Positions 1-64,000 of a stretch of 64,000 nt of DNA are shown in pieces. The position numbers and the translations under genes were made by a program. Position 1 is the first letter of the stretch. Every line of letters starts with the position of its first letter. Origin of the DNA: a virus; IMG/VR virus record IMGVR_UViG_3300042547_000361, positions 4,327 to 68,326 of that record; one strand, 5' to 3'. The notes beneath the pieces are model-generated. The model had not been told where the DNA came from. It searched no databases and saw only the letters and a program-made list of their open reading frames with translations.

Positions 1-349
1 GCGGCATGGAAGGGGTCTGCGCCCTCCCTCATCTTGCGGGTTGTGCCTGCTACACGGGCTGCGTATTGTTCGATGGTCAACATGGAAGTACTCCGATCAA
101 TGGTTGAATACCGGAAGGGGCCAATCCCCAACCGATGCCTCTAGTTTACGGATGGGGACAATTTGGCACTGTCTGCAACAGCACAGCAGGGCCGTTTCTG
201 ACCCCCACCGTACCCCCACCAGCCCTTATTGACGGCGGCATGGCTACGTCACATGAACACTGTTTTGCACCCGCTACCACATCCCCCGTAATACCTACGT
301 CTTACCTTTTACCCACCCCAAAAAATTTCTATAAAAATTTAGCATAATC

Positions 350-369
350 TTTGTCTAATGCTAGACAAA
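350..369. promoter_or_regulatory. palindromic operator-like site TTTGTCTA-ATGC-TAGACAAA
   Basis: Perfect 8-bp inverted repeat with 4-nt spacer; related to the identical 17-mers at 49700 and 59269. Confidence 0.55.
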
Positions 370-376
370 TACAGGC

Positions 377-407
377 AAAAAAAGACCCCGCCGGTTTCCC
401 AGCGGGG
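377..407 (-). terminator. intrinsic terminator of the sRNA
   Basis: CCCCGCUGG-GAAA-CCGGCGGGG followed by UCUUUUUUU on the minus strand. Confidence 0.85.
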
Positions 408-460
408 CGCAATGGGGTTTCATTCCCAAGGAGAAAGCAAATGCCTTGCGGCAACTGCCC
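377..460 (-). ncRNA. putative trans-acting anti-RBS small RNA (~84 nt)
   Basis: Upstream TTGCTT-17-TACACT promoter; 5' GCAA-tetraloop hairpin; CAUUUGCUUUCUCCUU segment; GAAA-loop terminator plus U7; G-U pairs work only on the minus strand. Confidence 0.75.
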
Positions 461-475
461 GGCGCAGTGTATAGT
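446..475 (+). promoter_or_regulatory. sigma70-type promoter for the late operon
   Basis: TTGCGG (446-451), 18-nt spacer, TATAGT (470-475), upstream of the first late gene. Confidence 0.5.
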
Positions 476-494
476 ATGCAGCATCGGTAAGCAA
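466..494 (-). promoter_or_regulatory. sigma70-type promoter for the sRNA
   Basis: Minus strand TTGCTT (494-489), 17-nt spacer, TACACT (471-466). Confidence 0.7.
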
Positions 495-516
495 GGGCGC
501 ACGCCTAAACCCGCAC

Positions 517-1125
517 ATGCTTGATCACTTATTGGATTTTGAGCCAGATGTTGTCGCCAACAGCGACGCGGGCGCAGCCTTAGCTAAGCACACTGCAGCG
601 CAAGTGATCGACGCGCAGGTATCCACCGCAGACTTCCTCGCCTCCTTGGGCTCCCCGGACACCGACACGGTAGTCTCAGCGCTTGAGCAGCGCACAGCCC
701 GCGAAGCATTCAACGCTGTCGTCACCCAGGACGACGCGGCCCACCACAAGCTCGCCCAGATTGAAACCCCCGCAGCCGTGCGCCACCTTGTTGGTATGCT
801 CACCGCATACGACTGGGAATTTGTACAGCAAGCCAAAGAACTGCGCGGGTACACGGTGGCCAAGCTGGTGGAAGAGACGCAGAACCCCAACGCAAACATC
901 CGGCTCAAGGCGCTTGGGTTGCTTGGCAAGGTCACCGAGGTTGGGCTGTTCACAGACAAGATTGAGGTAAAGAAGACGGACCTCACGGAAGAAGAGATCG
1001 ACAAAAAGCTCAAGGAGAAGCTGGCCAAGTTCATGGATATCACGGACATTGCGCCAGAAGATATAGAAGACGTATGCCCTGTTGGGGAAAATCCTAGTGA
1101 CGACCAACCCACCGCTGACGCCTGA
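517..1125 (+). CDS. putative terminase small subunit
   Basis: 202-aa helical protein directly upstream of and overlapping TerL. Confidence 0.55.
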   Translation: MLDHLLDFEPDVVANSDAGAALAKHTAAQVIDAQVSTADFLASLGSPDTDTVVSALEQRTAREAFNAVVTQDDAAHHKLAQIETPAAVRHLVGMLTAYDWEFVQQAKELRGYTVAKLVEETQNPNANIRLKALGLLGKVTEVGLFTDKIEVKKTDLTEEEIDKKLKEKLAKFMDITDIAPEDIEDVCPVGENPSDDQPTADA

Positions 1126-2632
1126 GCAAGCCAAGGCGCTGCTCATGAATCTCTCGCAGCTTACTGCGCAGGAGAAGCTTGAGGCGTTGGAGCTGCTGGA
1201 CAAGGCGACGGAGCACCGCCAGCGTGGGCTGGCCCGGGGCGACATGATCGAGTTTGCCAAGTCGGTGTATCCGGGCTTCAAAGTGGGGCCGCACCACAGA
1301 AAACTGGCTAAAATTTTCAAGGATGTGATCGACGGCAAGAAGCGCCGGGTCATCATCAACATCGCGCCAAGGATGGGTAAGTCCGAGTTCTCGTCCTACC
1401 TGTTCCCGTCTTTCTTTCTGGGCAACTTCCCGGAAAAGAAAATCATCATGGCAACGCACACGGCGGGCCTGTCAGAAGACTTTGGACGCCGGGTCAGGAA
1501 CTTGATTGAAGGCGATGATTACCAAGAACTTTTCTCCACCACTAGGGTGGCTGACGACCAAAAAGCTGCGGGTAAATGGTCCACCAGCGCAGGCGGCCAG
1601 TACTATGCTGCTGGTGTCGGTGGCGCTCTGGCTGGTCGCGGTGCTGATCTCTTTGTCATTGACGACCCTCATAGTGAGCAGGACGTAAAGGCCAACAGCC
1701 GCTTGGCGTTTGATACCGCGTGGTCGTGGTTTCAGACTGGCCCGCTACAGCGCTTGATGCCAGGGGGCGCGATCATAATCATCATGACGCGCTGGGGCAA
1801 ACTCGACCTGACCGGGCGGCTGCTGGACTACCAGACCAAAAATCCCGACGCCGATCCGTGGGAAGTGGTGGAGCTGCCAGCCATCTTGCACGAGGACACC
1901 GAGAACGAGAAAAGCCTTTGGCCAGAGCAGTGGCCGCTTGAGTCGCTCAAGCAAAAGAAGCTGTCGTTGGACCCTCAGTACTGGAACGCCCAGTACATGC
2001 AAAACCCGGTATCCAACACAGCGGCAATCATCAGCCGCAAATCATGGCGCATATGGCCAAGCGAAGAGCCGCCTAGGTGCGACTATATTATTCAGTCATG
2101 GGACACGGCGTTTGAAGCCAAAACCAGCGCCGACTATAGTGCATGCACGACCTGGGGCGTGTTCTACAACGAGGAAGAAAACGACGCCGCACAGGTTATA
2201 TTGCTCGACGCATTCAAAGACAGGATGCAGTTTCCCGAGTTAAAAGCCGCAGCGCTCAAGCACTATAAAGAGTGGGAGCCAGACGCGTTTATTGTGGAGA
2301 AGAAAGCTGCCGGTGCCCCGCTGATTCAAGAACTCAGGCGCATGGGTATACCTGTGCAGGAGACAAACCCAAGCCGGGGTAACGACAAGATTGTGCGTCT
2401 GAACGCGGTTGCGGATTTGTTTGCATCAGGTACAGTGTGGGCTCCAGATACTCGCTGGGCACGCGAGGTCATCGAGGAGGTTGCGTCCTTTCCCAACGGC
2501 GAGAACGATGACTTTGTCGATACTACCTCCCAAGCGCTGCTCAGGTTCAGACAGGGCGGGTTTATCTCGCTGGCATCCGACGAGAAGGATGAGCCGAAAT
2601 TCTTCCGCAGGCGCTCTGCGGCGTACTATTAA
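1082..2632 (+). CDS. terL: terminase large subunit
   Basis: Walker A APRMGKS, Walker B FVIDD, nuclease motifs SWDTA and DDFVD; true start may be GTG 1097 or ATG 1145. Confidence 0.95.
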   Translation: MGKILVTTNPPLTPEQAKALLMNLSQLTAQEKLEALELLDKATEHRQRGLARGDMIEFAKSVYPGFKVGPHHRKLAKIFKDVIDGKKRRVIINIAPRMGKSEFSSYLFPSFFLGNFPEKKIIMATHTAGLSEDFGRRVRNLIEGDDYQELFSTTRVADDQKAAGKWSTSAGGQYYAAGVGGALAGRGADLFVIDDPHSEQDVKANSRLAFDTAWSWFQTGPLQRLMPGGAIIIIMTRWGKLDLTGRLLDYQTKNPDADPWEVVELPAILHEDTENEKSLWPEQWPLESLKQKKLSLDPQYWNAQYMQNPVSNTAAIISRKSWRIWPSEEPPRCDYIIQSWDTAFEAKTSADYSACTTWGVFYNEEENDAAQVILLDAFKDRMQFPELKAAALKHYKEWEPDAFIVEKKAAGAPLIQELRRMGIPVQETNPSRGNDKIVRLNAVADLFASGTVWAPDTRWAREVIEEVASFPNGENDDFVDTTSQALLRFRQGGFISLASDEKDEPKFFRRRSAAYY

Positions 2633-2641
2633 GGACACGAC

Positions 2642-5143
2642 ATGGCCACGAACATTGACAAAGCGCTGTACCAGCAGCCCAAAGGCATTGAGGCGCTTGC
2701 GCAGGACGAGGAGCCCATCGAGATTGAGATCATTGACCCAGAGGAGGTCAACATCCACGCAGGGGGCATGGACCTGAGTATCCGCCCAGGCGACGAGGAA
2801 GAAGACAGTTTTGATGCCAACCTTGCCGAAGAGTTGGACGAGGGGGAGCTGGCCACGCTGGCCGGGGATCTGGCCGACGACATCAAAAACGACCTTGGCT
2901 CACGCAGTGAGTGGGAGAAGTCCTACGTGCAGGGCTTAAAACTCCTGGGCTTGCAGTATGAGGAGCGCACTGAGCCGTGGGACGGCGCATGTGGTGTGTT
3001 CCACCCGATGATCACAGAAGCGGTGGTTAGGTTCCAGTCCGAGTCCATCACGGAGACTTTCCCGGCCCAAGGCCCGGTCAAGACCAAAATCTTGGGCAAG
3101 CAAACGCCTGAGAAAAACGAGGCTGCTGATCGGGTGCAGGATGACATGAATTACGAGCTGACCGAGGTCATGCGCGAGTTCCGGCCTGAGCATGAGCGCA
3201 TGCTGTGGAGCCTCCCGGCCACCGGCTCGGCGTTCAAGAAGGTCTACTACGACCCCAACCTGGGCCGTCAGGTCAGCATGTTCATACCGGCAGAAGACAT
3301 CATCTTGCCGTACGGGGCCACTGATCTGGACACCTGCTACCGGGTGACGCACACGCTTAGAAAAACAAAAAGCGAGATCATCAAGCTGCAGCAGGCCGGG
3401 TTCTACCGCGACATCGTGCTGCCCGACCCGGACAAGAGCAAGACCGACATCCAGCAGGCCAAGGACAAAGAAACTGGGTTCTCGGACCTGAACGACGACC
3501 GCTACACCCTGTATGAGAGCCATGTGGACCTCGTGGTCAAGGGCGACGAGCACACTGAAGTAGACGAGGACGGCCAGCCACTGGGCATCACGCTGCCGTA
3601 CGTGATGACGGTGCTAAAAGGCAGCAACGATGTGCTGGCGCTGCGCAGGAACTGGAAAGAAGACGACGATCTGTGCCTCAAGCGCCAGCACTTTGTCCAT
3701 TACCAGTACATCCCCGGCTTTGGGGCCTATGGCTTCGGGCTGTTCCACCTGATCGGGGGCTATGCCAAGAGCGCAACAAGCATCATGCGCCAGTTGGTGG
3801 ACGCAGGCACGCTATCTAACCTGCCGGGCGGTTTGAAAACCCGGGGTCTGAGGATCAAAGGCGACGATACGCCCATCGCACCGGGCGAATTTAGGGATGT
3901 GGACATCGGTTCGGGCGCTCTGCGCGACAACATCCTGCCGCTGCCCTACAAGGAGCCCAGCGCGGTCCTGGCAGCGCTCATGGACAAGATCGTCGAGGAA
4001 GGCCGCAGGTTTGCCGCCACGGCAGATATGAAGGTCTCGGACATGTCGGCGCAGGCTCCGGTGGGCACCACCCTGGCGCTGCTGGAGCGCCAGCTTAAAG
4101 TTATGACGGCGGTCTCTGCGCGGCTGCACTTCTCGTTCAAGCAGGAGCTAAAGCTGCTGGCTGGGCTTATTAGGGATTACACGGATGACAGCTACGACTA
4201 CGAGCCGGTCGATGCGCCCCGCAAAGCCAAAAAGGGTGACTACAGCCACGTAGAGATCATCCCGGTCAGCGACCCCAACGCAGCGACCATGAGTCAGCGC
4301 GTTGTCCAGTACCAAGCCGTGATCCAGATGGCGCAGATGGCACCGGACATTTACGACCTGCCCAAGCTACACAGAGGCATGCTGGAGGTGCTGGGCATCA
4401 AGAACGCTGCCGAGTTGGTGCCGCTGGAGGACGACCAGAAGCCCAAAGACCCGGTCTCAGAGAACATGGCTGCGCTCAAAGGCGAGCCGCTCAAGGCGTT
4501 TCAGTACCAAGACCACGAGTCCCATATTAAGGTCCACACCTCGGCCATGCAGGACCCCATCGTCATGCAGCTCATTGGGCAGAACCCGAAAGCGCCGCAG
4601 ATTCAGGCTGCGATGATGGCCCACATTGCCGAGCACGTTGGGTTTGCCTACCGCCAAAAGATCGAGCAGCAGCTTGGTATGCCCTTGCCACCGCAAGACG
4701 AGAAGCTGCCGCCGGAGATTGAAATCCAGCTCAGCGCCATGATGGCCCAAGCCGCACAGCAAGTGCTCCAGCAGAGTCAGTCAATGGCGGCCAAACAGCA
4801 GGCCCAGCAACAGCAGCAAGACCCCCTCATCCAGATGCAGCAGCAGGAGCTACAGATTCGCGCCCAGGAGGTGCAGATCAAGGCCCAAGAGGTGCAGATG
4901 AAGGCACAGGCCGCTGCTCAAGATGCTCAGCTCAAGGAAAAGCAAATGGCTGTGCAGGCGGCATCAAAAGCAGACGAGCTGGAAATTCGCAAGCAACAGA
5001 TGCAAGTAGATGCCGCGTTCAAAGCCGACAAGCTTGCTCTTGACGAGCAGCGAGAAGGTACCCGCATGGGAGTAGATATTGCCAAACACCGGGCACAAAT
5101 GTTTCAGCAACGAAACCAACAACGTGGAAAGCCAACTAAATGA
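2642..5143 (+). CDS. portal protein
   Basis: 833 aa after TerL; P22-like portal size with Gln-rich coiled-coil C-terminal barrel. Confidence 0.85.
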   Translation: MATNIDKALYQQPKGIEALAQDEEPIEIEIIDPEEVNIHAGGMDLSIRPGDEEEDSFDANLAEELDEGELATLAGDLADDIKNDLGSRSEWEKSYVQGLKLLGLQYEERTEPWDGACGVFHPMITEAVVRFQSESITETFPAQGPVKTKILGKQTPEKNEAADRVQDDMNYELTEVMREFRPEHERMLWSLPATGSAFKKVYYDPNLGRQVSMFIPAEDIILPYGATDLDTCYRVTHTLRKTKSEIIKLQQAGFYRDIVLPDPDKSKTDIQQAKDKETGFSDLNDDRYTLYESHVDLVVKGDEHTEVDEDGQPLGITLPYVMTVLKGSNDVLALRRNWKEDDDLCLKRQHFVHYQYIPGFGAYGFGLFHLIGGYAKSATSIMRQLVDAGTLSNLPGGLKTRGLRIKGDDTPIAPGEFRDVDIGSGALRDNILPLPYKEPSAVLAALMDKIVEEGRRFAATADMKVSDMSAQAPVGTTLALLERQLKVMTAVSARLHFSFKQELKLLAGLIRDYTDDSYDYEPVDAPRKAKKGDYSHVEIIPVSDPNAATMSQRVVQYQAVIQMAQMAPDIYDLPKLHRGMLEVLGIKNAAELVPLEDDQKPKDPVSENMAALKGEPLKAFQYQDHESHIKVHTSAMQDPIVMQLIGQNPKAPQIQAAMMAHIAEHVGFAYRQKIEQQLGMPLPPQDEKLPPEIEIQLSAMMAQAAQQVLQQSQSMAAKQQAQQQQQDPLIQMQQQELQIRAQEVQIKAQEVQMKAQAAAQDAQLKEKQMAVQAASKADELEIRKQQMQVDAAFKADKLALDEQREGTRMGVDIAKHRAQMFQQRNQQRGKPTK

Positions 5144-5334
5144 TCCAAGATTTCGCACGCGTACTGCGCGAGAAGATACGCATTGACATGAACAACTACG
5201 CCGATGACTTGGCAGGCGGAGCATGTCGCTCATTTGATGAGTACCAAAAACTCTGCGGGGTGATTCAGGGTCTTGCCCTTGCAGAGCGTTATGTCCTTGA
5301 CCTTGCAGAGAAAGTAGAAAAAGCCGATGAGTGA
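5140..5334 (+). CDS. hypothetical protein
   Basis: 64 aa, ATGA-coupled to the portal gene. Confidence 0.7.
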   Translation: MIQDFARVLREKIRIDMNNYADDLAGGACRSFDEYQKLCGVIQGLALAERYVLDLAEKVEKADE

Positions 5335-5761
5335 AATTCTCTTGCCCCCAGGCATCAGCCTGCCCCCGACCATCCAACCAAAAGCCGCGCCTGAAAAGGA
5401 AGCGCCTGCGGAAGAGAAAGCCACCAGCTTACCTCTGCCGACTGGGTGGAAATTACTCTGCATAGTGCCTGACGTTTCAGAGAAACTCGACGGCACGGAG
5501 CTGGACTTGGTCAAACCAACGTCCATACTCAAACAAGAAGAGCACGCTACTACGGTGTTGTTCGTCTTGAAAGTCGGCCCCGACGCGTACAAAGACGCGT
5601 CCAAGTTTCCCAACGGCGCTTGGTGCAAGGAAGGCGACTTTATCTTGGTGCGTACATACTCTGGCACGCGGTTCAAGATATATGGCAAGGAGTTCCGGCT
5701 GATCAATGACGATCAGGTGGACGCAGTGGTGCAAGACCCGAGAGGAATAACCCGCGCATAA
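5327..5761 (+). CDS. GroES/Cpn10-like co-chaperonin
   Basis: PTGWKLL...VLKVGPDAY...KEGDFILVRTYSGTRFKIYGKEFRLINDDQVDAVV matches the Cpn10 pattern. Confidence 0.85.
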   Translation: MSEILLPPGISLPPTIQPKAAPEKEAPAEEKATSLPLPTGWKLLCIVPDVSEKLDGTELDLVKPTSILKQEEHATTVLFVLKVGPDAYKDASKFPNGAWCKEGDFILVRTYSGTRFKIYGKEFRLINDDQVDAVVQDPRGITRA

Positions 5762-5770
5762 GGAGCAATC

Positions 5771-6739
5771 ATGGCAAACGACTTTAAGTTTCCAGACGAG
5801 CAAAACGACAACGACAACGACGACAAAATTGAGATTACGACCGCCGAAAGCGATGTCGAAATTGAGATTGTCGATGACACCCCCGAGCGTGACCGGGGCC
5901 GTAAACCGTTGGATCGGGAGGTTTCAGACCCCACCGACGACGAGCTAGATACCTACACTGAGGGCGTCAAAAAACGTCTGAAGGAGCTGACCCACGCCCG
6001 TCACGACGAGCGCCGGGCAAAAGAATCGCTGGCCCGCGAAAAAGCAGAGCTTGAGCGGCTTGCACATGCGATGGTGGACGAGAACAACCGCCTTAAACAG
6101 TATGTACAGGCGGGCACCGCCCAGTACATGACGCTTACCCAGCAGGCTGCAGAAGCCAAGTTGGAAAAAGCCCGGCGGGAACTCAAGGCGGCGCAAGAGG
6201 CGTTTGATACTGACGCCATAATTGCTGCCCAGGAAGCGCTGGCTGAAGCCAAGTGGGAATCGCAAAGTGCAAAAAATATGCGAGCACCCGCTTTACAACA
6301 GCCGCAAGAAGATGTACAAAGCTACCAACCGCAACCCCAACAGGTTCGGGCCGACGAGAAAACACTGCGCTGGCAGGCAAAAAACCAGTGGTTTGGCTCC
6401 GACGGGTTTGAGGAAATTACCAGCTACGCACTAGGGCTGCATCAAAAGCTAGTCAACAACGGGGTCGATCCCCGCACTGATGAGTATTTCGAGCAGATTG
6501 ACGCTCGCGTGAAGTCCAAGTTTCCCGAAGTTTTCGGGGAGGACGACAAGCCACGGTCGCAAGGTTCCCAAGCGTCTCAGGCTAGAAAACCTGCATCTGT
6601 TGTGGCTCCCGCCAGTCGTTCGACCGGCAAGAGAAAGGTTGAGCTTACGCCATCGCAAGCCGCGCTGGTTAAACGCTTTAATCTTGACCCGCAAAAGTAT
6701 GCACAGGAAGTTTTGAAACTGGAGGCCCAAAATGGTTGA
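5771..6739 (+). CDS. putative capsid scaffolding protein
   Basis: Acidic N-terminus, long coiled coil, position between portal and capsid genes. Confidence 0.65.
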   Translation: MANDFKFPDEQNDNDNDDKIEITTAESDVEIEIVDDTPERDRGRKPLDREVSDPTDDELDTYTEGVKKRLKELTHARHDERRAKESLAREKAELERLAHAMVDENNRLKQYVQAGTAQYMTLTQQAAEAKLEKARRELKAAQEAFDTDAIIAAQEALAEAKWESQSAKNMRAPALQQPQEDVQSYQPQPQQVRADEKTLRWQAKNQWFGSDGFEEITSYALGLHQKLVNNGVDPRTDEYFEQIDARVKSKFPEVFGEDDKPRSQGSQASQARKPASVVAPASRSTGKRKVELTPSQAALVKRFNLDPQKYAQEVLKLEAQNG

Positions 6740-7190
6740 ATCTCAAGATCGTACAGCTCGTGACCTGAAGTCACGCGACAAATCCGCTCGTGCAGTGTAT
6801 GTACCGCCGAGCAACCTGCCTGATCCGACACCTGAGCCGGGATGGACGTACCACTGGGTTGGTACTCACATTCTGGGACAGGCCAACCCCACAAACGTGT
6901 CCCAAAAGATGCGTGAGGGTTGGGAGCCGGTGAAAGCAACAGACCATCCAGAACTGATGCTCATGGGTAATGAGAAAACTGGCAACGTGGAAATTGGTGG
7001 GTTGATGCTTTGCAAGATGCCCGTTGAACGCTACCGTGCCCGCCAGGAGTACTACAACCGGCAAGCTCAGGGACAGATGGACTCAGTGGATAACCACTTT
7101 TTGCGTAACAATGACCCGCGTATGCCGTTGTTCTCGGAGAAAAAATCCTCCACGACACGCGGTGCCGGGTTTGGTTCTGGTTTAAAGTAA
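6732..7190 (+). CDS. hypothetical head-module protein
   Basis: 152-aa ORF with GGAGG RBS inside the head operon. Confidence 0.7.
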   Translation: MVESQDRTARDLKSRDKSARAVYVPPSNLPDPTPEPGWTYHWVGTHILGQANPTNVSQKMREGWEPVKATDHPELMLMGNEKTGNVEIGGLMLCKMPVERYRARQEYYNRQAQGQMDSVDNHFLRNNDPRMPLFSEKKSSTTRGAGFGSGLK

Positions 7191-7204
7191 CAAGGAGTCC
7201 TTAA

Positions 7205-7831
7205 ATGGCATCAGTAGCAGCCCCCTACGGGCTTAAGCCCGTAAATCAGTTGGGTGGCACCCCATATGCAGGTGCAACCCGTACTTATCTCATTGACCCC
7301 GCAGGCACCGCCGCAAACATTTTCAACGGCTCGCCCGTGTATGTAAATGCAAACGGCTACTTGGCTGTGGCAACTGCAACCGGCGCTGACGCGACGACTA
7401 ACGGCTTCCCCGTGGGTACCGCTAACACAGGTATCGTGGGCGTGTTCGTTGGCTGCTCGTTCTTCAACGCGCAAGGGCAGTTGATTTTCTCGCAGTACTA
7501 CCCCACTGGCACCACCGGCGTGGTTCAGGCTCAGGTTGTTGACGATCCCAACGTCGTGTTTCAGGTCCAGTCCGCTGGCTCTGTGACGCAAGCCGCTGTG
7601 GGCGCGAACTTGTTCTTCACCACAGGCGCTGTTGCAACTGGTAGCACGAGCACTGGTAACTCTACGGCTTCTGTCGTGGCAGGTTCCTCGGCTGTGACCA
7701 CCACTGCGGCCTTCCGTGTTGTGGGTTTCCCCAACGTGCAGGGATTTTCGGTTGTGGGCGACGCCTTCACTGATGTCTATGTGAAGATCAACCCCGGCTA
7801 CCACAGCTTCACCAACGCCGTTGGTCTGTAA
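7205..7831 (+). CDS. putative capsid decoration/minor capsid protein
   Basis: Ala/Gly/Thr/Val-rich, AAGGAG RBS, immediately before the major capsid gene. Confidence 0.6.
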   Translation: MASVAAPYGLKPVNQLGGTPYAGATRTYLIDPAGTAANIFNGSPVYVNANGYLAVATATGADATTNGFPVGTANTGIVGVFVGCSFFNAQGQLIFSQYYPTGTTGVVQAQVVDDPNVVFQVQSAGSVTQAAVGANLFFTTGAVATGSTSTGNSTASVVAGSSAVTTTAAFRVVGFPNVQGFSVVGDAFTDVYVKINPGYHSFTNAVGL

Positions 7832-7844
7832 GGAGTATTGAAAA

Positions 7845-8777
7845 ATGGCTATTTCACGCGCACAACTGCTCAAAGAGCTGCTCCCAGGTCTGAACGCCCT
7901 GTTCGGCATGGAGTACGCCCGCTACGGCGAAGAGCACAAGGAAATCTACGAGACCGAGAAATCGGAGCGTAGCTTTGAAGAAGAGACCAAGCTGGCTGGC
8001 TTCTCTGCTGCACCTGTCAAGAACGAGGGCTCTGCCATCGCTTACGACAACGCACAGGAAGCGTTCACCGCCCGCTACACCCATGAGACCATTGCTCTGG
8101 GCTTCTCGATCACCGAAGAGGCGGTTGAGGACAACCTGTACGACAGCCTGTCTGCTCGTTACACCAAAGCTCTGGCCCGTGCTATGGCCTACACCAAGCA
8201 GGTTAAGGCCGCTGCCGTTATCAACAACGGCTTCAATGGCTCGTACCTCGGCGGTGACGGCGTCACCTTGTTCGGCAACAACAGCTCTAGCACCCGTGTT
8301 GGCCATCCGCTCGTCGGCGGTGGCGTCAACTTCAACAGCCCGACCACTGGCGTTGACCTGAACGAGACCGCCCTGGAAAATGCAGTGATTCAAATCGCTG
8401 CGTGGACCGATGAGCGTGGACTGCTGATCGCAGCCAAGCCCCGTAAGATGGTGATCCCTCCGGCACTGATGTTCGTTGCCAAGCGCCTGCTTGACACCGA
8501 GCTGCGCGTTCAGACTGCTGACAACGACATCAACGCGTTGAAGCAGATGGGTGCTATCCCCGAAGGCTACACCGTCAACCACTTCTTGACCGATCCGAAC
8601 GGCTGGTATTTGACCACCGACGTTCCCAACGGCATGAAGCATTTCGAGCGTATGCCTCTGGCTAACTCCATGGATGGAGACTTCGACACCGGCAACGTCC
8701 GCTATAAGGCTCGTGAGCGTTACAGCTTTGGCTGGTCTGATCCCCTGGGTATGTGGGGCTCTCAGGGTTCGTCCTGA
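7845..8777 (+). CDS. major capsid protein (Mu gpT-like)
   Basis: 310 aa, MAISRAQLLKELLPGLNALFG start, RYKARERYSFGWSDP end, biased codons, terminator downstream. Confidence 0.9.
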   Translation: MAISRAQLLKELLPGLNALFGMEYARYGEEHKEIYETEKSERSFEEETKLAGFSAAPVKNEGSAIAYDNAQEAFTARYTHETIALGFSITEEAVEDNLYDSLSARYTKALARAMAYTKQVKAAAVINNGFNGSYLGGDGVTLFGNNSSSTRVGHPLVGGGVNFNSPTTGVDLNETALENAVIQIAAWTDERGLLIAAKPRKMVIPPALMFVAKRLLDTELRVQTADNDINALKQMGAIPEGYTVNHFLTDPNGWYLTTDVPNGMKHFERMPLANSMDGDFDTGNVRYKARERYSFGWSDPLGMWGSQGSS

Positions 8778-8784
8778 TGAGATA

Positions 8785-8815
8785 GAAAAGGGGGCCTTGT
8801 GCCCCCTTTTCTTTT
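8785..8815 (+). terminator. intrinsic terminator after the capsid gene
   Basis: GAAAAGGGGGC-CTTGT-GCCCCCTTTTC followed by TTTT. Confidence 0.85.
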
Positions 8816-8825
8816 GAGGTATATT
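8797..8825 (+). promoter_or_regulatory. sigma70-type promoter embedded in the terminator
   Basis: TTGTGC-17 nt-TATATT. Confidence 0.55.
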
Positions 8826-8832
8826 GCTTGCA

Positions 8833-8908
8833 TCCCGGGGTCCCCGGCGTTCTGACAGTCCCGGCTGACGACATGTAGACAGAACGCCCACAATACTCGC
8901 ATGTGAGG
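8833..8908 (+). ncRNA. structured RNA downstream of the gpT-like capsid gene (Mu-gpT-DE-like)
   Basis: GGCGTTCTG/CAGAACGCC 9-bp stem enclosing a small hairpin, flanked by further hairpins; context fits the Mu-gpT-DE motif as recalled. Confidence 0.55.
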
Positions 8909-8913
8909 AAATC

Positions 8914-9432
8914 ATGGCTAATACCACCTTCAACGGCCCAGTTCGGTCGCAAAACGGCTTTCAATCTATCACCACCAACAGCACCACTGGCGCTGTTACC
9001 GTGGACGCCACTTTTGGCGCAACCACCAGCGTGACTAATCTGACAACCACAAATTTGGTCTTTACCGACCAAAACCACCCCACAACCGCAGCTATCAACG
9101 CTACGGCCACCGCCACCGCAGCAGAGGTTGCAACGGGCTACATCACTTCTACCTCTGCTGCCGCAACGACCATCACGCTGCCTACGGGCACGGCGCTTGG
9201 TGCCGCTATTGGTGCGGTCAGAGGTACCGTTCTTGACCTGTTTGTGGACAACACCGCTGGTGCTTCGACCGTGACTATGGCTGTGAACACCAACGCAGTT
9301 CTGTCCAGCGCTGCTGCGGACACTCCCGGCTCGTTTGGCGACTTGACCATCGCATCTGGTGCCACGGGCATTGCCCGGTTCACCCTCATGTTCGCTAGTG
9401 CCACCGCCTACACGTTCACACGTACGGCTTAA
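8914..9432 (+). CDS. putative virion structural protein
   Basis: Thr/Ala-rich 172 aa, GAGG RBS. Confidence 0.7.
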   Translation: MANTTFNGPVRSQNGFQSITTNSTTGAVTVDATFGATTSVTNLTTTNLVFTDQNHPTTAAINATATATAAEVATGYITSTSAAATTITLPTGTALGAAIGAVRGTVLDLFVDNTAGASTVTMAVNTNAVLSSAAADTPGSFGDLTIASGATGIARFTLMFASATAYTFTRTA

Positions 9433-9444
9433 TAGGAGCGCATC

Positions 9445-9945
9445 ATGACGATGCAATACGACGTAAAGTCGGCACACATGACCTCTTCGGGCGTGGCGGT
9501 GAACTACCGAACACGCCTCAAGGGGGCCGTTGTGTCGGCAAACACTAGTGCGGCGGCGCGGCACACGGTGTTTGCAAACAATGTGACGCAAACGGGCACT
9601 TACGGGCGGTCTACGACCACTGTGACGGTGACTATCACCAATCATGGCCTCACTACTGGGAACCGCGTTTGGTTGGACTTTTCTGCGGGCACAGGTGGTA
9701 CGGCAACGGATAACATCTATTCGGTCACGGTTTCAGATGCCAATACGTTCACGGTAACGGACTCTGCCAGTGGCACCATCACCGGGTCTCCTGCGGTGTC
9801 GATGTACGCTGACATTTTGATGGAAGCAGATTCGTACAACGCGACTGCGTTTCCTGTGGTGATTCCGGGCGAAGGAATTTTGGCCAAAGACGGTATTTTT
9901 GTTGGTTTGGTTGCAAACGTAACAACCACTTTGTTCTATGGCTAA
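9445..9945 (+). CDS. putative virion structural protein
   Basis: Beta-rich, contains a TVTVTITNHGLTTGNRV small beta-barrel-like insert. Confidence 0.7.
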   Translation: MTMQYDVKSAHMTSSGVAVNYRTRLKGAVVSANTSAAARHTVFANNVTQTGTYGRSTTTVTVTITNHGLTTGNRVWLDFSAGTGGTATDNIYSVTVSDANTFTVTDSASGTITGSPAVSMYADILMEADSYNATAFPVVIPGEGILAKDGIFVGLVANVTTTLFYG

Positions 9946-10192
9946 GACACCAGCATGGCAGCGCAAAGAAGGCAAGTCCGAGAAGGGCGGACTTAACGCC
10001 AAGGGGCGAGCCTCCTACAACAAGGCCAACCCCGGCAAGCCAGGGTTGAAAGCCCCTCAACCCGAGGGCGGCAGCAGGCGCGACTCTTTTTGCGCAAGAA
10101 TGTCTGGGATGAAGAAGAAGTTGACCGGCGAGAAAGCCAAAAAAGACCCGAACAGTCGTATCAACAAGAGCCTGCGGGCTTGGAAATGCTGA
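9938..10192 (+). CDS. small basic protein (DUF6321-like)
   Basis: AWQRKEGK..GGLNAKGRASY...RRDSFCARM...SLRAWKC pattern. Confidence 0.7.
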   Translation: MAKTPAWQRKEGKSEKGGLNAKGRASYNKANPGKPGLKAPQPEGGSRRDSFCARMSGMKKKLTGEKAKKDPNSRINKSLRAWKC

Positions 10193-10193
10193 C

Positions 10194-10400
10194 ATGAGCC
10201 AGAACCATGATACCGTCAAAAACGTGCTGGATGTGGTGGCAATCTTTAGCACTGTTGGCGCTTTTTTAAACATGCTCACGCCGCTGTTTGGCTTGATCGG
10301 CGCAATCGTTGGTGCCATGCGTATTTACGAGATGGCTACCGGGAAAGACTTTTACACGCTTTTCCGCAGAAAGAAAACTGACGATGCCAAGCAAGAGTAA
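10194..10400 (+). CDS. small membrane protein
   Basis: Long hydrophobic stretch and basic C-terminus. Confidence 0.65.
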   Translation: MSQNHDTVKNVLDVVAIFSTVGAFLNMLTPLFGLIGAIVGAMRIYEMATGKDFYTLFRRKKTDDAKQE

Positions 10401-10833
10401 GGCACAACACAACTTCATGGCGGCGGTGGCCAACAACCCCACGTTTGCCAAGAAGGCTGGCGTCCCACAGAGTGTTGGGCAGGAATTCGTTTCTGCTGAC
10501 CGGGGCAAGAAGTTTGGGTCGGGTAGCCGTGCAAATGCGCAGGCCATCAACAAGCCCAAAACCAATCAAGGTGGACAAGAGTTTTTTTCAAAAGGTGGTG
10601 ATACTATGGCTTCCAAAATGAACGCAGGTTTTATGGCTATGATGGCCAAGAAAAAAGGCGCACCGGCTAAGAAGATGGCTGGCGGCGGTATGACCACGGC
10701 CAAGATGGGCACCGTCAAAACGGCGGCTCCCAGCAAAGACGGCATGGCCACCAAAGGCAAGACCAAAGGCACGATGGTCAAGATGTCCGGCAGCAAGCCC
10801 CTGGGCATGAAGTCTGGCGGAAAGACCTGCTGA
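10384..10833 (+). CDS. Lys/Met/Gly-rich basic protein with repeated xxGG motifs
   Basis: Start ATG 10384 (MPSKSKAQ); FSKGG, MAGGG, MKSGG. Confidence 0.7.
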   Translation: MPSKSKAQHNFMAAVANNPTFAKKAGVPQSVGQEFVSADRGKKFGSGSRANAQAINKPKTNQGGQEFFSKGGDTMASKMNAGFMAMMAKKKGAPAKKMAGGGMTTAKMGTVKTAAPSKDGMATKGKTKGTMVKMSGSKPLGMKSGGKTC

Positions 10834-10845
10834 TAGGAGGCCGTC

Positions 10846-11127
10846 ATGGGCATTAGAATTGGCGACGTTTCTCCATTGGCCGGTATGATGACCGGCAAAG
10901 GGGCTATGGGCAAACTCATATCCCAAGGTTTTGGTGGCGTCATACCTGCTGCAATTGCACGAGAGGCAATTAAGGAGCACGAGGCAGAAGCCGCCAAAGC
11001 TGCCCAGGCGGCTTCTGTGGGCAATGTCGGTTCCGTAGCCAAGCCTATGAAAAAGGGCGGCATGACGGCATCCAAGCGTGCTGATGGTATTGCGCAGCGG
11101 GGTAAGACTCGCGGAAAGATGTGCTGA
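10846..11127 (+). CDS. small basic protein
   Basis: AGGAGG RBS; MKKGG motif and ADGIAQRGKTRGKMC tail. Confidence 0.7.
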   Translation: MGIRIGDVSPLAGMMTGKGAMGKLISQGFGGVIPAAIAREAIKEHEAEAAKAAQAASVGNVGSVAKPMKKGGMTASKRADGIAQRGKTRGKMC

Positions 11128-11128
11128 C

Positions 11129-11404
11129 ATGAGGCCGAGCCGTGGGATGGGGGCGATCCTCCCGTCCAAAATGCCCGGCGGGGTTAAGAAGCCCCGTCGG
11201 GACGACACTGACTTCACGCAGTACGCCGAGGGTGGCAAGGTCAACGCGGCAGGCAACTACACCAAACCGGGTATGCGCAAGTCGTTGTTTGAGTCGATCA
11301 AGTCGCAGGCTGTGCAGGGTACCGGCGCAGGTCAATGGAGCGCGAGAAAAGCGCAGCTTCTGGCCAAACAGTACAAGGCCGCTGGCGGCGGGTATCGAGA
11401 CTGA
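11129..11404 (+). CDS. DUF5872-like protein, N-terminal half
   Basis: YTKP..R...GQWSARKAQLLAKQYKAAGGGY motif. Confidence 0.65.
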   Translation: MRPSRGMGAILPSKMPGGVKKPRRDDTDFTQYAEGGKVNAAGNYTKPGMRKSLFESIKSQAVQGTGAGQWSARKAQLLAKQYKAAGGGYRD

Positions 11405-11405
11405 A

Positions 11406-11639
11406 ATGAAAGACCCGCAGCAGTCGCTCAAAGACTGGGGCGCTCAGAAGTGGCGCACTAAGTCCGGTAGGCCATCATCTAAGACGGGTGAGCGGTATCT
11501 GCCTGAGAATGCCATCAAGGCGCTATCACCCGCTGAGTACGCTGCCACAACACGGGCTAAGCGGGCGGGCAAGAAGGCGGGCAAACAATTCGTTGCGCAG
11601 CCCAAGGGCATAGCTAAGAAAACGGCAGGGTATAGGTAA
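11406..11639 (+). CDS. DUF5872-like protein, C-terminal half
   Basis: QQSLKDWGAQKWRTKSG...ERYLP...GKQFVAQP motif. Confidence 0.65.
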   Translation: MKDPQQSLKDWGAQKWRTKSGRPSSKTGERYLPENAIKALSPAEYAATTRAKRAGKKAGKQFVAQPKGIAKKTAGYR

Positions 11640-12583
11640 TGGCAACCACATCCGGCGCAGCAGGTTTCAACCTCGATTTGACTGAGATCGTCGAGGAGGC
11701 GTTTGAGCGCGTGGGCTCTGAGATGCGCACGGGCTACGACCTGCGCACGGCCCGCCGTTCCATGAACCTGATGTTTGCCGACTGGGCCAACCGTGGCATC
11801 AACATGTGGACGTTTGAGCAGGGCACCATCCCGCTCATTCAAGGCTTAAACACCTACGCGCTGCCTACCGACACGGTGGACCTGCTCGATCATGTGATTC
11901 GCACCCAGCCCAACCAGCAGTCCAATCAGGCTGACCTGACCATCACGCGTATCAGTGTTTCTACCTACGCAACAATCCCAAATAAGCTGACGCAAGACCG
12001 GCCTATACAGCTCTGGGTGCAGCGGTTGGACGGTCAGATTTCTCCCACGGGATACACCTACCAGAGCGCGGACACCGGAGCGCAGACCCTGACGCTCTCG
12101 TCTACGGCCAACTTGCCAACGCTGGGCTACCTAAACATCGGCACCGAGACGATCTACTACGGCTGGATCAACAGCAGCACGCAGCTTGGCGGCGTCTTCC
12201 GGGCGCAGAACGGCACCAGTCAGACCACCCCCGCTGTTGGCACTGCGGCGTACCTCAACAACACACCACGTATTACGGTCTGGCCAACGCCGGATCAGGG
12301 CACTGTGGGCAACCCCACGTATCAGTTTGTGTACTGGCGCATGCGTCGGGTTCAGGATGCCGGTGGCGGTGTCAACGTCATGGACGTTCCGTTCAGGTTC
12401 ATCCCCTGCATGGTTGCGGGGCTGTCGTACTACATGGCGCTCAAGGTGCCCGGTGCACTGGATCGAATTCAGCTTCTCAAGCAGCAGTATGACGAGGCTT
12501 GGGACTTGGCCTCGCAGGAAGATCATGAGAAGGCGGCGGTGCGGTTTGTGCCGCGTAGGCAGTACATCGCTGGGGCGTTCTAA
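11639..12583 (+). CDS. putative head-tail adaptor protein
   Basis: Position; helical N- and C-termini (IVEEAFER, LKQQYDEAW) typical of adaptor proteins. Confidence 0.55.
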   Translation: MATTSGAAGFNLDLTEIVEEAFERVGSEMRTGYDLRTARRSMNLMFADWANRGINMWTFEQGTIPLIQGLNTYALPTDTVDLLDHVIRTQPNQQSNQADLTITRISVSTYATIPNKLTQDRPIQLWVQRLDGQISPTGYTYQSADTGAQTLTLSSTANLPTLGYLNIGTETIYYGWINSSTQLGGVFRAQNGTSQTTPAVGTAAYLNNTPRITVWPTPDQGTVGNPTYQFVYWRMRRVQDAGGGVNVMDVPFRFIPCMVAGLSYYMALKVPGALDRIQLLKQQYDEAWDLASQEDHEKAAVRFVPRRQYIAGAF

Positions 12584-13011
12584 TGCCCAATCGGTTTTCA
12601 TCCGGCAAGTATGCGATTGCACAGTGTGACCGCTGCAACTTTCGCTTCAAGCTCAAGGAGCTCAAGACCTACACGCTCAAGACGAAGAACGTGAACATGT
12701 TGGTGTGCCCGGCTTGCTGGGACCCAGACCATCCACAGCTTCAGTTGGGTATGTACCCGGTGGAGGACCCGCAGGCAGTGCGCAACCCAAGGCCAGATAT
12801 TACGTACCGGCTGGGCGGCAACAGTGGTTTGCAGATTTCAAACGTCAGCGGCACGGACCCAGATGAGGATGGTACAGCCACCGGCGGCAGTCGGATATTT
12901 CAGTGGGGGTGGAACCCAGTGGGCGGATCAAGCTTTTTTGATGCTGCACTCACCCCAAACAACTTGGTTTTGACTGTGAACCTTGGTACAGTTACGGTAG
13001 CAACGACATAA
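12583..13011 (+). CDS. hypothetical protein with two CxxC motifs
   Basis: CDRC...CPAC, TAATG-coupled. Confidence 0.7.
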   Translation: MPNRFSSGKYAIAQCDRCNFRFKLKELKTYTLKTKNVNMLVCPACWDPDHPQLQLGMYPVEDPQAVRNPRPDITYRLGGNSGLQISNVSGTDPDEDGTATGGSRIFQWGWNPVGGSSFFDAALTPNNLVLTVNLGTVTVATT

Positions 13012-13021
13012 GGAGTCAATC

Positions 13022-13186
13022 ATGGACGCGAAAAAAGCGGTGCATAAGCACGAGAAAGCCAAACACCCCGGTCAGCCGCTGACTAAAATGCGTGCTGGCG
13101 GCAAGACCAACAGCGACATGCTCAAGATGGGACGCAATATGGCCAAGATCGCCAACCAGAAATCCCCTGGCCGCAAAGGAGCCTGA
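13022..13186 (+). CDS. small basic protein (54 aa, not in ORF track)
   Basis: AAGGAG RBS; MDAKKAVHKHEK...KMRAGGKT. Confidence 0.7.
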   Translation: MDAKKAVHKHEKAKHPGQPLTKMRAGGKTNSDMLKMGRNMAKIANQKSPGRKGA

Positions 13187-13187
13187 A

Positions 13188-13388
13188 ATGGCTACATACA
13201 AGTCTCCTAAAAAGGTCGCCAATGTTGTGGTGGGTGAAGAGCCTGCCAAGACGACCATGCGCAAGGCCAACGTGTCTGTGGCCAACATCCGCAGCCAGGA
13301 CTATCCGCCTATGAAAACCAGCGGCATCAAAATCCGTGGCACGGGCTGTGCCACTAAGGGCGTCATGGCTAGGGGCCCGATGGCATGA
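13188..13388 (+). CDS. small basic protein (66 aa)
   Basis: AAGGAG RBS before ATG 13188; IRGTGCATKG tail. Confidence 0.7.
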   Translation: MATYKSPKKVANVVVGEEPAKTTMRKANVSVANIRSQDYPPMKTSGIKIRGTGCATKGVMARGPMA

Positions 13389-14107
13389 CCTACAACGAGT
13401 TGATCGCTGCGATCCAGTCGTACACGGAAAACACATTTCCAGATACGTACCTTGCCAGTGGAAGTGCGGTGTCTTCAACGACACAGCTCAATACTTTCAT
13501 CAAGCAGGCGGAGCAGCGCATCTACAACACGGTCCAATTTCCCTCGCTGCGCAAGAACGTCACCGGCTCAACATCACAGAACAACAAATATCTGTCTTGC
13601 CCCGGTGATTTTCTGGCTACGTACTCTTTGGCGGTGATTGATGCTTTGGGGTCGTACGAATACTTGCTCAACAAGGATGTGAACTTCATCCGGCAGGCGT
13701 ACCCGCAACCCACGGACACGGCGATCCCCAAGTACTATGCGCTGTTTGGCCCGACTACGGCAGGGGCTGTAATCACTGATGAACTGTCGTTCTTGCTTGG
13801 ACCGACGCCGGATGCTGTTTACAGTGTCGAGCTGCACTACTATTACTACCCCGAGTCGATCACGACGGCATCCAGCGGTCAGACTTGGCTGGGTGACAAC
13901 TTTGACTCCGTCTTGCTTTACGGTTCGCTGGTCGAGGCATATACGTTTATGAAGGGCGAAACTGACATGGTTGCGCTCTACGATGGCAAGTACAAAGAAG
14001 CGCTTGCGTTGGCCAAACGACTGGGTGATGGGCTGGAGCGCAGCGATGCGTACCGCAGCGGGCAGGCGCGTGTTATGCCCTTGCCACAGAATAACGGGGT
14101 TCAGTGA
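13385..14107 (+). CDS. putative head-tail connector/adaptor
   Basis: MTYNELIAAIQSY...FIKQAEQRI...LLYGSLVEA pattern of phage adaptors. Confidence 0.6.
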   Translation: MTYNELIAAIQSYTENTFPDTYLASGSAVSSTTQLNTFIKQAEQRIYNTVQFPSLRKNVTGSTSQNNKYLSCPGDFLATYSLAVIDALGSYEYLLNKDVNFIRQAYPQPTDTAIPKYYALFGPTTAGAVITDELSFLLGPTPDAVYSVELHYYYYPESITTASSGQTWLGDNFDSVLLYGSLVEAYTFMKGETDMVALYDGKYKEALALAKRLGDGLERSDAYRSGQARVMPLPQNNGVQ

Positions 14108-14529
14108 TGGCCTTTACAGGCAACTACTCCTGCAACACGCTGCGGTCGGGCCTTGCCAACGGCACGATCAACTTCGCCACAGACACGTTCTATCTGGCGC
14201 TGTATACCAACACGGCTACGCTGGATCAGACGACTACCGCATACACCACGGTGGGCGAAGCCACGGGCGGCAACTACGTTGCTGGGGGGCAGCTTGTTAC
14301 GGCTACGATTGCAAGCCAGACCGCCGCTACGGGCAGCACCACGTATATCAACTTTTCGTCCCCTGCGTGGACGGGGAACATCACGGCTCGCGGCGCGTTG
14401 ATCTACACTCCCGGCGACAACGGTGCGGTGTGTGTTCTTGACTTTGGGTCTGACAAAACCTCAACGACAACTTTTACTGTGCAGATGCCCGCAAACACAA
14501 GTACATCTGCTTTAATCCGCGTAACTTAA
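14104..14529 (+). CDS. putative tail protein
   Basis: Beta-rich 141 aa in the tail module. Confidence 0.6.
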   Translation: MMAFTGNYSCNTLRSGLANGTINFATDTFYLALYTNTATLDQTTTAYTTVGEATGGNYVAGGQLVTATIASQTAATGSTTYINFSSPAWTGNITARGALIYTPGDNGAVCVLDFGSDKTSTTTFTVQMPANTSTSALIRVT

Positions 14530-14539
14530 GGAGCATCTC

Positions 14540-15115
14540 ATGTCTTACGAAATTGCAAAAGCCTCTGACTCCATCTCTGGCGGTCTGATTGCTGGCACAA
14601 AAAACACCGAGGTGGCAAAAGCCACTGGCCGCTTCCGCATGGAATGCTATGACAAAGACGGCATCCTGAAATGGACCGCTGAGTCCCAGAACCTTGTGGT
14701 CAACGTAGGTCTTCAGTACATGGCAGGCACGGCCCTGACCAGCACGACTCAGATCACCACTTGGTACATCGGCCTGTATGGCGCTGGTGCATCTAACACA
14801 CCAGCCGCTGGTGACACCATGGCCTCCCACGCTGGCTGGACTGAAGTCACTCCGTACGCAGGCAATCGCCCAACAGCTACCTTTGCCGCTGCTACCAACG
14901 CCAACCCCTCGGTAGTGACCAACACCGCATCCCCCGCTTCGTTTAGCATTAACGCTACTCAGACGGTGGGCGGTGCGTTCTTGACCAGCAACAACACCGC
15001 TGGTGGTTCCACTGGAACCCTGTTCTCGGCTGCTGATTTTCAATCGCCCGGTGACAGGAGTGTGGTGTCCGGAGATACATTGAATGTTACCTACCAGTTT
15101 TCACTTGCAGGATGA
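14540..15115 (+). CDS. putative tail protein
   Basis: NLVVNVG...VVSGDTLNVTY pattern; AAGGAG RBS. Confidence 0.6.
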   Translation: MSYEIAKASDSISGGLIAGTKNTEVAKATGRFRMECYDKDGILKWTAESQNLVVNVGLQYMAGTALTSTTQITTWYIGLYGAGASNTPAAGDTMASHAGWTEVTPYAGNRPTATFAAATNANPSVVTNTASPASFSINATQTVGGAFLTSNNTAGGSTGTLFSAADFQSPGDRSVVSGDTLNVTYQFSLAG

Positions 15116-15126
15116 TGGAGTAGGGG

Positions 15127-15309
15127 ATGCTCAAAATTGACTTCGAGTTTGACTCCCAGTACGGCGTCTTTCGGGACGCCCTTCATCTGCCTGAGAACCA
15201 CGGCATGACCGACGCTGAGATTCAAGCAATGAAGCAGCAGCGGTTTGATAACTGGATTGCCATCGTCACTGCCCCGCCTGTTGAAGAAACTCCTCCAACT
15301 GAGGAGTAA
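15127..15309 (+). CDS. hypothetical protein
   Basis: 60 aa directly before the giant repeat gene. Confidence 0.65.
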   Translation: MLKIDFEFDSQYGVFRDALHLPENHGMTDAEIQAMKQQRFDNWIAIVTAPPVEETPPTEE

Positions 15310-15311
15310 AC

Positions 15312-18300
15312 ATGGATCGCTATTGGGTTGGTGGTACTGGCACTTGGAATACAAGCAGCACTACAAACTGGTCTGCTACCTCCGGCGGGGGTAGCGGTGC
15401 GTCTGTCCCGACCGTAGCGGATAGCGTTTTCTTTGACCAAGCGGGAACCTATACCGTTACCATGACGGGCGCATTGGCCTGTCTGGACATCACGGTGTCA
15501 GCAGGTACAGTGACGTTTGCTACAGGTACAACCCCCACACTGAACGTTCGCGGCTCCATGTCACTGTTGGCCGGGACGGTTTGGAGCAGTACAGGAACGA
15601 TCACTTTTAGCTCTACCACAACAGGCCGCACAGTTACGACTAACGGCGTAACAATTTCTGGGGTAATTGATTTCAATGGAGTTGGTGGTGGCTGGACGCT
15701 TGGCAGTGCGTTGTCTACATCTGCACTTGCTAATATCGGTGTAACAGTCACGGCAGGAACATTTGATACTGGAAATTACAATTTAACTGCAAGGTTTTTT
15801 TCCTCTAGTAATTCAAATACTCGTACTGTTAATCTTGGTTCTAGCACGATAACCCTCAACAACGATACTGCAACAAGTATAAGCTTTTTAACTTCTACAG
15901 GGTTGACTTTTAATGCGGGCACATCAAGTTTTGTTATAACCACCCCCGGAACAGTAAATGGTGGCGGACAAACTTTTTACAATATAAGTTTTACCAGTAC
16001 AAGTTCGGCGAACGTCAGAGCAATTACCGGTGCAAACACGTTCAACAATCTTGCCATAACCGGACCCTCATCCGCTGGCGTAGTCAACGTCACTTTCGCC
16101 GCCCAACAAACCATCAACGGCACACTGTCCACCACAGGCACAGCAGGTAACAGGCGCGTTTTCTTTGCTTCTGCCACTTACGGCATCTCACAAGACCTTG
16201 TGGTCAACTCTACCCCCAGCCTGACAGACGCAGATTTCCGTGGCCTGTACGTCCGTGGCACAGCAGCCCCCATCAGCGGAACACGCATCGGCAATCGCGG
16301 TGAGTGCAGGGGCATCACGTTTGATGCGCCTAAGATTGTTTACGCAAACTTAGTTTTGAGTTCATTTTATGAAAACATTTGGGCAACGTCATCTGGCGGA
16401 ACTCCCTCACTTGTTAATTTCCCTTTGCCGCAAGATACTGCCATTATAAACAATGCTAGTGGTAACTCAGGCTTTTCAATTGGCTTTAACATTAACTATA
16501 TTCCAACACTGGATATGTCTTTGCGTACAACGGCATTGTCCTTTAGTTTTGGCAATACAACTACAGCATATGGAAATTTTGTAGCGGGGTCTGGTGTAAC
16601 TTTTAGCGGTTCTAACTCTGTCACCTTCTCCGGCGGCACAACCCAAACCATCACCAGCGCAGGTAAAACATTTTCCTGCCCCATCACCGTAGATACCTAC
16701 GGCGGCACAGTACAGCTTGCTGATGCGTTAAACATTGGGTCAAGCTCGCTGACGGTGACAAACGGTACGTTTACTACGGCGGGGTATGCGGTAACAGCGG
16801 GAACTTTATCGTCTAGCAACAGCAACGTCAGAACAATTAACCTTGGCGCGAGTGTGTTGACATTAACGCTAAGTGGCGGTTCGCCAGTAAACTTTACTAC
16901 ATCAACAAATTTAACTTTAAATACTGGAACGTCTCAAGTCACACTAACTTCATCATCAGCGTTTAATTTTCATGGTGGAGGATTGATTTTTTACAATGTG
17001 GCGCTTACAGGAACATCCTCAGTAACACACAATTTCACTGGCGCAAATACGTTTAACAATCTTACTTATACAGCACCAGCATCTGTTGGCCTGACGGGAT
17101 GCAATTTTTCCGCCAACCAAACCATCAACGGCACACTGACCTGTGCTGGCGCATCAGCAGTACGGCGCATCTTCTTGCGGTCTGAAACAATAGGCACTCC
17201 GCGCACCCTGACGGTCAACGCCATCTCTGCCACTGACTGCGACTTCCGCGACATTATTCTTGCTGGCACAGCATCAGGTGCATCACCCACTCGGGCTGGT
17301 AACTGCGGCGGCAATACGGGCATCACATTCCCTGCTGCCAAGACGGTGTACTGGAACCTTGCAGGCGCTCAAAACTGGAGTGCAACAGCATGGGCACCGG
17401 GGTCTGGTGGATTGCCTGACATCAACAACTTCCCACTGGCACAAGACACTGCTGTGTTTGATGAAGCCGCTGGCAGCGTAACCGGAACCATCACAATTAA
17501 CGCCGCATGGAACATCGGCACGTTTGACGCTTCACTGCGTACCAGTGCAATGACGCTGAGTACCAGCACAAACGCCCCCGTTGTTTACGGCGACTGGAAG
17601 TTTGGCACCGGCGTTACGTCATCCAGCACCACAGGCACAATTAATTTTGTCAAAAACGGCACCCAAACCATCACCAGCAACGGCGTTCAGTTTGGCTGTC
17701 CTGTAACAATCAACCACCCACTTGCAAACGTCCAGCTTGCTGATGCGCTGTCTTTTGCTGCAACAAGAACATTGACGTTAAACGCAGGGACGTTTGATGC
17801 TGTCACTTACAACGTGACAACAAGCCAGTTTGCCAATAATTCCTCATCCAACACGGTAAGAATGGGTTCAGGTACTTGGACATTATTTGGTTCTGGAACT
17901 GTTTGGAATATGAATGGCTCGCCAACACTTATTGTTGGCACATCAACAATTGTTCTTTCAGACACATCAACATCGTCAAGAACTTTTGTTGGAGGTAGTC
18001 TTTACTACAACAAATTAACCATTGGTGGCGCAACAGGAACATCAACGCTTACTATCAATAACAACAATACATTTGGGGAACTTGCCGCCACCAAAACGGT
18101 GGCGCACACAATTGATTTTGGAACAACCATACAGACCTTTGGCAAATGGTCTGTAACAGGCACAGCGGGTAACGTAGTAACAATTACAGGTACAAGCACC
18201 ACAAACGTCATTGCTGGCCCTGCTGTTACTGGTGTTGATTACTTGGCAATGGGTACTTGGGGTATTTCCACAACAAGCCCCGGTGAGTTTTACGCTGGAG

Positions 18301-21300
18301 CCAACAGCACAGGCACAGCCGCTGCCCCTGTATTCAGAACAGCCGCACCAGCACCTCGCACTCTTTATTGGGTAGGCGGCACAGGCAACTGGTCATCCAC
18401 AACCAAGTGGTCTACTTCATCAGGGGGCGGCTCTGGTGCGGCTATCCCAACATCTTTAGACGCAGTCAATTTTGATTCGCTGTCTAACGCTACAGCCTAC
18501 ACAGCCACGATTGACGCTGGTGTAACGCTTGCCCGATGCGCATCATTCACAATGGCTGGTCCTGCATCTGGCAACGTGACCTTTGCAGGCTCAGTGGGCA
18601 TTGCCTTCCACGGCAACGTGAGTTTTGCTGCTACGGGCATTACCCGGACTTACAATGGCGCAATGCAATGGGCTGGAAACAGCAGCTACACGTTTACGAC
18701 CAACGGGGTGGCGCTAACAAGCTCAATAACTGTTGTTGGTGTTGGCTCTACATGGACACTTGGTAGCGCATTAAATAATGGAACATTTTCAATTAGTGTG
18801 GATAGCGCAAGTTTTAGCACATCCCCAAGCAATTACTCAGTTTCCGCTTCTGCTTTAGGTTCTGGTGGTTCAAGCGTAAGATCAATTGTATTAAACGCAA
18901 GTACATTAACTTTTACCTCATCACCAATTGATTTCAACGGAGCAAACTTAACTTTTAATTCTGGAACATCATCAATTATAGGCACGGGTGGATCATTTAG
19001 TTTTTTTGGTAACAATCAAACTTTTAATAACGTCAGCTTTACAAACGTTGCCGCAACATCTATCAGTGTTAATGGCGCAAACACATTCAACACACTGTCG
19101 TTTGCTGGCCGCACATCAGTTGGCATCAACGCAGTCACATTTAACGCCAATCAAACCATCAGCACCCTGACGCTCAACGCCGGAACAGCCGCTGCCTTCC
19201 GCACGTTCTTGGCGTCTGACACCATCGGCACAACCAGAACTTTAACCGTAACCACCCTGACCGCAGGTGCTGCTGACATTGACTTTCGTGACATCACCAT
19301 TGCTGGCGCTGCTGCTCCGATCTCAGGCACTCGGTTTGGTGATGCCAAGGGTAACAGCGGGATTACATTTGATGCGGCAAAGACGGTTTACTACCGACAG
19401 ACAGGTTCGGCAAACTGGGGCACAACAGGTACAGGCTCTTGGTCTGCTACGTCTGGCGGTGGTTTTGATGCAACTCAATTTCCGCTTGCCCAAGATACAG
19501 CCATTTTCCCCGCTGCAACGTATCCAGCATCCGGATCAACAACCACAATCAACGCCAACTACAACATTGGCACGATTGATATGTCGCTGCGTACCGGCAA
19601 CACAATGACGCTGGCAACGGGTACTACCACACCTCAAATCTACGGCAACTGGATCAATGGGACGGGGACAACGCTGACGGGTACGGGGGCAATGACCTTT
19701 GCTGGACGAGGAAGTCAGACGATTACGAGTGCAGGGAAGACGTTTACACAAGGGTTCACAATCAACACCCCCAGTGGCTCTGTAACATTGCAGGACGCGT
19801 TTGTAACGAGTGCAGCTTCTAATTTTGCTCACACACAAGGTACTTTTGATGCAAACGGGTTTAATTTCACACTCAGCAGTTCCGGTTCCGCTGCATATGG
19901 CGTTTCTGGTACAACTACGAGAACAATTGCTATTGGCTCTGGAACATGGTCTATTGCCACATCTGGAACTGCGTTCAATGCAGTGACAGCCACAAATTTA
20001 ACCGTCACCGGCACGGGCACAATCAGTTTAACCAGCGCATCGGCCAAGACATTTGCAGGCGGCGGCATATCCTACTCCGGCATCACCCTCAACCAAGGCG
20101 GTGCAGGTGCGCTGACCATCACAGGCAACAACACTTTTAAAGACATCACCAACACTTACAGTGCAACGGGTGCAACGTCAATCACCCTTGGCGCTACAAC
20201 CCAGACCCTGACAAACCCTTGGACAGCAACAGGCGCAGCAACACGGGTTCTCACGGTAAGTGGTACATCTGCCGCATCTCCGGGCACTTTGATCTTCTCT
20301 GGCTCAGGTACAGCCGCCAATGTGGACTACCTGACCGTCTCAAACGTCCGTGCTTACCCTTTGGTCGATGACTGGTATGCAGGGCCAAACTCTACCAACA
20401 GCGGGTCACTGGGCTGGTACTTTGTAGCCGCAGGCGGCACAGTCTATTCCGTCACCATTACCGAGACTGGCACAGGTACAGACAGCATCACAGCCAGGGT
20501 AACACTGCTTGGCACAATTTCAGAAACCGGCACGGGCACGGATTCAGTTTCGGCTGGCTTACAGTACCTTGGTGCCATCACCGAGACTGGCACGGGAACA
20601 GACTCTATATCGGGCACATTCCGGCCCAGCGCAACCATTACAGAGACAGCTACTGGATCGGATGTAGAGTCTGCCATCCTTGCAGCAATAGCTCGGATAA
20701 ACGAAACCGCTACCGGCTCTGATGCTGACAGTGCACAGTACACCACTAACCCCAGTGTTAGTGAATCGGCAACGGGAACGGACACGGACAGCGCCAAAAT
20801 GACGGCAAAGTCCACGATCAGTGAAAACGCTACCGTAACAGATGCAGCATCGGCATTGGCAACGCTTTTAGCTGCTGTCTCAGAGGCTGCAACAGCAACC
20901 GATCTTATCTCTGCAATTCAGGGGTTGTTTGCTGCGATTCTTGAATCTGCCACTGGCACAGACAGCGTTGACGCACCTGGGAGTACCTACAACCCATCAT
21001 TGAGTGAGCTTGCTACAGGAACAGACAGCGTATCGGCTTTGGTTGTCTTGGTATCTCAAGTTGCCGAGTCTGCCACTATCAATGACGTAACGGCTGCGTT
21101 TAAAGCGTATTTGGCGGAAATCATCGAAGCCGCTTCCGGTGCCGATACTGTTTTTTCGCAGTTTGTTGCCCGTTCTGTCATCAGTGAAGCTGCCACTGGC
21201 ACAGACACAGACTCTGCAAAATTTACCGCGCAGGCATCCATTGCTGAGACAGCCACTGGAACTGATACGGAGTCTCCCCGGTATATTGCAAACCCTGTGA

Positions 21301-22205
21301 TAGCCGAGACTGCCACTGGCACAGACACAGACTCTGCCAAATACACCGCCCGGTCAAACATAGCCGAGACTACCACAGGCACGGACACCCTCAATACAAA
21401 CGCTACGCTCAACTCCAGTGTTGACGAAACCGCAATTGCTCAAGAGATTGTGCGTGGTTTTATGGTGGCGGCTGTACAGATTTCAGAGTCTGCCACTGGA
21501 ACGGATCAAATCAGTGCCCTTCGCGCTCTTGCGGCTGCGGTTGTAGAAACGGCAACAGTAACTGATTCCCTGTCTGCCCAAGCTATCTTCAGGGGTATCC
21601 TGCAAGAAATTGCCACCCTGACTGATTCTGTTAATGCTCCGGGGTCAACGTACAGCGCTCCGATCATAGAGCTAGCTACGCTACAGGATGTGGTGCGGGC
21701 AGCAGCTACCTTCCCAGCATCTTTGACAGAGACGGCCACAGGCACCCAGACCAACAGCGCAGCATTTATTCCCTCTGCCCAAGTCTTTGAGACTGCCACA
21801 ATCACTGATGTAAACAGCGCCTTGGTTGCTTTTGCTGCGCGGGTAGCAGAAAACGCAGTCATCACAGATCAAGTATCTCCTCCGGGAAGTATCTACAACC
21901 CAGTGGTTCTGGCTGTTGCCCAACTTGTGGACAATGTCAGCCCAGCGGGGAGCATCTACAACGCCCCCGTCTTAGAGTCAGCAGCAATCACAGATGCCCT
22001 GATAGGGGCGTTCCTGTGGAACTTGATCGACGATAGCCAGAACCCGAACTGGGCCAATATAACCGACAGCCAGACACCGGGTTGGGTAGAAGTCGGTACA
22101 TCCCAAGGCACGGGCTGGGTAACGATCCCAACGCCGCAGAATCCCGGTTGGTCAAACATAGATGACAGCCAGCCCCCGAACTGGCAAAATATCACTAACG
22201 TGTAA
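15312..22205 (+). CDS. giant repetitive tail spike/adhesin-like protein (2297 aa)
   Basis: Five ~340-aa Thr/Gly/Ser/Asn-rich modules, ~20-aa ETATGTDS repeats and 11-aa Trp repeats. Confidence 0.75.
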   Translation: MDRYWVGGTGTWNTSSTTNWSATSGGGSGASVPTVADSVFFDQAGTYTVTMTGALACLDITVSAGTVTFATGTTPTLNVRGSMSLLAGTVWSSTGTITFSSTTTGRTVTTNGVTISGVIDFNGVGGGWTLGSALSTSALANIGVTVTAGTFDTGNYNLTARFFSSSNSNTRTVNLGSSTITLNNDTATSISFLTSTGLTFNAGTSSFVITTPGTVNGGGQTFYNISFTSTSSANVRAITGANTFNNLAITGPSSAGVVNVTFAAQQTINGTLSTTGTAGNRRVFFASATYGISQDLVVNSTPSLTDADFRGLYVRGTAAPISGTRIGNRGECRGITFDAPKIVYANLVLSSFYENIWATSSGGTPSLVNFPLPQDTAIINNASGNSGFSIGFNINYIPTLDMSLRTTALSFSFGNTTTAYGNFVAGSGVTFSGSNSVTFSGGTTQTITSAGKTFSCPITVDTYGGTVQLADALNIGSSSLTVTNGTFTTAGYAVTAGTLSSSNSNVRTINLGASVLTLTLSGGSPVNFTTSTNLTLNTGTSQVTLTSSSAFNFHGGGLIFYNVALTGTSSVTHNFTGANTFNNLTYTAPASVGLTGCNFSANQTINGTLTCAGASAVRRIFLRSETIGTPRTLTVNAISATDCDFRDIILAGTASGASPTRAGNCGGNTGITFPAAKTVYWNLAGAQNWSATAWAPGSGGLPDINNFPLAQDTAVFDEAAGSVTGTITINAAWNIGTFDASLRTSAMTLSTSTNAPVVYGDWKFGTGVTSSSTTGTINFVKNGTQTITSNGVQFGCPVTINHPLANVQLADALSFAATRTLTLNAGTFDAVTYNVTTSQFANNSSSNTVRMGSGTWTLFGSGTVWNMNGSPTLIVGTSTIVLSDTSTSSRTFVGGSLYYNKLTIGGATGTSTLTINNNNTFGELAATKTVAHTIDFGTTIQTFGKWSVTGTAGNVVTITGTSTTNVIAGPAVTGVDYLAMGTWGISTTSPGEFYAGANSTGTAAAPVFRTAAPAPRTLYWVGGTGNWSSTTKWSTSSGGGSGAAIPTSLDAVNFDSLSNATAYTATIDAGVTLARCASFTMAGPASGNVTFAGSVGIAFHGNVSFAATGITRTYNGAMQWAGNSSYTFTTNGVALTSSITVVGVGSTWTLGSALNNGTFSISVDSASFSTSPSNYSVSASALGSGGSSVRSIVLNASTLTFTSSPIDFNGANLTFNSGTSSIIGTGGSFSFFGNNQTFNNVSFTNVAATSISVNGANTFNTLSFAGRTSVGINAVTFNANQTISTLTLNAGTAAAFRTFLASDTIGTTRTLTVTTLTAGAADIDFRDITIAGAAAPISGTRFGDAKGNSGITFDAAKTVYYRQTGSANWGTTGTGSWSATSGGGFDATQFPLAQDTAIFPAATYPASGSTTTINANYNIGTIDMSLRTGNTMTLATGTTTPQIYGNWINGTGTTLTGTGAMTFAGRGSQTITSAGKTFTQGFTINTPSGSVTLQDAFVTSAASNFAHTQGTFDANGFNFTLSSSGSAAYGVSGTTTRTIAIGSGTWSIATSGTAFNAVTATNLTVTGTGTISLTSASAKTFAGGGISYSGITLNQGGAGALTITGNNTFKDITNTYSATGATSITLGATTQTLTNPWTATGAATRVLTVSGTSAASPGTLIFSGSGTAANVDYLTVSNVRAYPLVDDWYAGPNSTNSGSLGWYFVAAGGTVYSVTITETGTGTDSITARVTLLGTISETGTGTDSVSAGLQYLGAITETGTGTDSISGTFRPSATITETATGSDVESAILAAIARINETATGSDADSAQYTTNPSVSESATGTDTDSAKMTAKSTISENATVTDAASALATLLAAVSEAATATDLISAIQGLFAAILESATGTDSVDAPGSTYNPSLSELATGTDSVSALVVLVSQVAESATINDVTAAFKAYLAEIIEAASGADTVFSQFVARSVISEAATGTDTDSAKFTAQASIAETATGTDTESPRYIANPVIAETATGTDTDSAKYTARSNIAETTTGTDTLNTNATLNSSVDETAIAQEIVRGFMVAAVQISESATGTDQISALRALAAAVVETATVTDSLSAQAIFRGILQEIATLTDSVNAPGSTYSAPIIELATLQDVVRAAATFPASLTETATGTQTNSAAFIPSAQVFETATITDVNSALVAFAARVAENAVITDQVSPPGSIYNPVVLAVAQLVDNVSPAGSIYNAPVLESAAITDALIGAFLWNLIDDSQNPNWANITDSQTPGWVEVGTSQGTGWVTIPTPQNPGWSNIDDSQPPNWQNITNV
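20455..22195 (+). repeat. coding tandem repeats (~60-nt period, then 33-nt period)
   Basis: ETxTGTD unit about every 20 aa; identical TGCCACTGGCACAGACACAGACTCTGC at 21191 and 21311; W-x-x-I-x-D-S-Q-x-P-x at the end. Confidence 0.85.
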
Positions 22206-22214
22206 GGAGCCCCC

Positions 22215-24587
22215 ATGTCTACCTACTCCCCCGACCTGCGTATTGAGCTGATCACCACGGGTGATCAAGCCGGTACCTGGGGCACCACCACCAACACCAA
22301 CCTCGGCACCCTCATTGAAGGTGCGATTGCAGGGTACGACACGGTCAGTGTGACTTCGGCCAATCAGGCGTTCACCGCTCTCAACGGTGCGGCAGATCAA
22401 GCTCGGCTGGCGATGATCCAGTTGACCACTACAACAGCAGCCAACTTCGCCGTCTACGCTCCACCGAACTCCAAGCAGTACATCATCTGGAACAACAGCG
22501 CGTACACCGCCACGATCTACAACTCCACGGTCATCGGCAACACTACGGCTGCGGGTACTGGGGTTGCTATTGCCAGCGGGGACCGTGTTGTGGTGTTCTC
22601 CAACGGCACCAACTTCTACGATGTCAAGGCCAACAGCATTACTGGGACGCTGGCAATTGCCAACGGCGGTACCGGCCAGACCACAGCCAACGCAGCGTTC
22701 AACGCACTGGCTCCCAGCCAGACGGGTAACAGCGGTAAGTACCTGACCACCAACGGCACCGACACAAGCTGGGACGCTATCGACATCAGCACTGCGGACA
22801 TCACGGGTGTCTTGCCTGCGGCCAACGGCGGTACTGGGGTCAACAACTCTACCCGAACCATCACGCTTGGCGGCAACTTGACCACCTCGGGCGCGTTCAA
22901 TACCACACTGACCGCCACCAACACCACCTCTATTACGCTGCCCACCACGGGCACTCTGGCTACTCTGGCAGGTGCTGAGACGCTGACCAACAAAACAATC
23001 AGCGGATCAAACAACACACTGTCGAACATCGCCAACGCAAGCTTGACAAACAGTGCGGTCACCATCAACGGCAACAGCGTCTCGTTGGGCGGCTCCACGA
23101 CAGTAACGGCTACTGCATCCAACGCTTTGACCATCAGCACGGGCTTGTCAGGCACTAGCTACAACGGCTCGTCGGCAGTGACTATCGCTATCGACTCCAC
23201 AGTCGCCACCCTTACTGGCACTCAGACACTGACCAACAAAACGCTGACCAGCCCGATACTGACGACCCCTGCTCTTGGCACTCCGTCCTCTGGCACCCTG
23301 ACTAACTGTACTGGCCTGCCCAATGGTGGGCTGGTAAATAGCGCAATCACCATCAACGGCAACAGTGTATCTTTGGGTGGCTCTACAACGGTGACGGCTA
23401 CGGCGTCCAACGCGCTGACCATTGGCACTGGGCTTTCGGGTGGTAGCTACAACGGTAGTTCTGCGGTAACGGTTGCGATTGACTCCACAGTTGTTACGCT
23501 GACCGACACTCAAACGCTGACCAACAAGACGCTGACAAGCCCGACAATGACTGCCCCTGTTCTGGGCACACCTGCTTCTGGCACGTTGACCAACTGCACT
23601 TTCCCCACACTGAACCAGAACACCAGCGGCACTGCTGCGGGGCTGTCTGTCACGTTGGTTGTCGGCTCTGGCGGTACTGGGGCTACATCCTTTACCTCGG
23701 GCGCACTGCTCAAAGGCAATGGGGCGTCGGCAATTCAAGTTGCAAGTGCAGCGGACATTGTGAGTCAGATTGGGTCTACTGCTGTCACAAACGCCACAAA
23801 CGCCACAAACGCCACGAACGCTACCAACGCGACCACTGCCACAAACGCTACCAATGCAACGACAGCGGCAACGGTTTCTACAACAATCTCTTCGGGCGCT
23901 GTAGCAACAACCCAAGCCGCTGGAGATAACAGCACCAAAGTTGCCACCACGGCGTATGTACAAACGGCTGCACCCGGTGCCAGAGGTCAAGCGTTTACAT
24001 CAAATGGCACATTCACAATCCCAACAGGTGTTACTGCGCTAAAGATTACCGTGGTTGGCGGTGGTGGCGGTGGTGGTGGCGGTTTTTATTCTGTTGACGG
24101 AAATGCGGGAGCCGGTGGCGGCGGTGGAAGTACGGCTATTTCTTTTTTAACTGGTTTAACCTCTGGAAACACTTTGGCTGTGACTATTGGCGGGGCCGGT
24201 TCTGGAGGGGCTTCAGGTGGCGGCGCTGGTGGGGCCGGTGGTAATTCAACTGTTGCGTCTGGCACTCAAACAATTACAACTATTACAGGCGGCGGCGGTG
24301 CTGGCGCAGCTGGAGCAGGAGCTTCTGGCGGTGCTGGTGGAACTGCTACTAATGGCACAATTAATTTAAGTGGTGGCGGTGGTGGTTCTGGCATGACGTT
24401 GGCGGGATCAACTTTGTTTTATTCTGGCATGGGTGGATCCTCAAGTTATGGCGGCGGGGCCGCTGGTGTTGTTAATAATAATGGCAGTGCTGGCGGTGTA
24501 TATGGTGGCGGTGGTAGTGGTGGAAGTGGTGATACAAGCCGATCAGGCGGCGCAGGTGCGGCTGGTGTTGTTATATTTGAATGGTGA
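22215..24587 (+). CDS. tail fibre protein with glycine-rich C-terminal domain
   Basis: [13 protein letters not shown]-terminus, [12 protein letters not shown] and NGGTG repeats, [11 protein letters not shown], Gly-rich tip ending GVVIFEW. Confidence 0.8.
23785..23865 (+). repeat. (ATN)n 9-nt coding tandem repeat
   Basis: ACAAACGCC-type units. Confidence 0.85.
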
Positions 24588-24862
24588 TTAACATGACTGT
24601 ACAAAACTATTTGATGGTCAATGAATCTACAAATGTGGTGGACAACATTTGTTTATGGGATGGCAATACAACTACATGGCAACCCCCGGCGGGGTATTTA
24701 GTGCTTGTGCAAGCCGCCACAATGTCTTTAGTTTGGGTTTGGGATGCCGCAATTACTGACTGGGTTTTGGCCCAGGAAATGGGGCTGGCGCAAATTGGTT
24801 TTACATGGAATGGCACGGAGTGCATAACCAATGCCCCAAAGCCACCTGCTCCTAAGGAGTAA
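24581..24862 (+). CDS. putative tail fibre assembly/accessory protein
   Basis: Follows the fibre gene; [10 protein letters not shown]...W.PP...IGFTWNG pattern. Confidence 0.6.
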
Positions 24863-24868
24863 TAAAAA

Positions 24869-25351
24869 GTGATCGACCCCATCACCGCTCTTGCAGCCGT
24901 ATCTTCGGCGGTTAACCTTGTCAAGAAAGCTGTAGCCACCGTTCAGGATGTGCAGAGTCTTGGGCCGGTGCTGGGTAAATACTTTGATGCCAAGGCTCAG
25001 GCCATCGAGGTGGTTGAGAAGTCAAAGTCGGGCGGGTTTGCTGGGTCGGCTATGGGCAAAGCGCTTGAGCTTGAGATGGCGCTTGAGCAGGCTCGTGAGT
25101 TTGAAGAGCAGGTCAAGATGTTGTTCTTCCAGAGCAACAAGATGGATGTGTGGCAGCGGATTGTCAACCGTGCCCAGCATATGGAAGTTGAAGCGGCTCA
25201 TGCTGCCAGACGCAAGAAAGAAGCAGATAAGAAACGCGCAGAGGAAATGGAAGAGATAATCACCTTGGTTGTTGGCGGCGTCGTTGCTATTGCCTCTGCT
25301 GGTGTGATTGCCTGGGTCGTGATACAGATCGTTACTGGGCAAGTGCGATGA
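24869..25351 (+). CDS. membrane-anchored coiled-coil protein (lysis region)
   Basis: MIDPITALA start, C-terminal TM helix. Confidence 0.7.
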   Translation: MIDPITALAAVSSAVNLVKKAVATVQDVQSLGPVLGKYFDAKAQAIEVVEKSKSGGFAGSAMGKALELEMALEQAREFEEQVKMLFFQSNKMDVWQRIVNRAQHMEVEAAHAARRKKEADKKRAEEMEEIITLVVGGVVAIASAGVIAWVVIQIVTGQVR

Positions 25352-25962
25352 CCGAGAAGCTCAACGCCAACACCACCCTTGACAAAGTTCTTGGGTATGT
25401 GGATTCGCCGTTTAAACTCTTTGCGGTAATCTTGATGGCGGTGATTGCTTTTGCTGGCTATGCCTTGTACGAGAGCCAGGACTTCATCCGTGACGCATAC
25501 AAGGAGTCACAGAAGCTGCCGGAGATACGAACAGAGCGTGCCGATGATGCGGCGACCATGTTGTTCAAGCAGACCGGCGCAACGGTAGTGGCGATCTTCA
25601 AAGTCAACCCGCTGTTCAACTCCCGGACGCTCTACAGAGCCTACACCAAGGAGGGGCGAGACAAGACGATTGAGGACATCGACGTCGGCCTGTTCACGCA
25701 CAACTCGTCGAATAACGCGGATGTGGTCAAGCTGATGACCAACGAGATTCCGTGCGGCGAGTATCGCTACGCTCAATCAGAGGTCGGGCTTTGGTATCTT
25801 GAGAAGGGCGTGACGTACACTTGTCGCGTCAGCGTCCCGCCAGACTCGCACCGTTTTGTAGGGCAGGTTACGGTTGGCTGGGCAGCTCAGCCTGCGAATA
25901 TAGAGCAGACCAAGTTCATGCTGGAGATTGCCAGCGCAATGTTAACTAAAAGGGGTGGGTAA
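25348..25962 (+). CDS. single-pass membrane protein with putative GAF-like domain
   Basis: N-terminal TM helix followed by an alpha/beta domain; in the lysis cassette. Confidence 0.6.
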   Translation: MTEKLNANTTLDKVLGYVDSPFKLFAVILMAVIAFAGYALYESQDFIRDAYKESQKLPEIRTERADDAATMLFKQTGATVVAIFKVNPLFNSRTLYRAYTKEGRDKTIEDIDVGLFTHNSSNNADVVKLMTNEIPCGEYRYAQSEVGLWYLEKGVTYTCRVSVPPDSHRFVGQVTVGWAAQPANIEQTKFMLEIASAMLTKRGG

Positions 25963-26465
25963 TGCTTTCACTAATTTCGACTCTCGGTGGCCTGCTGATC
26001 AGCGGCCTGCCCAAACTGCTTGAGTTCTTCCAAAACAAAGCAGACCAAAAGCACGAGCTTGCACTGGCCCGCCTGCAAAACGAGCGCGAACTTGCTCTGG
26101 CTGCTCAGGGCTACGCCGCCCAGCAGAAGATCGAGGAAATCCGCACCGATCAGGTTGCGATGCAGACCGAGGCGCAGATGACCGAGGCGGCACTCAAGCA
26201 CGACGAGAAGGTGCTGGATAAGGCCAGCCAATGGGTCGCCAACTACGTCGGCACCGTGCGCCCGACAGTGACCTATATTTTCGTCATTGAGTTGGTAGTG
26301 ATCAATGGCTTCATGGCCGCATACCTGTGGAACCACCCAGAACTGATCAAAAGCATTGACGATGTGGTCAAGTACTCTGGCCTGATCTTCTCCAGTGACG
26401 AGATGGCAATGCTGGGCGGTATCATTGGTTTCTGGTTCGGTTCTCGTCAGTGGAGCAAGAAGTGA
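25962..26465 (+). CDS. putative holin
   Basis: VRPTVTY...TM...IIGFWFGSRQW pattern; directly before the endolysin. Confidence 0.7.
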   Translation: MLSLISTLGGLLISGLPKLLEFFQNKADQKHELALARLQNERELALAAQGYAAQQKIEEIRTDQVAMQTEAQMTEAALKHDEKVLDKASQWVANYVGTVRPTVTYIFVIELVVINGFMAAYLWNHPELIKSIDDVVKYSGLIFSSDEMAMLGGIIGFWFGSRQWSKK

Positions 26466-26965
26466 AACTAAGCAAGGCCGCCGCTGCGATGATGCACAAG
26501 TACGAGGGGTACAGAAACCGCCCGTATTTGTGCCCAGCGCACATGTGGACTATAGGATACGGCCATGTGCTGTACCAAGACCAGATTCGCCTGCCGATGG
26601 CACGAGTGGACAAGCCTGTGCTGATGATCCGAAAAGAAATGCCGTTACGACCGGAGGACAATCGTGTCTGGGCCAAGCAAGAAACTGATGATCTATTCGA
26701 CGCTGACATCGCATCTTTTGAACGCGGTGTTCTTCGTCTTGTTCCCGGCGTTGTTGGGCATCAAGGCCGCTTTGACGCTCTGGTCTCTTTTGCATACAAC
26801 GTAGGGCTGGGCAATCTCCAGCGCAGCACGGTGCGGATCAAGGCAAACCGTGGAGAGTGGGAAGGGGCGGCAGACGCCTTATTGCTTTGGAACAAGGCCG
26901 GGGGTAAAGTGTTTGTAGGGCTGGACAGGCGTCGGAAAGACGAACGCGCTTTATTTCTGTCGTAG
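26462..26965 (+). CDS. endolysin, GH24 lysozyme
   Basis: EG...Y-x-C...TIGYGH, FDALVSFAYNVG, GL.RRR.E; GTG start overlapping the holin stop. Confidence 0.9.
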   Translation: MKLSKAAAAMMHKYEGYRNRPYLCPAHMWTIGYGHVLYQDQIRLPMARVDKPVLMIRKEMPLRPEDNRVWAKQETDDLFDADIASFERGVLRLVPGVVGHQGRFDALVSFAYNVGLGNLQRSTVRIKANRGEWEGAADALLLWNKAGGKVFVGLDRRRKDERALFLS

Positions 26966-26972
26966 GATTACT

Positions 26973-28976
26973 ATGCCGCTTCAAAAACTTGAGTTCAGGC
27001 CGGGCGTCAACCGTGAATCGACCACGCTGGCCAATGAAGGCGGCTGGTTTGAATCCGACAAGGTGCGCTTTCGTTCGGGCTTTCCCGAGAAAATCGGCGG
27101 CTGGACCAAGGATACAGGCTCGCAATTTAACACGGGGACAAGCCTTCAGCCCACTACTGGCTCTTTCTGGGGTGTCTGCCGTTCGTTGTGGAACTGGCTT
27201 AACTTGGCGGGCTACAACCTGCTGGGTGTTGGCACCAACCTGAAGTACTATATTCAGAGCACGGGGGGTGGTAACTTTTACGACATCACCCCGATCCGCA
27301 GCACAGACACAGTAGGTTCTAACGCTTTTACCACTAACGGCACCACGACCGTACAGGTCAACGACAACGCGCATGGTGCGCAGGCTGGGGATTTTGTCAC
27401 CATCTCTGGTGTGGCGGGGCCTATCAACGGCATCCCGGCGGCTGATCTGAACCGAGAGTTTCAGATTGTCAGCATCGTCAGCAACAACGCCTACACCATC
27501 GTCGTTAGTACCGCCGCAACATCTTCCGGCACCACTGGTGCAGCCACGTTCACATATCAGCTTGGCACAGGCTCGGATATCTACACGGTCGGCGTGGGCT
27601 GGGGTGCTGGCGGTTGGGGCGGCGCTACCACGGGGTACGCAAGTACAGGTTGGGGCTCGCCTTCTGCGTCGGGTCTTGGTGTTGGCATCCAGCTTCGTAT
27701 ATGGACCGAGCACAATTTTGGCGAAAACCTGATCATCAACCCCCGTGGCGGTTCAATGTTTTTTTGGGCGGTTAACCCCAACCCCACCCTTTTTGATCGG
27801 GCGCAATACCTTGGCCCCTCTGCGGTCATCACGCAAAAGAACTACGTTACAGGCTCGGGCACCACAACGGTGACGGTGGATGCGACATGCCCAACAATAG
27901 TCAATCAGGTGCTGGTCTCCGACTCGTCGCGGTTTGTCATTGCGTTTGGCTGTAACGACCCAACCGGCGTGTACGCCACGATTGCTCAAGACCCCATGCA
28001 AGTTCGCTGGTCAGATCAAGAGTCGTACAGCATATGGACCCCGGCCATCACCAACCAAGCGGGCGGTTACCGGCTTAGCTCCGGTTCACAAATTGTCACC
28101 GCGCTGCAAACCCGGCAAGAGATTCTTGTGTGGACCGACGCGGCTATCTACTCCATGCAGTTTCTGGGCGCTCCGTACGTCTGGGGCTTTCAGATCATGG
28201 GCGACAACTTGTCCATCATCAGCCCCAACTCTCCGGTCACGGTCAACAACATTACGTACTGGATGGGCACGGACAAGTTCTACATGTATTCAGGCCGTGT
28301 AGAGACGCTGCCCTGCGCTTTGCGCCAGTACGTGTTTGATGACATCAACCTTGAGCAAGGCTACCAAGTCTTTGGCGGTACCAACGAGGGCTACAACGAA
28401 ATCTGGTGGTACTACTGCTCAGCCAACAGCACGACGGTGGACAAGTACGTCATTTACAACCACCTTGAGCGCACCTGGGCGTACGGCTCACTTGCACGCA
28501 CGGCTTGGCTGGACAGCCCGCTCCGAGTCTCGCCTATGGCTACCGGCTACGGGGGCAACCTTGTGTATCACGAGCAAGGTAACGACGATGGCACAACCAA
28601 CCCGCCAAGCCCGATCTACTCGTACGTGCGGTCCTCCGACTTTGACATCGGTGACGGCCACAACTTTGGTCTGGTCTGGCGCATCATCCCCGACGTTACG
28701 TTTGATGGCTCCACGGTCAATGCTCCTGCGGTGAACTTTACCGTCCTGCCCCGCCAAAACCCTGGTGCCAACTACGGTACTTCAGATAACCCTTCTGTGG
28801 CCAGCACGCAAAACTACGCTACGCAACGCACGTACGCGGTACAGCAGTTTGACCAATATGCATATGTGCGGATTCGCGGTCGTCAGATGGCGTTTCAGAT
28901 CAGCTCCAGTAACCTTGGGGTGGCCTGGCAGTTGGGCGCTCCCAGGCTCGATGTACGTCCTGACGGAAGGCGTTGA
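26973..28976 (+). CDS. putative tail nozzle/stabilisation protein
   Basis: 667 aa beta-propeller-like (VRWSDQE, EIWWYY), just before the ejection genes. Confidence 0.65.
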   Translation: MPLQKLEFRPGVNRESTTLANEGGWFESDKVRFRSGFPEKIGGWTKDTGSQFNTGTSLQPTTGSFWGVCRSLWNWLNLAGYNLLGVGTNLKYYIQSTGGGNFYDITPIRSTDTVGSNAFTTNGTTTVQVNDNAHGAQAGDFVTISGVAGPINGIPAADLNREFQIVSIVSNNAYTIVVSTAATSSGTTGAATFTYQLGTGSDIYTVGVGWGAGGWGGATTGYASTGWGSPSASGLGVGIQLRIWTEHNFGENLIINPRGGSMFFWAVNPNPTLFDRAQYLGPSAVITQKNYVTGSGTTTVTVDATCPTIVNQVLVSDSSRFVIAFGCNDPTGVYATIAQDPMQVRWSDQESYSIWTPAITNQAGGYRLSSGSQIVTALQTRQEILVWTDAAIYSMQFLGAPYVWGFQIMGDNLSIISPNSPVTVNNITYWMGTDKFYMYSGRVETLPCALRQYVFDDINLEQGYQVFGGTNEGYNEIWWYYCSANSTTVDKYVIYNHLERTWAYGSLARTAWLDSPLRVSPMATGYGGNLVYHEQGNDDGTTNPPSPIYSYVRSSDFDIGDGHNFGLVWRIIPDVTFDGSTVNAPAVNFTVLPRQNPGANYGTSDNPSVASTQNYATQRTYAVQQFDQYAYVRIRGRQMAFQISSSNLGVAWQLGAPRLDVRPDGRR

Positions 28977-28979
28977 CTT

Positions 28980-29306
28980 ATGGCTCAAAAAATCTCAGTT
29001 GCCCCACGCTTACCTGCGGCACCCGTTGAGTACGACCAGCGGTTTATAGATCAGCTCACAAACATTTTGCGGTTGTATTTTGCGCAACTTGACAACCCGT
29101 CGCCCATGCTTGTTTCATCGCAAGGTGTTGGCACTACGGACGTGATTAGCGCGATGTCGTGCGCACAGCCAGACCCAGCCAGCCCTGGGCAAGTGGTCAT
29201 AAGCCTGCCAACTCAGGCAGACTTCGTAAATTTGCGCTCTGGTGACATCTACTACGACACTTCTGGTGGCGCTGCCACTAGCTACCCTTTGCGCATAAAG
29301 GCATAA
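28980..29306 (+). CDS. hypothetical tail protein
   Basis: PRLPAAPVEYDQRFIDQL..LRLYF pattern. Confidence 0.65.
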   Translation: MAQKISVAPRLPAAPVEYDQRFIDQLTNILRLYFAQLDNPSPMLVSSQGVGTTDVISAMSCAQPDPASPGQVVISLPTQADFVNLRSGDIYYDTSGGAATSYPLRIKA

Positions 29307-29336
29307 TATGATCAACCCCTTTCTCGTGAGGCAAAC

Positions 29337-30647
29337 ATGAGCCTTCAACAGCTTGCCGCCAACCACCTTGCTGCGCAAGGGCGCGGTCCCGATTCACAGC
29401 TTGTCCACATGTCTCCCCGCGAAGTCGCTGGGTTGCAGGCTTTGGCCAAAGCTAGTGGGGGCTCACTCACCGTTAATCCCCAGACAGGTCTGCCCGAAGC
29501 TGGCTTTTTGGACAAGATTCTGCCGATGCTGATCGGCGTCGGGATCACCGCCGCTACTGGCGGCGCTGCCACTCCGTTGATGGTTGGGTTGGGAATTGGC
29601 GGGCTTGAAGCAGCGCGTACTGGCAACTTGGGCAAAGGTCTCATGGCCGGTCTCGGTGCTTACGGCGGCGCAGGTATTGGCGCAGGTTTGATGGGCGCGG
29701 GCGCGGAGACGCTTGGCGCGACCGCCAACGCAATGGGTGTCCCCGCAGCAACAGGGGCCGGATCGCAAGCAGCAATGCTAGCCGCACAGAACCAGGGTTT
29801 TGGTCAAGCCGGTTTAGAAGCTCTTGGGCAAAGCGCCGCTACAGCGCCGGGTGCATTTACCGGTTTTGTTAACACGCCTGTGCAGTCCATGACTTCTGGC
29901 GCAATGGGGTTGACAGAAGCTCCGGGGCGCTCAGCGTTTATGAACGCTGTTGGTGGGGGTAAAGGAGCGCTCAAACTTGGGGCAGCCGCCGCAGCACCTA
30001 TGCTCATGCCGGAACCGCCCAAACCCCTCGATATCCCCATGAGCGGACCCAACCCGTACCGCTACCGCTTTGAATCAGGGCAAATTGCGGACCCCGAAGC
30101 AGGCTACACCGGCCCCGTCTCTGGCCAGCGTCAATACTTTGATCCGCGCTACATAGCGCTTGCTGGCGGCGGCCCGGTCGAGCAGATGTCCAATGCCAAC
30201 GCAGTGGGGGCCAACACCGGCTACCCGATGGCCAACGTGCAACGCAATGCGTACGCAGTTCCGTACCAACAACCAATGTCTCAAAACGTGGTTACTGGAC
30301 CTCAAGATACGGGCGTTGATACTTTTACGGGTGAACCCCGTATGGCGGGCGGCGGCATCTCCCACCTTGGCGATTACTCCGACGGTGGCCGTCTGCTCAA
30401 AGGCCCTGGTGACGGCGTCTCTGATAGCATCCCCGCCATGATCGGCAACAAGCAGCCCGCACGCCTTGCCGATGGTGAGTTTGTGGTGCCCGCTCGCATT
30501 GTCTCTGAGCTAGGCAACGGCTCGACCGAAGCCGGTGCACGTAAGCTTTACGCCATGATGGACCGCATCCAAAGCGCTCGCGGCAAAACCACCGGCAAGA
30601 ACAAAGTGGCGGCTAACTCCCGCGCCGACAAATACCTGCCAGCATGA
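29337..30647 (+). CDS. putative internal virion/ejection protein
   Basis: GRGPDSQLVHM, NPQTGLPEA, Gly/Ala hydrophobic segment, GPGDGVSDSIPA...LADGEFVVPA module. Confidence 0.7.
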   Translation: MSLQQLAANHLAAQGRGPDSQLVHMSPREVAGLQALAKASGGSLTVNPQTGLPEAGFLDKILPMLIGVGITAATGGAATPLMVGLGIGGLEAARTGNLGKGLMAGLGAYGGAGIGAGLMGAGAETLGATANAMGVPAATGAGSQAAMLAAQNQGFGQAGLEALGQSAATAPGAFTGFVNTPVQSMTSGAMGLTEAPGRSAFMNAVGGGKGALKLGAAAAAPMLMPEPPKPLDIPMSGPNPYRYRFESGQIADPEAGYTGPVSGQRQYFDPRYIALAGGGPVEQMSNANAVGANTGYPMANVQRNAYAVPYQQPMSQNVVTGPQDTGVDTFTGEPRMAGGGISHLGDYSDGGRLLKGPGDGVSDSIPAMIGNKQPARLADGEFVVPARIVSELGNGSTEAGARKLYAMMDRIQSARGKTTGKNKVAANSRADKYLPA

Positions 30648-31093
30648 ACATCCAAGAAGGCAAGCTTGAGTGGTTTGGAGGGAACCAAGACGCCCTGAAC
30701 ATGTATCGGGCGTTTATTTTTCTTGCGCACACTTGGGACGATTTGGTTGACAAAGACAAGGACGTACCGGAAGACGCCATCAACCAAGCCTTCTTAACCG
30801 CGCTTGTGTACTTGCCTGCAAACCCTTTTTACCGCAGCATCCAAAATGACATTTTGCCCATGTGGCTTGTTGTCGTGTCGTCGTTCCAGACGGCCAATGC
30901 CTATGAGCGAAGCAAAGATGCGCACGGTATTGAGATCGCACACGGGCTGCGCTACGCCGCAGGCAACATCATTGCGTATGCAATTCATGTCTGTGTGGGC
31001 GCTGAACAAGCTAAGCTACATTTACCAGAGATGTGGAAGGCTATTTTCCATGAGCGGTTTGATGCTTACCGCGAGGAGCACTTAGATGTTTAA
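30644..31093 (+). CDS. helical DDxxD-motif protein (isoprenoid-synthase-like?)
   Basis: HTWDDLVDKD motif in a helical-looking 149-aa protein. Confidence 0.6.
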   Translation: MNIQEGKLEWFGGNQDALNMYRAFIFLAHTWDDLVDKDKDVPEDAINQAFLTALVYLPANPFYRSIQNDILPMWLVVVSSFQTANAYERSKDAHGIEIAHGLRYAAGNIIAYAIHVCVGAEQAKLHLPEMWKAIFHERFDAYREEHLDV

Positions 31094-33104
31094 TGTTTTT
31101 AAATGGCTGTTTAACCCCGATTGGTACATTTTACGTTTTGCCCAAGGCGGTAGCGGCGGCGGCGCTCCTGCGCAGCAGACCAGCATCGCGGACCTGCCCG
31201 AATGGGCCAAGCCGTATGCGCAGCAGACGCTGGCAAAGACGCAGGCGCTGACCGACGTTACTAAGTTCCCCACCTACACTGGCGGTGAGCGCATTCAGGG
31301 GTTTGATCCGCTGCAACAGCGGGCTTACGAAGGTGTTGGCCAGATGCAAGTTCCTGGGCAGACCGGGATGGCGTCCAATATTGCAGAAGCCGCTGCCATG
31401 CGCGGCCTCAATACGCAGTACCAGCCGGGCTATTTTGGCAATCAGTTCCGCGCTCCGGGGCAGTACCAGCCCGGGCAGTTTGGCATGATGTCGGCAGAAG
31501 CGCCTGAGCTGCAACAGTACCAGATGGGCCCTGCCGAGCGTGTGCAGGGCGGGCAGTACAACGCCCCTATGATGGACACGGCGCAGACCGGATACCGCCC
31601 AGATATCCAGGCGTTTCAAATGGGCCCTGCCGAGCGTGTGCAGGGCGGGCAGTACAACACGCCTGAAATGCAAGCTGCGCAGACTGGGTATCGGCCCGAC
31701 TTGCAGCAGTACCAGATGGGGCCAGCACAGCAAGTTGGCACGCAAGACTACACGGGCGGCAATGTTGCCAAGTACATGGACCCCTACATGCAGCAGGTGG
31801 TCGGTGTTCAGCAGCGTGAAGCGCAGCGCCAGTCGGATATTGCTGGTACGCAAGAAGCTGGGCAGGCGGTTAAGCAAGGCGCTTTTGGTGGCTCCCGTGC
31901 GGGTCTGCTTGAGGCAGAGCGTCAGCGCAATCTGGCTACTCAACTGGGCAACATCCAAGCTACTGGTAGCCAAGCCGCGTTCCAAAACGCGCAGCAGCAG
32001 TTCAATACGCAGCAGCAAAGAGAGCTGGCTGCGCAGCAGGCAAATCAAGCTGCCGGTCTTACTGTCGGCGGTCAGAACCTTGCCGCACAACTTGGCATAC
32101 AGCAGCTTGGCGCACAGACGGGGGTTCAGACCGCGCTGGCTAACCTAAGCTCTGAGCAACAAGCCAATGTGCAAAACCAAGCCGCACAACTGCAAACACA
32201 GGGCCTCAGTGCAGGTCAGGCTATGCAGGCGGCGCTTGCAAATCAGCAGGCAGGGCTCACTGTTGGCCAACAAAACTTGGCCTCGCAACAACAAGCGCAG
32301 CAGCTCGGTACACAGACTGGGCTGCAAACATCGCTGGCCAATCTCAGCGCAGAACAGCAGGCCAACGTACAGAACCAAGCCGCACAGCTTCAGACCCAGG
32401 GTCTTACCGCTGGCCAAGCCATGCAGGCGGCGCTGGCCAACCAACAAGCCGGACTCACCACCGGACAGCAAAACTTGGCGGCTCAGCTTGGCATTCAGCA
32501 GCTAGGCGCGGGGCAAAACCTGCAAGCACAGCTTGCCAACCAGCAGGCGTTCCAGCAGGCACAGGCTCAGCGGGAAGCGTCGCGTCAATTTGGTGCGGGA
32601 CAGGCAATGACTGCCGCGCAGGCACGCGCCCAGTACGGTCTGGCAGGTCAGCAGCTTGGTGAGCAGTCTCGCCAGTACGGCGCTGGTTACGGGCTACAGG
32701 GTTTAGGCACTGCCCTTCAAGGCGCAGGACAATTGGGGCAACTTGGACAGCAGCAGTTCGGGCAGCAAAAAGACATCTACGGTCTGCAAAACCAGTTTGG
32801 TGCGCAGCAGCAAGCGCTGGAGCAGCAACGCCTGTCACAGCGGTACCAAGACTTCCTTAATGAGCAGCGCTACCCGTACCAGCAGTTGGAGTTCATGTCG
32901 AACATCTTGCGCGGCACGCCGATGGGTACGGTCAATACAATGTACGCCCAGCAGCCCAGCGTCGCTTCGCAGCTTGCAGGTCTGGGTGTTGCAGGCGCGG
33001 GCGCATACGGGCTGGCCAACCGCAAAAAAGGCGGCGCGATCAAGGACAAAGAAAAGACACGCGCAGGCTTGAACGAGCTGGCACTGATGAAGATGGGGGC
33101 TTGA
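31086..33104 (+). CDS. putative ejection/DNA pilot protein, Gln-rich
   Basis: YMDPYMQQV, GAFGGSR motifs; internal 32-aa and 66-aa repeats. Confidence 0.75.
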   Translation: MFNVFKWLFNPDWYILRFAQGGSGGGAPAQQTSIADLPEWAKPYAQQTLAKTQALTDVTKFPTYTGGERIQGFDPLQQRAYEGVGQMQVPGQTGMASNIAEAAAMRGLNTQYQPGYFGNQFRAPGQYQPGQFGMMSAEAPELQQYQMGPAERVQGGQYNAPMMDTAQTGYRPDIQAFQMGPAERVQGGQYNTPEMQAAQTGYRPDLQQYQMGPAQQVGTQDYTGGNVAKYMDPYMQQVVGVQQREAQRQSDIAGTQEAGQAVKQGAFGGSRAGLLEAERQRNLATQLGNIQATGSQAAFQNAQQQFNTQQQRELAAQQANQAAGLTVGGQNLAAQLGIQQLGAQTGVQTALANLSSEQQANVQNQAAQLQTQGLSAGQAMQAALANQQAGLTVGQQNLASQQQAQQLGTQTGLQTSLANLSAEQQANVQNQAAQLQTQGLTAGQAMQAALANQQAGLTTGQQNLAAQLGIQQLGAGQNLQAQLANQQAFQQAQAQREASRQFGAGQAMTAAQARAQYGLAGQQLGEQSRQYGAGYGLQGLGTALQGAGQLGQLGQQQFGQQKDIYGLQNQFGAQQQALEQQRLSQRYQDFLNEQRYPYQQLEFMSNILRGTPMGTVNTMYAQQPSVASQLAGLGVAGAGAYGLANRKKGGAIKDKEKTRAGLNELALMKMGA

Positions 33105-33105
33105 G

Positions 33106-34833
33106 ATGATTAACGTCAACCAAATCACCTCGCAGCTTGCACGGATGCCTGATCAGGCGCTGCAGCAGTATGCGCAGATGCACAAACATGACCCCTACAT
33201 CATGTCGTTAGCTGTGACCGAGTCCAATCGCCGCAAGACAATCCGCACTGCTGCGCAGATGGACGCGCCTGAAGAACTTGAAGTAAACGACCAAGAGCTG
33301 CAGGACATGGCCGCCCCCATGCCCGAGGACGTCGGCATCGCTCAGCTCCCAACAGGCAATATGAACTTTGCCGATGGCGGCATCGTTGCGTTTGGCTCTG
33401 GCGGTGATGTGCCGAGGTACCAGAGTCAGGGGTTGGTACAAAACCCCAGAGGTATACAGTATGGTGGCGTCTATCAGGACCAGCCTGGAGCGCCTGCTGG
33501 AAGTTCCGGATTTCTTGGCGGCAAAACCGGCTACGAGGGCATGGGGCCGGGAGAATTTCTCCAGGCAATTTACGAAGACCTAAAACGTAAAATAGGTCCG
33601 GGGCTGTCGCCCACAGATCGCGCTAAAGCCGAACGCGAGGCGCAAAGACAAGCTAACATGATTGCTGCTGGCCATGTTGCGCCAGACCCACGGGGTTCGA
33701 CGTACTCACCGGAAAAATACGGCGTGACCAAATCTGCGCCCTTGGTTCCGGGTGCTCGGGGTGCTTTCTTTCAAGAAGCAACGCCGCCTGTCGATGCCGT
33801 TGCCGCGCCCGATGGCGGCACTGCCGCCCCACGCCAACGTACCCTTGCTGGTGGCCCCGAGTTTCTTGGAGGTCCTGGCCCCGGCGCAGCGCCTGCTGCC
33901 GGGCTGACTGCGGCTGCACCCAACTTGGACGTTTCCAAGATGATGTCCACCGCGCTTCAGGGCGCTGCAGCAGCCAAGCACCCGTACGAATCCGAGCTTA
34001 AGGGTATTGGGCAGGAGCGCGTTGCAGCCAAAGAAGCGGAAGTTACTGGACTGGAAGCCATCCAGAAACAGTTCTCCGACATATACAAAGGGCGCAAAGA
34101 GCGGCTGGATACCAAGGAAGCCGAGCTGAGCAAACTCAAAGACCAAGGTATGGGCTTGGCGCTGCTGCAAGCAGGCGCAGCCATGATGACCACGCCGGGC
34201 GGGTTTGGTACAGCGCTGGGCAGGGGCGTCAGGGTGGGCACAGAGCAGTACGCTGCGGGACTTGATAAGCTGCAAGCGGCCAAAGACAAGCTATCCGATG
34301 CGCGTGACCGTCTGGAAGAGATTGAAGCACAGCGCGGCGAGCTGTCTGCTCGGGAGTTGTTCAAGGCCCGCAACGCGGTGAAAGACACCAGCATTGGTGC
34401 CCGCGAAGACTTGGTAAAAGCCAACATGCAGATGTATGGCCTCAAGCGCGAAGAAGCGCTTAAGCTGGTGGAGCAGCAAGTCAAGGTCGGACTGTCGCAG
34501 TTTGAGCAGGGCGAAGCAACCAGACGGTCGGCCTTTGAGCAGGGCGAAGCAACCAAGCGCACCCAGATCACGGCAGGCGCACAGCTTGGGTTGCTCAGAG
34601 CCGTTGCCAACGACCCCAAGTTGCAGGCTATCTACGGCAAAGGGCAGGGCCAGAACAAAATCATGGACGAGTACACGGATTTTGTAAAAGCAAACCCGCA
34701 GTACCTTGCAAACGAGAGCGCAGGGCTCCAGGCGTTCCTGCGAGCCAAAGGTGTGCTGTCTTCGCTGGGCGCTGCAAGCGCAGCACCGGGCGCAGGCGCG
34801 GCACCGGGGCCGGTACTTCCAAGGAAAGACTGA
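33106..34833 (+). CDS. putative ejection protein
   Basis: FADGGIVAFGSGG motif, coiled coils, position. Confidence 0.7.
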   Translation: MINVNQITSQLARMPDQALQQYAQMHKHDPYIMSLAVTESNRRKTIRTAAQMDAPEELEVNDQELQDMAAPMPEDVGIAQLPTGNMNFADGGIVAFGSGGDVPRYQSQGLVQNPRGIQYGGVYQDQPGAPAGSSGFLGGKTGYEGMGPGEFLQAIYEDLKRKIGPGLSPTDRAKAEREAQRQANMIAAGHVAPDPRGSTYSPEKYGVTKSAPLVPGARGAFFQEATPPVDAVAAPDGGTAAPRQRTLAGGPEFLGGPGPGAAPAAGLTAAAPNLDVSKMMSTALQGAAAAKHPYESELKGIGQERVAAKEAEVTGLEAIQKQFSDIYKGRKERLDTKEAELSKLKDQGMGLALLQAGAAMMTTPGGFGTALGRGVRVGTEQYAAGLDKLQAAKDKLSDARDRLEEIEAQRGELSARELFKARNAVKDTSIGAREDLVKANMQMYGLKREEALKLVEQQVKVGLSQFEQGEATRRSAFEQGEATKRTQITAGAQLGLLRAVANDPKLQAIYGKGQGQNKIMDEYTDFVKANPQYLANESAGLQAFLRAKGVLSSLGAASAAPGAGAAPGPVLPRKD

Positions 34834-34845
34834 CCCTTATATACT
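34817..34845 (+). promoter_or_regulatory. sigma70-type promoter for the giant gene
   Basis: TTCCAA-17 nt-TATACT. Confidence 0.55.
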
Positions 34846-34850
34846 CAAGG

Positions 34851-34894
34851 CACCGTCTGGATTCGGCCCGGACGGTGACTCTTTTCTAAGCCGA
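34851..34894 (+). promoter_or_regulatory. putative H-type pseudoknot leader
   Basis: 10-bp stem 34851-60/34868-77; loop TCGGC complementary to GCCGA at 34890-94. Confidence 0.5.
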
Positions 34895-34908
34895 CACAAT
34901 TTGCAGCT

Positions 34909-37900
34909 ATGGCACAGTACCTCACGCTCCCCAACGGAAGTCAGTTTGAAATTCGACAGGGCGAAACGCGAGAACAAGCGCTGTCCAAAGCTTTGCAACA
35001 GTACCCAGAAGCCTTTGGGTTCGGGCAAGCAGCGCCCACAGAAACGCCCGAGTCTGGGTTTGTGCCAGCGCTCAAGTCTGGCATCTCCTCGCTCAAGTCT
35101 GACGTAGCCGCGCTGGCCGGTCGTACCGGCATCATGGATCAGGCTGCGGCAGAAAAGTATATCCAAGAGCAGGCGGACTACCAAAAGCGTACGTTCAAGC
35201 CCACCGCCACGTTTGGCGAAGCGCCGGTTACTAAAACCCTGGAGCTGCTTGGCGGCTCCTTTCCCTACATGGCCGCGCCCATCGCCGCTGGTGCCCTTGC
35301 ACCGGCAGGCGCTCTTGCACTGGGGGCAGCAGGCGCAGCGTCAGCGGCGCAGTTCACGGGTTCCAACCTATCCCGGCAGATGGGCGAGGGCAAGGCGCTC
35401 GGTGAGACCGACATCACGGCTGCCGCCCTTGCGGCTGTTCCCCAGGCTGCGCTCGATGCGCTCAGTCTCAAGATGCTGCCCGGTATTCGCAGTATTTTTG
35501 GCCAAGCAGGCAAGGAAATTTCCAAAGACGTTGCCCAGGCAATTGCCCAGCAGAGCGTCAAAGAAGTTGCCAAGGACTACGCGGTTGCCACCGGCAAGGC
35601 AATGGGCACTGAGGGTTTGACCGAGGTCGGGCAGCAGGCGCTTGAGCGTTTGCAAGCCAGTTTGTCGTTGACCGACGAGAAGGCTCGGGACGAATACCTT
35701 GAGAGCCTGATCGGCGGCGCGGTGTTGGGCGGCGTGCTGTCCCCTGCCGGTCGCTACGTCGAGCGTGGTCGCCAAGCCAAGAAGGAAGAGGCAGACACCC
35801 TTGCTGCGGCAATGAAGCAGCGCGAGGCTGACGCCAAGCAGCGCGAAGCAGCACTGACTTCCCCCGAGGGGCGGCTTGCGTTTGTTGAGGACTACGAGGC
35901 TCGGCAGGCCCGGTTCCAAGAACTCAAAGACATAGCCAAGCCCGGCAAGGACGCCACGCCGCTGCAGCAGGCCGAGTACACCGAGATCAAGAAGGAAAAG
36001 AATGACCTGGGCAGGAGCCTGTACCGCGACAGCGCCGAGTACAAAAAGGCGGTGCCCATAGCCCAGCAGCTCAGAGAGCAGCGCCGCGTCGATGCGATGA
36101 CGCCCCAAGAGTATCAAATGGAGCAGCTCGGGCTTGCCCCAGGACTTGCCGCCCCGCCAGCAGCACCGACACCGCCCTCGGCAACGGACGAGCTGTTCAG
36201 CTTGTACACCCAGGGTGCGCCTGCTACTACTGCGCCCAAAGCTGAACCTGTTTCACCCGTCAATCAGTACGTAGCGCAGCAACTTAATCTGGCCAGCCAA
36301 AGTTCGTACCTTAAACCGGAGGCGGCTGACTACGCTGCGTACCTGTTGCAAAACCCCGAGATGGCTGCGCAGATAACAACGGAGACGCCCATGCCGGGGC
36401 TAGCCCGTGCCGAGCGCAACGCCGTTGCTGGCATGGTTAAGCTGCAACTTCAAACGCAAGCGAAGGAGGCGCTGCAGCCTCGCGTTGAAGACTTGGCCGG
36501 GCAAGTACCCAAGAAGGCTGTTGGCAAGCGCAAAGCCCCTGATTACGAGGCGTACCTGCAAGACTTGGAGGCCATCGACTTTGATCGCCGCGAGGGCCAG
36601 ACAGCCGAAGACATTGCCAACATGGAGAAGCTGCAACGTCCTACCGACGTTACCGCTCAAGGCGAGATGTTTGGTCAACCTGCGCAGCAGACGGTATTGG
36701 GAGAAGCGCCAAAGACACGCCGCGAGCTGCTTGCTGATTTGCGTGTTGCGCGTGTTGCGGGCGACCGCAACGCCGCCGAAGCCATCATCAACAGCCTGCG
36801 AGCAGTAGACAAACGAGACGAAGCCGACGCAGCACGCGTTGCGGGCGGCCAGCAAAAGTTTGTTCTCAATGGTGAGCAGCGCGAAGAACTCAGTGCTCAA
36901 GGCTACAGCGAAGAGCAAATTGACGAAGTAGAAGCCAAGGCGCAAAAGTCGCTAGGCCAAGCAATCGGCGCAGGCCAGACGCCGCTGTCCACAGCCATTC
37001 AACAAGTTGCATCTGAAAGCCGTGCTGATGCGTTTTCTGAAGTCGTGGACTTGGTCAATCGCTTTAACAAGGGGGCGGCAAAGCAAGAGCAGTTAGATGC
37101 CGCTAAAGAGCGGGTTGTGTCCGGGCTGCTCACAGACATCCGGCAATCACGCCAAGAGCCGTTGACCGAGGAAGAAACGCGTGACATTACGCGCAATGCA
37201 AACGAGTTGCTGCGCGAGCTGACCGAACGCTTTGGCGACACGCGCTCGCTGTCTCAAAAGGGCAAAGACCTTTTTGTACCCGCCCAAACTCGCACAGGCG
37301 AATTTCGTACCGATGAAGTGCCCGGCACAGGCTATCCGACAGTTGAGTCTCGTGTTCCGGGTCGGCAGACTTTTAGCAGCCCATTTGCGGCGGCGCAATC
37401 TATTCGTGAAGGGCTTGAGGAGCTGCGCACCCGCGCCATCACCTCGGCGCAAGCACCAAGCTATACACGCACGTTTACGCCCCGCGAAGTCAGTGTTGAT
37501 GCCGCAGAGGCGCAGCTTAGCCGTGAGTTAGCCAAAGACCCGCAGACGCACAGCCCCGAGCAGCGCCGCTTGCTGGAAGCAATTGGCGACAACGTGCGCA
37601 TGATGATGCGCCCTGAGACCCGGCAGGACGTTTCAAGCTGGCTTTACGACTTGGCGCGTGATCCCGCTACTGTGCCCACAGACAAAACGCAGGCCGTACG
37701 CGATGCGTTGCAGATGGTCGAGCAAGCCAAGTTGTCGGATCAAGAGCAGCTTGGGTTGCCGTTAGGCCCGGGCAAGAAGCTGCGGCAAGAAGCGCCGCAA
37801 GTGTTGAATAAACCAACGCCCGTGCAGCCAGGGTCGTTCAGCCAAGTCAGCTTTGAGCCTGAGTACGAGGCCGCTACGCCGACCGTTTTCAACAGCTACG

Positions 37901-40900
37901 CAGAACTCAAGCGATACCTTGCATCAGACGCGCTGCAAGAGATGCGGTCTGCCATTGGTTTGGCGCGGCCAACAATAGATCGACTTGAGCAGCGGGTCAA
38001 ACCGTTTGCGTTTCGTGTAGCGCTGTACCTGTCAAAGCTTGACGCACTCAAAGCCCGAGTTGTTGCGCTTGACAAGCGTGTGCAGGACATGCACGTTACT
38101 AAGCGCGAGGAACTTGAAACGCTCAAGAAAATGTCTGCGGCGGATGCGGCGGCAGAGACCCGTGCGCTCAATGAAGCGCAGCGCAATCTTCAAGAGCTGC
38201 GCAAACGTATGGCGGAGTTGGAAGCGCCGCTGCGCAAAGAATTGGAGCCGTTGCTCAAAGAATTTGACACAGCGCAAAAGCAGTTTGATAAAGCAGTTGC
38301 AGCAGAAGAAGCGTTGACGGCAGCAATGCTCAGCAACAACCAACTGTTTGGAGATCGTGAGCTTTTCGCAATCCAGAAGCTGCACAACGTGCAGCAACGG
38401 ATGAAGAACGCTCGCAGCAAACTGCACAAAGAGTTTCAAGAAGATTTTGGCAACGATCCCCGCAACCTTGCGCGGACGATGCGGGAGTTTAAAGAAAGCG
38501 GGAAACAAGGCGCGTTTAACGAGCAGCTTGCAAAAGCGCACAAAGAGTTGTACGACGTATTTTTTGATACGCGCAAAGACGACGTTGCCATACAACAGTA
38601 CTTGAAAACAGCCGCCAAACTGGACGCGCAGATTCAAGAGCAGGCGGGCAAGATTGACGCGCTGGGGGAGAAGCTACTTAACGCAGGTGTTGCACTTGAG
38701 GAAGCGCGTAGCAGCCAACTGGAAGCTGCGGAAAACCGCGACGAAATTCTTGATGCACGGCAACAGTCGCAAGAAGCGCAGCAGATACTCAGGGAGCTGG
38801 AAGCCAAACAACAAGCGCGTCTGGACGCGCTTGAAAAGCTGGAAGTAGAGCTTGGCCTTACACGCACGGAGATTCCGCATCGCGTTAGCGAAACGACAAC
38901 CGTGGCTGAAGTGCTGCGGGCATCGACCGCGTCAGAGAAAGCGCTTATACGGCAACGCAACGAAGCCGAAGCCAAACTTAACGAGGCGGCCGCCCCGGTA
39001 AAAGCGCTTTTCGCGTTTGACCGTCAGCGCACGGAAACACGTACCAAAAAACCCGAGACCGCTGCGCAAACCCAGGAACGGGATGCTCAGCGGCAACGCC
39101 TGCTTGAAGCAATCGGGCGTGATCCGGCCAGCTTTGATGGCGAGCGCGTCTCGTTTGAAAAACGCCGGGGATTGATAGAAGAACTTGGTACGGCAGAAGA
39201 AACGCGTGGAGAACTTGAAGCGCTGATTGCTGCGGCAGATGAAGCCGTTCCCTATTTGCAACAGCAGATTGCGGAAGCCGAGAAAGCGCTCAAGAGCATC
39301 GACAAAGAAATTGCGCAAGTAGAAGCGGCCAACAAGAAACGTCCGCGTAGCTTCCAAGCCAAACTGGAACAGCAGTCGGCAATGGTGGCGCTGGGGCCAC
39401 TGCGCGAGGTGCGGGATCGACTGGCTAAGAGTTTGCAGCCGTACCCACCAAACAGCCGCCCGAAAGACCGTACGGTTCGCAGTCTGGTCGAAGACTTGGC
39501 CGCACACGAGCGTGAGAAAGCCACAGCGCAAAGCAACTTGGCCACGCTTGAAGAACGCAAAGCTGATTTGGAAGCGCTGTTTTCTGACGACCCAGAAGTG
39601 CAGAAGGCGCGTACGCAAGCCATTGACAAGCGCATTGCCAAGGTCGAGAAAAACATTGAGAACCAAAAAGCTTCGCTCAAAGAAAAGGGGATCAAAGCGA
39701 GCACGCTCGACTCAAGGAAGCGCGAGCTGCGTAAGTCCTTTAAAGAACTGCAACGCCTTATGGCGCAGCGTTCGGCCAAGTTTGGTATCACCCGCAAAGC
39801 ACTGGCAGATGTTGGCAGGCCCGAGACCGCTGCGGCGGAAGAAGGCGAGCGCTTGGGCGCTCGCAAAGTGGGCCCTATTGTCAGGCCCGTACGCACCGCA
39901 GGCAACATACGCACAGGTGTGGCGGAGACTACCGAAGAGCGCAAGCTCAGCACACGCTCCAAAATAACTCAGGGCGGTAAGACGAAGACGGAAACGTCCA
40001 AGCAGGCTCAAGCCGCTGGCAATGTCGCTGCTGAAGCGCGTGCAGCTCAGCAGCCAGAAAAAACTGCAACGCAGTTGGCAGTAGAAGAGCTGCAACAGCA
40101 GCAGCAAATACTGGCGGCTAAAGAGCGCCTTGAAACAAGTATCAGGGTGCAGCTTGCTGACCTTGACATCCGGCTCAATGCGCTGCGGCGCAGCCAACGC
40201 CCCAACGTGCTTTTGATTCGTGATTTGGAAGCACAGAAAAGTGTGTTGCAGCGCGATTTGGTTGCCGCACGTATGGATGTGGAGCGCGAAGGTGCGTTGG
40301 CGGCAGAAGCTCAAAATATTGTTGACACCCAGTCCACGGTTGGCGGAATTTTAAGTGCGAGCTTCCCCGACGCTGCTGCGCAAACGCCCGAAGAAACCGT
40401 GCCCGACGACACCGCAGAGGCGTTGCAGACCGGGCTCAAGTCTCTAAGCAAAGACGAAGTTAAAACACTTGAAACTGCGTACGGCGCTAAAAAGCGCACG
40501 GACACTTTCTTGTCCAAGCTGCAAAAAGACGTTGTTGATATGGTCAACAACGGCGGTAAAGCCGTGGCCAAGGGCATCCGCAACATCATCAAAAAGCTGT
40601 CAGAAGGTGTGCTTGCAGTAGCGATGATTTTCAACCCGCAGTTCAACGCTACTAACTTTAGCTTTGATCTGCCCAAGGCGTACAGCCAAACTATCACCGA
40701 GAAGGTCAGCATAAAGGCGCAGGTGCCCGCATCTGCGCGGGAGCAGATGAGCCCGCTGGCACAAATGGTCTACGAGAACATGGCCCCCACCGCCAAGGCG
40801 TCCGGCAAAGGCTTTGGTATTGTGGACAAGGTCAACGGCTCAATCCACTTCTTTAACAACGACGGTAGTGTGTTGGTGCAAGGCCCCGCGCTTATGGGCA

Positions 40901-43900
40901 AAGATGTGGGCGATGTATTGGGCAAGTCGTCGCTTGAGGGCGGCCCCAAGATCACCCCTGCCGGACGCTTTACGTTGGAAGTCTCTAAGGATGATTTCTA
41001 CGGCACTTCGTTCAATTTGCTTGAGACGTTTGACAGCACGGGGTACGTTGCCATACATCCGGTGTATCTAGGCAACCTGAAAGAAAATCGGCTTGGGCGG
41101 CTGCAATCGCCAGAAGCTACGGACAACCGCGTCAGCTACGGCTGCATCAACACCACAAAAGAAATGTTTGTGGACAAGTTGGCCCCCAATGCCGACGCGC
41201 TAAATGGTGGCATGCTGTTTGTGTTGCCCGATGCAACTGAGCGTACTGCGGAAATGTTCCCGGAAAAAGTTGAGACGGTGACCAAGACCATCTCCGGCAC
41301 CGAGCAAACTGCCAAGGCCGAAAGTCGCTCGATTGTTGGACGGGAAGAAAAGCTGTTCGAAGGCAAGACGCTGTTCCAAGTTGCGACGGAGATCAACAAC
41401 TCACCACGCGTTGAAGTTGATCCGCAAAAGAGCGCCGCTACGCTGATGGCCAGCATTGCCGCTACTTCTAAGACCCCCCTGAACAGGGTGGTGGCGGAGC
41501 GGCTCAAAGGTCTGCTTGGCGTGACCGAAGTTCGGATTGCCAAAGATTTGCGCAACGACCAAGGCGGCGCTGTGTACGGCTCCGCTGCGATTGATGGTTC
41601 GCGTATTACGCTTGATGCTGACAGCGGCCTGAACGAGCAGACCATTCTTCACGAGGGCGTTCACGCGGCAATCGAAAGGGTGTTGCGTGCGCCTGAAAAC
41701 ATCATCACACCAAACCAGCGCAAGGCAAAACGCGAACTAGAAGCGCTGTACAAAGCGTACGCTGCCGACGCTGCTGCGCCAAACGACAACGCCAAAGAAA
41801 GCATAAGCGAGTTTGTAGCTGATGCCCTGTCTGACCCCGCAGTTCAACTGTACATGCAGGGCAAGAAGTGGACGCTCAAGCACATGTGGGAGTCGTTTAA
41901 AAACAGCATACTCAGCATGCTGGGGATTGAAACCCCTTCTACCATGCTGGAAGCTACCTTGGCGGCAGCAGACAGGTTGATGCTGACGGTGCCGCGTCCG
42001 ACAGCCAGGACTACAGAAAGCCTGTCTAGGAAAAAACCGAAGTACGCTTCGCCTGAGTGGGCCAGTGCCGGGGAGGACATCGGCAAAGTTGTGGCGCGGC
42101 AGCGCACCTGGGGTGACAAGATCAAGGCCAACGCCACTGGGCTGGCCTTTGAGACCCAGCTTGTGGATCGCTTTGCTGCGTTTGAACGGTTGCGCAAGTA
42201 CATGCCCGAGCAGATGGGCACCCAGATGATGTACTACCTGCGCATGTACGACCAGCGCATGAACTTTGTCTCGCAGGCTGTGAGCAACGGCGCTCTGCGG
42301 TTGGCTGAAAAGACACGCCCTGACGGCAAGACCGAGTACCTCATTGAGAGCAAAGAGGGGGCCAACATCGGCAATGTTGTGCAGATTCTGCGCGATGCGC
42401 AGCCGTTTGTCGGAAACGCCGAGGCTGTGAACCAAGCCTTTACGACCTACCTTGCCGCGCTGCGTGCCGACCGTGTGGGGCTGGCCAAGCTCAACTTTGG
42501 CGGCAGCGTCACGCAAGAGATGCTGGACCGCACTATGCGGATGGTCAACGGCAACGACAAGCTCAAGGATGTCTTTGAGAAAGCCCGCCGCGAGTACAAC
42601 GCATACAACCGCGATCAGATCGCAATGGTTGCCGCCACGGGCGCTATCTCCAAAGAGACGGAAGCAGCGCTAACTCGCACCGAGGACTACATCCCGTTCT
42701 ACCGTGCGCAAAACGGTGTCGTGGAGCTGCTCATTGGCGGCGAAGCGCCCATGCGTATTGGCAGCATTGCTGACCAGCCGTACCTGCAAGAGCTTGTTGG
42801 CGGCGACCAACCAATCTTGGACTTCATGACCAGCTCAGTGCAAAACACCAACATGCTGGTGGATATGGCGCTGCGCAATCTGGCGACCAAGAACGCTGTG
42901 TTTGAGCTGGTTAACCTGGGCGCTGCCAAGATCGTGGCTGGCAAACCGGCTGGCCGGGATGTGGTGCAGTTCAAGGTGGACGGCCAGGACCGCTACGCTG
43001 TGATCTCGTCGGAGAAGGTCACCATTGGCGGCAAGACGTTTGAGACGGGCGTGCCCGCTGACATCTTGGTCAAGGGCATGGAGGGCATCCCTACGCAGAT
43101 GCCGTTCCTGTTCCGCGCTATGGCGATGCCTGCGCAGCTTCTGCGCAAGGCCGTGACGCTCAGCCCCCTGTACATGGCCAAGCAGTTGTTCCGCGACTCA
43201 CTGGCCGCTCCGATTACCTCCGGTGCCAACTTTACACCCGTCATGGGGGCGCTGCGGCAGATCGGCAAAGAGTCTGGCAAAGCGCTGGAGACACGCGGCA
43301 TTACTGGTGGGCAGTACATGACCGGCAGTGCCGACGACATCACCAAGATTTTGCGTGACATATCGGATGGCAAGCCGGGCTGGATGTCGGCACTGAGCAA
43401 GGCCGAGGCTATCGGTATGAAGGCTGACGCTCTGACGCGCCGGGCACAGTACAACAGCTACATTGAGCAGGGCATGTCGGAGATGGAGGCCACGCTCATG
43501 GCGCTGGAGTCCATGAACTTTAACAAGCGCGGTGCCAGCCCCAGCATCCACGTAGCCAACGCACTGATCCCGTTCTTCAACGCCCAGATACAGGGCTTGA
43601 ACGTGCTGTACAAGGCGATGAGCGGCAAGATGCCGTTCAACGACAAGCTCAAGATTCAGCAAAAACTCTTGATGCGTGGCGGCATGATGGCGGCAGCATC
43701 GCTGCTCTACGCCGCGCTGATGGACGATGATGAGGCTTACAAGAACGCTACGCCGGACCAGAAGTACGGCAACTGGTTTGTGCGCGTGCCCGGTGTTGAC
43801 CAGCCGATCCGCGTGCCGGTGCCGTTTGAGATTGGCTACATCTTCAAGGCGCTGCCCGAGGCGCTGTACAACAGCATGACCGACAAGCACGGCAACGAAG

Positions 43901-44622
43901 ATGCGGTCAAGGCGTTCAAGCAAATACTGCTGCAAAGCGTTCCTGGCGGCTCCAGCTACGGCATACCGCAGATCATGAAGCCTGCCATCGAGGCGGGCCT
44001 GGGCAAGTCGTTCTACACCGGGCGTGACATCCTGTCTGCGCGTGAGAAAGAGCTGCTGCCTGAAGATCAGTTCCGCGCCAACACCGCCGAGATTTCCAAG
44101 GTGGTGGGCAAGGCGATGGGCGTATCCCCCATCGTCATGGAGAACCTGGTGCGCGGCTACACCGGCACGATGGGCTTGGCGTTCCTGCACGCACTGAGCC
44201 TGGGCGCTCCCAAGTCGGAGTCCCCCGAAGCTGCGGTCAAGCGCCTGTCTGACTACCCGATCATTGGCGGCTCGTTCCAGCCCAACGATGCCGGGGGCAT
44301 AACCAACGCTGTGTACGAGCGCTTCAACGAAGACATCAAGGTGCGCAACAGCTACAAGAAGATGGTCGAAGAGGGCCGGTCAGCCGAAGCCAAGGAGCTG
44401 CTCCAGCGCCGGGGCAACGAGATCATGGAGGCCGAGATTGCCGATGTGTTCAAGCAGAACATGAACAAGCTCACCCAGGCCGAGCGAGCGATTGCGGCGT
44501 CCAGCCTAACCCCCGATCAAAAGCGCAAGCAGCTTGACGAGCTGCGCAAACTCAAGACGGCCATCTCCCAGACGATGCGCGAGACCGCCGACAAGACGGT
44601 CAAGCTGTCATCCCCCCTTTGA
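34909..44622 (+). CDS. giant polyvalent internal virion protein (L,D-transpeptidase, HExxH peptidase, LPD38-like C-terminus)
   Basis: ITPAGRF...AIH...SYGCIN (YkuD), TILHEGVHA, IRVPVPFEIGYIFKALPE. Confidence 0.8.
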   Translation: MAQYLTLPNGSQFEIRQGETREQALSKALQQYPEAFGFGQAAPTETPESGFVPALKSGISSLKSDVAALAGRTGIMDQAAAEKYIQEQADYQKRTFKPTATFGEAPVTKTLELLGGSFPYMAAPIAAGALAPAGALALGAAGAASAAQFTGSNLSRQMGEGKALGETDITAAALAAVPQAALDALSLKMLPGIRSIFGQAGKEISKDVAQAIAQQSVKEVAKDYAVATGKAMGTEGLTEVGQQALERLQASLSLTDEKARDEYLESLIGGAVLGGVLSPAGRYVERGRQAKKEEADTLAAAMKQREADAKQREAALTSPEGRLAFVEDYEARQARFQELKDIAKPGKDATPLQQAEYTEIKKEKNDLGRSLYRDSAEYKKAVPIAQQLREQRRVDAMTPQEYQMEQLGLAPGLAAPPAAPTPPSATDELFSLYTQGAPATTAPKAEPVSPVNQYVAQQLNLASQSSYLKPEAADYAAYLLQNPEMAAQITTETPMPGLARAERNAVAGMVKLQLQTQAKEALQPRVEDLAGQVPKKAVGKRKAPDYEAYLQDLEAIDFDRREGQTAEDIANMEKLQRPTDVTAQGEMFGQPAQQTVLGEAPKTRRELLADLRVARVAGDRNAAEAIINSLRAVDKRDEADAARVAGGQQKFVLNGEQREELSAQGYSEEQIDEVEAKAQKSLGQAIGAGQTPLSTAIQQVASESRADAFSEVVDLVNRFNKGAAKQEQLDAAKERVVSGLLTDIRQSRQEPLTEEETRDITRNANELLRELTERFGDTRSLSQKGKDLFVPAQTRTGEFRTDEVPGTGYPTVESRVPGRQTFSSPFAAAQSIREGLEELRTRAITSAQAPSYTRTFTPREVSVDAAEAQLSRELAKDPQTHSPEQRRLLEAIGDNVRMMMRPETRQDVSSWLYDLARDPATVPTDKTQAVRDALQMVEQAKLSDQEQLGLPLGPGKKLRQEAPQVLNKPTPVQPGSFSQVSFEPEYEAATPTVFNSYAELKRYLASDALQEMRSAIGLARPTIDRLEQRVKPFAFRVALYLSKLDALKARVVALDKRVQDMHVTKREELETLKKMSAADAAAETRALNEAQRNLQELRKRMAELEAPLRKELEPLLKEFDTAQKQFDKAVAAEEALTAAMLSNNQLFGDRELFAIQKLHNVQQRMKNARSKLHKEFQEDFGNDPRNLARTMREFKESGKQGAFNEQLAKAHKELYDVFFDTRKDDVAIQQYLKTAAKLDAQIQEQAGKIDALGEKLLNAGVALEEARSSQLEAAENRDEILDARQQSQEAQQILRELEAKQQARLDALEKLEVELGLTRTEIPHRVSETTTVAEVLRASTASEKALIRQRNEAEAKLNEAAAPVKALFAFDRQRTETRTKKPETAAQTQERDAQRQRLLEAIGRDPASFDGERVSFEKRRGLIEELGTAEETRGELEALIAAADEAVPYLQQQIAEAEKALKSIDKEIAQVEAANKKRPRSFQAKLEQQSAMVALGPLREVRDRLAKSLQPYPPNSRPKDRTVRSLVEDLAAHEREKATAQSNLATLEERKADLEALFSDDPEVQKARTQAIDKRIAKVEKNIENQKASLKEKGIKASTLDSRKRELRKSFKELQRLMAQRSAKFGITRKALADVGRPETAAAEEGERLGARKVGPIVRPVRTAGNIRTGVAETTEERKLSTRSKITQGGKTKTETSKQAQAAGNVAAEARAAQQPEKTATQLAVEELQQQQQILAAKERLETSIRVQLADLDIRLNALRRSQRPNVLLIRDLEAQKSVLQRDLVAARMDVEREGALAAEAQNIVDTQSTVGGILSASFPDAAAQTPEETVPDDTAEALQTGLKSLSKDEVKTLETAYGAKKRTDTFLSKLQKDVVDMVNNGGKAVAKGIRNIIKKLSEGVLAVAMIFNPQFNATNFSFDLPKAYSQTITEKVSIKAQVPASAREQMSPLAQMVYENMAPTAKASGKGFGIVDKVNGSIHFFNNDGSVLVQGPALMGKDVGDVLGKSSLEGGPKITPAGRFTLEVSKDDFYGTSFNLLETFDSTGYVAIHPVYLGNLKENRLGRLQSPEATDNRVSYGCINTTKEMFVDKLAPNADALNGGMLFVLPDATERTAEMFPEKVETVTKTISGTEQTAKAESRSIVGREEKLFEGKTLFQVATEINNSPRVEVDPQKSAATLMASIAATSKTPLNRVVAERLKGLLGVTEVRIAKDLRNDQGGAVYGSAAIDGSRITLDADSGLNEQTILHEGVHAAIERVLRAPENIITPNQRKAKRELEALYKAYAADAAAPNDNAKESISEFVADALSDPAVQLYMQGKKWTLKHMWESFKNSILSMLGIETPSTMLEATLAAADRLMLTVPRPTARTTESLSRKKPKYASPEWASAGEDIGKVVARQRTWGDKIKANATGLAFETQLVDRFAAFERLRKYMPEQMGTQMMYYLRMYDQRMNFVSQAVSNGALRLAEKTRPDGKTEYLIESKEGANIGNVVQILRDAQPFVGNAEAVNQAFTTYLAALRADRVGLAKLNFGGSVTQEMLDRTMRMVNGNDKLKDVFEKARREYNAYNRDQIAMVAATGAISKETEAALTRTEDYIPFYRAQNGVVELLIGGEAPMRIGSIADQPYLQELVGGDQPILDFMTSSVQNTNMLVDMALRNLATKNAVFELVNLGAAKIVAGKPAGRDVVQFKVDGQDRYAVISSEKVTIGGKTFETGVPADILVKGMEGIPTQMPFLFRAMAMPAQLLRKAVTLSPLYMAKQLFRDSLAAPITSGANFTPVMGALRQIGKESGKALETRGITGGQYMTGSADDITKILRDISDGKPGWMSALSKAEAIGMKADALTRRAQYNSYIEQGMSEMEATLMALESMNFNKRGASPSIHVANALIPFFNAQIQGLNVLYKAMSGKMPFNDKLKIQQKLLMRGGMMAAASLLYAALMDDDEAYKNATPDQKYGNWFVRVPGVDQPIRVPVPFEIGYIFKALPEALYNSMTDKHGNEDAVKAFKQILLQSVPGGSSYGIPQIMKPAIEAGLGKSFYTGRDILSAREKELLPEDQFRANTAEISKVVGKAMGVSPIVMENLVRGYTGTMGLAFLHALSLGAPKSESPEAAVKRLSDYPIIGGSFQPNDAGGITNAVYERFNEDIKVRNSYKKMVEEGRSAEAKELLQRRGNEIMEAEIADVFKQNMNKLTQAERAIAASSLTPDQKRKQLDELRKLKTAISQTMRETADKTVKLSSPL

Positions 44623-44814
44623 TGTAGCGCGGTAGAACCACACGCCAATCTTGCCGTCCTTGATGCGGACGCTGGCTTGAGCGTCGAAGACACGGCAGCG
44701 CAGGGCTTCCTTGAGCCCTGCTTGCCGCACTTCTTCTGTGTTCAGGCACGGGATGAAGAACCCGTGCTTGCGGTCAACCGACCGCCACGGGAACAAGCGG
44801 CTGTAGGATGGCAT
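44608..44814 (-). CDS. hypothetical protein
   Basis: FPW....GFFIPCL pattern; overlaps the primase end and the convergent giant gene. Confidence 0.6.
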   Translation of the reverse strand: MPSYSRLFPWRSVDRKHGFFIPCLNTEEVRQAGLKEALRCRVFDAQASVRIKDGKIGVWFYRATSKGG

Positions 44815-47731
44815 CTTCTATGTCGTCTGCGCGTCTGGTGATCTTGACGGCATTGACCCGCATGGGCGGGCCGTCCGTCTTGGCCATCATGTCCTTGCGC
44901 TGCATGAAGTTGGTAATGAACAGCTTGGATATCTGCTCGCGGAAGGTGTTGTAGCTAAAGCTCATGGCCGAGCAGTACGACCGCAGCAATCGCTCTTCGA
45001 TGTAGAAGTCCACACCGCCACCACCGACGCCGTGCTCGACCCGGCCCATAACCTCCGAGCGCGTGGTGTTCTTGCCAACGATAGAGCCGTCGCTGAACAC
45101 CGCCGACACGCCGGCCTTCTCGCCAAACTTGACCACCACGAACTTGCCCTGGAACTCCTGAATGTAGGCGTTGAGCACATCCTCGGCGGTGCGCTTGCCA
45201 CTGGCGATGCTTTGGCGCTGGCTCTCAAATGTGTCTCTGAGCACGTTGATGATCTCCTGCATGGGAATCTCGGCCAGCCCCGTGTGCTGGCTATTGCACA
45301 GGATGCCAGCGGCAACGATGATCCCAGCCCCCGCCATCCAGAAGCGCTCATCGTTGGGGGCGTTGAACTCCTTGTACATCTGCGCCACGGTCTGCGGCAC
45401 GAGCTTCTTGAGGTAGTCCACGTTGTTCACAAAGTACCGCGCCAGCACATCGCCTGCCAAGCCGTAGTTGCCCTGCAAGGACTTGATGATCTCGATCTCC
45501 TGCGCATCCCAGTCCAGCTTCTCGTCCATCGACATCTCGATCAGGCGGCGCAGCTCGCCCTCAGATGAGTGCTGGCGCACGCTTGTCAGGTAGTCCACCG
45601 CTGGCCGGTTCGATGACATCAGCGCCAGGGCTGCCCAGATCGACAGGTTCAACCGCTCGCGGTTGGTGCCAGACTCCATCCTCTCTTTGCCGCGACCCTC
45701 GGACATACTGAAGAGGAAGGCAGGGAACCACTCAAAGTCGTTGCGGTTGTTGGTGGTGATCTCGTCGGTGACAAGCGGCAAGCTGCGCAGGTGCCCCAGG
45801 CGCTGCTGCATGGCCACGGCAGATGTGCCAGAGCCTGTGCGGTAGTGGATCGGGTGGCCCCAGACAGAGGCGGCGGTGTCGAGCGCCAGGGACTTGCCAG
45901 TACCCGACTCAGCCGAGGCGCAGTGGACGGTGAGACCGAAGAGGCCCGTAAAGCGCATGAGGGGCGACGCCACGCCTGCCAGGAAGATCGTCAGGTGCTT
46001 CCACAGCTTGCGGCGCACCATCATGTTGATGACCGCCTGCCACGCCTCCAGCGTCCCGGCAGGTTTGGTGTTGTTGACGATGTTCTCCAGCCCCGCCATA
46101 GGCACAAAGATGGGCTCGGCACCGGCCTTGTAGATGGAGCTGTTGAAGACGAAGCTGTCGTCGTCTTGCCAGCCGTACGCTGACGGGATGCGGATGGGGG
46201 ATTTTTCGGTGCTCATTTTCTCAACGCTTGCGCGTACGTACTCGTACAGGTTCTTGTCATTGCCCGAGCCGAACGCGGCCAGGATGTTCTGGGTGGCCAG
46301 ATGCTTGAGCGCATCGTCTCTGGCAGCCATGCTTTTTTGCGGCAGCAGGACTTCTTGAATCTGGTCTTTGCGCACAGCCAGCAGGTGCACCTCGTGGGTG
46401 CCGTTGTTGTTCAGGATGTCCACGGGGAATAGGTCGTAGGGCAGCAGCATGTGCTGGCGCTTGATGGTGTTGCCGTCGCCGTCTTCCTCTTCCTTCTCGA
46501 TGAACACGCCGCCGTACCGGCCAAACGCATAGCCCCGAGGTGGCTCTGGGCGGTAAATCTTCTGCGGTGGTGCATCTTCTACAGGCACCTCAAGCTCGAC
46601 GGCCTCGGTCACCGCGTTGATCTTGCGGCCCCAGCCCAGCGGGTTGGTGATCTTGCCCCTGTGCGGGCACTTGGTACACACGCCGGGGTTGGCATCGTTC
46701 ATGGCCTCGCACGAGTACGGCCCTTTGATCTCGTGCAGCTTCCTGTACATCCGGTCGTGATCGTACGGGTGCATGTCGCTCAGCCAGATGCCAGCCTTGT
46801 CGCCGTCTATGCAGACCTTGGTCCAGCTCAGCAGCCCACGCCACAGCGGCTCCATGCCGTCCTCGGACGCGTTCTCGATGTAGTGCGCAATCTGACCGCA
46901 GCCGGTGCCGTCCTTGGTCTTGAGCAGGATTTTTTTGAAGCGCGTGATGCTGTTGCCGATGATGGCCTGCGCAGTGGGCGAAAGAGAAGAGACACTGGTT
47001 GGTCTCTGCCCTGGCAGGGCAAGGGAGGTAGTCCTCTGAACTACTACGTCTTTGTTAAAGCCTTCAGCCGTCAAGATAGCATCGAGGTCGTCCACGGCAA
47101 AGCGGTTGCCCTCAGAGATGAAGCGCACCTTGGTGACCTCACGTACGCGCTTGCCGTTCTTGACCCCGGTATTGATCGTGTCGAACACGCGCAAGACCCT
47201 GGACGCATCGCCGGTCACAGCGTTGTCGATCTTCAGCTCGTGCTTGTGGCACAGCTCCTTGAACCGCTTGGCCAGGGGGAACCAGTCCTCCTTGAACAGC
47301 ATCTCATTGAGCGGCCAGTACGCGTGTATGCCGCCGCCTGAGTGCACAAGCCAGGGGTCACCCAGGCCAGACAGCCCTGTGTCCTCACAGAACTTTTGCA
47401 GTGCAGCCGCCGCAGCCTTGGCGCTGGGGTACGACTTCGGTTTGATGACGCCATCGGCGTCGGGGATGTCTTTGGTGTGGTTGCAGTCCAGATCAACGGC
47501 CAGCACTTGGCTGGCGTGCATGTTGTCCTTGGTGCGGTCTTTGTTGGTGCCGAACGTGGCCAGCGCGAAATATGTGTCGTAACCCTTCTTGGCCCACTTC
47601 TCAACCGTGGGCATGATCTCTTCCAGCGTCTCCCCGAAAACGTGTTCTTTCTTGTTTGTAAGCTCTGCCGCGCAGTAATACCCATTACCCGGCGACGGCA
47701 GAACCTCCGCTAGAAACTCAAGCGGTGTCAT
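44774..47731 (-). CDS. primase-helicase (AEP/RepB-like N-terminus, DUF927-like helicase)
   Basis: VDLD and SGGGIHAYW primase motifs, Cys cluster, Walker A ESGTGKS, Walker B LVTDE. Confidence 0.85.
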   Translation of the reverse strand: MTPLEFLAEVLPSPGNGYYCAAELTNKKEHVFGETLEEIMPTVEKWAKKGYDTYFALATFGTNKDRTKDNMHASQVLAVDLDCNHTKDIPDADGVIKPKSYPSAKAAAAALQKFCEDTGLSGLGDPWLVHSGGGIHAYWPLNEMLFKEDWFPLAKRFKELCHKHELKIDNAVTGDASRVLRVFDTINTGVKNGKRVREVTKVRFISEGNRFAVDDLDAILTAEGFNKDVVVQRTTSLALPGQRPTSVSSLSPTAQAIIGNSITRFKKILLKTKDGTGCGQIAHYIENASEDGMEPLWRGLLSWTKVCIDGDKAGIWLSDMHPYDHDRMYRKLHEIKGPYSCEAMNDANPGVCTKCPHRGKITNPLGWGRKINAVTEAVELEVPVEDAPPQKIYRPEPPRGYAFGRYGGVFIEKEEEDGDGNTIKRQHMLLPYDLFPVDILNNNGTHEVHLLAVRKDQIQEVLLPQKSMAARDDALKHLATQNILAAFGSGNDKNLYEYVRASVEKMSTEKSPIRIPSAYGWQDDDSFVFNSSIYKAGAEPIFVPMAGLENIVNNTKPAGTLEAWQAVINMMVRRKLWKHLTIFLAGVASPLMRFTGLFGLTVHCASAESGTGKSLALDTAASVWGHPIHYRTGSGTSAVAMQQRLGHLRSLPLVTDEITTNNRNDFEWFPAFLFSMSEGRGKERMESGTNRERLNLSIWAALALMSSNRPAVDYLTSVRQHSSEGELRRLIEMSMDEKLDWDAQEIEIIKSLQGNYGLAGDVLARYFVNNVDYLKKLVPQTVAQMYKEFNAPNDERFWMAGAGIIVAAGILCNSQHTGLAEIPMQEIINVLRDTFESQRQSIASGKRTAEDVLNAYIQEFQGKFVVVKFGEKAGVSAVFSDGSIVGKNTTRSEVMGRVEHGVGGGGVDFYIEERLLRSYCSAMSFSYNTFREQISKLFITNFMQRKDMMAKTDGPPMRVNAVKITRRADDIEDAILQPLVPVAVG

Positions 47732-47752
47732 AAGGCTCCTTGGCGCTGGGGG

Positions 47753-47905
47753 TTAGTGTGTCAGTTGGGCTTTGAGTTCGGCGTTCTCGTCGATCAGTTG
47801 GGCAATGCGCATGCACAGCTCCTGCACAAGCTCGTCGTTCTTCTCCATGTACGCATGGCGCAGGAGTTCCTCATTGGTCATGTTGGCAAGTTGTACTCGT
47901 GACAT
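47753..47905 (-). CDS. hypothetical protein (50 aa, not in ORF track)
   Basis: GGAG RBS; MSRVQLANMTNEELLR... coiled coil. Confidence 0.6.
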   Translation of the reverse strand: MSRVQLANMTNEELLRHAYMEKNDELVQELCMRIAQLIDENAELKAQLTH

Positions 47906-48156
47906 ATTCTTCTCCATGCCTCATCGGCTGTGCGTGAGGACTTCATGATTATTAGTAGCAGCTCCACGCGATTTTGATACGCAACGAAAACGTCTTTACC
48001 CATGAACCAATTATATACGGTCTGCCGGGTGACGCCAAGGGCTTGCGCAATCTTGGTCACTGGAAAGTCGAGGTGGACAGCCCATCGCCCAAGCTGATTG
48101 CCTGGGGTCTTGGGCGCTGATAGAACAGCGTCGATTGTTTTTTGAGAGTAGGACAT
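47878..48156 (-). CDS. Cro-like HTH transcriptional regulator
   Basis: VTKIAQALGVTRQTVYNWF helix-turn-helix. Confidence 0.8.
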   Translation of the reverse strand: MSYSQKTIDAVLSAPKTPGNQLGRWAVHLDFPVTKIAQALGVTRQTVYNWFMGKDVFVAYQNRVELLLIIMKSSRTADEAWRRICHEYNLPT

Positions 48157-48169
48157 TGTTGTATTGGGT

Positions 48170-48280
48170 GGGGGTACTCGCTGCGTCTGCGGCTATAGCT
48201 GGCTATACGGCTGCTTCTTTATCCAGCTAAGTGAGCATCCTTGCGGTCTGGCCGACCCGCCGCAGCATCCGCTTTCCCCC
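48170..48280 (-). ncRNA. structured intergenic RNA (possibly Proteo-phage-1-like)
   Basis: GGGGGAAAGCGGAUGCUGCGGC...GCCGCAGACGCAGCGAGUACCCCC enclosing two internal hairpins. Confidence 0.6.
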
Positions 48281-48288
48281 CGAACTCC

Positions 48289-49263
48289 TTACTCGTCGTC
48301 CCAGTCGCTGACGATGTCAGCGAGCTTGGACTTCTTGGCGGGTACCGCAGTCTCCTTAGAAGGAGCCTTGCGCACTTCTGGCTCGTCGTCCTCGGCTGCC
48401 GCTGGCTTGGTCTTGGGAGCCTTGGCCTTCGGTGCTGGGGCTTCCTCTTCCTCGGCTTCAGGCTCGACCTTGGGCGCGGCCTTGGCCTGCGTCGGCTTGC
48501 CGGGGATATCCATCGGCGCTGCCTTGGGCTTGACGCCATCGGCCTGGGCAACGGTCATAACCACTGCCCGCTTGGCATCGTCGCTCTCAGCCTGCCGGGT
48601 AACAACGTCGTACTCGGCGTCCTCCAGCCAGCGCACGGGCGTGAAGAACAGCTTGGGGCTCTCGGCCTTGGTGTCGAACTTCATGCGGGTGACGATCTGC
48701 TCGGGGTTGACCGGAGGCGTCTGCGCAGCCAGGAACCGTGCATAGGCTTGCAGCGGGCGCTTGTCGCCATCTTCCTTGCCGAAGATTGAGGTCGCGGGCA
48801 GCGTAAGCTGCAGCACATCGCCGTCGGGGTTGTTGGCCAGCACCACAGCCAAGCGCTGTTGGAAGCGGCAGGCGCGGCTGTTGCCGTTGCCAGACCCTGC
48901 TTCGTTCTGGGGGCAGCCCATGCAGGTCTTGTTCTGCGGCTCCTTGAGGGAGGCGTCGGGCTTCTCGCCGTCATTGCTCCAGCAGTCCGGGCCTGCGATC
49001 TTGTCTGGGTCGTACGCACCTGCGTAGAAGATGCGGCTGACTTTGGGCGCTGCCTTGACGACAACCACATCGAGGTGACGGTCATCAATGGATGCGATCT
49101 CCTTGCCACCAGAGACAAGGCGGAACACACCGCCCTTGATGGAGATGCGCTTGGTCGAGGCACCAGCACTGCCGCCCGTCAGGGCTTTGGCAGTTTCAGA
49201 CAGCTCGTTGTTGCGAGCGAAGGCGGGGACATTGGATGCGTTAAAAAGCGTGATGTTGCTCAT
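48289..49263 (-). CDS. putative ssDNA-binding/annealing protein
   Basis: Replication cluster, Cys motif, Pro/Ala/Lys linker, acidic WDDE tail. Confidence 0.55.
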   Translation of the reverse strand: MSNITLFNASNVPAFARNNELSETAKALTGGSAGASTKRISIKGGVFRLVSGGKEIASIDDRHLDVVVVKAAPKVSRIFYAGAYDPDKIAGPDCWSNDGEKPDASLKEPQNKTCMGCPQNEAGSGNGNSRACRFQQRLAVVLANNPDGDVLQLTLPATSIFGKEDGDKRPLQAYARFLAAQTPPVNPEQIVTRMKFDTKAESPKLFFTPVRWLEDAEYDVVTRQAESDDAKRAVVMTVAQADGVKPKAAPMDIPGKPTQAKAAPKVEPEAEEEEAPAPKAKAPKTKPAAAEDDEPEVRKAPSKETAVPAKKSKLADIVSDWDDE

Positions 49264-49270
49264 GGTTAAC

Positions 49271-49681
49271 TCACTTGGACTTGGTTACACGAATTTCGAA
49301 CTCGGTGTGCGAGTTCAGACCTGGGGGTACGACCCCTGGGTTCTCTTCCAGAAAGGTCGCCATGTTCGACTGGGCGATGCGCTTTTCCAGCAGGTCAACG
49401 ACTTGGTGGTCAAGAATGAACTTCTTGAACGAGTCCCAGTCCTGCGTGTTGTAGCGCGTCTTGGTCGAGAGGGAGACCGTCCCGTAGGAGGTGTTGACAG
49501 ACTTCAGGCCGAGCGCCTTCATCTTGTCTTTGATGGCAAAGCGCACCTCGTCTTGCTGAGCCTTGAGCTGCTCCACCGCAGTGTCGTACTCTTTGGTCAG
49601 CGCGTCGATGCGCGACTTGATCTTGGTATGTATCTTCACGAGGAGGTCGATTGGGACCACCTCATCTTCAGTTTCCGTCAT
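49271..49681 (-). CDS. hypothetical coiled-coil replication-region protein
   Basis: 136 aa, DWDSF..FI...LLEKRI pattern; own promoter. Confidence 0.7.
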   Translation of the reverse strand: MTETEDEVVPIDLLVKIHTKIKSRIDALTKEYDTAVEQLKAQQDEVRFAIKDKMKALGLKSVNTSYGTVSLSTKTRYNTQDWDSFKKFILDHQVVDLLEKRIAQSNMATFLEENPGVVPPGLNSHTEFEIRVTKSK

Positions 49682-49699
49682 GTGCTTTCTCCTGTTGTT

Positions 49700-49743
49700 T
49701 TGTCAAGCGTTGGACAGTTTACACGGGTTTTTGGCTTTTGCAA
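49700..49743 (-). promoter_or_regulatory. promoter with overlapping operator-like site
   Basis: Minus strand TTGCAA-16 nt-TAAACT immediately followed by TGTCCAACGCTTGACAA. Confidence 0.6.
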
Positions 49744-49753
49744 GTGCCTCCTT

Positions 49754-50260
49754 TCATGTCTTTGGTGCGTGGGTGTGTAGGCGCTTTTCTGCGGCTTTGC
49801 GTGCCGTTACTGCTTGTTGCACACTGCTAAAAAACCCAACAAGGATTACTCTGTTCTCGTGCTGTATGCGCACGCGCCACATGTTTCTGCGGGCGTACCA
49901 GCCCACACCTTTGTGCCCACTGGCGTTGTTTCTGTACACCTGTTTGTTTTGGTTACTTTGTCCGTCTGATACCACGCGTAAGTTGGCAAGACGGTTGTTT
50001 GACGGGTTCCTGTCTTTGTGGTCGATCAGCCCCGCAGGATCAACGCCGTAAGCGTACGCCCAGGCAAGCCTGTGTGCTTTGTAGCTCTTGCCATGCAACC
50101 CGATGTACACGTAGCCAGACTTATGTAGCCAGCCTGCACGGTCCCCGGCGCGTACAGTGCCCTTACTAATGCGCCACGTAAATAACCCGCTGTTGGGGTC
50201 GTAGTCAAGTAGCGTGTGCAGCGCTGACTGTGTCGGCAGCGATATAATTTTTCGAGTCAT
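49754..50260 (-). CDS. HNH homing endonuclease with AP2-like domain
   Basis: YKAHRLAW...IDHKDRNPSNNRLANLR...NNASGHKGV. Confidence 0.9.
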   Translation of the reverse strand: MTRKIISLPTQSALHTLLDYDPNSGLFTWRISKGTVRAGDRAGWLHKSGYVYIGLHGKSYKAHRLAWAYAYGVDPAGLIDHKDRNPSNNRLANLRVVSDGQSNQNKQVYRNNASGHKGVGWYARRNMWRVRIQHENRVILVGFFSSVQQAVTARKAAEKRLHTHAPKT

Positions 50261-50325
50261 ACGAAGCGCCTTTCGTGTTGATTAGAAGCCCTGTGCGCAT
50301 TCCCGTGCCACAGGGCTTTGCCATT

Positions 50326-51885
50326 CTAGCTTTTGATCTCGGCCTCAAACATGGCAGTGAGCATGTCGTTGTCAGTGACGCGAGCCGTCAGTGCCTTGAA
50401 CATCTTGCGCTCGATGGGCGAGCCTTGGATGTGCACCACGGTGACCTTGTCGCTGTTCTGGCCCTTGCGATCAGCCCGAGCGATGCATTGTATGTACTGC
50501 TCCACGGACATCAAGGGGCCGTAGAACACCACGGTGTCAGCAGCAGTCAGGGTAATCCCGTGTGCAGTTGCCTGCGGCTGCATGATAAGCAGCCGGGGGT
50601 CGGGCTGCGTTTGAAAGCGCTGGATGATGTCGGCGCGTTTGGTTGCACTCACACCGCCGTGGATGACCTCGGCCTTCAAACCCTTTTTGGTCAGGTGCGT
50701 GTGGATGGCGTCGATGGTTGAGCGAAACATCGCAAAGACGATGACCTTGCGATTCGTCTCCTCCAAAATCTCCTCCAGCACGCCCAGGCGCGGGGCAGCA
50801 TCGAACTCAACAACTTCCTTGGAGTCTGTGTAGGCCGCGCCGCACGAAATCTGCAGCAACTTGCTCACACCAGCAGCGGCGTTGACAGCGGTAATGGTCT
50901 CTCCTGCGGCGTGGGCCAGCATCTGATCTTTGAGCAAGTTGTAGTACTTGGTCTGCTGCGGCGTGAGCGGCACCTCGCGCACCATCGTCATGACCGGCGG
51001 CAGGTCCAGGCACTGCTCCTTGGTGAACCTGATCGCGGGCTGCAGCGCGTTGAACACATCGTCCTTGGCTGTGGCCTTGGGTGCCCACTTGAACATGGTC
51101 ACCTTGTACATGACCTGATCGCGCCACGCTGTTTGGAACTGCGGCACCCCCTGCGGGTTGACCAGCTTGGCCAGCCCGTACGCATCAGCAGGCGACTGCG
51201 ATGCGGGTGTCCCCGTCATCATCCACAGGTACGTGTCGGGCTTGATGATGGACTTGAGCGTCTTCCACCGCTTGGTGGTCATGGTCTTGTATGCGTTGGC
51301 CTCATCGACGATGACAAGGTCGAACCTGCCGTCTGCGTTGATCTCATCTGCGATCAGGTTAAGCCCGTCGTAGTTGCAGATCACAAACTCGTAGTCCGAC
51401 TGAACCATCTCGATGCGCCGAGCAGCCTGGGGGTGGTGCGCGACAATGGCCGAGCGATGGATGATTGAGTTGTTGAGGTCGCTCATCCACGCTGCATGCA
51501 TGATCGACAGCGGGCACAGGATCAAAGCGCGGCGCACAAGACCACGGCTCATCAGGTAGTCCGCTGCCCACAGCGCTGACAGTGTTTTGCCCGTGCCGGG
51601 ATCGTTGAACACAAACGCCTTGCGGTGGACCGTCAGGAACGAGGCAGTATCGACTTGGTGCGCCATAGGCTTGTAGCGCCCTGGCCAGTTGTAGCGGCGC
51701 GTGATGGGCGAGGGCACATCTTTGACGCCCAGGTTGCGCAGCACCCGCACCTCTTCAAGCCCCCAGTACACCGCGACCTTGTACGTGTCGCCCTCTCGGG
51801 CAAGAATCTTGTGCTTGGGGATTAAGTTGTATCTCTGCGGGTTGCGCGTTCGAAAGACAAGCGCCTTGTCCTCTACTATCTCCAT
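50326..51885 (-). CDS. SNF2-family helicase
   Basis: DPGTGKT, VDEA, MTGTP, HGITLT, QCIARADRKGQ; RBS supports ATG 51885. Confidence 0.9.
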   Translation of the reverse strand: MEIVEDKALVFRTRNPQRYNLIPKHKILAREGDTYKVAVYWGLEEVRVLRNLGVKDVPSPITRRYNWPGRYKPMAHQVDTASFLTVHRKAFVFNDPGTGKTLSALWAADYLMSRGLVRRALILCPLSIMHAAWMSDLNNSIIHRSAIVAHHPQAARRIEMVQSDYEFVICNYDGLNLIADEINADGRFDLVIVDEANAYKTMTTKRWKTLKSIIKPDTYLWMMTGTPASQSPADAYGLAKLVNPQGVPQFQTAWRDQVMYKVTMFKWAPKATAKDDVFNALQPAIRFTKEQCLDLPPVMTMVREVPLTPQQTKYYNLLKDQMLAHAAGETITAVNAAAGVSKLLQISCGAAYTDSKEVVEFDAAPRLGVLEEILEETNRKVIVFAMFRSTIDAIHTHLTKKGLKAEVIHGGVSATKRADIIQRFQTQPDPRLLIMQPQATAHGITLTAADTVVFYGPLMSVEQYIQCIARADRKGQNSDKVTVVHIQGSPIERKMFKALTARVTDNDMLTAMFEAEIKS

Positions 51886-51904
51886 CTGCTTTCTCCTTGT
51901 GTTT

Positions 51905-52168
51905 TTAAAACCGCTCGTTGAAGAACTCGTTGACCGCGTCTTCAAACTCCTTGAGGCTGAACCTGCCGCCTTCGCCGTCGCTGGGCCCGCTGCTGCGCAT
52001 GATGATTAACTCATCGCCAGAGCGGCACAGTTGAAAGCTGTCGAGGAACAAGACGCTGGGCGCTTGCCTTCGCGCCTCGTTCCACACAAACACGGCGTTG
52101 TTCATGCCGATGAGCTTTTGCTCTGCGGCAGACAGCTTGGCCCACCAGTCGTCAAACGATCCAATCAC
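51905..52168 (-). CDS. hypothetical protein
   Basis: 87 aa, AAGGAG RBS. Confidence 0.6.
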   Translation of the reverse strand: MIGSFDDWWAKLSAAEQKLIGMNNAVFVWNEARRQAPSVLFLDSFQLCRSGDELIIMRSSGPSDGEGGRFSLKEFEDAVNEFFNERF

Positions 52169-52401
52169 TTGTTGTCTCCTTGGTTGGCGCTCTTGCTGCG
52201 CAGCCGCAGGTTGCCCGGCGATGTCTTGCCGCCCTTGCGAAGCGGCACCTTGTGGTCGATGTCTTTGCCTGCGCGGTCGATGCCCTTCTTGTCGTAGAGC
52301 CTGCGAGCTTTCTGCCGCTCCAGTTGGTCTTCGGTCTCGCCAGTTTTCTTTTGCAGTTTGTAGGCGTGCTTGTAATCACGCTTGCCGTTTACTTGCGTCA
52401 T
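52165..52401 (-). CDS. small HNH-motif protein
   Basis: DIDHKVPLRKGG...NLR...N. Confidence 0.75.
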   Translation of the reverse strand: MTQVNGKRDYKHAYKLQKKTGETEDQLERQKARRLYDKKGIDRAGKDIDHKVPLRKGGKTSPGNLRLRSKSANQGDNK

Positions 52402-52403
52402 GG

Positions 52404-53072
52404 TCACCCTCTCTTTCGGTTATGTTCACACGTTGCCACAGGACACCAGCCGCAAAGCGGTGTCGGTTTGGGGTTCCACACCCCGCTTGAATGCGCCTGC
52501 TCGATGCGGGCTACACGCTGGCGGTAGTCCCACCAGTACTCCTCGGTCTCGCCCACCATGAAGCTGGCCTTGGCGATGTCTTCCTTGACCACGAACAGCA
52601 GCGCCCCAGAGACGCGCCGGATGTGGGGGAAGTGGGCGAACACCATCAGCGCCATGAGCTTGAGCTGCTCGCGGTCTGGGTACTTGTTGTTGCCCGACTT
52701 GTAGTCCACCACCTTGGCCGTGAGGTTCTCGTCGTCGATGATGAGCAGGTCGGCAATGCCGCGCACCCATACATCTTTGGCCATGAACCCGCACGGCTTC
52801 AGATCGGTGGTCACGCCCATCTGATACTCGCACAGCTTCCTGCCCGGCTTGTCCTTGAGCGCGTCAAGGGTAGCCTGCAAGAACGAGAACTGCGGCGGCA
52901 GGGGCGTGCCGTCCTTGATGTGCAACTCAGCCGCCGTGTGCAGCTCCTTGCCGTAGATCGTTGCGTCGGTGTCCTTGAACGGGTAGTTCTTGAGCACCTT
53001 GACCTCGTGGTACCGGCGGGGGCAGCCCTCGTAGTCCTTGAGGGAGCTGTGCGACCAAGTTACTGCTTTCAT
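52404..53072 (-). CDS. PD-(D/E)XK exonuclease (Cas4/RecB-like)
   Basis: WSHSSL..YEGCP, RGIADL, VDYKSG, CGWCPV.C. Confidence 0.85.
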   Translation of the reverse strand: MKAVTWSHSSLKDYEGCPRRYHEVKVLKNYPFKDTDATIYGKELHTAAELHIKDGTPLPPQFSFLQATLDALKDKPGRKLCEYQMGVTTDLKPCGFMAKDVWVRGIADLLIIDDENLTAKVVDYKSGNNKYPDREQLKLMALMVFAHFPHIRRVSGALLFVVKEDIAKASFMVGETEEYWWDYRQRVARIEQAHSSGVWNPKPTPLCGWCPVATCEHNRKRG

Positions 53073-53380
53073 CAAAACCTCGCTGTGCGTATTGCTCGGG
53101 CCAGTCGGCGGGCAAAGTCCTCGACGAAACTCTCGCGGTTGTTCAGGACATGCTCGCCCATCTCGTGCAAGATGGCGTGCGTCAGCTCGTGCCAGAAGGT
53201 CTCCTCCAGCGCCGTCAGCTTGAACGGTATGCCGTGATGCGTGCGCCGTGCAAGCTCGATCTTCTGCGTGTCGTATGTCACACGCCCGATCTCACTCTTT
53301 CTGCGCATCGACTCCACGATGTCAACGCTGTACCACTTGCTGCCCACCTGTATCTTCTTGGGCAGTACCAGTTGCTTCAT
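53072..53380 (-). CDS. small HExxH metallopeptidase-like protein
   Basis: ETFWHELTHAIL...ESFV. Confidence 0.7.
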   Translation of the reverse strand: MKQLVLPKKIQVGSKWYSVDIVESMRRKSEIGRVTYDTQKIELARRTHHGIPFKLTALEETFWHELTHAILHEMGEHVLNNRESFVEDFARRLARAIRTARF

Positions 53381-53389
53381 GCTTTCTCC

Positions 53390-55360
53390 TTAGTTCTTAG
53401 CTAACCCATACCTACGGTGAGCACCACCGTCAGCGGCCAGGGGAATCCCCGGCATGTACTTGGGCACAACGGTCATCTGCGCCAAGACCCAAGTCTTAGC
53501 GTCTGCAGCCTCCTCGTCGGGCACCACCACAATCTGCTCGTCATGCACTGTGCCTGCCACGAAGTACTTCTTCGAAGTACGTAGCATGCCGTCGGTCATC
53601 ACGATCCTTGCCAACGCCTGCGTCACATTGTTTGTGATCTTGCCAGCATAGAGCTTGGTCGCGTCCTCTCCATACACCCAGTTCTTTTGCTTGGTCACCT
53701 TGTCGGTGACTTGGCGCAGGTTCGGGTATAGAAGAGACATGCCGTTGGGTAGCACGATCTCTTCCTTGCGGAAGGTCACACATTTATACACGAACTCTTC
53801 GCCCCCCGCAAGGGCGGACACCATCAGCCTGCTGCACATATCCCAGAAGGTAACCACGGGGTATGCCGTGGCGCGGTAGATGTCGATGATCTTCTTGGCT
53901 GCCACGCAGTGGATGAGAAGCTGCTCCTCGGTGCAGGTGTGTGGAATGTCCTGCATCTTGATGACGTTGTCATCCCAGTCCATGAACCGCTGCACGTAGT
54001 CCTGCGTGGCCCCGAGCTTCTTGGCAAACGCTTTGTCGTAGCGCACGGGCGGTGCGCCCAGGAACCCCACCAGAAGCTGCGATGCGAAGCTCGCCCACCC
54101 CAGGCCATACCCACACCCCAGCAACGCGCTCTTGGCGCTCTGGCGCAGGTCTGGGTGGCTCTCCTTGGTCATGCCGGGTATGCCGAACATCTGCGCACCG
54201 AACTGTGCATACGCATCCTGGCCCGAACGGAAGATGTCCAGCAGATCGTCGTAGTCCGCCAGCCACGCCAACACACGCGGCTCAATCTGCGAGAGGTCAC
54301 CCACCACCAACTGATGGCCTTCTGGGGCCATGATGGCTTTGCGCAGGAAGCTGCCGCGCTTTAAGTTCTGCATGTTGATAGCAGAGCCCTTGGCAGCGGT
54401 CCAGCGGCCCGACTTGGCACCGTAGTAGGACAGCGGCACGGGCAGCTTGCCGCGCTGGGAGATGTCCAGAAACCGCTGCGCACGGGTGCGCTCGGTGGTG
54501 GACTTGACCTTAAGCCTTGCTTCGCACAGTGCTGCCACATCCTCGTTGCTGCCGTTGAGCAGCGCTTGGAACATAGCGTCGTTCTTGGCCAGGGCCAGCG
54601 TTGGTTTGCCGGTGGTCTTGCTCACCTTCGTCGGCGCTTCCACGCCCAGGCTGCGCAGTACCTCGGCAAACTTGGGGTTCGATGCCAGCTCTGCCTCGTC
54701 GATGCCCACACGCTCCAGCAGCTTGGCCCTGTGCGCACCCTCCTCAGACAACGCCTGGATGAGCATCTTCTGGTCAAGCTCAAGCACCGGGCGGGTGTAC
54801 ATCTTGAGCGTCATGTCGATCAGGCGCAGCTCTGACTTGGGGTAGCCCTCAATGAGACGCTCAAAGATTTGCTCGCACAGGTATACGTCATGCTTGCAGT
54901 AGTCGGCAAGCTCCTTTTCTATCTGTGCGTCGATCTCCTCCAGGCCATCGGTGCTGTGCACCGCCCGGCCCTTCTCGGGCAGGCCGAAGTCTGCAGCCAG
55001 CTTGGCAAGTCTGTTGCCAACCTCCACGCCGCGTAGAGCACGCGCCATTGATAGGGTGTCGAAGATGAACGCGGGCCGTACCCCGTAGCGCCACTCAAGG
55101 ATCGACACATCGAACTGTGCGTTATGGGCGAGCACAGCGGTCTTGCTCCAATCGTAGGTCGCCAAGATGCGCGGCAGCTCGTCGCCCCTGTACCACTGCA
55201 CGGCAGTCTCGCTGCCGTACTCATGGATGCAAGCGCCAAACGCTTTGAAGCGCTTGTCGCGTATGTACTCCTCGGTGGTCAGCTTCGACAGTGTGTAGTC
55301 CGCCTTGTCCCAGCGGGTTTCAAAATCAATACTGACAATACGTTGGTATGGTGCGCTCAA
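53390..55360 (-). CDS. polA: DNA polymerase family A with 3'-5' exonuclease
   Basis: DFET, AHNAQFD, YCKHD; motif A DLSQIEPR, motif B RQSAKSALLGCGYG, motif C VHDE. Confidence 0.95.
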   Translation of the reverse strand: MSAPYQRIVSIDFETRWDKADYTLSKLTTEEYIRDKRFKAFGACIHEYGSETAVQWYRGDELPRILATYDWSKTAVLAHNAQFDVSILEWRYGVRPAFIFDTLSMARALRGVEVGNRLAKLAADFGLPEKGRAVHSTDGLEEIDAQIEKELADYCKHDVYLCEQIFERLIEGYPKSELRLIDMTLKMYTRPVLELDQKMLIQALSEEGAHRAKLLERVGIDEAELASNPKFAEVLRSLGVEAPTKVSKTTGKPTLALAKNDAMFQALLNGSNEDVAALCEARLKVKSTTERTRAQRFLDISQRGKLPVPLSYYGAKSGRWTAAKGSAINMQNLKRGSFLRKAIMAPEGHQLVVGDLSQIEPRVLAWLADYDDLLDIFRSGQDAYAQFGAQMFGIPGMTKESHPDLRQSAKSALLGCGYGLGWASFASQLLVGFLGAPPVRYDKAFAKKLGATQDYVQRFMDWDDNVIKMQDIPHTCTEEQLLIHCVAAKKIIDIYRATAYPVVTFWDMCSRLMVSALAGGEEFVYKCVTFRKEEIVLPNGMSLLYPNLRQVTDKVTKQKNWVYGEDATKLYAGKITNNVTQALARIVMTDGMLRTSKKYFVAGTVHDEQIVVVPDEEAADAKTWVLAQMTVVPKYMPGIPLAADGGAHRRYGLAKN

Positions 55361-55650
55361 TTAAACATCTCCTTTGGTGGTGCGTCTTTTGTGTTTAGGT
55401 ATCCCAAAAAATCATTGGCCCCTTGCAGCAACTGCGCCGCTACCATGCTGTCGCAGTTGAGCGATACATAGCTGTCGATGGATGCGTCGCTGCCCAGGAC
55501 GATCACAGCGCAGTCGCTGGTGTCTTTGTCGTAGCACTTGGTGATGGCGTACAGCAGTGAGCGCAGGTGCATGCGCTCAAGATCGGACATCTTGGCAACG
55601 ATGCGCTCGATCTCTTCTTCTATCTGCTTGCCGGTCATGGCAGTGTTCAT
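55357..55650 (-). CDS. hypothetical protein
   Basis: ATGA-coupled, AGGAG RBS. Confidence 0.65.
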   Translation of the reverse strand: MNTAMTGKQIEEEIERIVAKMSDLERMHLRSLLYAITKCYDKDTSDCAVIVLGSDASIDSYVSLNCDSMVAAQLLQGANDFLGYLNTKDAPPKEMFN

Positions 55651-55931
55651 GTCAACTCCTTTTGTAGTAGGTCCATGTTGGTCTCGTTGATCACAAGGGC
55701 GATGCCGCCAGCGGCGCGGATGCGCGCCAGATGCAGCTCTTGTAGTGCGGTGGGTTTGTTGCTGCCTGCCTTGGCTTCGACGGCGATGAAGCGCCCCTTG
55801 TGGCAGATCAGAAAGTCGGGCACCCCTGAGTTGCCGTAGCCTGTACCGATGGGCATGGCGTAGTACGCGCCAGCGTCATCGAGCAGCTTGCGAATTTTCT
55901 TCTTGACTTTTACTTCAGGGGTGCTCGCCAT
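55647..55931 (-). CDS. VRR-NUC nuclease (Holliday junction resolvase-like)
   Basis: PE..VK...GVPDF...VEAKA...TALQ. Confidence 0.9.
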   Translation of the reverse strand: MASTPEVKVKKKIRKLLDDAGAYYAMPIGTGYGNSGVPDFLICHKGRFIAVEAKAGSNKPTALQELHLARIRAAGGIALVINETNMDLLQKELT

Positions 55932-56133
55932 GCTGGCTCCTTGTTTGTCTGTCCCAGGCCAGCGCCAGGGTCAGTCGGTTGGGGTACTTCAGTTTCCTGA
56001 TTAGCCGACCAAGATACTCCTCCACTGTCCTCTCGGTCAAGCCAGTCTTTCGTGCCACCAGATCAGTCTCCCCCAGCTCGCACAGGGCATCCAGCAGCTT
56101 GGCTTCTGGCGGCGTGACGTTAAGTTTTTTCAC
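55915..56133 (-). CDS. LuxR-type HTH protein
   Basis: TPPE...VARKTGLTERTVEEYL..LIRKL...NR. Confidence 0.7.
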   Translation of the reverse strand: MKKLNVTPPEAKLLDALCELGETDLVARKTGLTERTVEEYLGRLIRKLKYPNRLTLALAWDRQTRSQHGEHP

Positions 56134-56320
56134 GTTTCTCCTTCAGCCTGTCTATTGCGTAAGCCATCACTTGCTCAAACGTCCAGCGGTTGTTCGGCTC
56201 AATCTCGTTGACTGCTGTGTAAATCTTCTCCAACAACTGCCACAGTTCATCTCTTTGGGCCATCGCACAAATAGGGCGCTGGCAGTGGAAGCTGCATGAG
56301 TGGATGTCGTTCATTACCAC
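56120..56320 (-). CDS. hypothetical protein
   Basis: IHSCSFHCQRPIC motif. Confidence 0.6.
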   Translation of the reverse strand: MVMNDIHSCSFHCQRPICAMAQRDELWQLLEKIYTAVNEIEPNNRWTFEQVMAYAIDRLKEKREKT

Positions 56321-56493
56321 GCCCCCTCATCAAACTCACTTTCATTTGCCATCGCAAACTCCAGCAGTTGTTTAACCGCGCTCGGCGTGATCTTCACCGC
56401 CGCCCCCTCGCCGTCTGTGAATTTGATCCAGTCGCCGTAAACCTCAAAGTCTTTTGCGCTGTCAATCTCAGCGCCATCATCAGTAACAATCAT
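56314..56493 (-). CDS. hypothetical protein (59 aa, not in ORF track)
   Basis: AAGGAGAAGAAATG start; MIVTDDGAEID... Confidence 0.6.
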   Translation of the reverse strand: MIVTDDGAEIDSAKDFEVYGDWIKFTDGEGAAVKITPSAVKQLLEFAMANESEFDEGAW

Positions 56494-56633
56494 TTCTTCT
56501 CCTTTGCTGGGCAGTCTCTGCCCTGGTTGCAGTCATAGTTGCACTCGTCACAGGCGTCAAAGTTTGCCGTCCTGGCCCACCAGATAGCGCCAGCGAACAG
56601 GCCGATGGTGATAAGGATTTCAGAAAGGTTCAT
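56490..56633 (-). CDS. small membrane protein with Cys motif (47 aa)
   Basis: TM helix then CDECNYDCNQGRDCP. Confidence 0.6.
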   Translation of the reverse strand: MNLSEILITIGLFAGAIWWARTANFDACDECNYDCNQGRDCPAKEKK

Positions 56634-56854
56634 TTCTCATCCCTCCATGTGCCATCCTTAAAGATGAACCGTGTAAACAGTAGGTTGCCACCCAGGTCGT
56701 AGTGTGCTGCCATGCAAGGCAGTTTGTTGAGCGCAGGTGATCGGGACTGAAGACCCACGCTGCTCTTGTACTCGTGCGGGAAGTAGTACATGGTTGAGTG
56801 GGCTTCCTTGGGTGTGTCTGGTGGTATGGTGAAGTCGTACAGATCGCGTTTCAT
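56630..56854 (-). CDS. hypothetical protein
   Basis: ATGA-coupled on both sides. Confidence 0.55.
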   Translation of the reverse strand: MKRDLYDFTIPPDTPKEAHSTMYYFPHEYKSSVGLQSRSPALNKLPCMAAHYDLGGNLLFTRFIFKDGTWRDEK

Positions 56855-57021
56855 GCCTGCCCCTTTGCTCGACGGGCCTCGATCTTCGCTTCAATTTGTG
56901 GTATTTGGCGTCCGTCAATTTCTGTTATCTCCTCACCACACTCAAAGCATCTGTAACAAATTCGCCCGTCAAACCAAAAACGGTTATAACGCGCCCAATT
57001 GTGGTTGCAATGATCTGTCAT
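56851..57021 (-). CDS. small Zn-ribbon-like protein (56 aa)
   Basis: CNHNW...CFECG; ATGA-coupled. Confidence 0.55.
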   Translation of the reverse strand: MTDHCNHNWARYNRFWFDGRICYRCFECGEEITEIDGRQIPQIEAKIEARRAKGQA

Positions 57022-57233
57022 TCTTGCCCCCTTTCCCTGATTGCGTCAGCACACTCCATTGCGTTGCCACCGTTGAGCCAATGCTCACAGCATATCTTCA
57101 CGCATTGCTCACGCTCGGCATTGACAGCAGCGCACCAACCCTCCCAGGCCCAGTAAGCCGGGGTGTATATGCGATACGGGTTGTCCTTCAACAACTCGTC
57201 AGAGTTCCACCAATTGTTAAATTCTTCTTTCAT
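57018..57233 (-). CDS. hypothetical protein, AIRxRGQE family
   Basis: EREQCVKIC...AIRERGQE. Confidence 0.7.
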   Translation of the reverse strand: MKEEFNNWWNSDELLKDNPYRIYTPAYWAWEGWCAAVNAEREQCVKICCEHWLNGGNAMECADAIRERGQE

Positions 57234-57454
57234 TCTTGCCCCCTTGCTCGGATGGCGGCGGCGAGTACTGCACCCGCATCTGCGTCGGTGTCGCTTTCAA
57301 ACGCATCGCACACTTTCGCACACGCCTCGCGCTCGTCAGCACGGACAAGGTCGGCAAAGTCTTGTAATCGAATCATTGCTTCATCGTTCGTTTCTTTTAA
57401 AAAAAACGGGACAACCAAAGCCTCCCGCGCCATTGCAATAATGTCTTCTTTCAT
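57230..57454 (-). CDS. hypothetical protein, AIRxRGQE family
   Basis: EREACAKVC...AIRARGQE. Confidence 0.7.
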   Translation of the reverse strand: MKEDIIAMAREALVVPFFLKETNDEAMIRLQDFADLVRADEREACAKVCDAFESDTDADAGAVLAAAIRARGQE

Positions 57455-57675
57455 TCTTGCCCCCTTGCCCTGATTGCTTGTGGCACTCCGGTCACAGCCT
57501 GGGTGTAGAACCTAAGCATATCCTCTGCTACCTGGGCACACGCCTCGCGCTCGTCAGCAGCGACAAGAGCGGCAAAGCGTTCAAGCCGGTGCATGTCTTC
57601 GGTTCCGGGCAAGTTGTCCAATGCCACGCTCGGCCACCCCGCCTCCCGCGCCAGCTTCATGGTTTCAATAGTCAT
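57451..57675 (-). CDS. hypothetical protein, AIRxRGQE family
   Basis: EREACAQVA...AIRARGQE. Confidence 0.7.
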   Translation of the reverse strand: MTIETMKLAREAGWPSVALDNLPGTEDMHRLERFAALVAADEREACAQVAEDMLRFYTQAVTGVPQAIRARGQE

Positions 57676-57901
57676 AGCTCACGCCCTCCTTCAAGGCCAC
57701 CGCATCAGGGTAGTAGTGGTTAAACCTACCCCAGTATTCTTCCCGCTCATCACGGGCCTCGCACCACTGGAATAGGGAATACCACATAGGTATGTCTTGC
57801 CCACATTCAAACATGTAAAGCACATTGCTCATTTGAATCGCCACATCCATTTGAGCGCGATAAAAATCGACCAGCAGGCCCAGCATTTGTCTGTCAGTCA
57901 T
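57665..57901 (-). CDS. hypothetical protein
   Basis: ATGA-coupled. Confidence 0.55.
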   Translation of the reverse strand: MTDRQMLGLLVDFYRAQMDVAIQMSNVLYMFECGQDIPMWYSLFQWCEARDEREEYWGRFNHYYPDAVALKEGVSYDY

Positions 57902-58092
57902 TGCCCCCTCGCTTTCAGCATGTCATCGGCCATCGCATAAGCTGCGTCTGCAATCTCTGGCATGGGCATCGCCGCATCCATCAGCCCCTGCATCGCCTTA
58001 GCCGCGAAGTAGTCGCGCAGGGTCATGCCTGTTCTGTGCCAGTTGTTTGCCACCAGGGGAAACGCTGGCCCTCCACCTGTATCTGTACTCAT
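57898..58092 (-). CDS. conserved phage protein (GMTLRDYFAAKAMQG family)
   Basis: GGPAFP...GMTLRDYFAAKAMQG...AYAMADDML; GGAGG RBS before ATG 58092. Confidence 0.8.
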   Translation of the reverse strand: MSTDTGGGPAFPLVANNWHRTGMTLRDYFAAKAMQGLMDAAMPMPEIADAAYAMADDMLKARGQ

Positions 58093-58289
58093 TCGATCCT
58101 CCAGCATCTAAAGGTTTTGTCGGCTACCTGACGCACGGTGAATTTCATCCCGTGTTTCAGGCCAAAGCGCATCGCTGCCACAGACACCGCCGGGCGTTTA
58201 ACGTCTGGCGGCACAGCGAAGCTGTCGCCCACCTGCATCCCCGCAAAGGGGAACTTGGCGGGTATGGGGATGTTCTTTTCTACTTTCAT
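58089..58289 (-). CDS. small putative DNA-binding phage protein
   Basis: VEKNIPIP..FPF..MQVGDSF...RCWR. Confidence 0.75.
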   Translation of the reverse strand: MKVEKNIPIPAKFPFAGMQVGDSFAVPPDVKRPAVSVAAMRFGLKHGMKFTVRQVADKTFRCWRIE

Positions 58290-59065
58290 TGCACCTCCCC
58301 AAAAAGTTTCTTCAGCTCCCTGTACACAGCAACGGCTTGCTTCACATCAAGGTTCTCCAGAATCTCATCCGTTGACCAGCCAAGCACAGGCACAAGCGGA
58401 CGGGCAGGCGCTGGCGCTGGCGCTGGCGCTGGCGCTGGCGTAGGGGCCGGGGTAGTAACGAGGTGCAGCGCGGCAATGCCTTCGCTCTTGGTGTCTTTCT
58501 TCTGCTGCTTGTGCTTGCGCAGGGCCCTTATGGCGACTTGGTTGATTGGGGTGTACTCATCCATGAGCGCGTAGTACTTGTCGCCCCTAAGTTCGAGCTG
58601 GCTGGTTCTGCGCAACTGGCTGACAAGTGAAGTCACGGAGCTGGCCTTATACCCTTCTGCCACCAGTCGCTTACAGATTTCCCCTTTGGTCAGGCCGGGG
58701 TTGGCGCGTACGAAGTAGAAGGTGGCGCGTGAGACGTTGTTGGTGATGTTCAGTGGGGGGTTCTTCATGGTTTGTTTCTCCTGGGGTTGTGGTTGTGCTT
58801 CTGGTGTGGGCTCGTCGTCTTCCCACGCGTCAATGATCTGGGTCAGCGCGGCTTGTTGGTTTCTTTGGACTGCGGCTTGCAGCGCTTCTTGCAAAGAGGG
58901 CATGGCGTGTATTTCCTTTCTTGATTCAGCCAATCTTTTCTCTGTGTGCATATCCGGCAGTGGGGCACCGTAGAGAATCTTCTCAACAGTGCTTGTGGTC
59001 AGCGGCTTGACGTTGCCTGTGGGGTTGTGGTTTCGATGGGGGTGACGCTTCTTACGATACGACAC
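58286..59065 (-). CDS. hypothetical protein with winged-helix-like domain and (PA)n linker
   Basis: GTG 59065 after AAGGAG; FYFVRANPGLT...SSVTSLVSQL; (GGCGCT)n repeat at 58407-58440. Confidence 0.65.
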   Translation of the reverse strand: MSYRKKRHPHRNHNPTGNVKPLTTSTVEKILYGAPLPDMHTEKRLAESRKEIHAMPSLQEALQAAVQRNQQAALTQIIDAWEDDEPTPEAQPQPQEKQTMKNPPLNITNNVSRATFYFVRANPGLTKGEICKRLVAEGYKASSVTSLVSQLRRTSQLELRGDKYYALMDEYTPINQVAIRALRKHKQQKKDTKSEGIAALHLVTTPAPTPAPAPAPAPAPARPLVPVLGWSTDEILENLDVKQAVAVYRELKKLFGEVQ

Positions 59066-59225
59066 GGCAGGGCTCCTTCCTTTCAATGTGCTTGGCCAAC
59101 AACCACTTGTCGCCCAGGAGGCGCACCGACCTGACCCACTTGCGCTGGTTGGCGCGATTGATATCCTGCGAAACGTGAGATACGTTCCACATCTGGCGCA
59201 CATGGCGCAGCATATTTACTTTCAT
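59052..59225 (-). CDS. hypothetical protein (57 aa, not in ORF track)
   Basis: AAGGAGAAAGCAAAATG start; NRANQRKWVRSVRLLGDKWLLA. Confidence 0.7.
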   Translation of the reverse strand: MKVNMLRHVRQMWNVSHVSQDINRANQRKWVRSVRLLGDKWLLAKHIERKEPCRVVS

Positions 59226-59254
59226 TTTGCTTTCTCCTTTTTACAAATGTTGCC

Positions 59255-59285
59255 TGACAACCCGAAGGTTGTCAAGCGTTGGACA
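59255..59285 (-). promoter_or_regulatory. operator-like 17-mer overlapping a C(UUCG)G hairpin
   Basis: TTGTCAAGCGTTGGACA identical to 49700; minus-strand UGACAACC-UUCG-GGUUGUCA. Confidence 0.6.
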
Positions 59286-59288
59286 CAG

Positions 59289-60389
59289 TTAAATTTCTGC
59301 GTATGCCTCATCGAACAGGCTGGCAAGCACGGAGCCAGCGCCGTAGGTGTGCAGCGCATCGAGGTGATCCTTGAGTACCTTGGCGTCGCGCAGCTTCTTG
59401 TAGCTGATATACCGCTTGGCAAGCTCGGGCTCCTCGGGGTGCACGGACTCACAGATCAGCTCCACAAGGTAGCCAGGGTAGCCAGCCATCGCGTCGTAGA
59501 TCGCTTCCTGTACGTCGTCCTCCTCGGTCCAGCCATCGGCAAACTTGCGCTCGCCCTCGGGGAAAGAGGAGACACTGGTTGTTGCCCAGTGGTCCGCCCA
59601 GGCATCCTCCCACCTGCTCTCGACAGCCTTGGGGTCACGCGATGTAGGCAGCGCGTCCCACTTGATCTGCACCACGCGGTCAGACAGCGCCATGAAGTGG
59701 TAGATGTCAAGGCATTCTCTATCGGAGTGCTCGTGGTCATAGCCAACGCTGATGTTGGTGCACTCGGGTATGTAGCCGGTGAACTCGGCAGTGTCGGTGT
59801 ACACACCTGTGTCGTCGGGCAGGTACATGAGACGGTCGTCTACGTTGAACGCATCTGAGAGCGCCTGCGCAAACTCATCGGAGCAGCAGCGGCCATAGCC
59901 CTGGTGGGTGATGACGGAGTCGATACCTCTCCTATCAAAAGCCACAGCCCTGTCAAATTGTTTAAGTAAATCTGCATGATCGTTGGCCAAGTGCTTGGCA
60001 CCGATGCCGCCTACCTCCTCGCCTTGCGTAAAGATGTAGTACCCAGGCACGCTGCTGTGCAGCAGGTGCATGAGCATGGCACAGCCTGCGCCATCGTCCG
60101 CGCCGAGCGGCGCTTCCTTGGCGTACCACGTACCGTGCGCCTTGATGAACTTGTTGGGCCCATCGGCACGGTGCACAGTGTCAACGTGTGCGACAAAGAG
60201 AGTCCTGTTCGTCACCCCACGACGCGCATCAATATGCACGTTACCGACTTGATCTACTTTTATATCTAAATGCTTCGGGATGTTGTCGCACAGCCAGCTT
60301 GTGAACAGGGCAGCGCCCTCGCCATGATGTGGGCGCTTGAGTGAGAGCGCACGGCACAGGGTCTTGTAGAGCATGGATGATTTACGCAT
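59289..60389 (-). CDS. M28/M20-family zinc peptidase
   Basis: AHVDTVH, LGADDGAG, GEEVGGIG, FDRRG, GYDHEH. Confidence 0.85.
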   Translation of the reverse strand: MRKSSMLYKTLCRALSLKRPHHGEGAALFTSWLCDNIPKHLDIKVDQVGNVHIDARRGVTNRTLFVAHVDTVHRADGPNKFIKAHGTWYAKEAPLGADDGAGCAMLMHLLHSSVPGYYIFTQGEEVGGIGAKHLANDHADLLKQFDRAVAFDRRGIDSVITHQGYGRCCSDEFAQALSDAFNVDDRLMYLPDDTGVYTDTAEFTGYIPECTNISVGYDHEHSDRECLDIYHFMALSDRVVQIKWDALPTSRDPKAVESRWEDAWADHWATTSVSSFPEGERKFADGWTEEDDVQEAIYDAMAGYPGYLVELICESVHPEEPELAKRYISYKKLRDAKVLKDHLDALHTYGAGSVLASLFDEAYAEI

Positions 60390-60394
60390 AGTGA

Positions 60395-61747
60395 TTACTC
60401 CTGGGTGTTGGTTTCTGGTGCGTGGTCAGGGTGGTACGTGCAGCCGTCGATGAGCACATGGTCGGTGTTGTCCGAGTAGTACTTGCTGGACGCATAGCAC
60501 ACCCATGCGTCGTCCTCGTGCACCCAGCCCTCGTCCTCGGTCTCTACGCAGTTGCTGCCGTGGTGGTACTTCTCGTCGTACTCGCAAAAGATCATGTCCG
60601 GGTCGTCAACGTGGTACCACTCATCGTCATCGTCACACCGCACAGCGTTGTCACTGTGCGTGTAGTCACCGTTGGCAAGCTCTACGATGTTGTTGTCCTC
60701 AAGGTAGTTGTAGTCATACCAGTCACCATCGACCTCGACCGCGTCATCGTTGGGCACGTAGTACTCGTCACCCCTGCGGCCACGGACATATGTGTAGTCG
60801 TTGCTGCAGCAGTCGTTGCACACAGTGTGGTCGCCGTGATAGCCGACGCATTGGGTATCCTCCTCGTCGCAGCGCGCGCCGCAGTCCGGGCAGGTGAACC
60901 TGCCTTGCTGCTCTGCCGTGCCGTCCGTGTTACGCATCTCGTAGTCGCCGTCCTCGTCGATGTACAGCTCGTCCTTGTAGGTGAGCGTCGCATGACGCGT
61001 GTCACCGTCGAGGTACGGTGCGAGGAAGCCGTATCGGGTGGGTATGTGCGCAAGCTGCGCACTGTCATGCCAGGAGTGATGCCTGACATAACCCTGATCC
61101 TTGAGCCAGACCTCCAGCTTCTCGTCGGTGTACGAGTAGCTGCTGCCCTCTTGCCTGCCGAACGATCTGACCCAGTAGTTGACACCAGCAGGAGTGGTAT
61201 TCAACAAAGCACGGCCAACGATCTCACCGCTGGGTGATACACGCACAGCCATGTGCCAGCCATACTCGGGGTCATACGCGGCGTAGGGATGCCGAAACTG
61301 CCCGTCAGAGCAGCGCACGAAGTCGCGCTGTGACCAGCACATACACGAGGTCGGGCCGTTGTTGACTGCGTGCACCATCTCATCGACTGTGCGCAGTATC
61401 TTGTACGTGTCAGTGCCGCCGATGTACTGAGCTACAGCGTCGCGGATGACATGATCGGGCAGGTCGAAGTGCCGGTTGAGATACTTGCCAACAGATGTGA
61501 GCGTCTGCCTGTTTTCCTCACCTGCACGCTCGTCACGGGTGTACGCAAGGCGTGCACGGTCAGACTGGGCAACGTGCGGCCACTCAAGCAGCAGTTGATG
61601 CCAGTTGCGCGGGCGATGGTCATCGCCAAGCAGGCGCTGCACGGATGGGTGCAGCAGGTGGCTGCCGACCTCCCGATGGAACCACGAACGGTGATAGCAC
61701 ACAATGCGTGCTGCCTTGAGGAACGTATGGTCATACCACTTAGTCAT
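60395..61747 (-). CDS. hypothetical protein with Cys/His/acidic C-terminal repeats
   Basis: SCM, GRALL, PYLDG, CPDC...CNDC. Confidence 0.75.
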   Translation of the reverse strand: MTKWYDHTFLKAARIVCYHRSWFHREVGSHLLHPSVQRLLGDDHRPRNWHQLLLEWPHVAQSDRARLAYTRDERAGEENRQTLTSVGKYLNRHFDLPDHVIRDAVAQYIGGTDTYKILRTVDEMVHAVNNGPTSCMCWSQRDFVRCSDGQFRHPYAAYDPEYGWHMAVRVSPSGEIVGRALLNTTPAGVNYWVRSFGRQEGSSYSYTDEKLEVWLKDQGYVRHHSWHDSAQLAHIPTRYGFLAPYLDGDTRHATLTYKDELYIDEDGDYEMRNTDGTAEQQGRFTCPDCGARCDEEDTQCVGYHGDHTVCNDCCSNDYTYVRGRRGDEYYVPNDDAVEVDGDWYDYNYLEDNNIVELANGDYTHSDNAVRCDDDDEWYHVDDPDMIFCEYDEKYHHGSNCVETEDEGWVHEDDAWVCYASSKYYSDNTDHVLIDGCTYHPDHAPETNTQE

Positions 61748-61817
61748 TTTTCTTTCTCCTAGTTGCTAGTGCCGGGCATTGGCGCTGCCCGGCTGTGCGC
61801 TCGTGAGACAGGTTGTC

Positions 61818-62048
61818 TCACTGATCCTTCTCTGTTACTGCCCAGCCCATGTGTTCGATTACGCCTTTGATGGCGGTATCTGGGAACGGGCCGTTGGTTA
61901 TCACAACTCTGCGCTCGGACTTGAACACCTGCACTATCGTCCCCGAGCGCGGCACGATCCACACGCCGCCATCCTTGAGACCTTCGAACAGGTTGCGCGT
62001 CCACTCAACGGCACGGTTCATGCCGCCTACGGTGTTGAGGTCAAACAT
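61818..62048 (-). CDS. hypothetical protein
   Basis: GGAGGAG RBS. Confidence 0.65.
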   Translation of the reverse strand: MFDLNTVGGMNRAVEWTRNLFEGLKDGGVWIVPRSGTIVQVFKSERRVVITNGPFPDTAIKGVIEHMGWAVTEKDQ

Positions 62049-62415
62049 TGATAAGCTCCTCCGGTACGTCGATGTTGTCGCCCAGCTTGGACGACACGTA
62101 GCAGCGCATGGCTGCTATCAGGGGTGTGGGGCCTTCATACACAATAGCGTCTCGTGCGGTTTCCGCTTTCCAAATCACATCATCCCAAGGCCACACACTA
62201 ATCATTTCCCGCTCAATGATCGGACCAAAGAACCGCCAATCACAGTCGGAGCCTATCTCCCACAGCTCCATTGCCCCATACTCTCGGCGTGGCGGCATCA
62301 TGGCGAGGTGCGGTTCATGCGGCCAGCGTCCTTCGATCTTGTGCAGGTCGGTATACCCTTCACAGGTGGCAACTGCCCACACCAAGGTATCTCCTGTCAG
62401 TTCACTTGTCTTCAT
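62041..62415 (-). CDS. NinX/DUF2591-like protein
   Basis: MKTSELTG..L.WAVA...GPIIERE.I...GPTPLIAAMRCYV.SKLGD. Confidence 0.8.
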   Translation of the reverse strand: MKTSELTGDTLVWAVATCEGYTDLHKIEGRWPHEPHLAMMPPRREYGAMELWEIGSDCDWRFFGPIIEREMISVWPWDDVIWKAETARDAIVYEGPTPLIAAMRCYVSSKLGDNIDVPEELINV

Positions 62416-62551
62416 TTGCTTTCTCCTCTAGTTGATAGTCTTTCTCTTGGTCGTACGCATCGGACGCTCTGTCGGCCAGCTCATCTTCTGCTTCGTCCCA
62501 TGTGTAGCCTGCATCGAGCAGGCGCTGGCGCTGTAGGTACTCACTCGTCAT
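62402..62551 (-). CDS. hypothetical acidic protein
   Basis: Fills the gap between coupled ORFs. Confidence 0.55.
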   Translation of the reverse strand: MTSEYLQRQRLLDAGYTWDEAEDELADRASDAYDQEKDYQLEEKANEDK

Positions 62552-62810
62552 GGCGCGGGCAGTCGTCGCTGCTGCACAGTCCATCGGCAATCTCTTGCGC
62601 ATCCTCCAAGTCCCGAGCGCAGTGTGGGCAGGTCTGCGCTGGCGCGTACCGCTCAAACAGATGCCCGAAGGCGTCGATCAGCAGCACTTGGTTTGTGCTG
62701 TCGGCACGGAAGTAGGCCAAGGCGATTGCCTCTGCGAACCCGCCGCCGTAGCGATCCATGTTGTGCGCTGCCTTGTGCAGCTCGCTCTCGCTCATGTCAT
62801 TTGCTTTCAT
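62541..62810 (-). CDS. hypothetical protein with Zn-finger-like C-terminus
   Basis: YGGGFA.AIA.AY..ADSTN; CPHC...C....C. Confidence 0.7.
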   Translation of the reverse strand: MKANDMSESELHKAAHNMDRYGGGFAEAIALAYFRADSTNQVLLIDAFGHLFERYAPAQTCPHCARDLEDAQEIADGLCSSDDCPRHDE

Positions 62811-62970
62811 TTGCTTTCTCCTTGAAGTGGGCCTTGAACCATGCGCTGTCTACCGCCTCGCGTGCTTGCTTGAGCGCCATCGGGTCGTTGTTTCTCAGGT
62901 GCTCAACGATGGGCCACGAGTTGAGCAGCACTTGCAGTGCGTCGTAAAGTTTCTTCTCAGTCTCAGTCAT
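62797..62970 (-). CDS. hypothetical protein (57 aa, not in ORF track)
   Basis: AAGGAGAAAGCAAATG start; MTETEKKLYDALQ... Confidence 0.65.
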   Translation of the reverse strand: MTETEKKLYDALQVLLNSWPIVEHLRNNDPMALKQAREAVDSAWFKAHFKEKANESK

Positions 62971-63155
62971 TTGCTTTCTCCTTTCATTGCTTCTTCCACC
63001 ATCTTGTGCGCTAGGTTCAGCGCCATGCCTGCGGCCACGAACGCGGCCACTCTTTCACCTCCAGTGAACCGCTCGCAGTACTGCATCAGCGCCTCCATGT
63101 CCTCGGGTGTTGCGAACATGTTGTTCAGTCCTATCGGGTTCTCAGTCATTTTCAT
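62967..63155 (-). CDS. hypothetical protein
   Basis: GAGGAG RBS, ATGA-coupled. Confidence 0.65.
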   Translation of the reverse strand: MKMTENPIGLNNMFATPEDMEALMQYCERFTGGERVAAFVAAGMALNLAHKMVEEAMKGESK

Positions 63156-63316
63156 TGCTCCTCTTTGTAAATGTGATTGACGTACCAGTCCTTGTCGAGA
63201 CTGCCTGGGTCTTTGTCTATCTCAGCCCATGCTAGGTCTTCAGCTTCGCTGGGGGTCTCGGCCTCTACCTCGATCTCAAGGAAGGCCATGCGTTTGAACT
63301 CAACGTAGTACTTCAT
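63152..63316 (-). CDS. hypothetical protein (54 aa, not in ORF track)
   Basis: AAGGAGAAAGCAAATG start; MKYYVEF...IEVEAETPSEAEDLA. Confidence 0.7.
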   Translation of the reverse strand: MKYYVEFKRMAFLEIEVEAETPSEAEDLAWAEIDKDPGSLDKDWYVNHIYKEEQ

Positions 63317-63329
63317 TTGCTTTCTCCTT

Positions 63330-63596
63330 TTAAATAGTTTCTACGTGGAACATGCGCTCAGTTTGGTTGTCGTAGTGCTCGACGAACGCGCACACGCAGG
63401 CGTTGCGCCACGCCCACCTCTGCATATCGCCTGTGTCCCAGTCTTTGCGCACACCCCCTGCGTAGGGCAGGCGGCGCTCAACCTTACGCATCGCACCGCG
63501 CTCAGTGCTGGCGCTGACTTTGAACCGATGCACCCACGAGTAATTGGCCTCGCCGCCATAGGTGTCCGTGACCTCTACGAAATACTCTTGCTTCAT
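63330..63596 (-). CDS. hypothetical protein
   Basis: AAGGAGAAAGCAAATG start; VTDTYGGEANYSWV. Confidence 0.75.
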   Translation of the reverse strand: MKQEYFVEVTDTYGGEANYSWVHRFKVSASTERGAMRKVERRLPYAGGVRKDWDTGDMQRWAWRNACVCAFVEHYDNQTERMFHVETI

Positions 63597-63612
63597 TTGC
63601 TTTCTCCTTTGG

Positions 63613-63933
63613 TTATGCTACTGAGCGCAGGGGTTGGGGGTTACTTCGGATAGCGGCGGCTGCAATCGTTCTTCGTGCGTTGTCGCACTTGACCTCGTGG
63701 TTATCAAAGTCGGTCTGGTAGTCCGCTATATCCCGGTTAAAGGCCAGCGAGTGCGCGGCCAGCGCCTCTTTGAACTCAACTTCAGCCTTTTCTACGTCAT
63801 CGGGGTGTTGGTCAAGGTCACAAACCATGCAGGTCTTGTACCAATCCAGCCCCGCAACACGCTCCAGCGACTTCTCAAAAGGCGTCAATGTGGCTTTGAA
63901 TTCTTTCCATGCGATTTCGGTGTCCATTTTCAT
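63613..63933 (-). CDS. hypothetical protein
   Basis: GGAGAGG RBS, 106 aa. Confidence 0.6.
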   Translation of the reverse strand: MKMDTEIAWKEFKATLTPFEKSLERVAGLDWYKTCMVCDLDQHPDDVEKAEVEFKEALAAHSLAFNRDIADYQTDFDNHEVKCDNARRTIAAAAIRSNPQPLRSVA

Positions 63934-64000
63934 CCTCTCCAGTAGTTGTCGAGCAGGCGCAGTGCTTCTGCCACGGTTGACGCTGCTTTGTCGAGCTGGT

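Follow-up and report, generated by a model that had tools for sequence, protein, structure and literature searches.

A predicted small RNA next to the packaging genes of an uncultured freshwater phage family is complementary to a ribosome-binding-site box shared by early genes

Introduction

Phages are known to shut off their early genes in time through proteins, such as T4 RegA, RegB and repressors, or through antisense RNAs that have a single target. In T4, the RegB and RegA proteins bring about a collective, post-transcriptional early shut-off by acting on initiation regions, and RegB cuts within GGAG. Bacteria use RNAs for a related task. The chromosomal regulators AbcR1/2, NfeR1 and MmgR, which control host metabolism, have their own promoter and intrinsic terminator and pair with the Shine-Dalgarno (SD) sequence of several mRNAs through a CU-rich motif lying in a single strand or a loop; their anti-SD seeds are short and generic.

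Phage RNAs of this kind include P22 sar and P1/P7 c4, small antisense RNAs that pair with the ribosome-binding-site (RBS) region and stop translation (PMC12197685). The available portion of this 2025 review of phage-derived sRNAs covers such single-target RBS blockers (sar, c4) together with host-directed sRNAs, and contains none of a multi-target design aimed at the phage's own regulon. An earlier note on the DNA analysed here, made from its letters, had called such a design undescribed. We found no phage RNA acting on a regulon of the phage's own genes via a shared RBS in a literature search of the main texts of openly available papers. The sRNAs of PAK_P3 were considered as a precedent and rejected, since their paper does not describe RBS targeting and the sole phage matches in it are 11-nt stretches in gp78 and gp67.

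The closest parallel in design appears to be the start-associated sequences (SAS) of Cluster K mycobacteriophages, a conserved 13-bp asymmetric, SD-containing box found a few bases ahead of the start codon in a subset of 11-19 non-structural genes, in one orientation, with four genomes carrying a single opposite-orientation copy away from gene starts (PMC3203893). In the available text of that paper the function of SAS is unexplained and the authors left open whether its partner is RNA or protein; an excerpt from 2025 still calls it unverified (PMC12699233). As for promoters, a pseudo-symmetrical -10 element is described as loading RNA polymerase in either direction, so that one binding event excludes the other (PMC12825309).

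Here we characterize a locus that shares traits with each of these systems. Like sar and c4, it would specify a small phage-encoded RNA directed against an RBS, with a structure that presents the complementary bases. However, sar and c4 each act on one gene (ant), in cis or in their own operon, whereas the predicted RNA forms a separate unit matching about ten genes. Unlike AbcR1/2, NfeR1 and MmgR, its seed extends into a phage-specific spacer and the start codon, and its regulon would be the phage's own early genes. The specificity factors RegA and RegB of T4 are proteins; here, the factor would be an RNA. The box in the early genes matches the SAS design, with one orientation and one reverse copy. 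This is an analogy of design between unrelated sequences, as SAS has another sequence (GGGATAGGAGCCC), host phylum and phage type. Moreover, the available parts of PMC3203893 and PMC12699233 describe no RNA partner for SAS, whereas here the reverse copy sits in a promoter-RNA-terminator unit. Finally, unlike in described bidirectional promoters, the two arms would make a regulatory RNA and a late operon, a reading drawn from hexamer conservation.

Results

The window analysed in this study is a stretch of 64,000 nucleotides that spans positions 4327-68326 of a virus record 68,326 bases long. The two ends of the record share about 1.6-1.8 kb of sequence (99.75% identity), and the map is therefore circular or terminally redundant. 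Plus-strand genes at 517-44622 encode packaging and structural proteins, including a terS-like product, terL (Terminase_6N/6C) and the portal, and the same arm encodes a 3237-aa protein with an LPD38 domain. The terS-like gene (517..1125, plus strand) is named only by its position before terL, and its product gave no family match. Minus-strand genes comprise small ORFans as well as a helicase, a DNA polymerase and a primase/helicase, and they run leftward past the start of the window. Given this opposed arrangement, window 131-517 is the divergent control region between the early/replication arm and the late arm, and the RNA unit described below stands at the head of its leftward direction.

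The carriers of this unit are an uncultured freshwater phage family that is abundant in environmental viromes. A terL search of IMG/VR yielded at least 598 related stretches, of which 80 were kept for comparison. A stretch of 200 nt or more ahead of the terS-like start was available for the window and for 69 loci, and together these represented 59 distinct sequences. The nearest cultured phages show just 45-53% terL identity, and the covariance model of the unit found no match in the cultured phage DSL-LC04 (L083). Three short MAG-binned contigs from relatives, two of which contain the unit, are labelled Burkholderiaceae, Limnohabitans and Phycisphaerales, which is too weak a basis for naming a host.

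According to the earlier note, the minus strand carries here TTGCTT-17-TACACT followed by a self-contained transcript of about 84 nt with two GNRA tetraloops. We found the quoted letters to be correct and the stretch to be a self-contained unit, with a promoter-like TTGCTT-17-TACACT, three hairpins and a GC-rich terminator with a U-run. The predicted small RNA of about 83-84 nt (377..459, minus strand) is delimited by fold and conservation, scores 101.5 bits with the covariance model and is present in a single copy in the virus record by the same search; its 5' end was inferred from the position of the -10 and the start of the 5' hairpin. From 5' to 3', it consists of a 5' hairpin with a GCAA loop (436..459, RNA nt 1-24), whose 3' strand is the anti-spacer UUUGCU, the sequence UUCUCCU (window 435-429, RNA nt 25-31), predicted by RNAfold to be unpaired, a small middle hairpin (413..428, RNA nt 32-47), all four pairs of which change on both sides, and an intrinsic terminator (377..408) with a 10-bp GC-rich stem, a GAAA loop and a U-run at 384-377. 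The segment CAUUUGCUUUCUCCUU (428..443, RNA nt 17-32) pairs without mismatch to the SD-spacer-AUG that early genes share, as discussed below.

A terminator scan identified 408-385 of the minus strand as Rho-independent, with 10 pairs, 8 of them GC, and the tail CTTTTTTT; the scan total for 1-1500 was 2 against a shuffle expectation of 1.9. Folding of 377-460 with RNAfold, a check proposed by the earlier note, gave a stable minus-strand structure displaying the GCAA and GAAA loops (-39.7 kcal/mol, z -3.16; 1/200 shuffles equal or better), whereas the plus strand folded no better than chance (z -0.95; 33/200 shuffles equal or better). Searching Rfam returned 0 matches in the window, none reaching the gathering threshold. 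In a relaxed search of the small RNA, which included C4, mmgR/suhB and Spot 42, the best resemblance was to mmgR (20.3 bits against a 41-bit cut-off), and a sub-threshold resemblance to the Betaproteobacteria toxic sRNA reached 19.1 bits against a cut-off of 50. Both mmgR and the Betaproteobacteria toxic sRNA are bacterial sRNAs bearing anti-SD motifs.

The putative promoter of the small RNA consists of a -35-like TTGCTT (489..494, minus strand), whose TTG keeps a distance of 17 nt to the -10 in every one of the 55 distinct relatives with the unit, and a -10-like TACACT (466..471, minus strand), which belongs to a near-palindrome with the plus-strand reading TATAGT (470-475). These hexamers match the sigma-70 consensus at 3/6 and 4/6 positions (7/12), below the threshold of the scan, which for this reason called 0 promoter-like sites in 1-1500. 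The pattern TTGnnn-17-TAnACT, with TACACT, TATACT or (in two cases) TAAACT as the -10, is kept in 55/55 distinct unit-bearing variants. In 13 window-type sequences the site can also be read, one base over, as CTTGCT-16-TATACA, and the four variants without the unit have GTGTAA-17-TACACC at this position. On the plus strand, TTGCGG-18-TATAGT (446..475) is a candidate rightward promoter of the terS-like/late operon, proposed from hexamer conservation. Its -10, TAnAnT, occurs in all 59 variants. The 55 unit-bearing variants and one unit-less variant have, 16-18 nt further upstream, a -35 of the form TTGCnn or TGCACn; the other three unit-less variants keep the -10 with a weaker -35. The two -10 regions overlap, and this near-palindromic region looks like a bacterial bidirectional promoter, of which one arm would serve the late operon and the other the RNA. 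Just downstream of the terminator, in the minus sense, a conserved operator-like palindrome, TTGTCTAATGCTAGACAA (351..368), heads the leftward early operon; the terminator separates the RNA unit from this palindrome and from the first early gene. A leftward early promoter TAGACA-18-TATAGA (357-328) was considered and discarded because its -10 is missing the last T, both in the window and in relatives.

The earlier note suggested looking for the same promoter-RNA-terminator unit upstream of terS in related phages, where we indeed observed it. The arrangement is found in 55 of the 59 distinct sequences and is absent from four (L048, L050, L052, L055). A covariance model derived from ten of the copies and run against 71 sources matched 65 of them at E <= 1e-4 (47 distinct) and two more weakly (L038, L053), 67/71 in total, with nothing in the same four. 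In relatives the unit is always a minus-strand element whose place is immediately before the terS-like gene. Further model matches in relatives, with E values from 2e-4 to 0.8, were set aside for lacking the seed and the U-run; examples are L029 9476-9553 and L019 7189-7267, antisense within the late region.

Each of 45 distinct copies, folded singly, shows the 5' hairpin, the unpaired seed, the middle hairpin and the terminator. The mean unpaired probability of the anti-SD segment is 0.86, exceeding 0.7 in 45/45 copies, against a mean of 0.34 for the remainder of the RNA. Likewise in 45/45, the distance between the start of the 5' hairpin and the 5' end expected from the -10 is 0-2 nt, the shape of the hairpin differing by subgroup. 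Among these copies UGC and UUCUCC are invariant, with one or two U between them, and the UGC next to the anti-SD is held in the 5' stem; the few remaining invariant columns belong to the terminator stem and the U-run. The seed U(U)UCUCCU is one U shorter in about half of the relatives. These folds substantiate the view that the anti-SD is a single-stranded toehold between hairpins, with the anti-spacer and anti-AUG part placed in the 5' stem.

Comparison of the copies also supports the fold. In an alignment that was fitted to the covariance model and thus leans towards it, and in which helix 1 is not homologous across subgroups, 91.4% of cells are paired, as against 74.0% in shuffles (0/500 reach the observed value) and 43-55% with slid partners, and both partners vary in 17 of the 23 pairs. 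RNAalifold recovered the terminator independently, with compensatory changes in 8/10 pairs. Helices 1 and 2 were not recovered by RNAalifold on the model-fitted alignment, and they therefore rest on the individual folds and the model-fitted counts. As to the strand, a C-A mismatch of the plus strand in the window unit corresponds to a U-G pair on the minus strand, in agreement with the earlier note's remark that the G-U pairs work only on the latter. The same asymmetry holds across the family: the minus-strand folds of the 45 copies contain 164 G-U pairs and 3 A·C mismatches, compared with 44 and 29 in the plus-strand folds. The minus strand is the more stable in 44/45 copies, with a mean gain of 7.7 kcal/mol. 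Because of the asymmetric G-U and A·C counts, the folded strand is settled as the minus strand.

The sequence AAGGAGAAAGCAAATG, exactly complementary to RNA nt 17-32, precedes the start codons of minus-strand early genes, as the earlier note had stated. Allowing up to 2 mismatches, it occurs 9 times in the window against 0.06 expected (0/100 shuffles). One exact occurrence, 428-443 on the plus strand, is the RNA gene's own copy; the other eight all lie on the minus strand, each directly 5' of a start codon. Four of these predicted target RBSs are exact and belong to early ORFs of 88 aa (63594..63609; -25.2 kcal/mol), 54 aa (63314..63329), 57 aa (62968..62983) and 89 aa (62808..62823). The box has 1 mismatch before a 124-aa ORF (phrog_4389; 62413..62428) and before the DNA helicase gene (phrog_62; 51883..51898; -27.5 kcal/mol), and 2 mismatches before a 57-aa ORF (59224..59239) and a 136-aa ORF (49679..49694). 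A further exact minus-strand copy precedes a start codon outside the window, at G000 1984-1999.

A scan of the 17-nt seed against both strands of the unique genome, with a cut-off of -19 kcal/mol, returned 11 minus-strand sites. Ten are located directly before the start of an ORF of at least 54 aa, namely five or six small ORFans (62.4-63.6 kb), G000 1984, the 57-aa, 102-aa and 136-aa ORFs and the helicase, and the eleventh stands before a 13-aa frame only. The plus-strand sites are limited to the RNA gene's own copy and one inside the portal gene. When the whole RNA was cofolded with start regions (-40 to +30), the ten box starts gained -10 to -22 kcal/mol, as compared with a mean of -5.2 and a best of -11.0 kcal/mol at 22 late starts. 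On the circular map, the RNA unit is at least about 2.8 kb away from the predicted targets. The earlier note had spoken of many early genes sharing the site: a shared box is indeed present at about ten starts, but these are only about ten of some 45 minus-strand ORFs, a figure from a rough ORF call that misses two starts found by the other scans.

In the flanks of the relatives, the box again appears before early-gene starts, on the minus strand only and never on the plus strand, and five near-complete relative genomes contain it 3-7 times (<=1 mismatch). Its distribution is gene-specific. Orthologues of two box genes keep the box in 7/7 and 4/4 distinct contexts, two with a changed base, and it is absent from two box-less early genes in 12/12 and 7/7 distinct contexts. 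The earlier note had named relatives keeping the motif and lacking the RNA as a case against its proposal; instead, relatives keep both, and the lineage without the RNA is also without the motif. This lineage, a single one represented by four short fragments of 8.6-22.6 kb, has 0 boxes (<=2 mismatches) in them; its early genes use varied spacers, and its orthologue of a box gene reads AAGGAGACTGACATG. Some unit-bearing relatives are box-poor in the available sequence, with none in L042, L073 and L081, one short-form box in L080, and 1-3 boxes in G002, G004 and G010.

The two seed lengths have a partial counterpart in the box. In the 28 short-seed loci, 52 of 70 box-type RBSs have the long form and 18 the short one, and pairing of a short seed with a long-form RBS would leave a 1-nt bulge. 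The short form amounts to 18/70 in short-seed and 2/46 in long-seed loci (Fisher p 0.002, for loci that are not phylogenetically independent). As to the covariation between RNA and RBS consensus sought by the earlier note, short RBSs are enriched with short seeds in these non-independent counts, but there is no strict correspondence, as 52/70 keep the long form.

Discussion

In this study, we computed the unit, its fold, conservation and strand, its invariant seed, its complementarity to the box and the gene-specific conservation of that box. The small RNA very probably exists and is maintained by selection at the RNA level. It is an independent unit with a conserved, accessible seed, and its complementarity to several unlinked initiation regions is above background, as in trans-acting sRNAs; the ORF on the opposite strand (441-524) is not conserved, which sets the unit apart from cis-antisense RNAs of the sar/OOP type. 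The exposed stretch being the exact complement of the RBS shared by about ten early genes, the RNA probably switches these genes off together. Our main reading, to which we assign a probability of roughly 55%, is that the product of 377-459 on the minus strand is a small RNA of about 83 nt that acts in trans against RBSs and shuts off the box genes together. As for its parts, the box-bearing starts are likely to be the targets, and for the effect on them we lean, with more hesitation, towards repression.

The proposed mechanism would run as follows. The RNA would be transcribed leftward from the weak sigma-70-type promoter TTGCTT-17-TACACT, whose -10 region is shared with the rightward terS-like/late promoter, and transcription would end at the strong intrinsic terminator, ahead of the early-operon control region. 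Between its hairpins, the RNA would expose the single-stranded anti-Shine-Dalgarno U(U)UCUCCU, and this stretch would nucleate a duplex with the SD-spacer-AUG box AAGGAGAAAGCAAAUG, 13-16 nt long and present at about ten early/replication genes (small ORFans, helicase). Pairing could then extend into the outer part of the 5' hairpin stem, which is weak and rich in G-U. The resulting duplex would cover the SD and the start codon and block 30S binding, and on this proposal the genes would therefore be shut off as a group.

Another reading accepts the RNA as functional and places the action of its seed elsewhere, on host mRNA SDs, in protein titration, or in stabilisation or processing of early mRNA, so that the match to the phage's own RBSs would be secondary. 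The core CUCCU is indeed a generic anti-SD, the best sub-threshold Rfam resemblances include mmgR and the Betaproteobacteria toxic sRNA, and in short-seed relatives a bulge in the pairing with their own box is tolerated. However, invariance continues beyond the anti-SD to UUGC, the counterpart of the GCAA spacer specific to the phage; box-bearing phage starts account for all of the strongest sites predicted genome-wide; and the box is gene-specific and conserved across relatives. We regard action elsewhere as unlikely.

Somewhat less likely still is that the RNA is a by-product. In this scenario the terS promoter fires divergently, the terminator acts as an insulator that protects the early operator/promoter, and AGGAGAA(A)GCAA is a DNA site, for instance for a late activator. 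Such a scenario requires no conserved fold, yet 45/45 copies keep the hairpins and the unpaired seed, with compensatory changes in the middle and 5' hairpins; nor would a DNA site have to share both the register and the orientation of the SD and start codon of about ten genes. It does account for the overlap of two -10 hexamers in a near-palindromic region, and bacterial bidirectional promoters are described as pseudo-symmetrical and able to engage RNA polymerase either way (PMC12825309). Moreover, relative to the inferred plus-strand start the motif covers about -39 to -54, just upstream of the -35, and a role at the DNA level is thus possible.

The plus strand offers a further explanation, namely that 428-443 is the RBS of a 27-aa Cys-rich peptide (MPCGNC..., 441..524, plus strand) translationally coupled to the terS-like gene, the minus-strand hairpin being an unrelated terminator. 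This ORF has a perfect SD, a 7-nt spacer and an ATG, its stop overlaps the terS-like start (ATGCTTGA), and that start is without an SD of its own. The peptides of the nine closest relatives share M-x-C-x-N-C...IGKQG, and 40 of 55 distinct variants have a start codon 4-12 nt after GGAG. In the other 15, however, it is missing; the ORFs that follow the motif range from 8 to 35 aa with different end points, the conserved TCGGTAAGCAAGGG is read in different frames among relatives, and single-base indels shift the frame even in the closest ones (L003, L005, L007, L009). Conservation around 441-524 tracks the -10/spacer/-35 pattern rather than codon positions, and the peptide has no family match. 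In addition, the motif is situated upstream of the inferred plus-strand promoter, the transcription start inferred for that promoter lies downstream of the RNA unit, and the G-U asymmetry places the selected structure on the opposite strand. With start, frame and length not kept in relatives, we judged 441-524 not to be a conserved gene, which favours the earlier note's proposal over plain plus-strand translation, a case that the note had listed against itself. Translation in this particular phage may still occur, but a coupled peptide is an improbable explanation of the motif. It is very improbable that the element serves DNA packaging, as a pac/terminase recognition region or a packaging RNA: its position immediately upstream of the terS-like gene would fit, but promoter, terminator and exact complementarity to early RBSs would be left unexplained, and no result of our analysis points to packaging.

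Returning to a small RNA that shuts off the box genes, its timing can be framed in two ways. The promoter region shared with the late operon suggests that RNA synthesis is coupled to late firing; with equal likelihood, the RNA may be a damper that accumulates early. As a tentative extension, the symmetric promoter might drive the packaging/late operon rightward and, leftward, an anti-RBS RNA silencing a fixed early regulon through one box, which would amount to an RNA-based early-to-late switch, and the same logic may explain the Cluster K SAS. If our main reading is true, an RNA that addresses a phage's own gene set via a shared, extended RBS would be a new regulatory design, and it would give a function to conserved gene-start boxes noted without explanation in other phages. 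The prediction is sharp and cheap to test, as it involves one 83-nt RNA and about ten defined start regions.

Regarding SAS itself, in phage Anaya the lone reverse copy is found in a 385-bp gene-free gap between gp96 and gp97. The copy lies downstream of a hairpin/T-run that is terminator-like by eye and follows just after the gp96 stop. The plus-strand RNA of this gap folds with a z of -4.29 and displays CCUCCUAUCC in a 10-nt hairpin loop, which we note as a lead only.

Neighbourhood of the RNA unit

The RNA unit, upstream of the terS-like gene, comprises a putative promoter and a predicted anti-RBS small RNA of about 83 nt (window 377-459, minus strand) with its terminator. In one lineage of relatives (L048, L050, L052 and L055), the entire unit is absent upstream of this gene, and an operator-like palindrome lies about 60 nt from the -10 of the terS promoter. 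Judging from the spacing in this RNA-less lineage, the RNA unit looks as if it were a module that has been cleanly inserted or deleted. In two other relatives (L066 and L073), the plus-strand sequence just upstream of the terminator resembles, by eye, the end of a tRNA gene (3' end, GGTTCGA.CCC...). If so, the RNA unit would adjoin different neighbours in these loci.

The palindrome in the window is a perfect 7-bp inverted repeat, TTGTCTA-ATGC-TAGACAA (351-368), which is kept in all 20 aligned relatives and adjoins an AT-rich stretch, AATTTTTATAAAAATTT (321-345). This repeat looks like an operator heading the leftward early operon. The search for a -10 gave no confident site. The early leader also holds a conserved block of about 80 nt (window 203-280), which contains a near-palindrome and includes GAACACTGTTT at 255-265. 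Its conservation by BLAST extends to distant relatives and to relatives that lack the RNA unit.

Start boxes and a reverse copy in phage Anaya

A second start box, AGGAGAAACTTCC-ATG, is shared by the three genes that come first in the leftward direction and by the orthologues of these genes in relatives; it stands at the starts at 3587 and 3874 (minus strand) of the related locus L002 and at window position 83. This box differs from the AAGGAGAAAGCAA-ATG class.

Start-associated sequences (SAS) are SD-containing boxes preceding a subset of the non-structural genes of Cluster K mycobacteriophages. Mycobacterium phage Anaya (JF704106) carries a single SAS copy in the opposite orientation (48871-48883, minus strand), housed in a 385-bp gap without genes (48683-49067). 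The plus-strand RNA of 48790-48960 has a predicted fold with a z of -4.29, in which the anti-SAS CCUCCUAUCC forms a 10-nt hairpin loop. On this folding model, the RNA may be a partner of the SAS boxes. Right after the gp96 stop, and upstream of the reverse copy, there is a hairpin with a T-run that is terminator-like by eye, with no call from the scan tool.

Other features of the record

The ends of the full 68,326-base record overlap (1-1835 with 66453-68326), with 99.75% identity; the exception is the beginning of a small gene, where a patch of about 140-180 nt diverges. The overlap suggests either a circular assembly merging two population variants or a genuine terminal repeat. Two giant proteins are encoded on the plus strand: one of 2297 aa (window 15312-22205), with no Pfam match, and one of 3237 aa (window 34909-44622), which carries an LPD38 'polyvalent protein' domain at its C-terminus.
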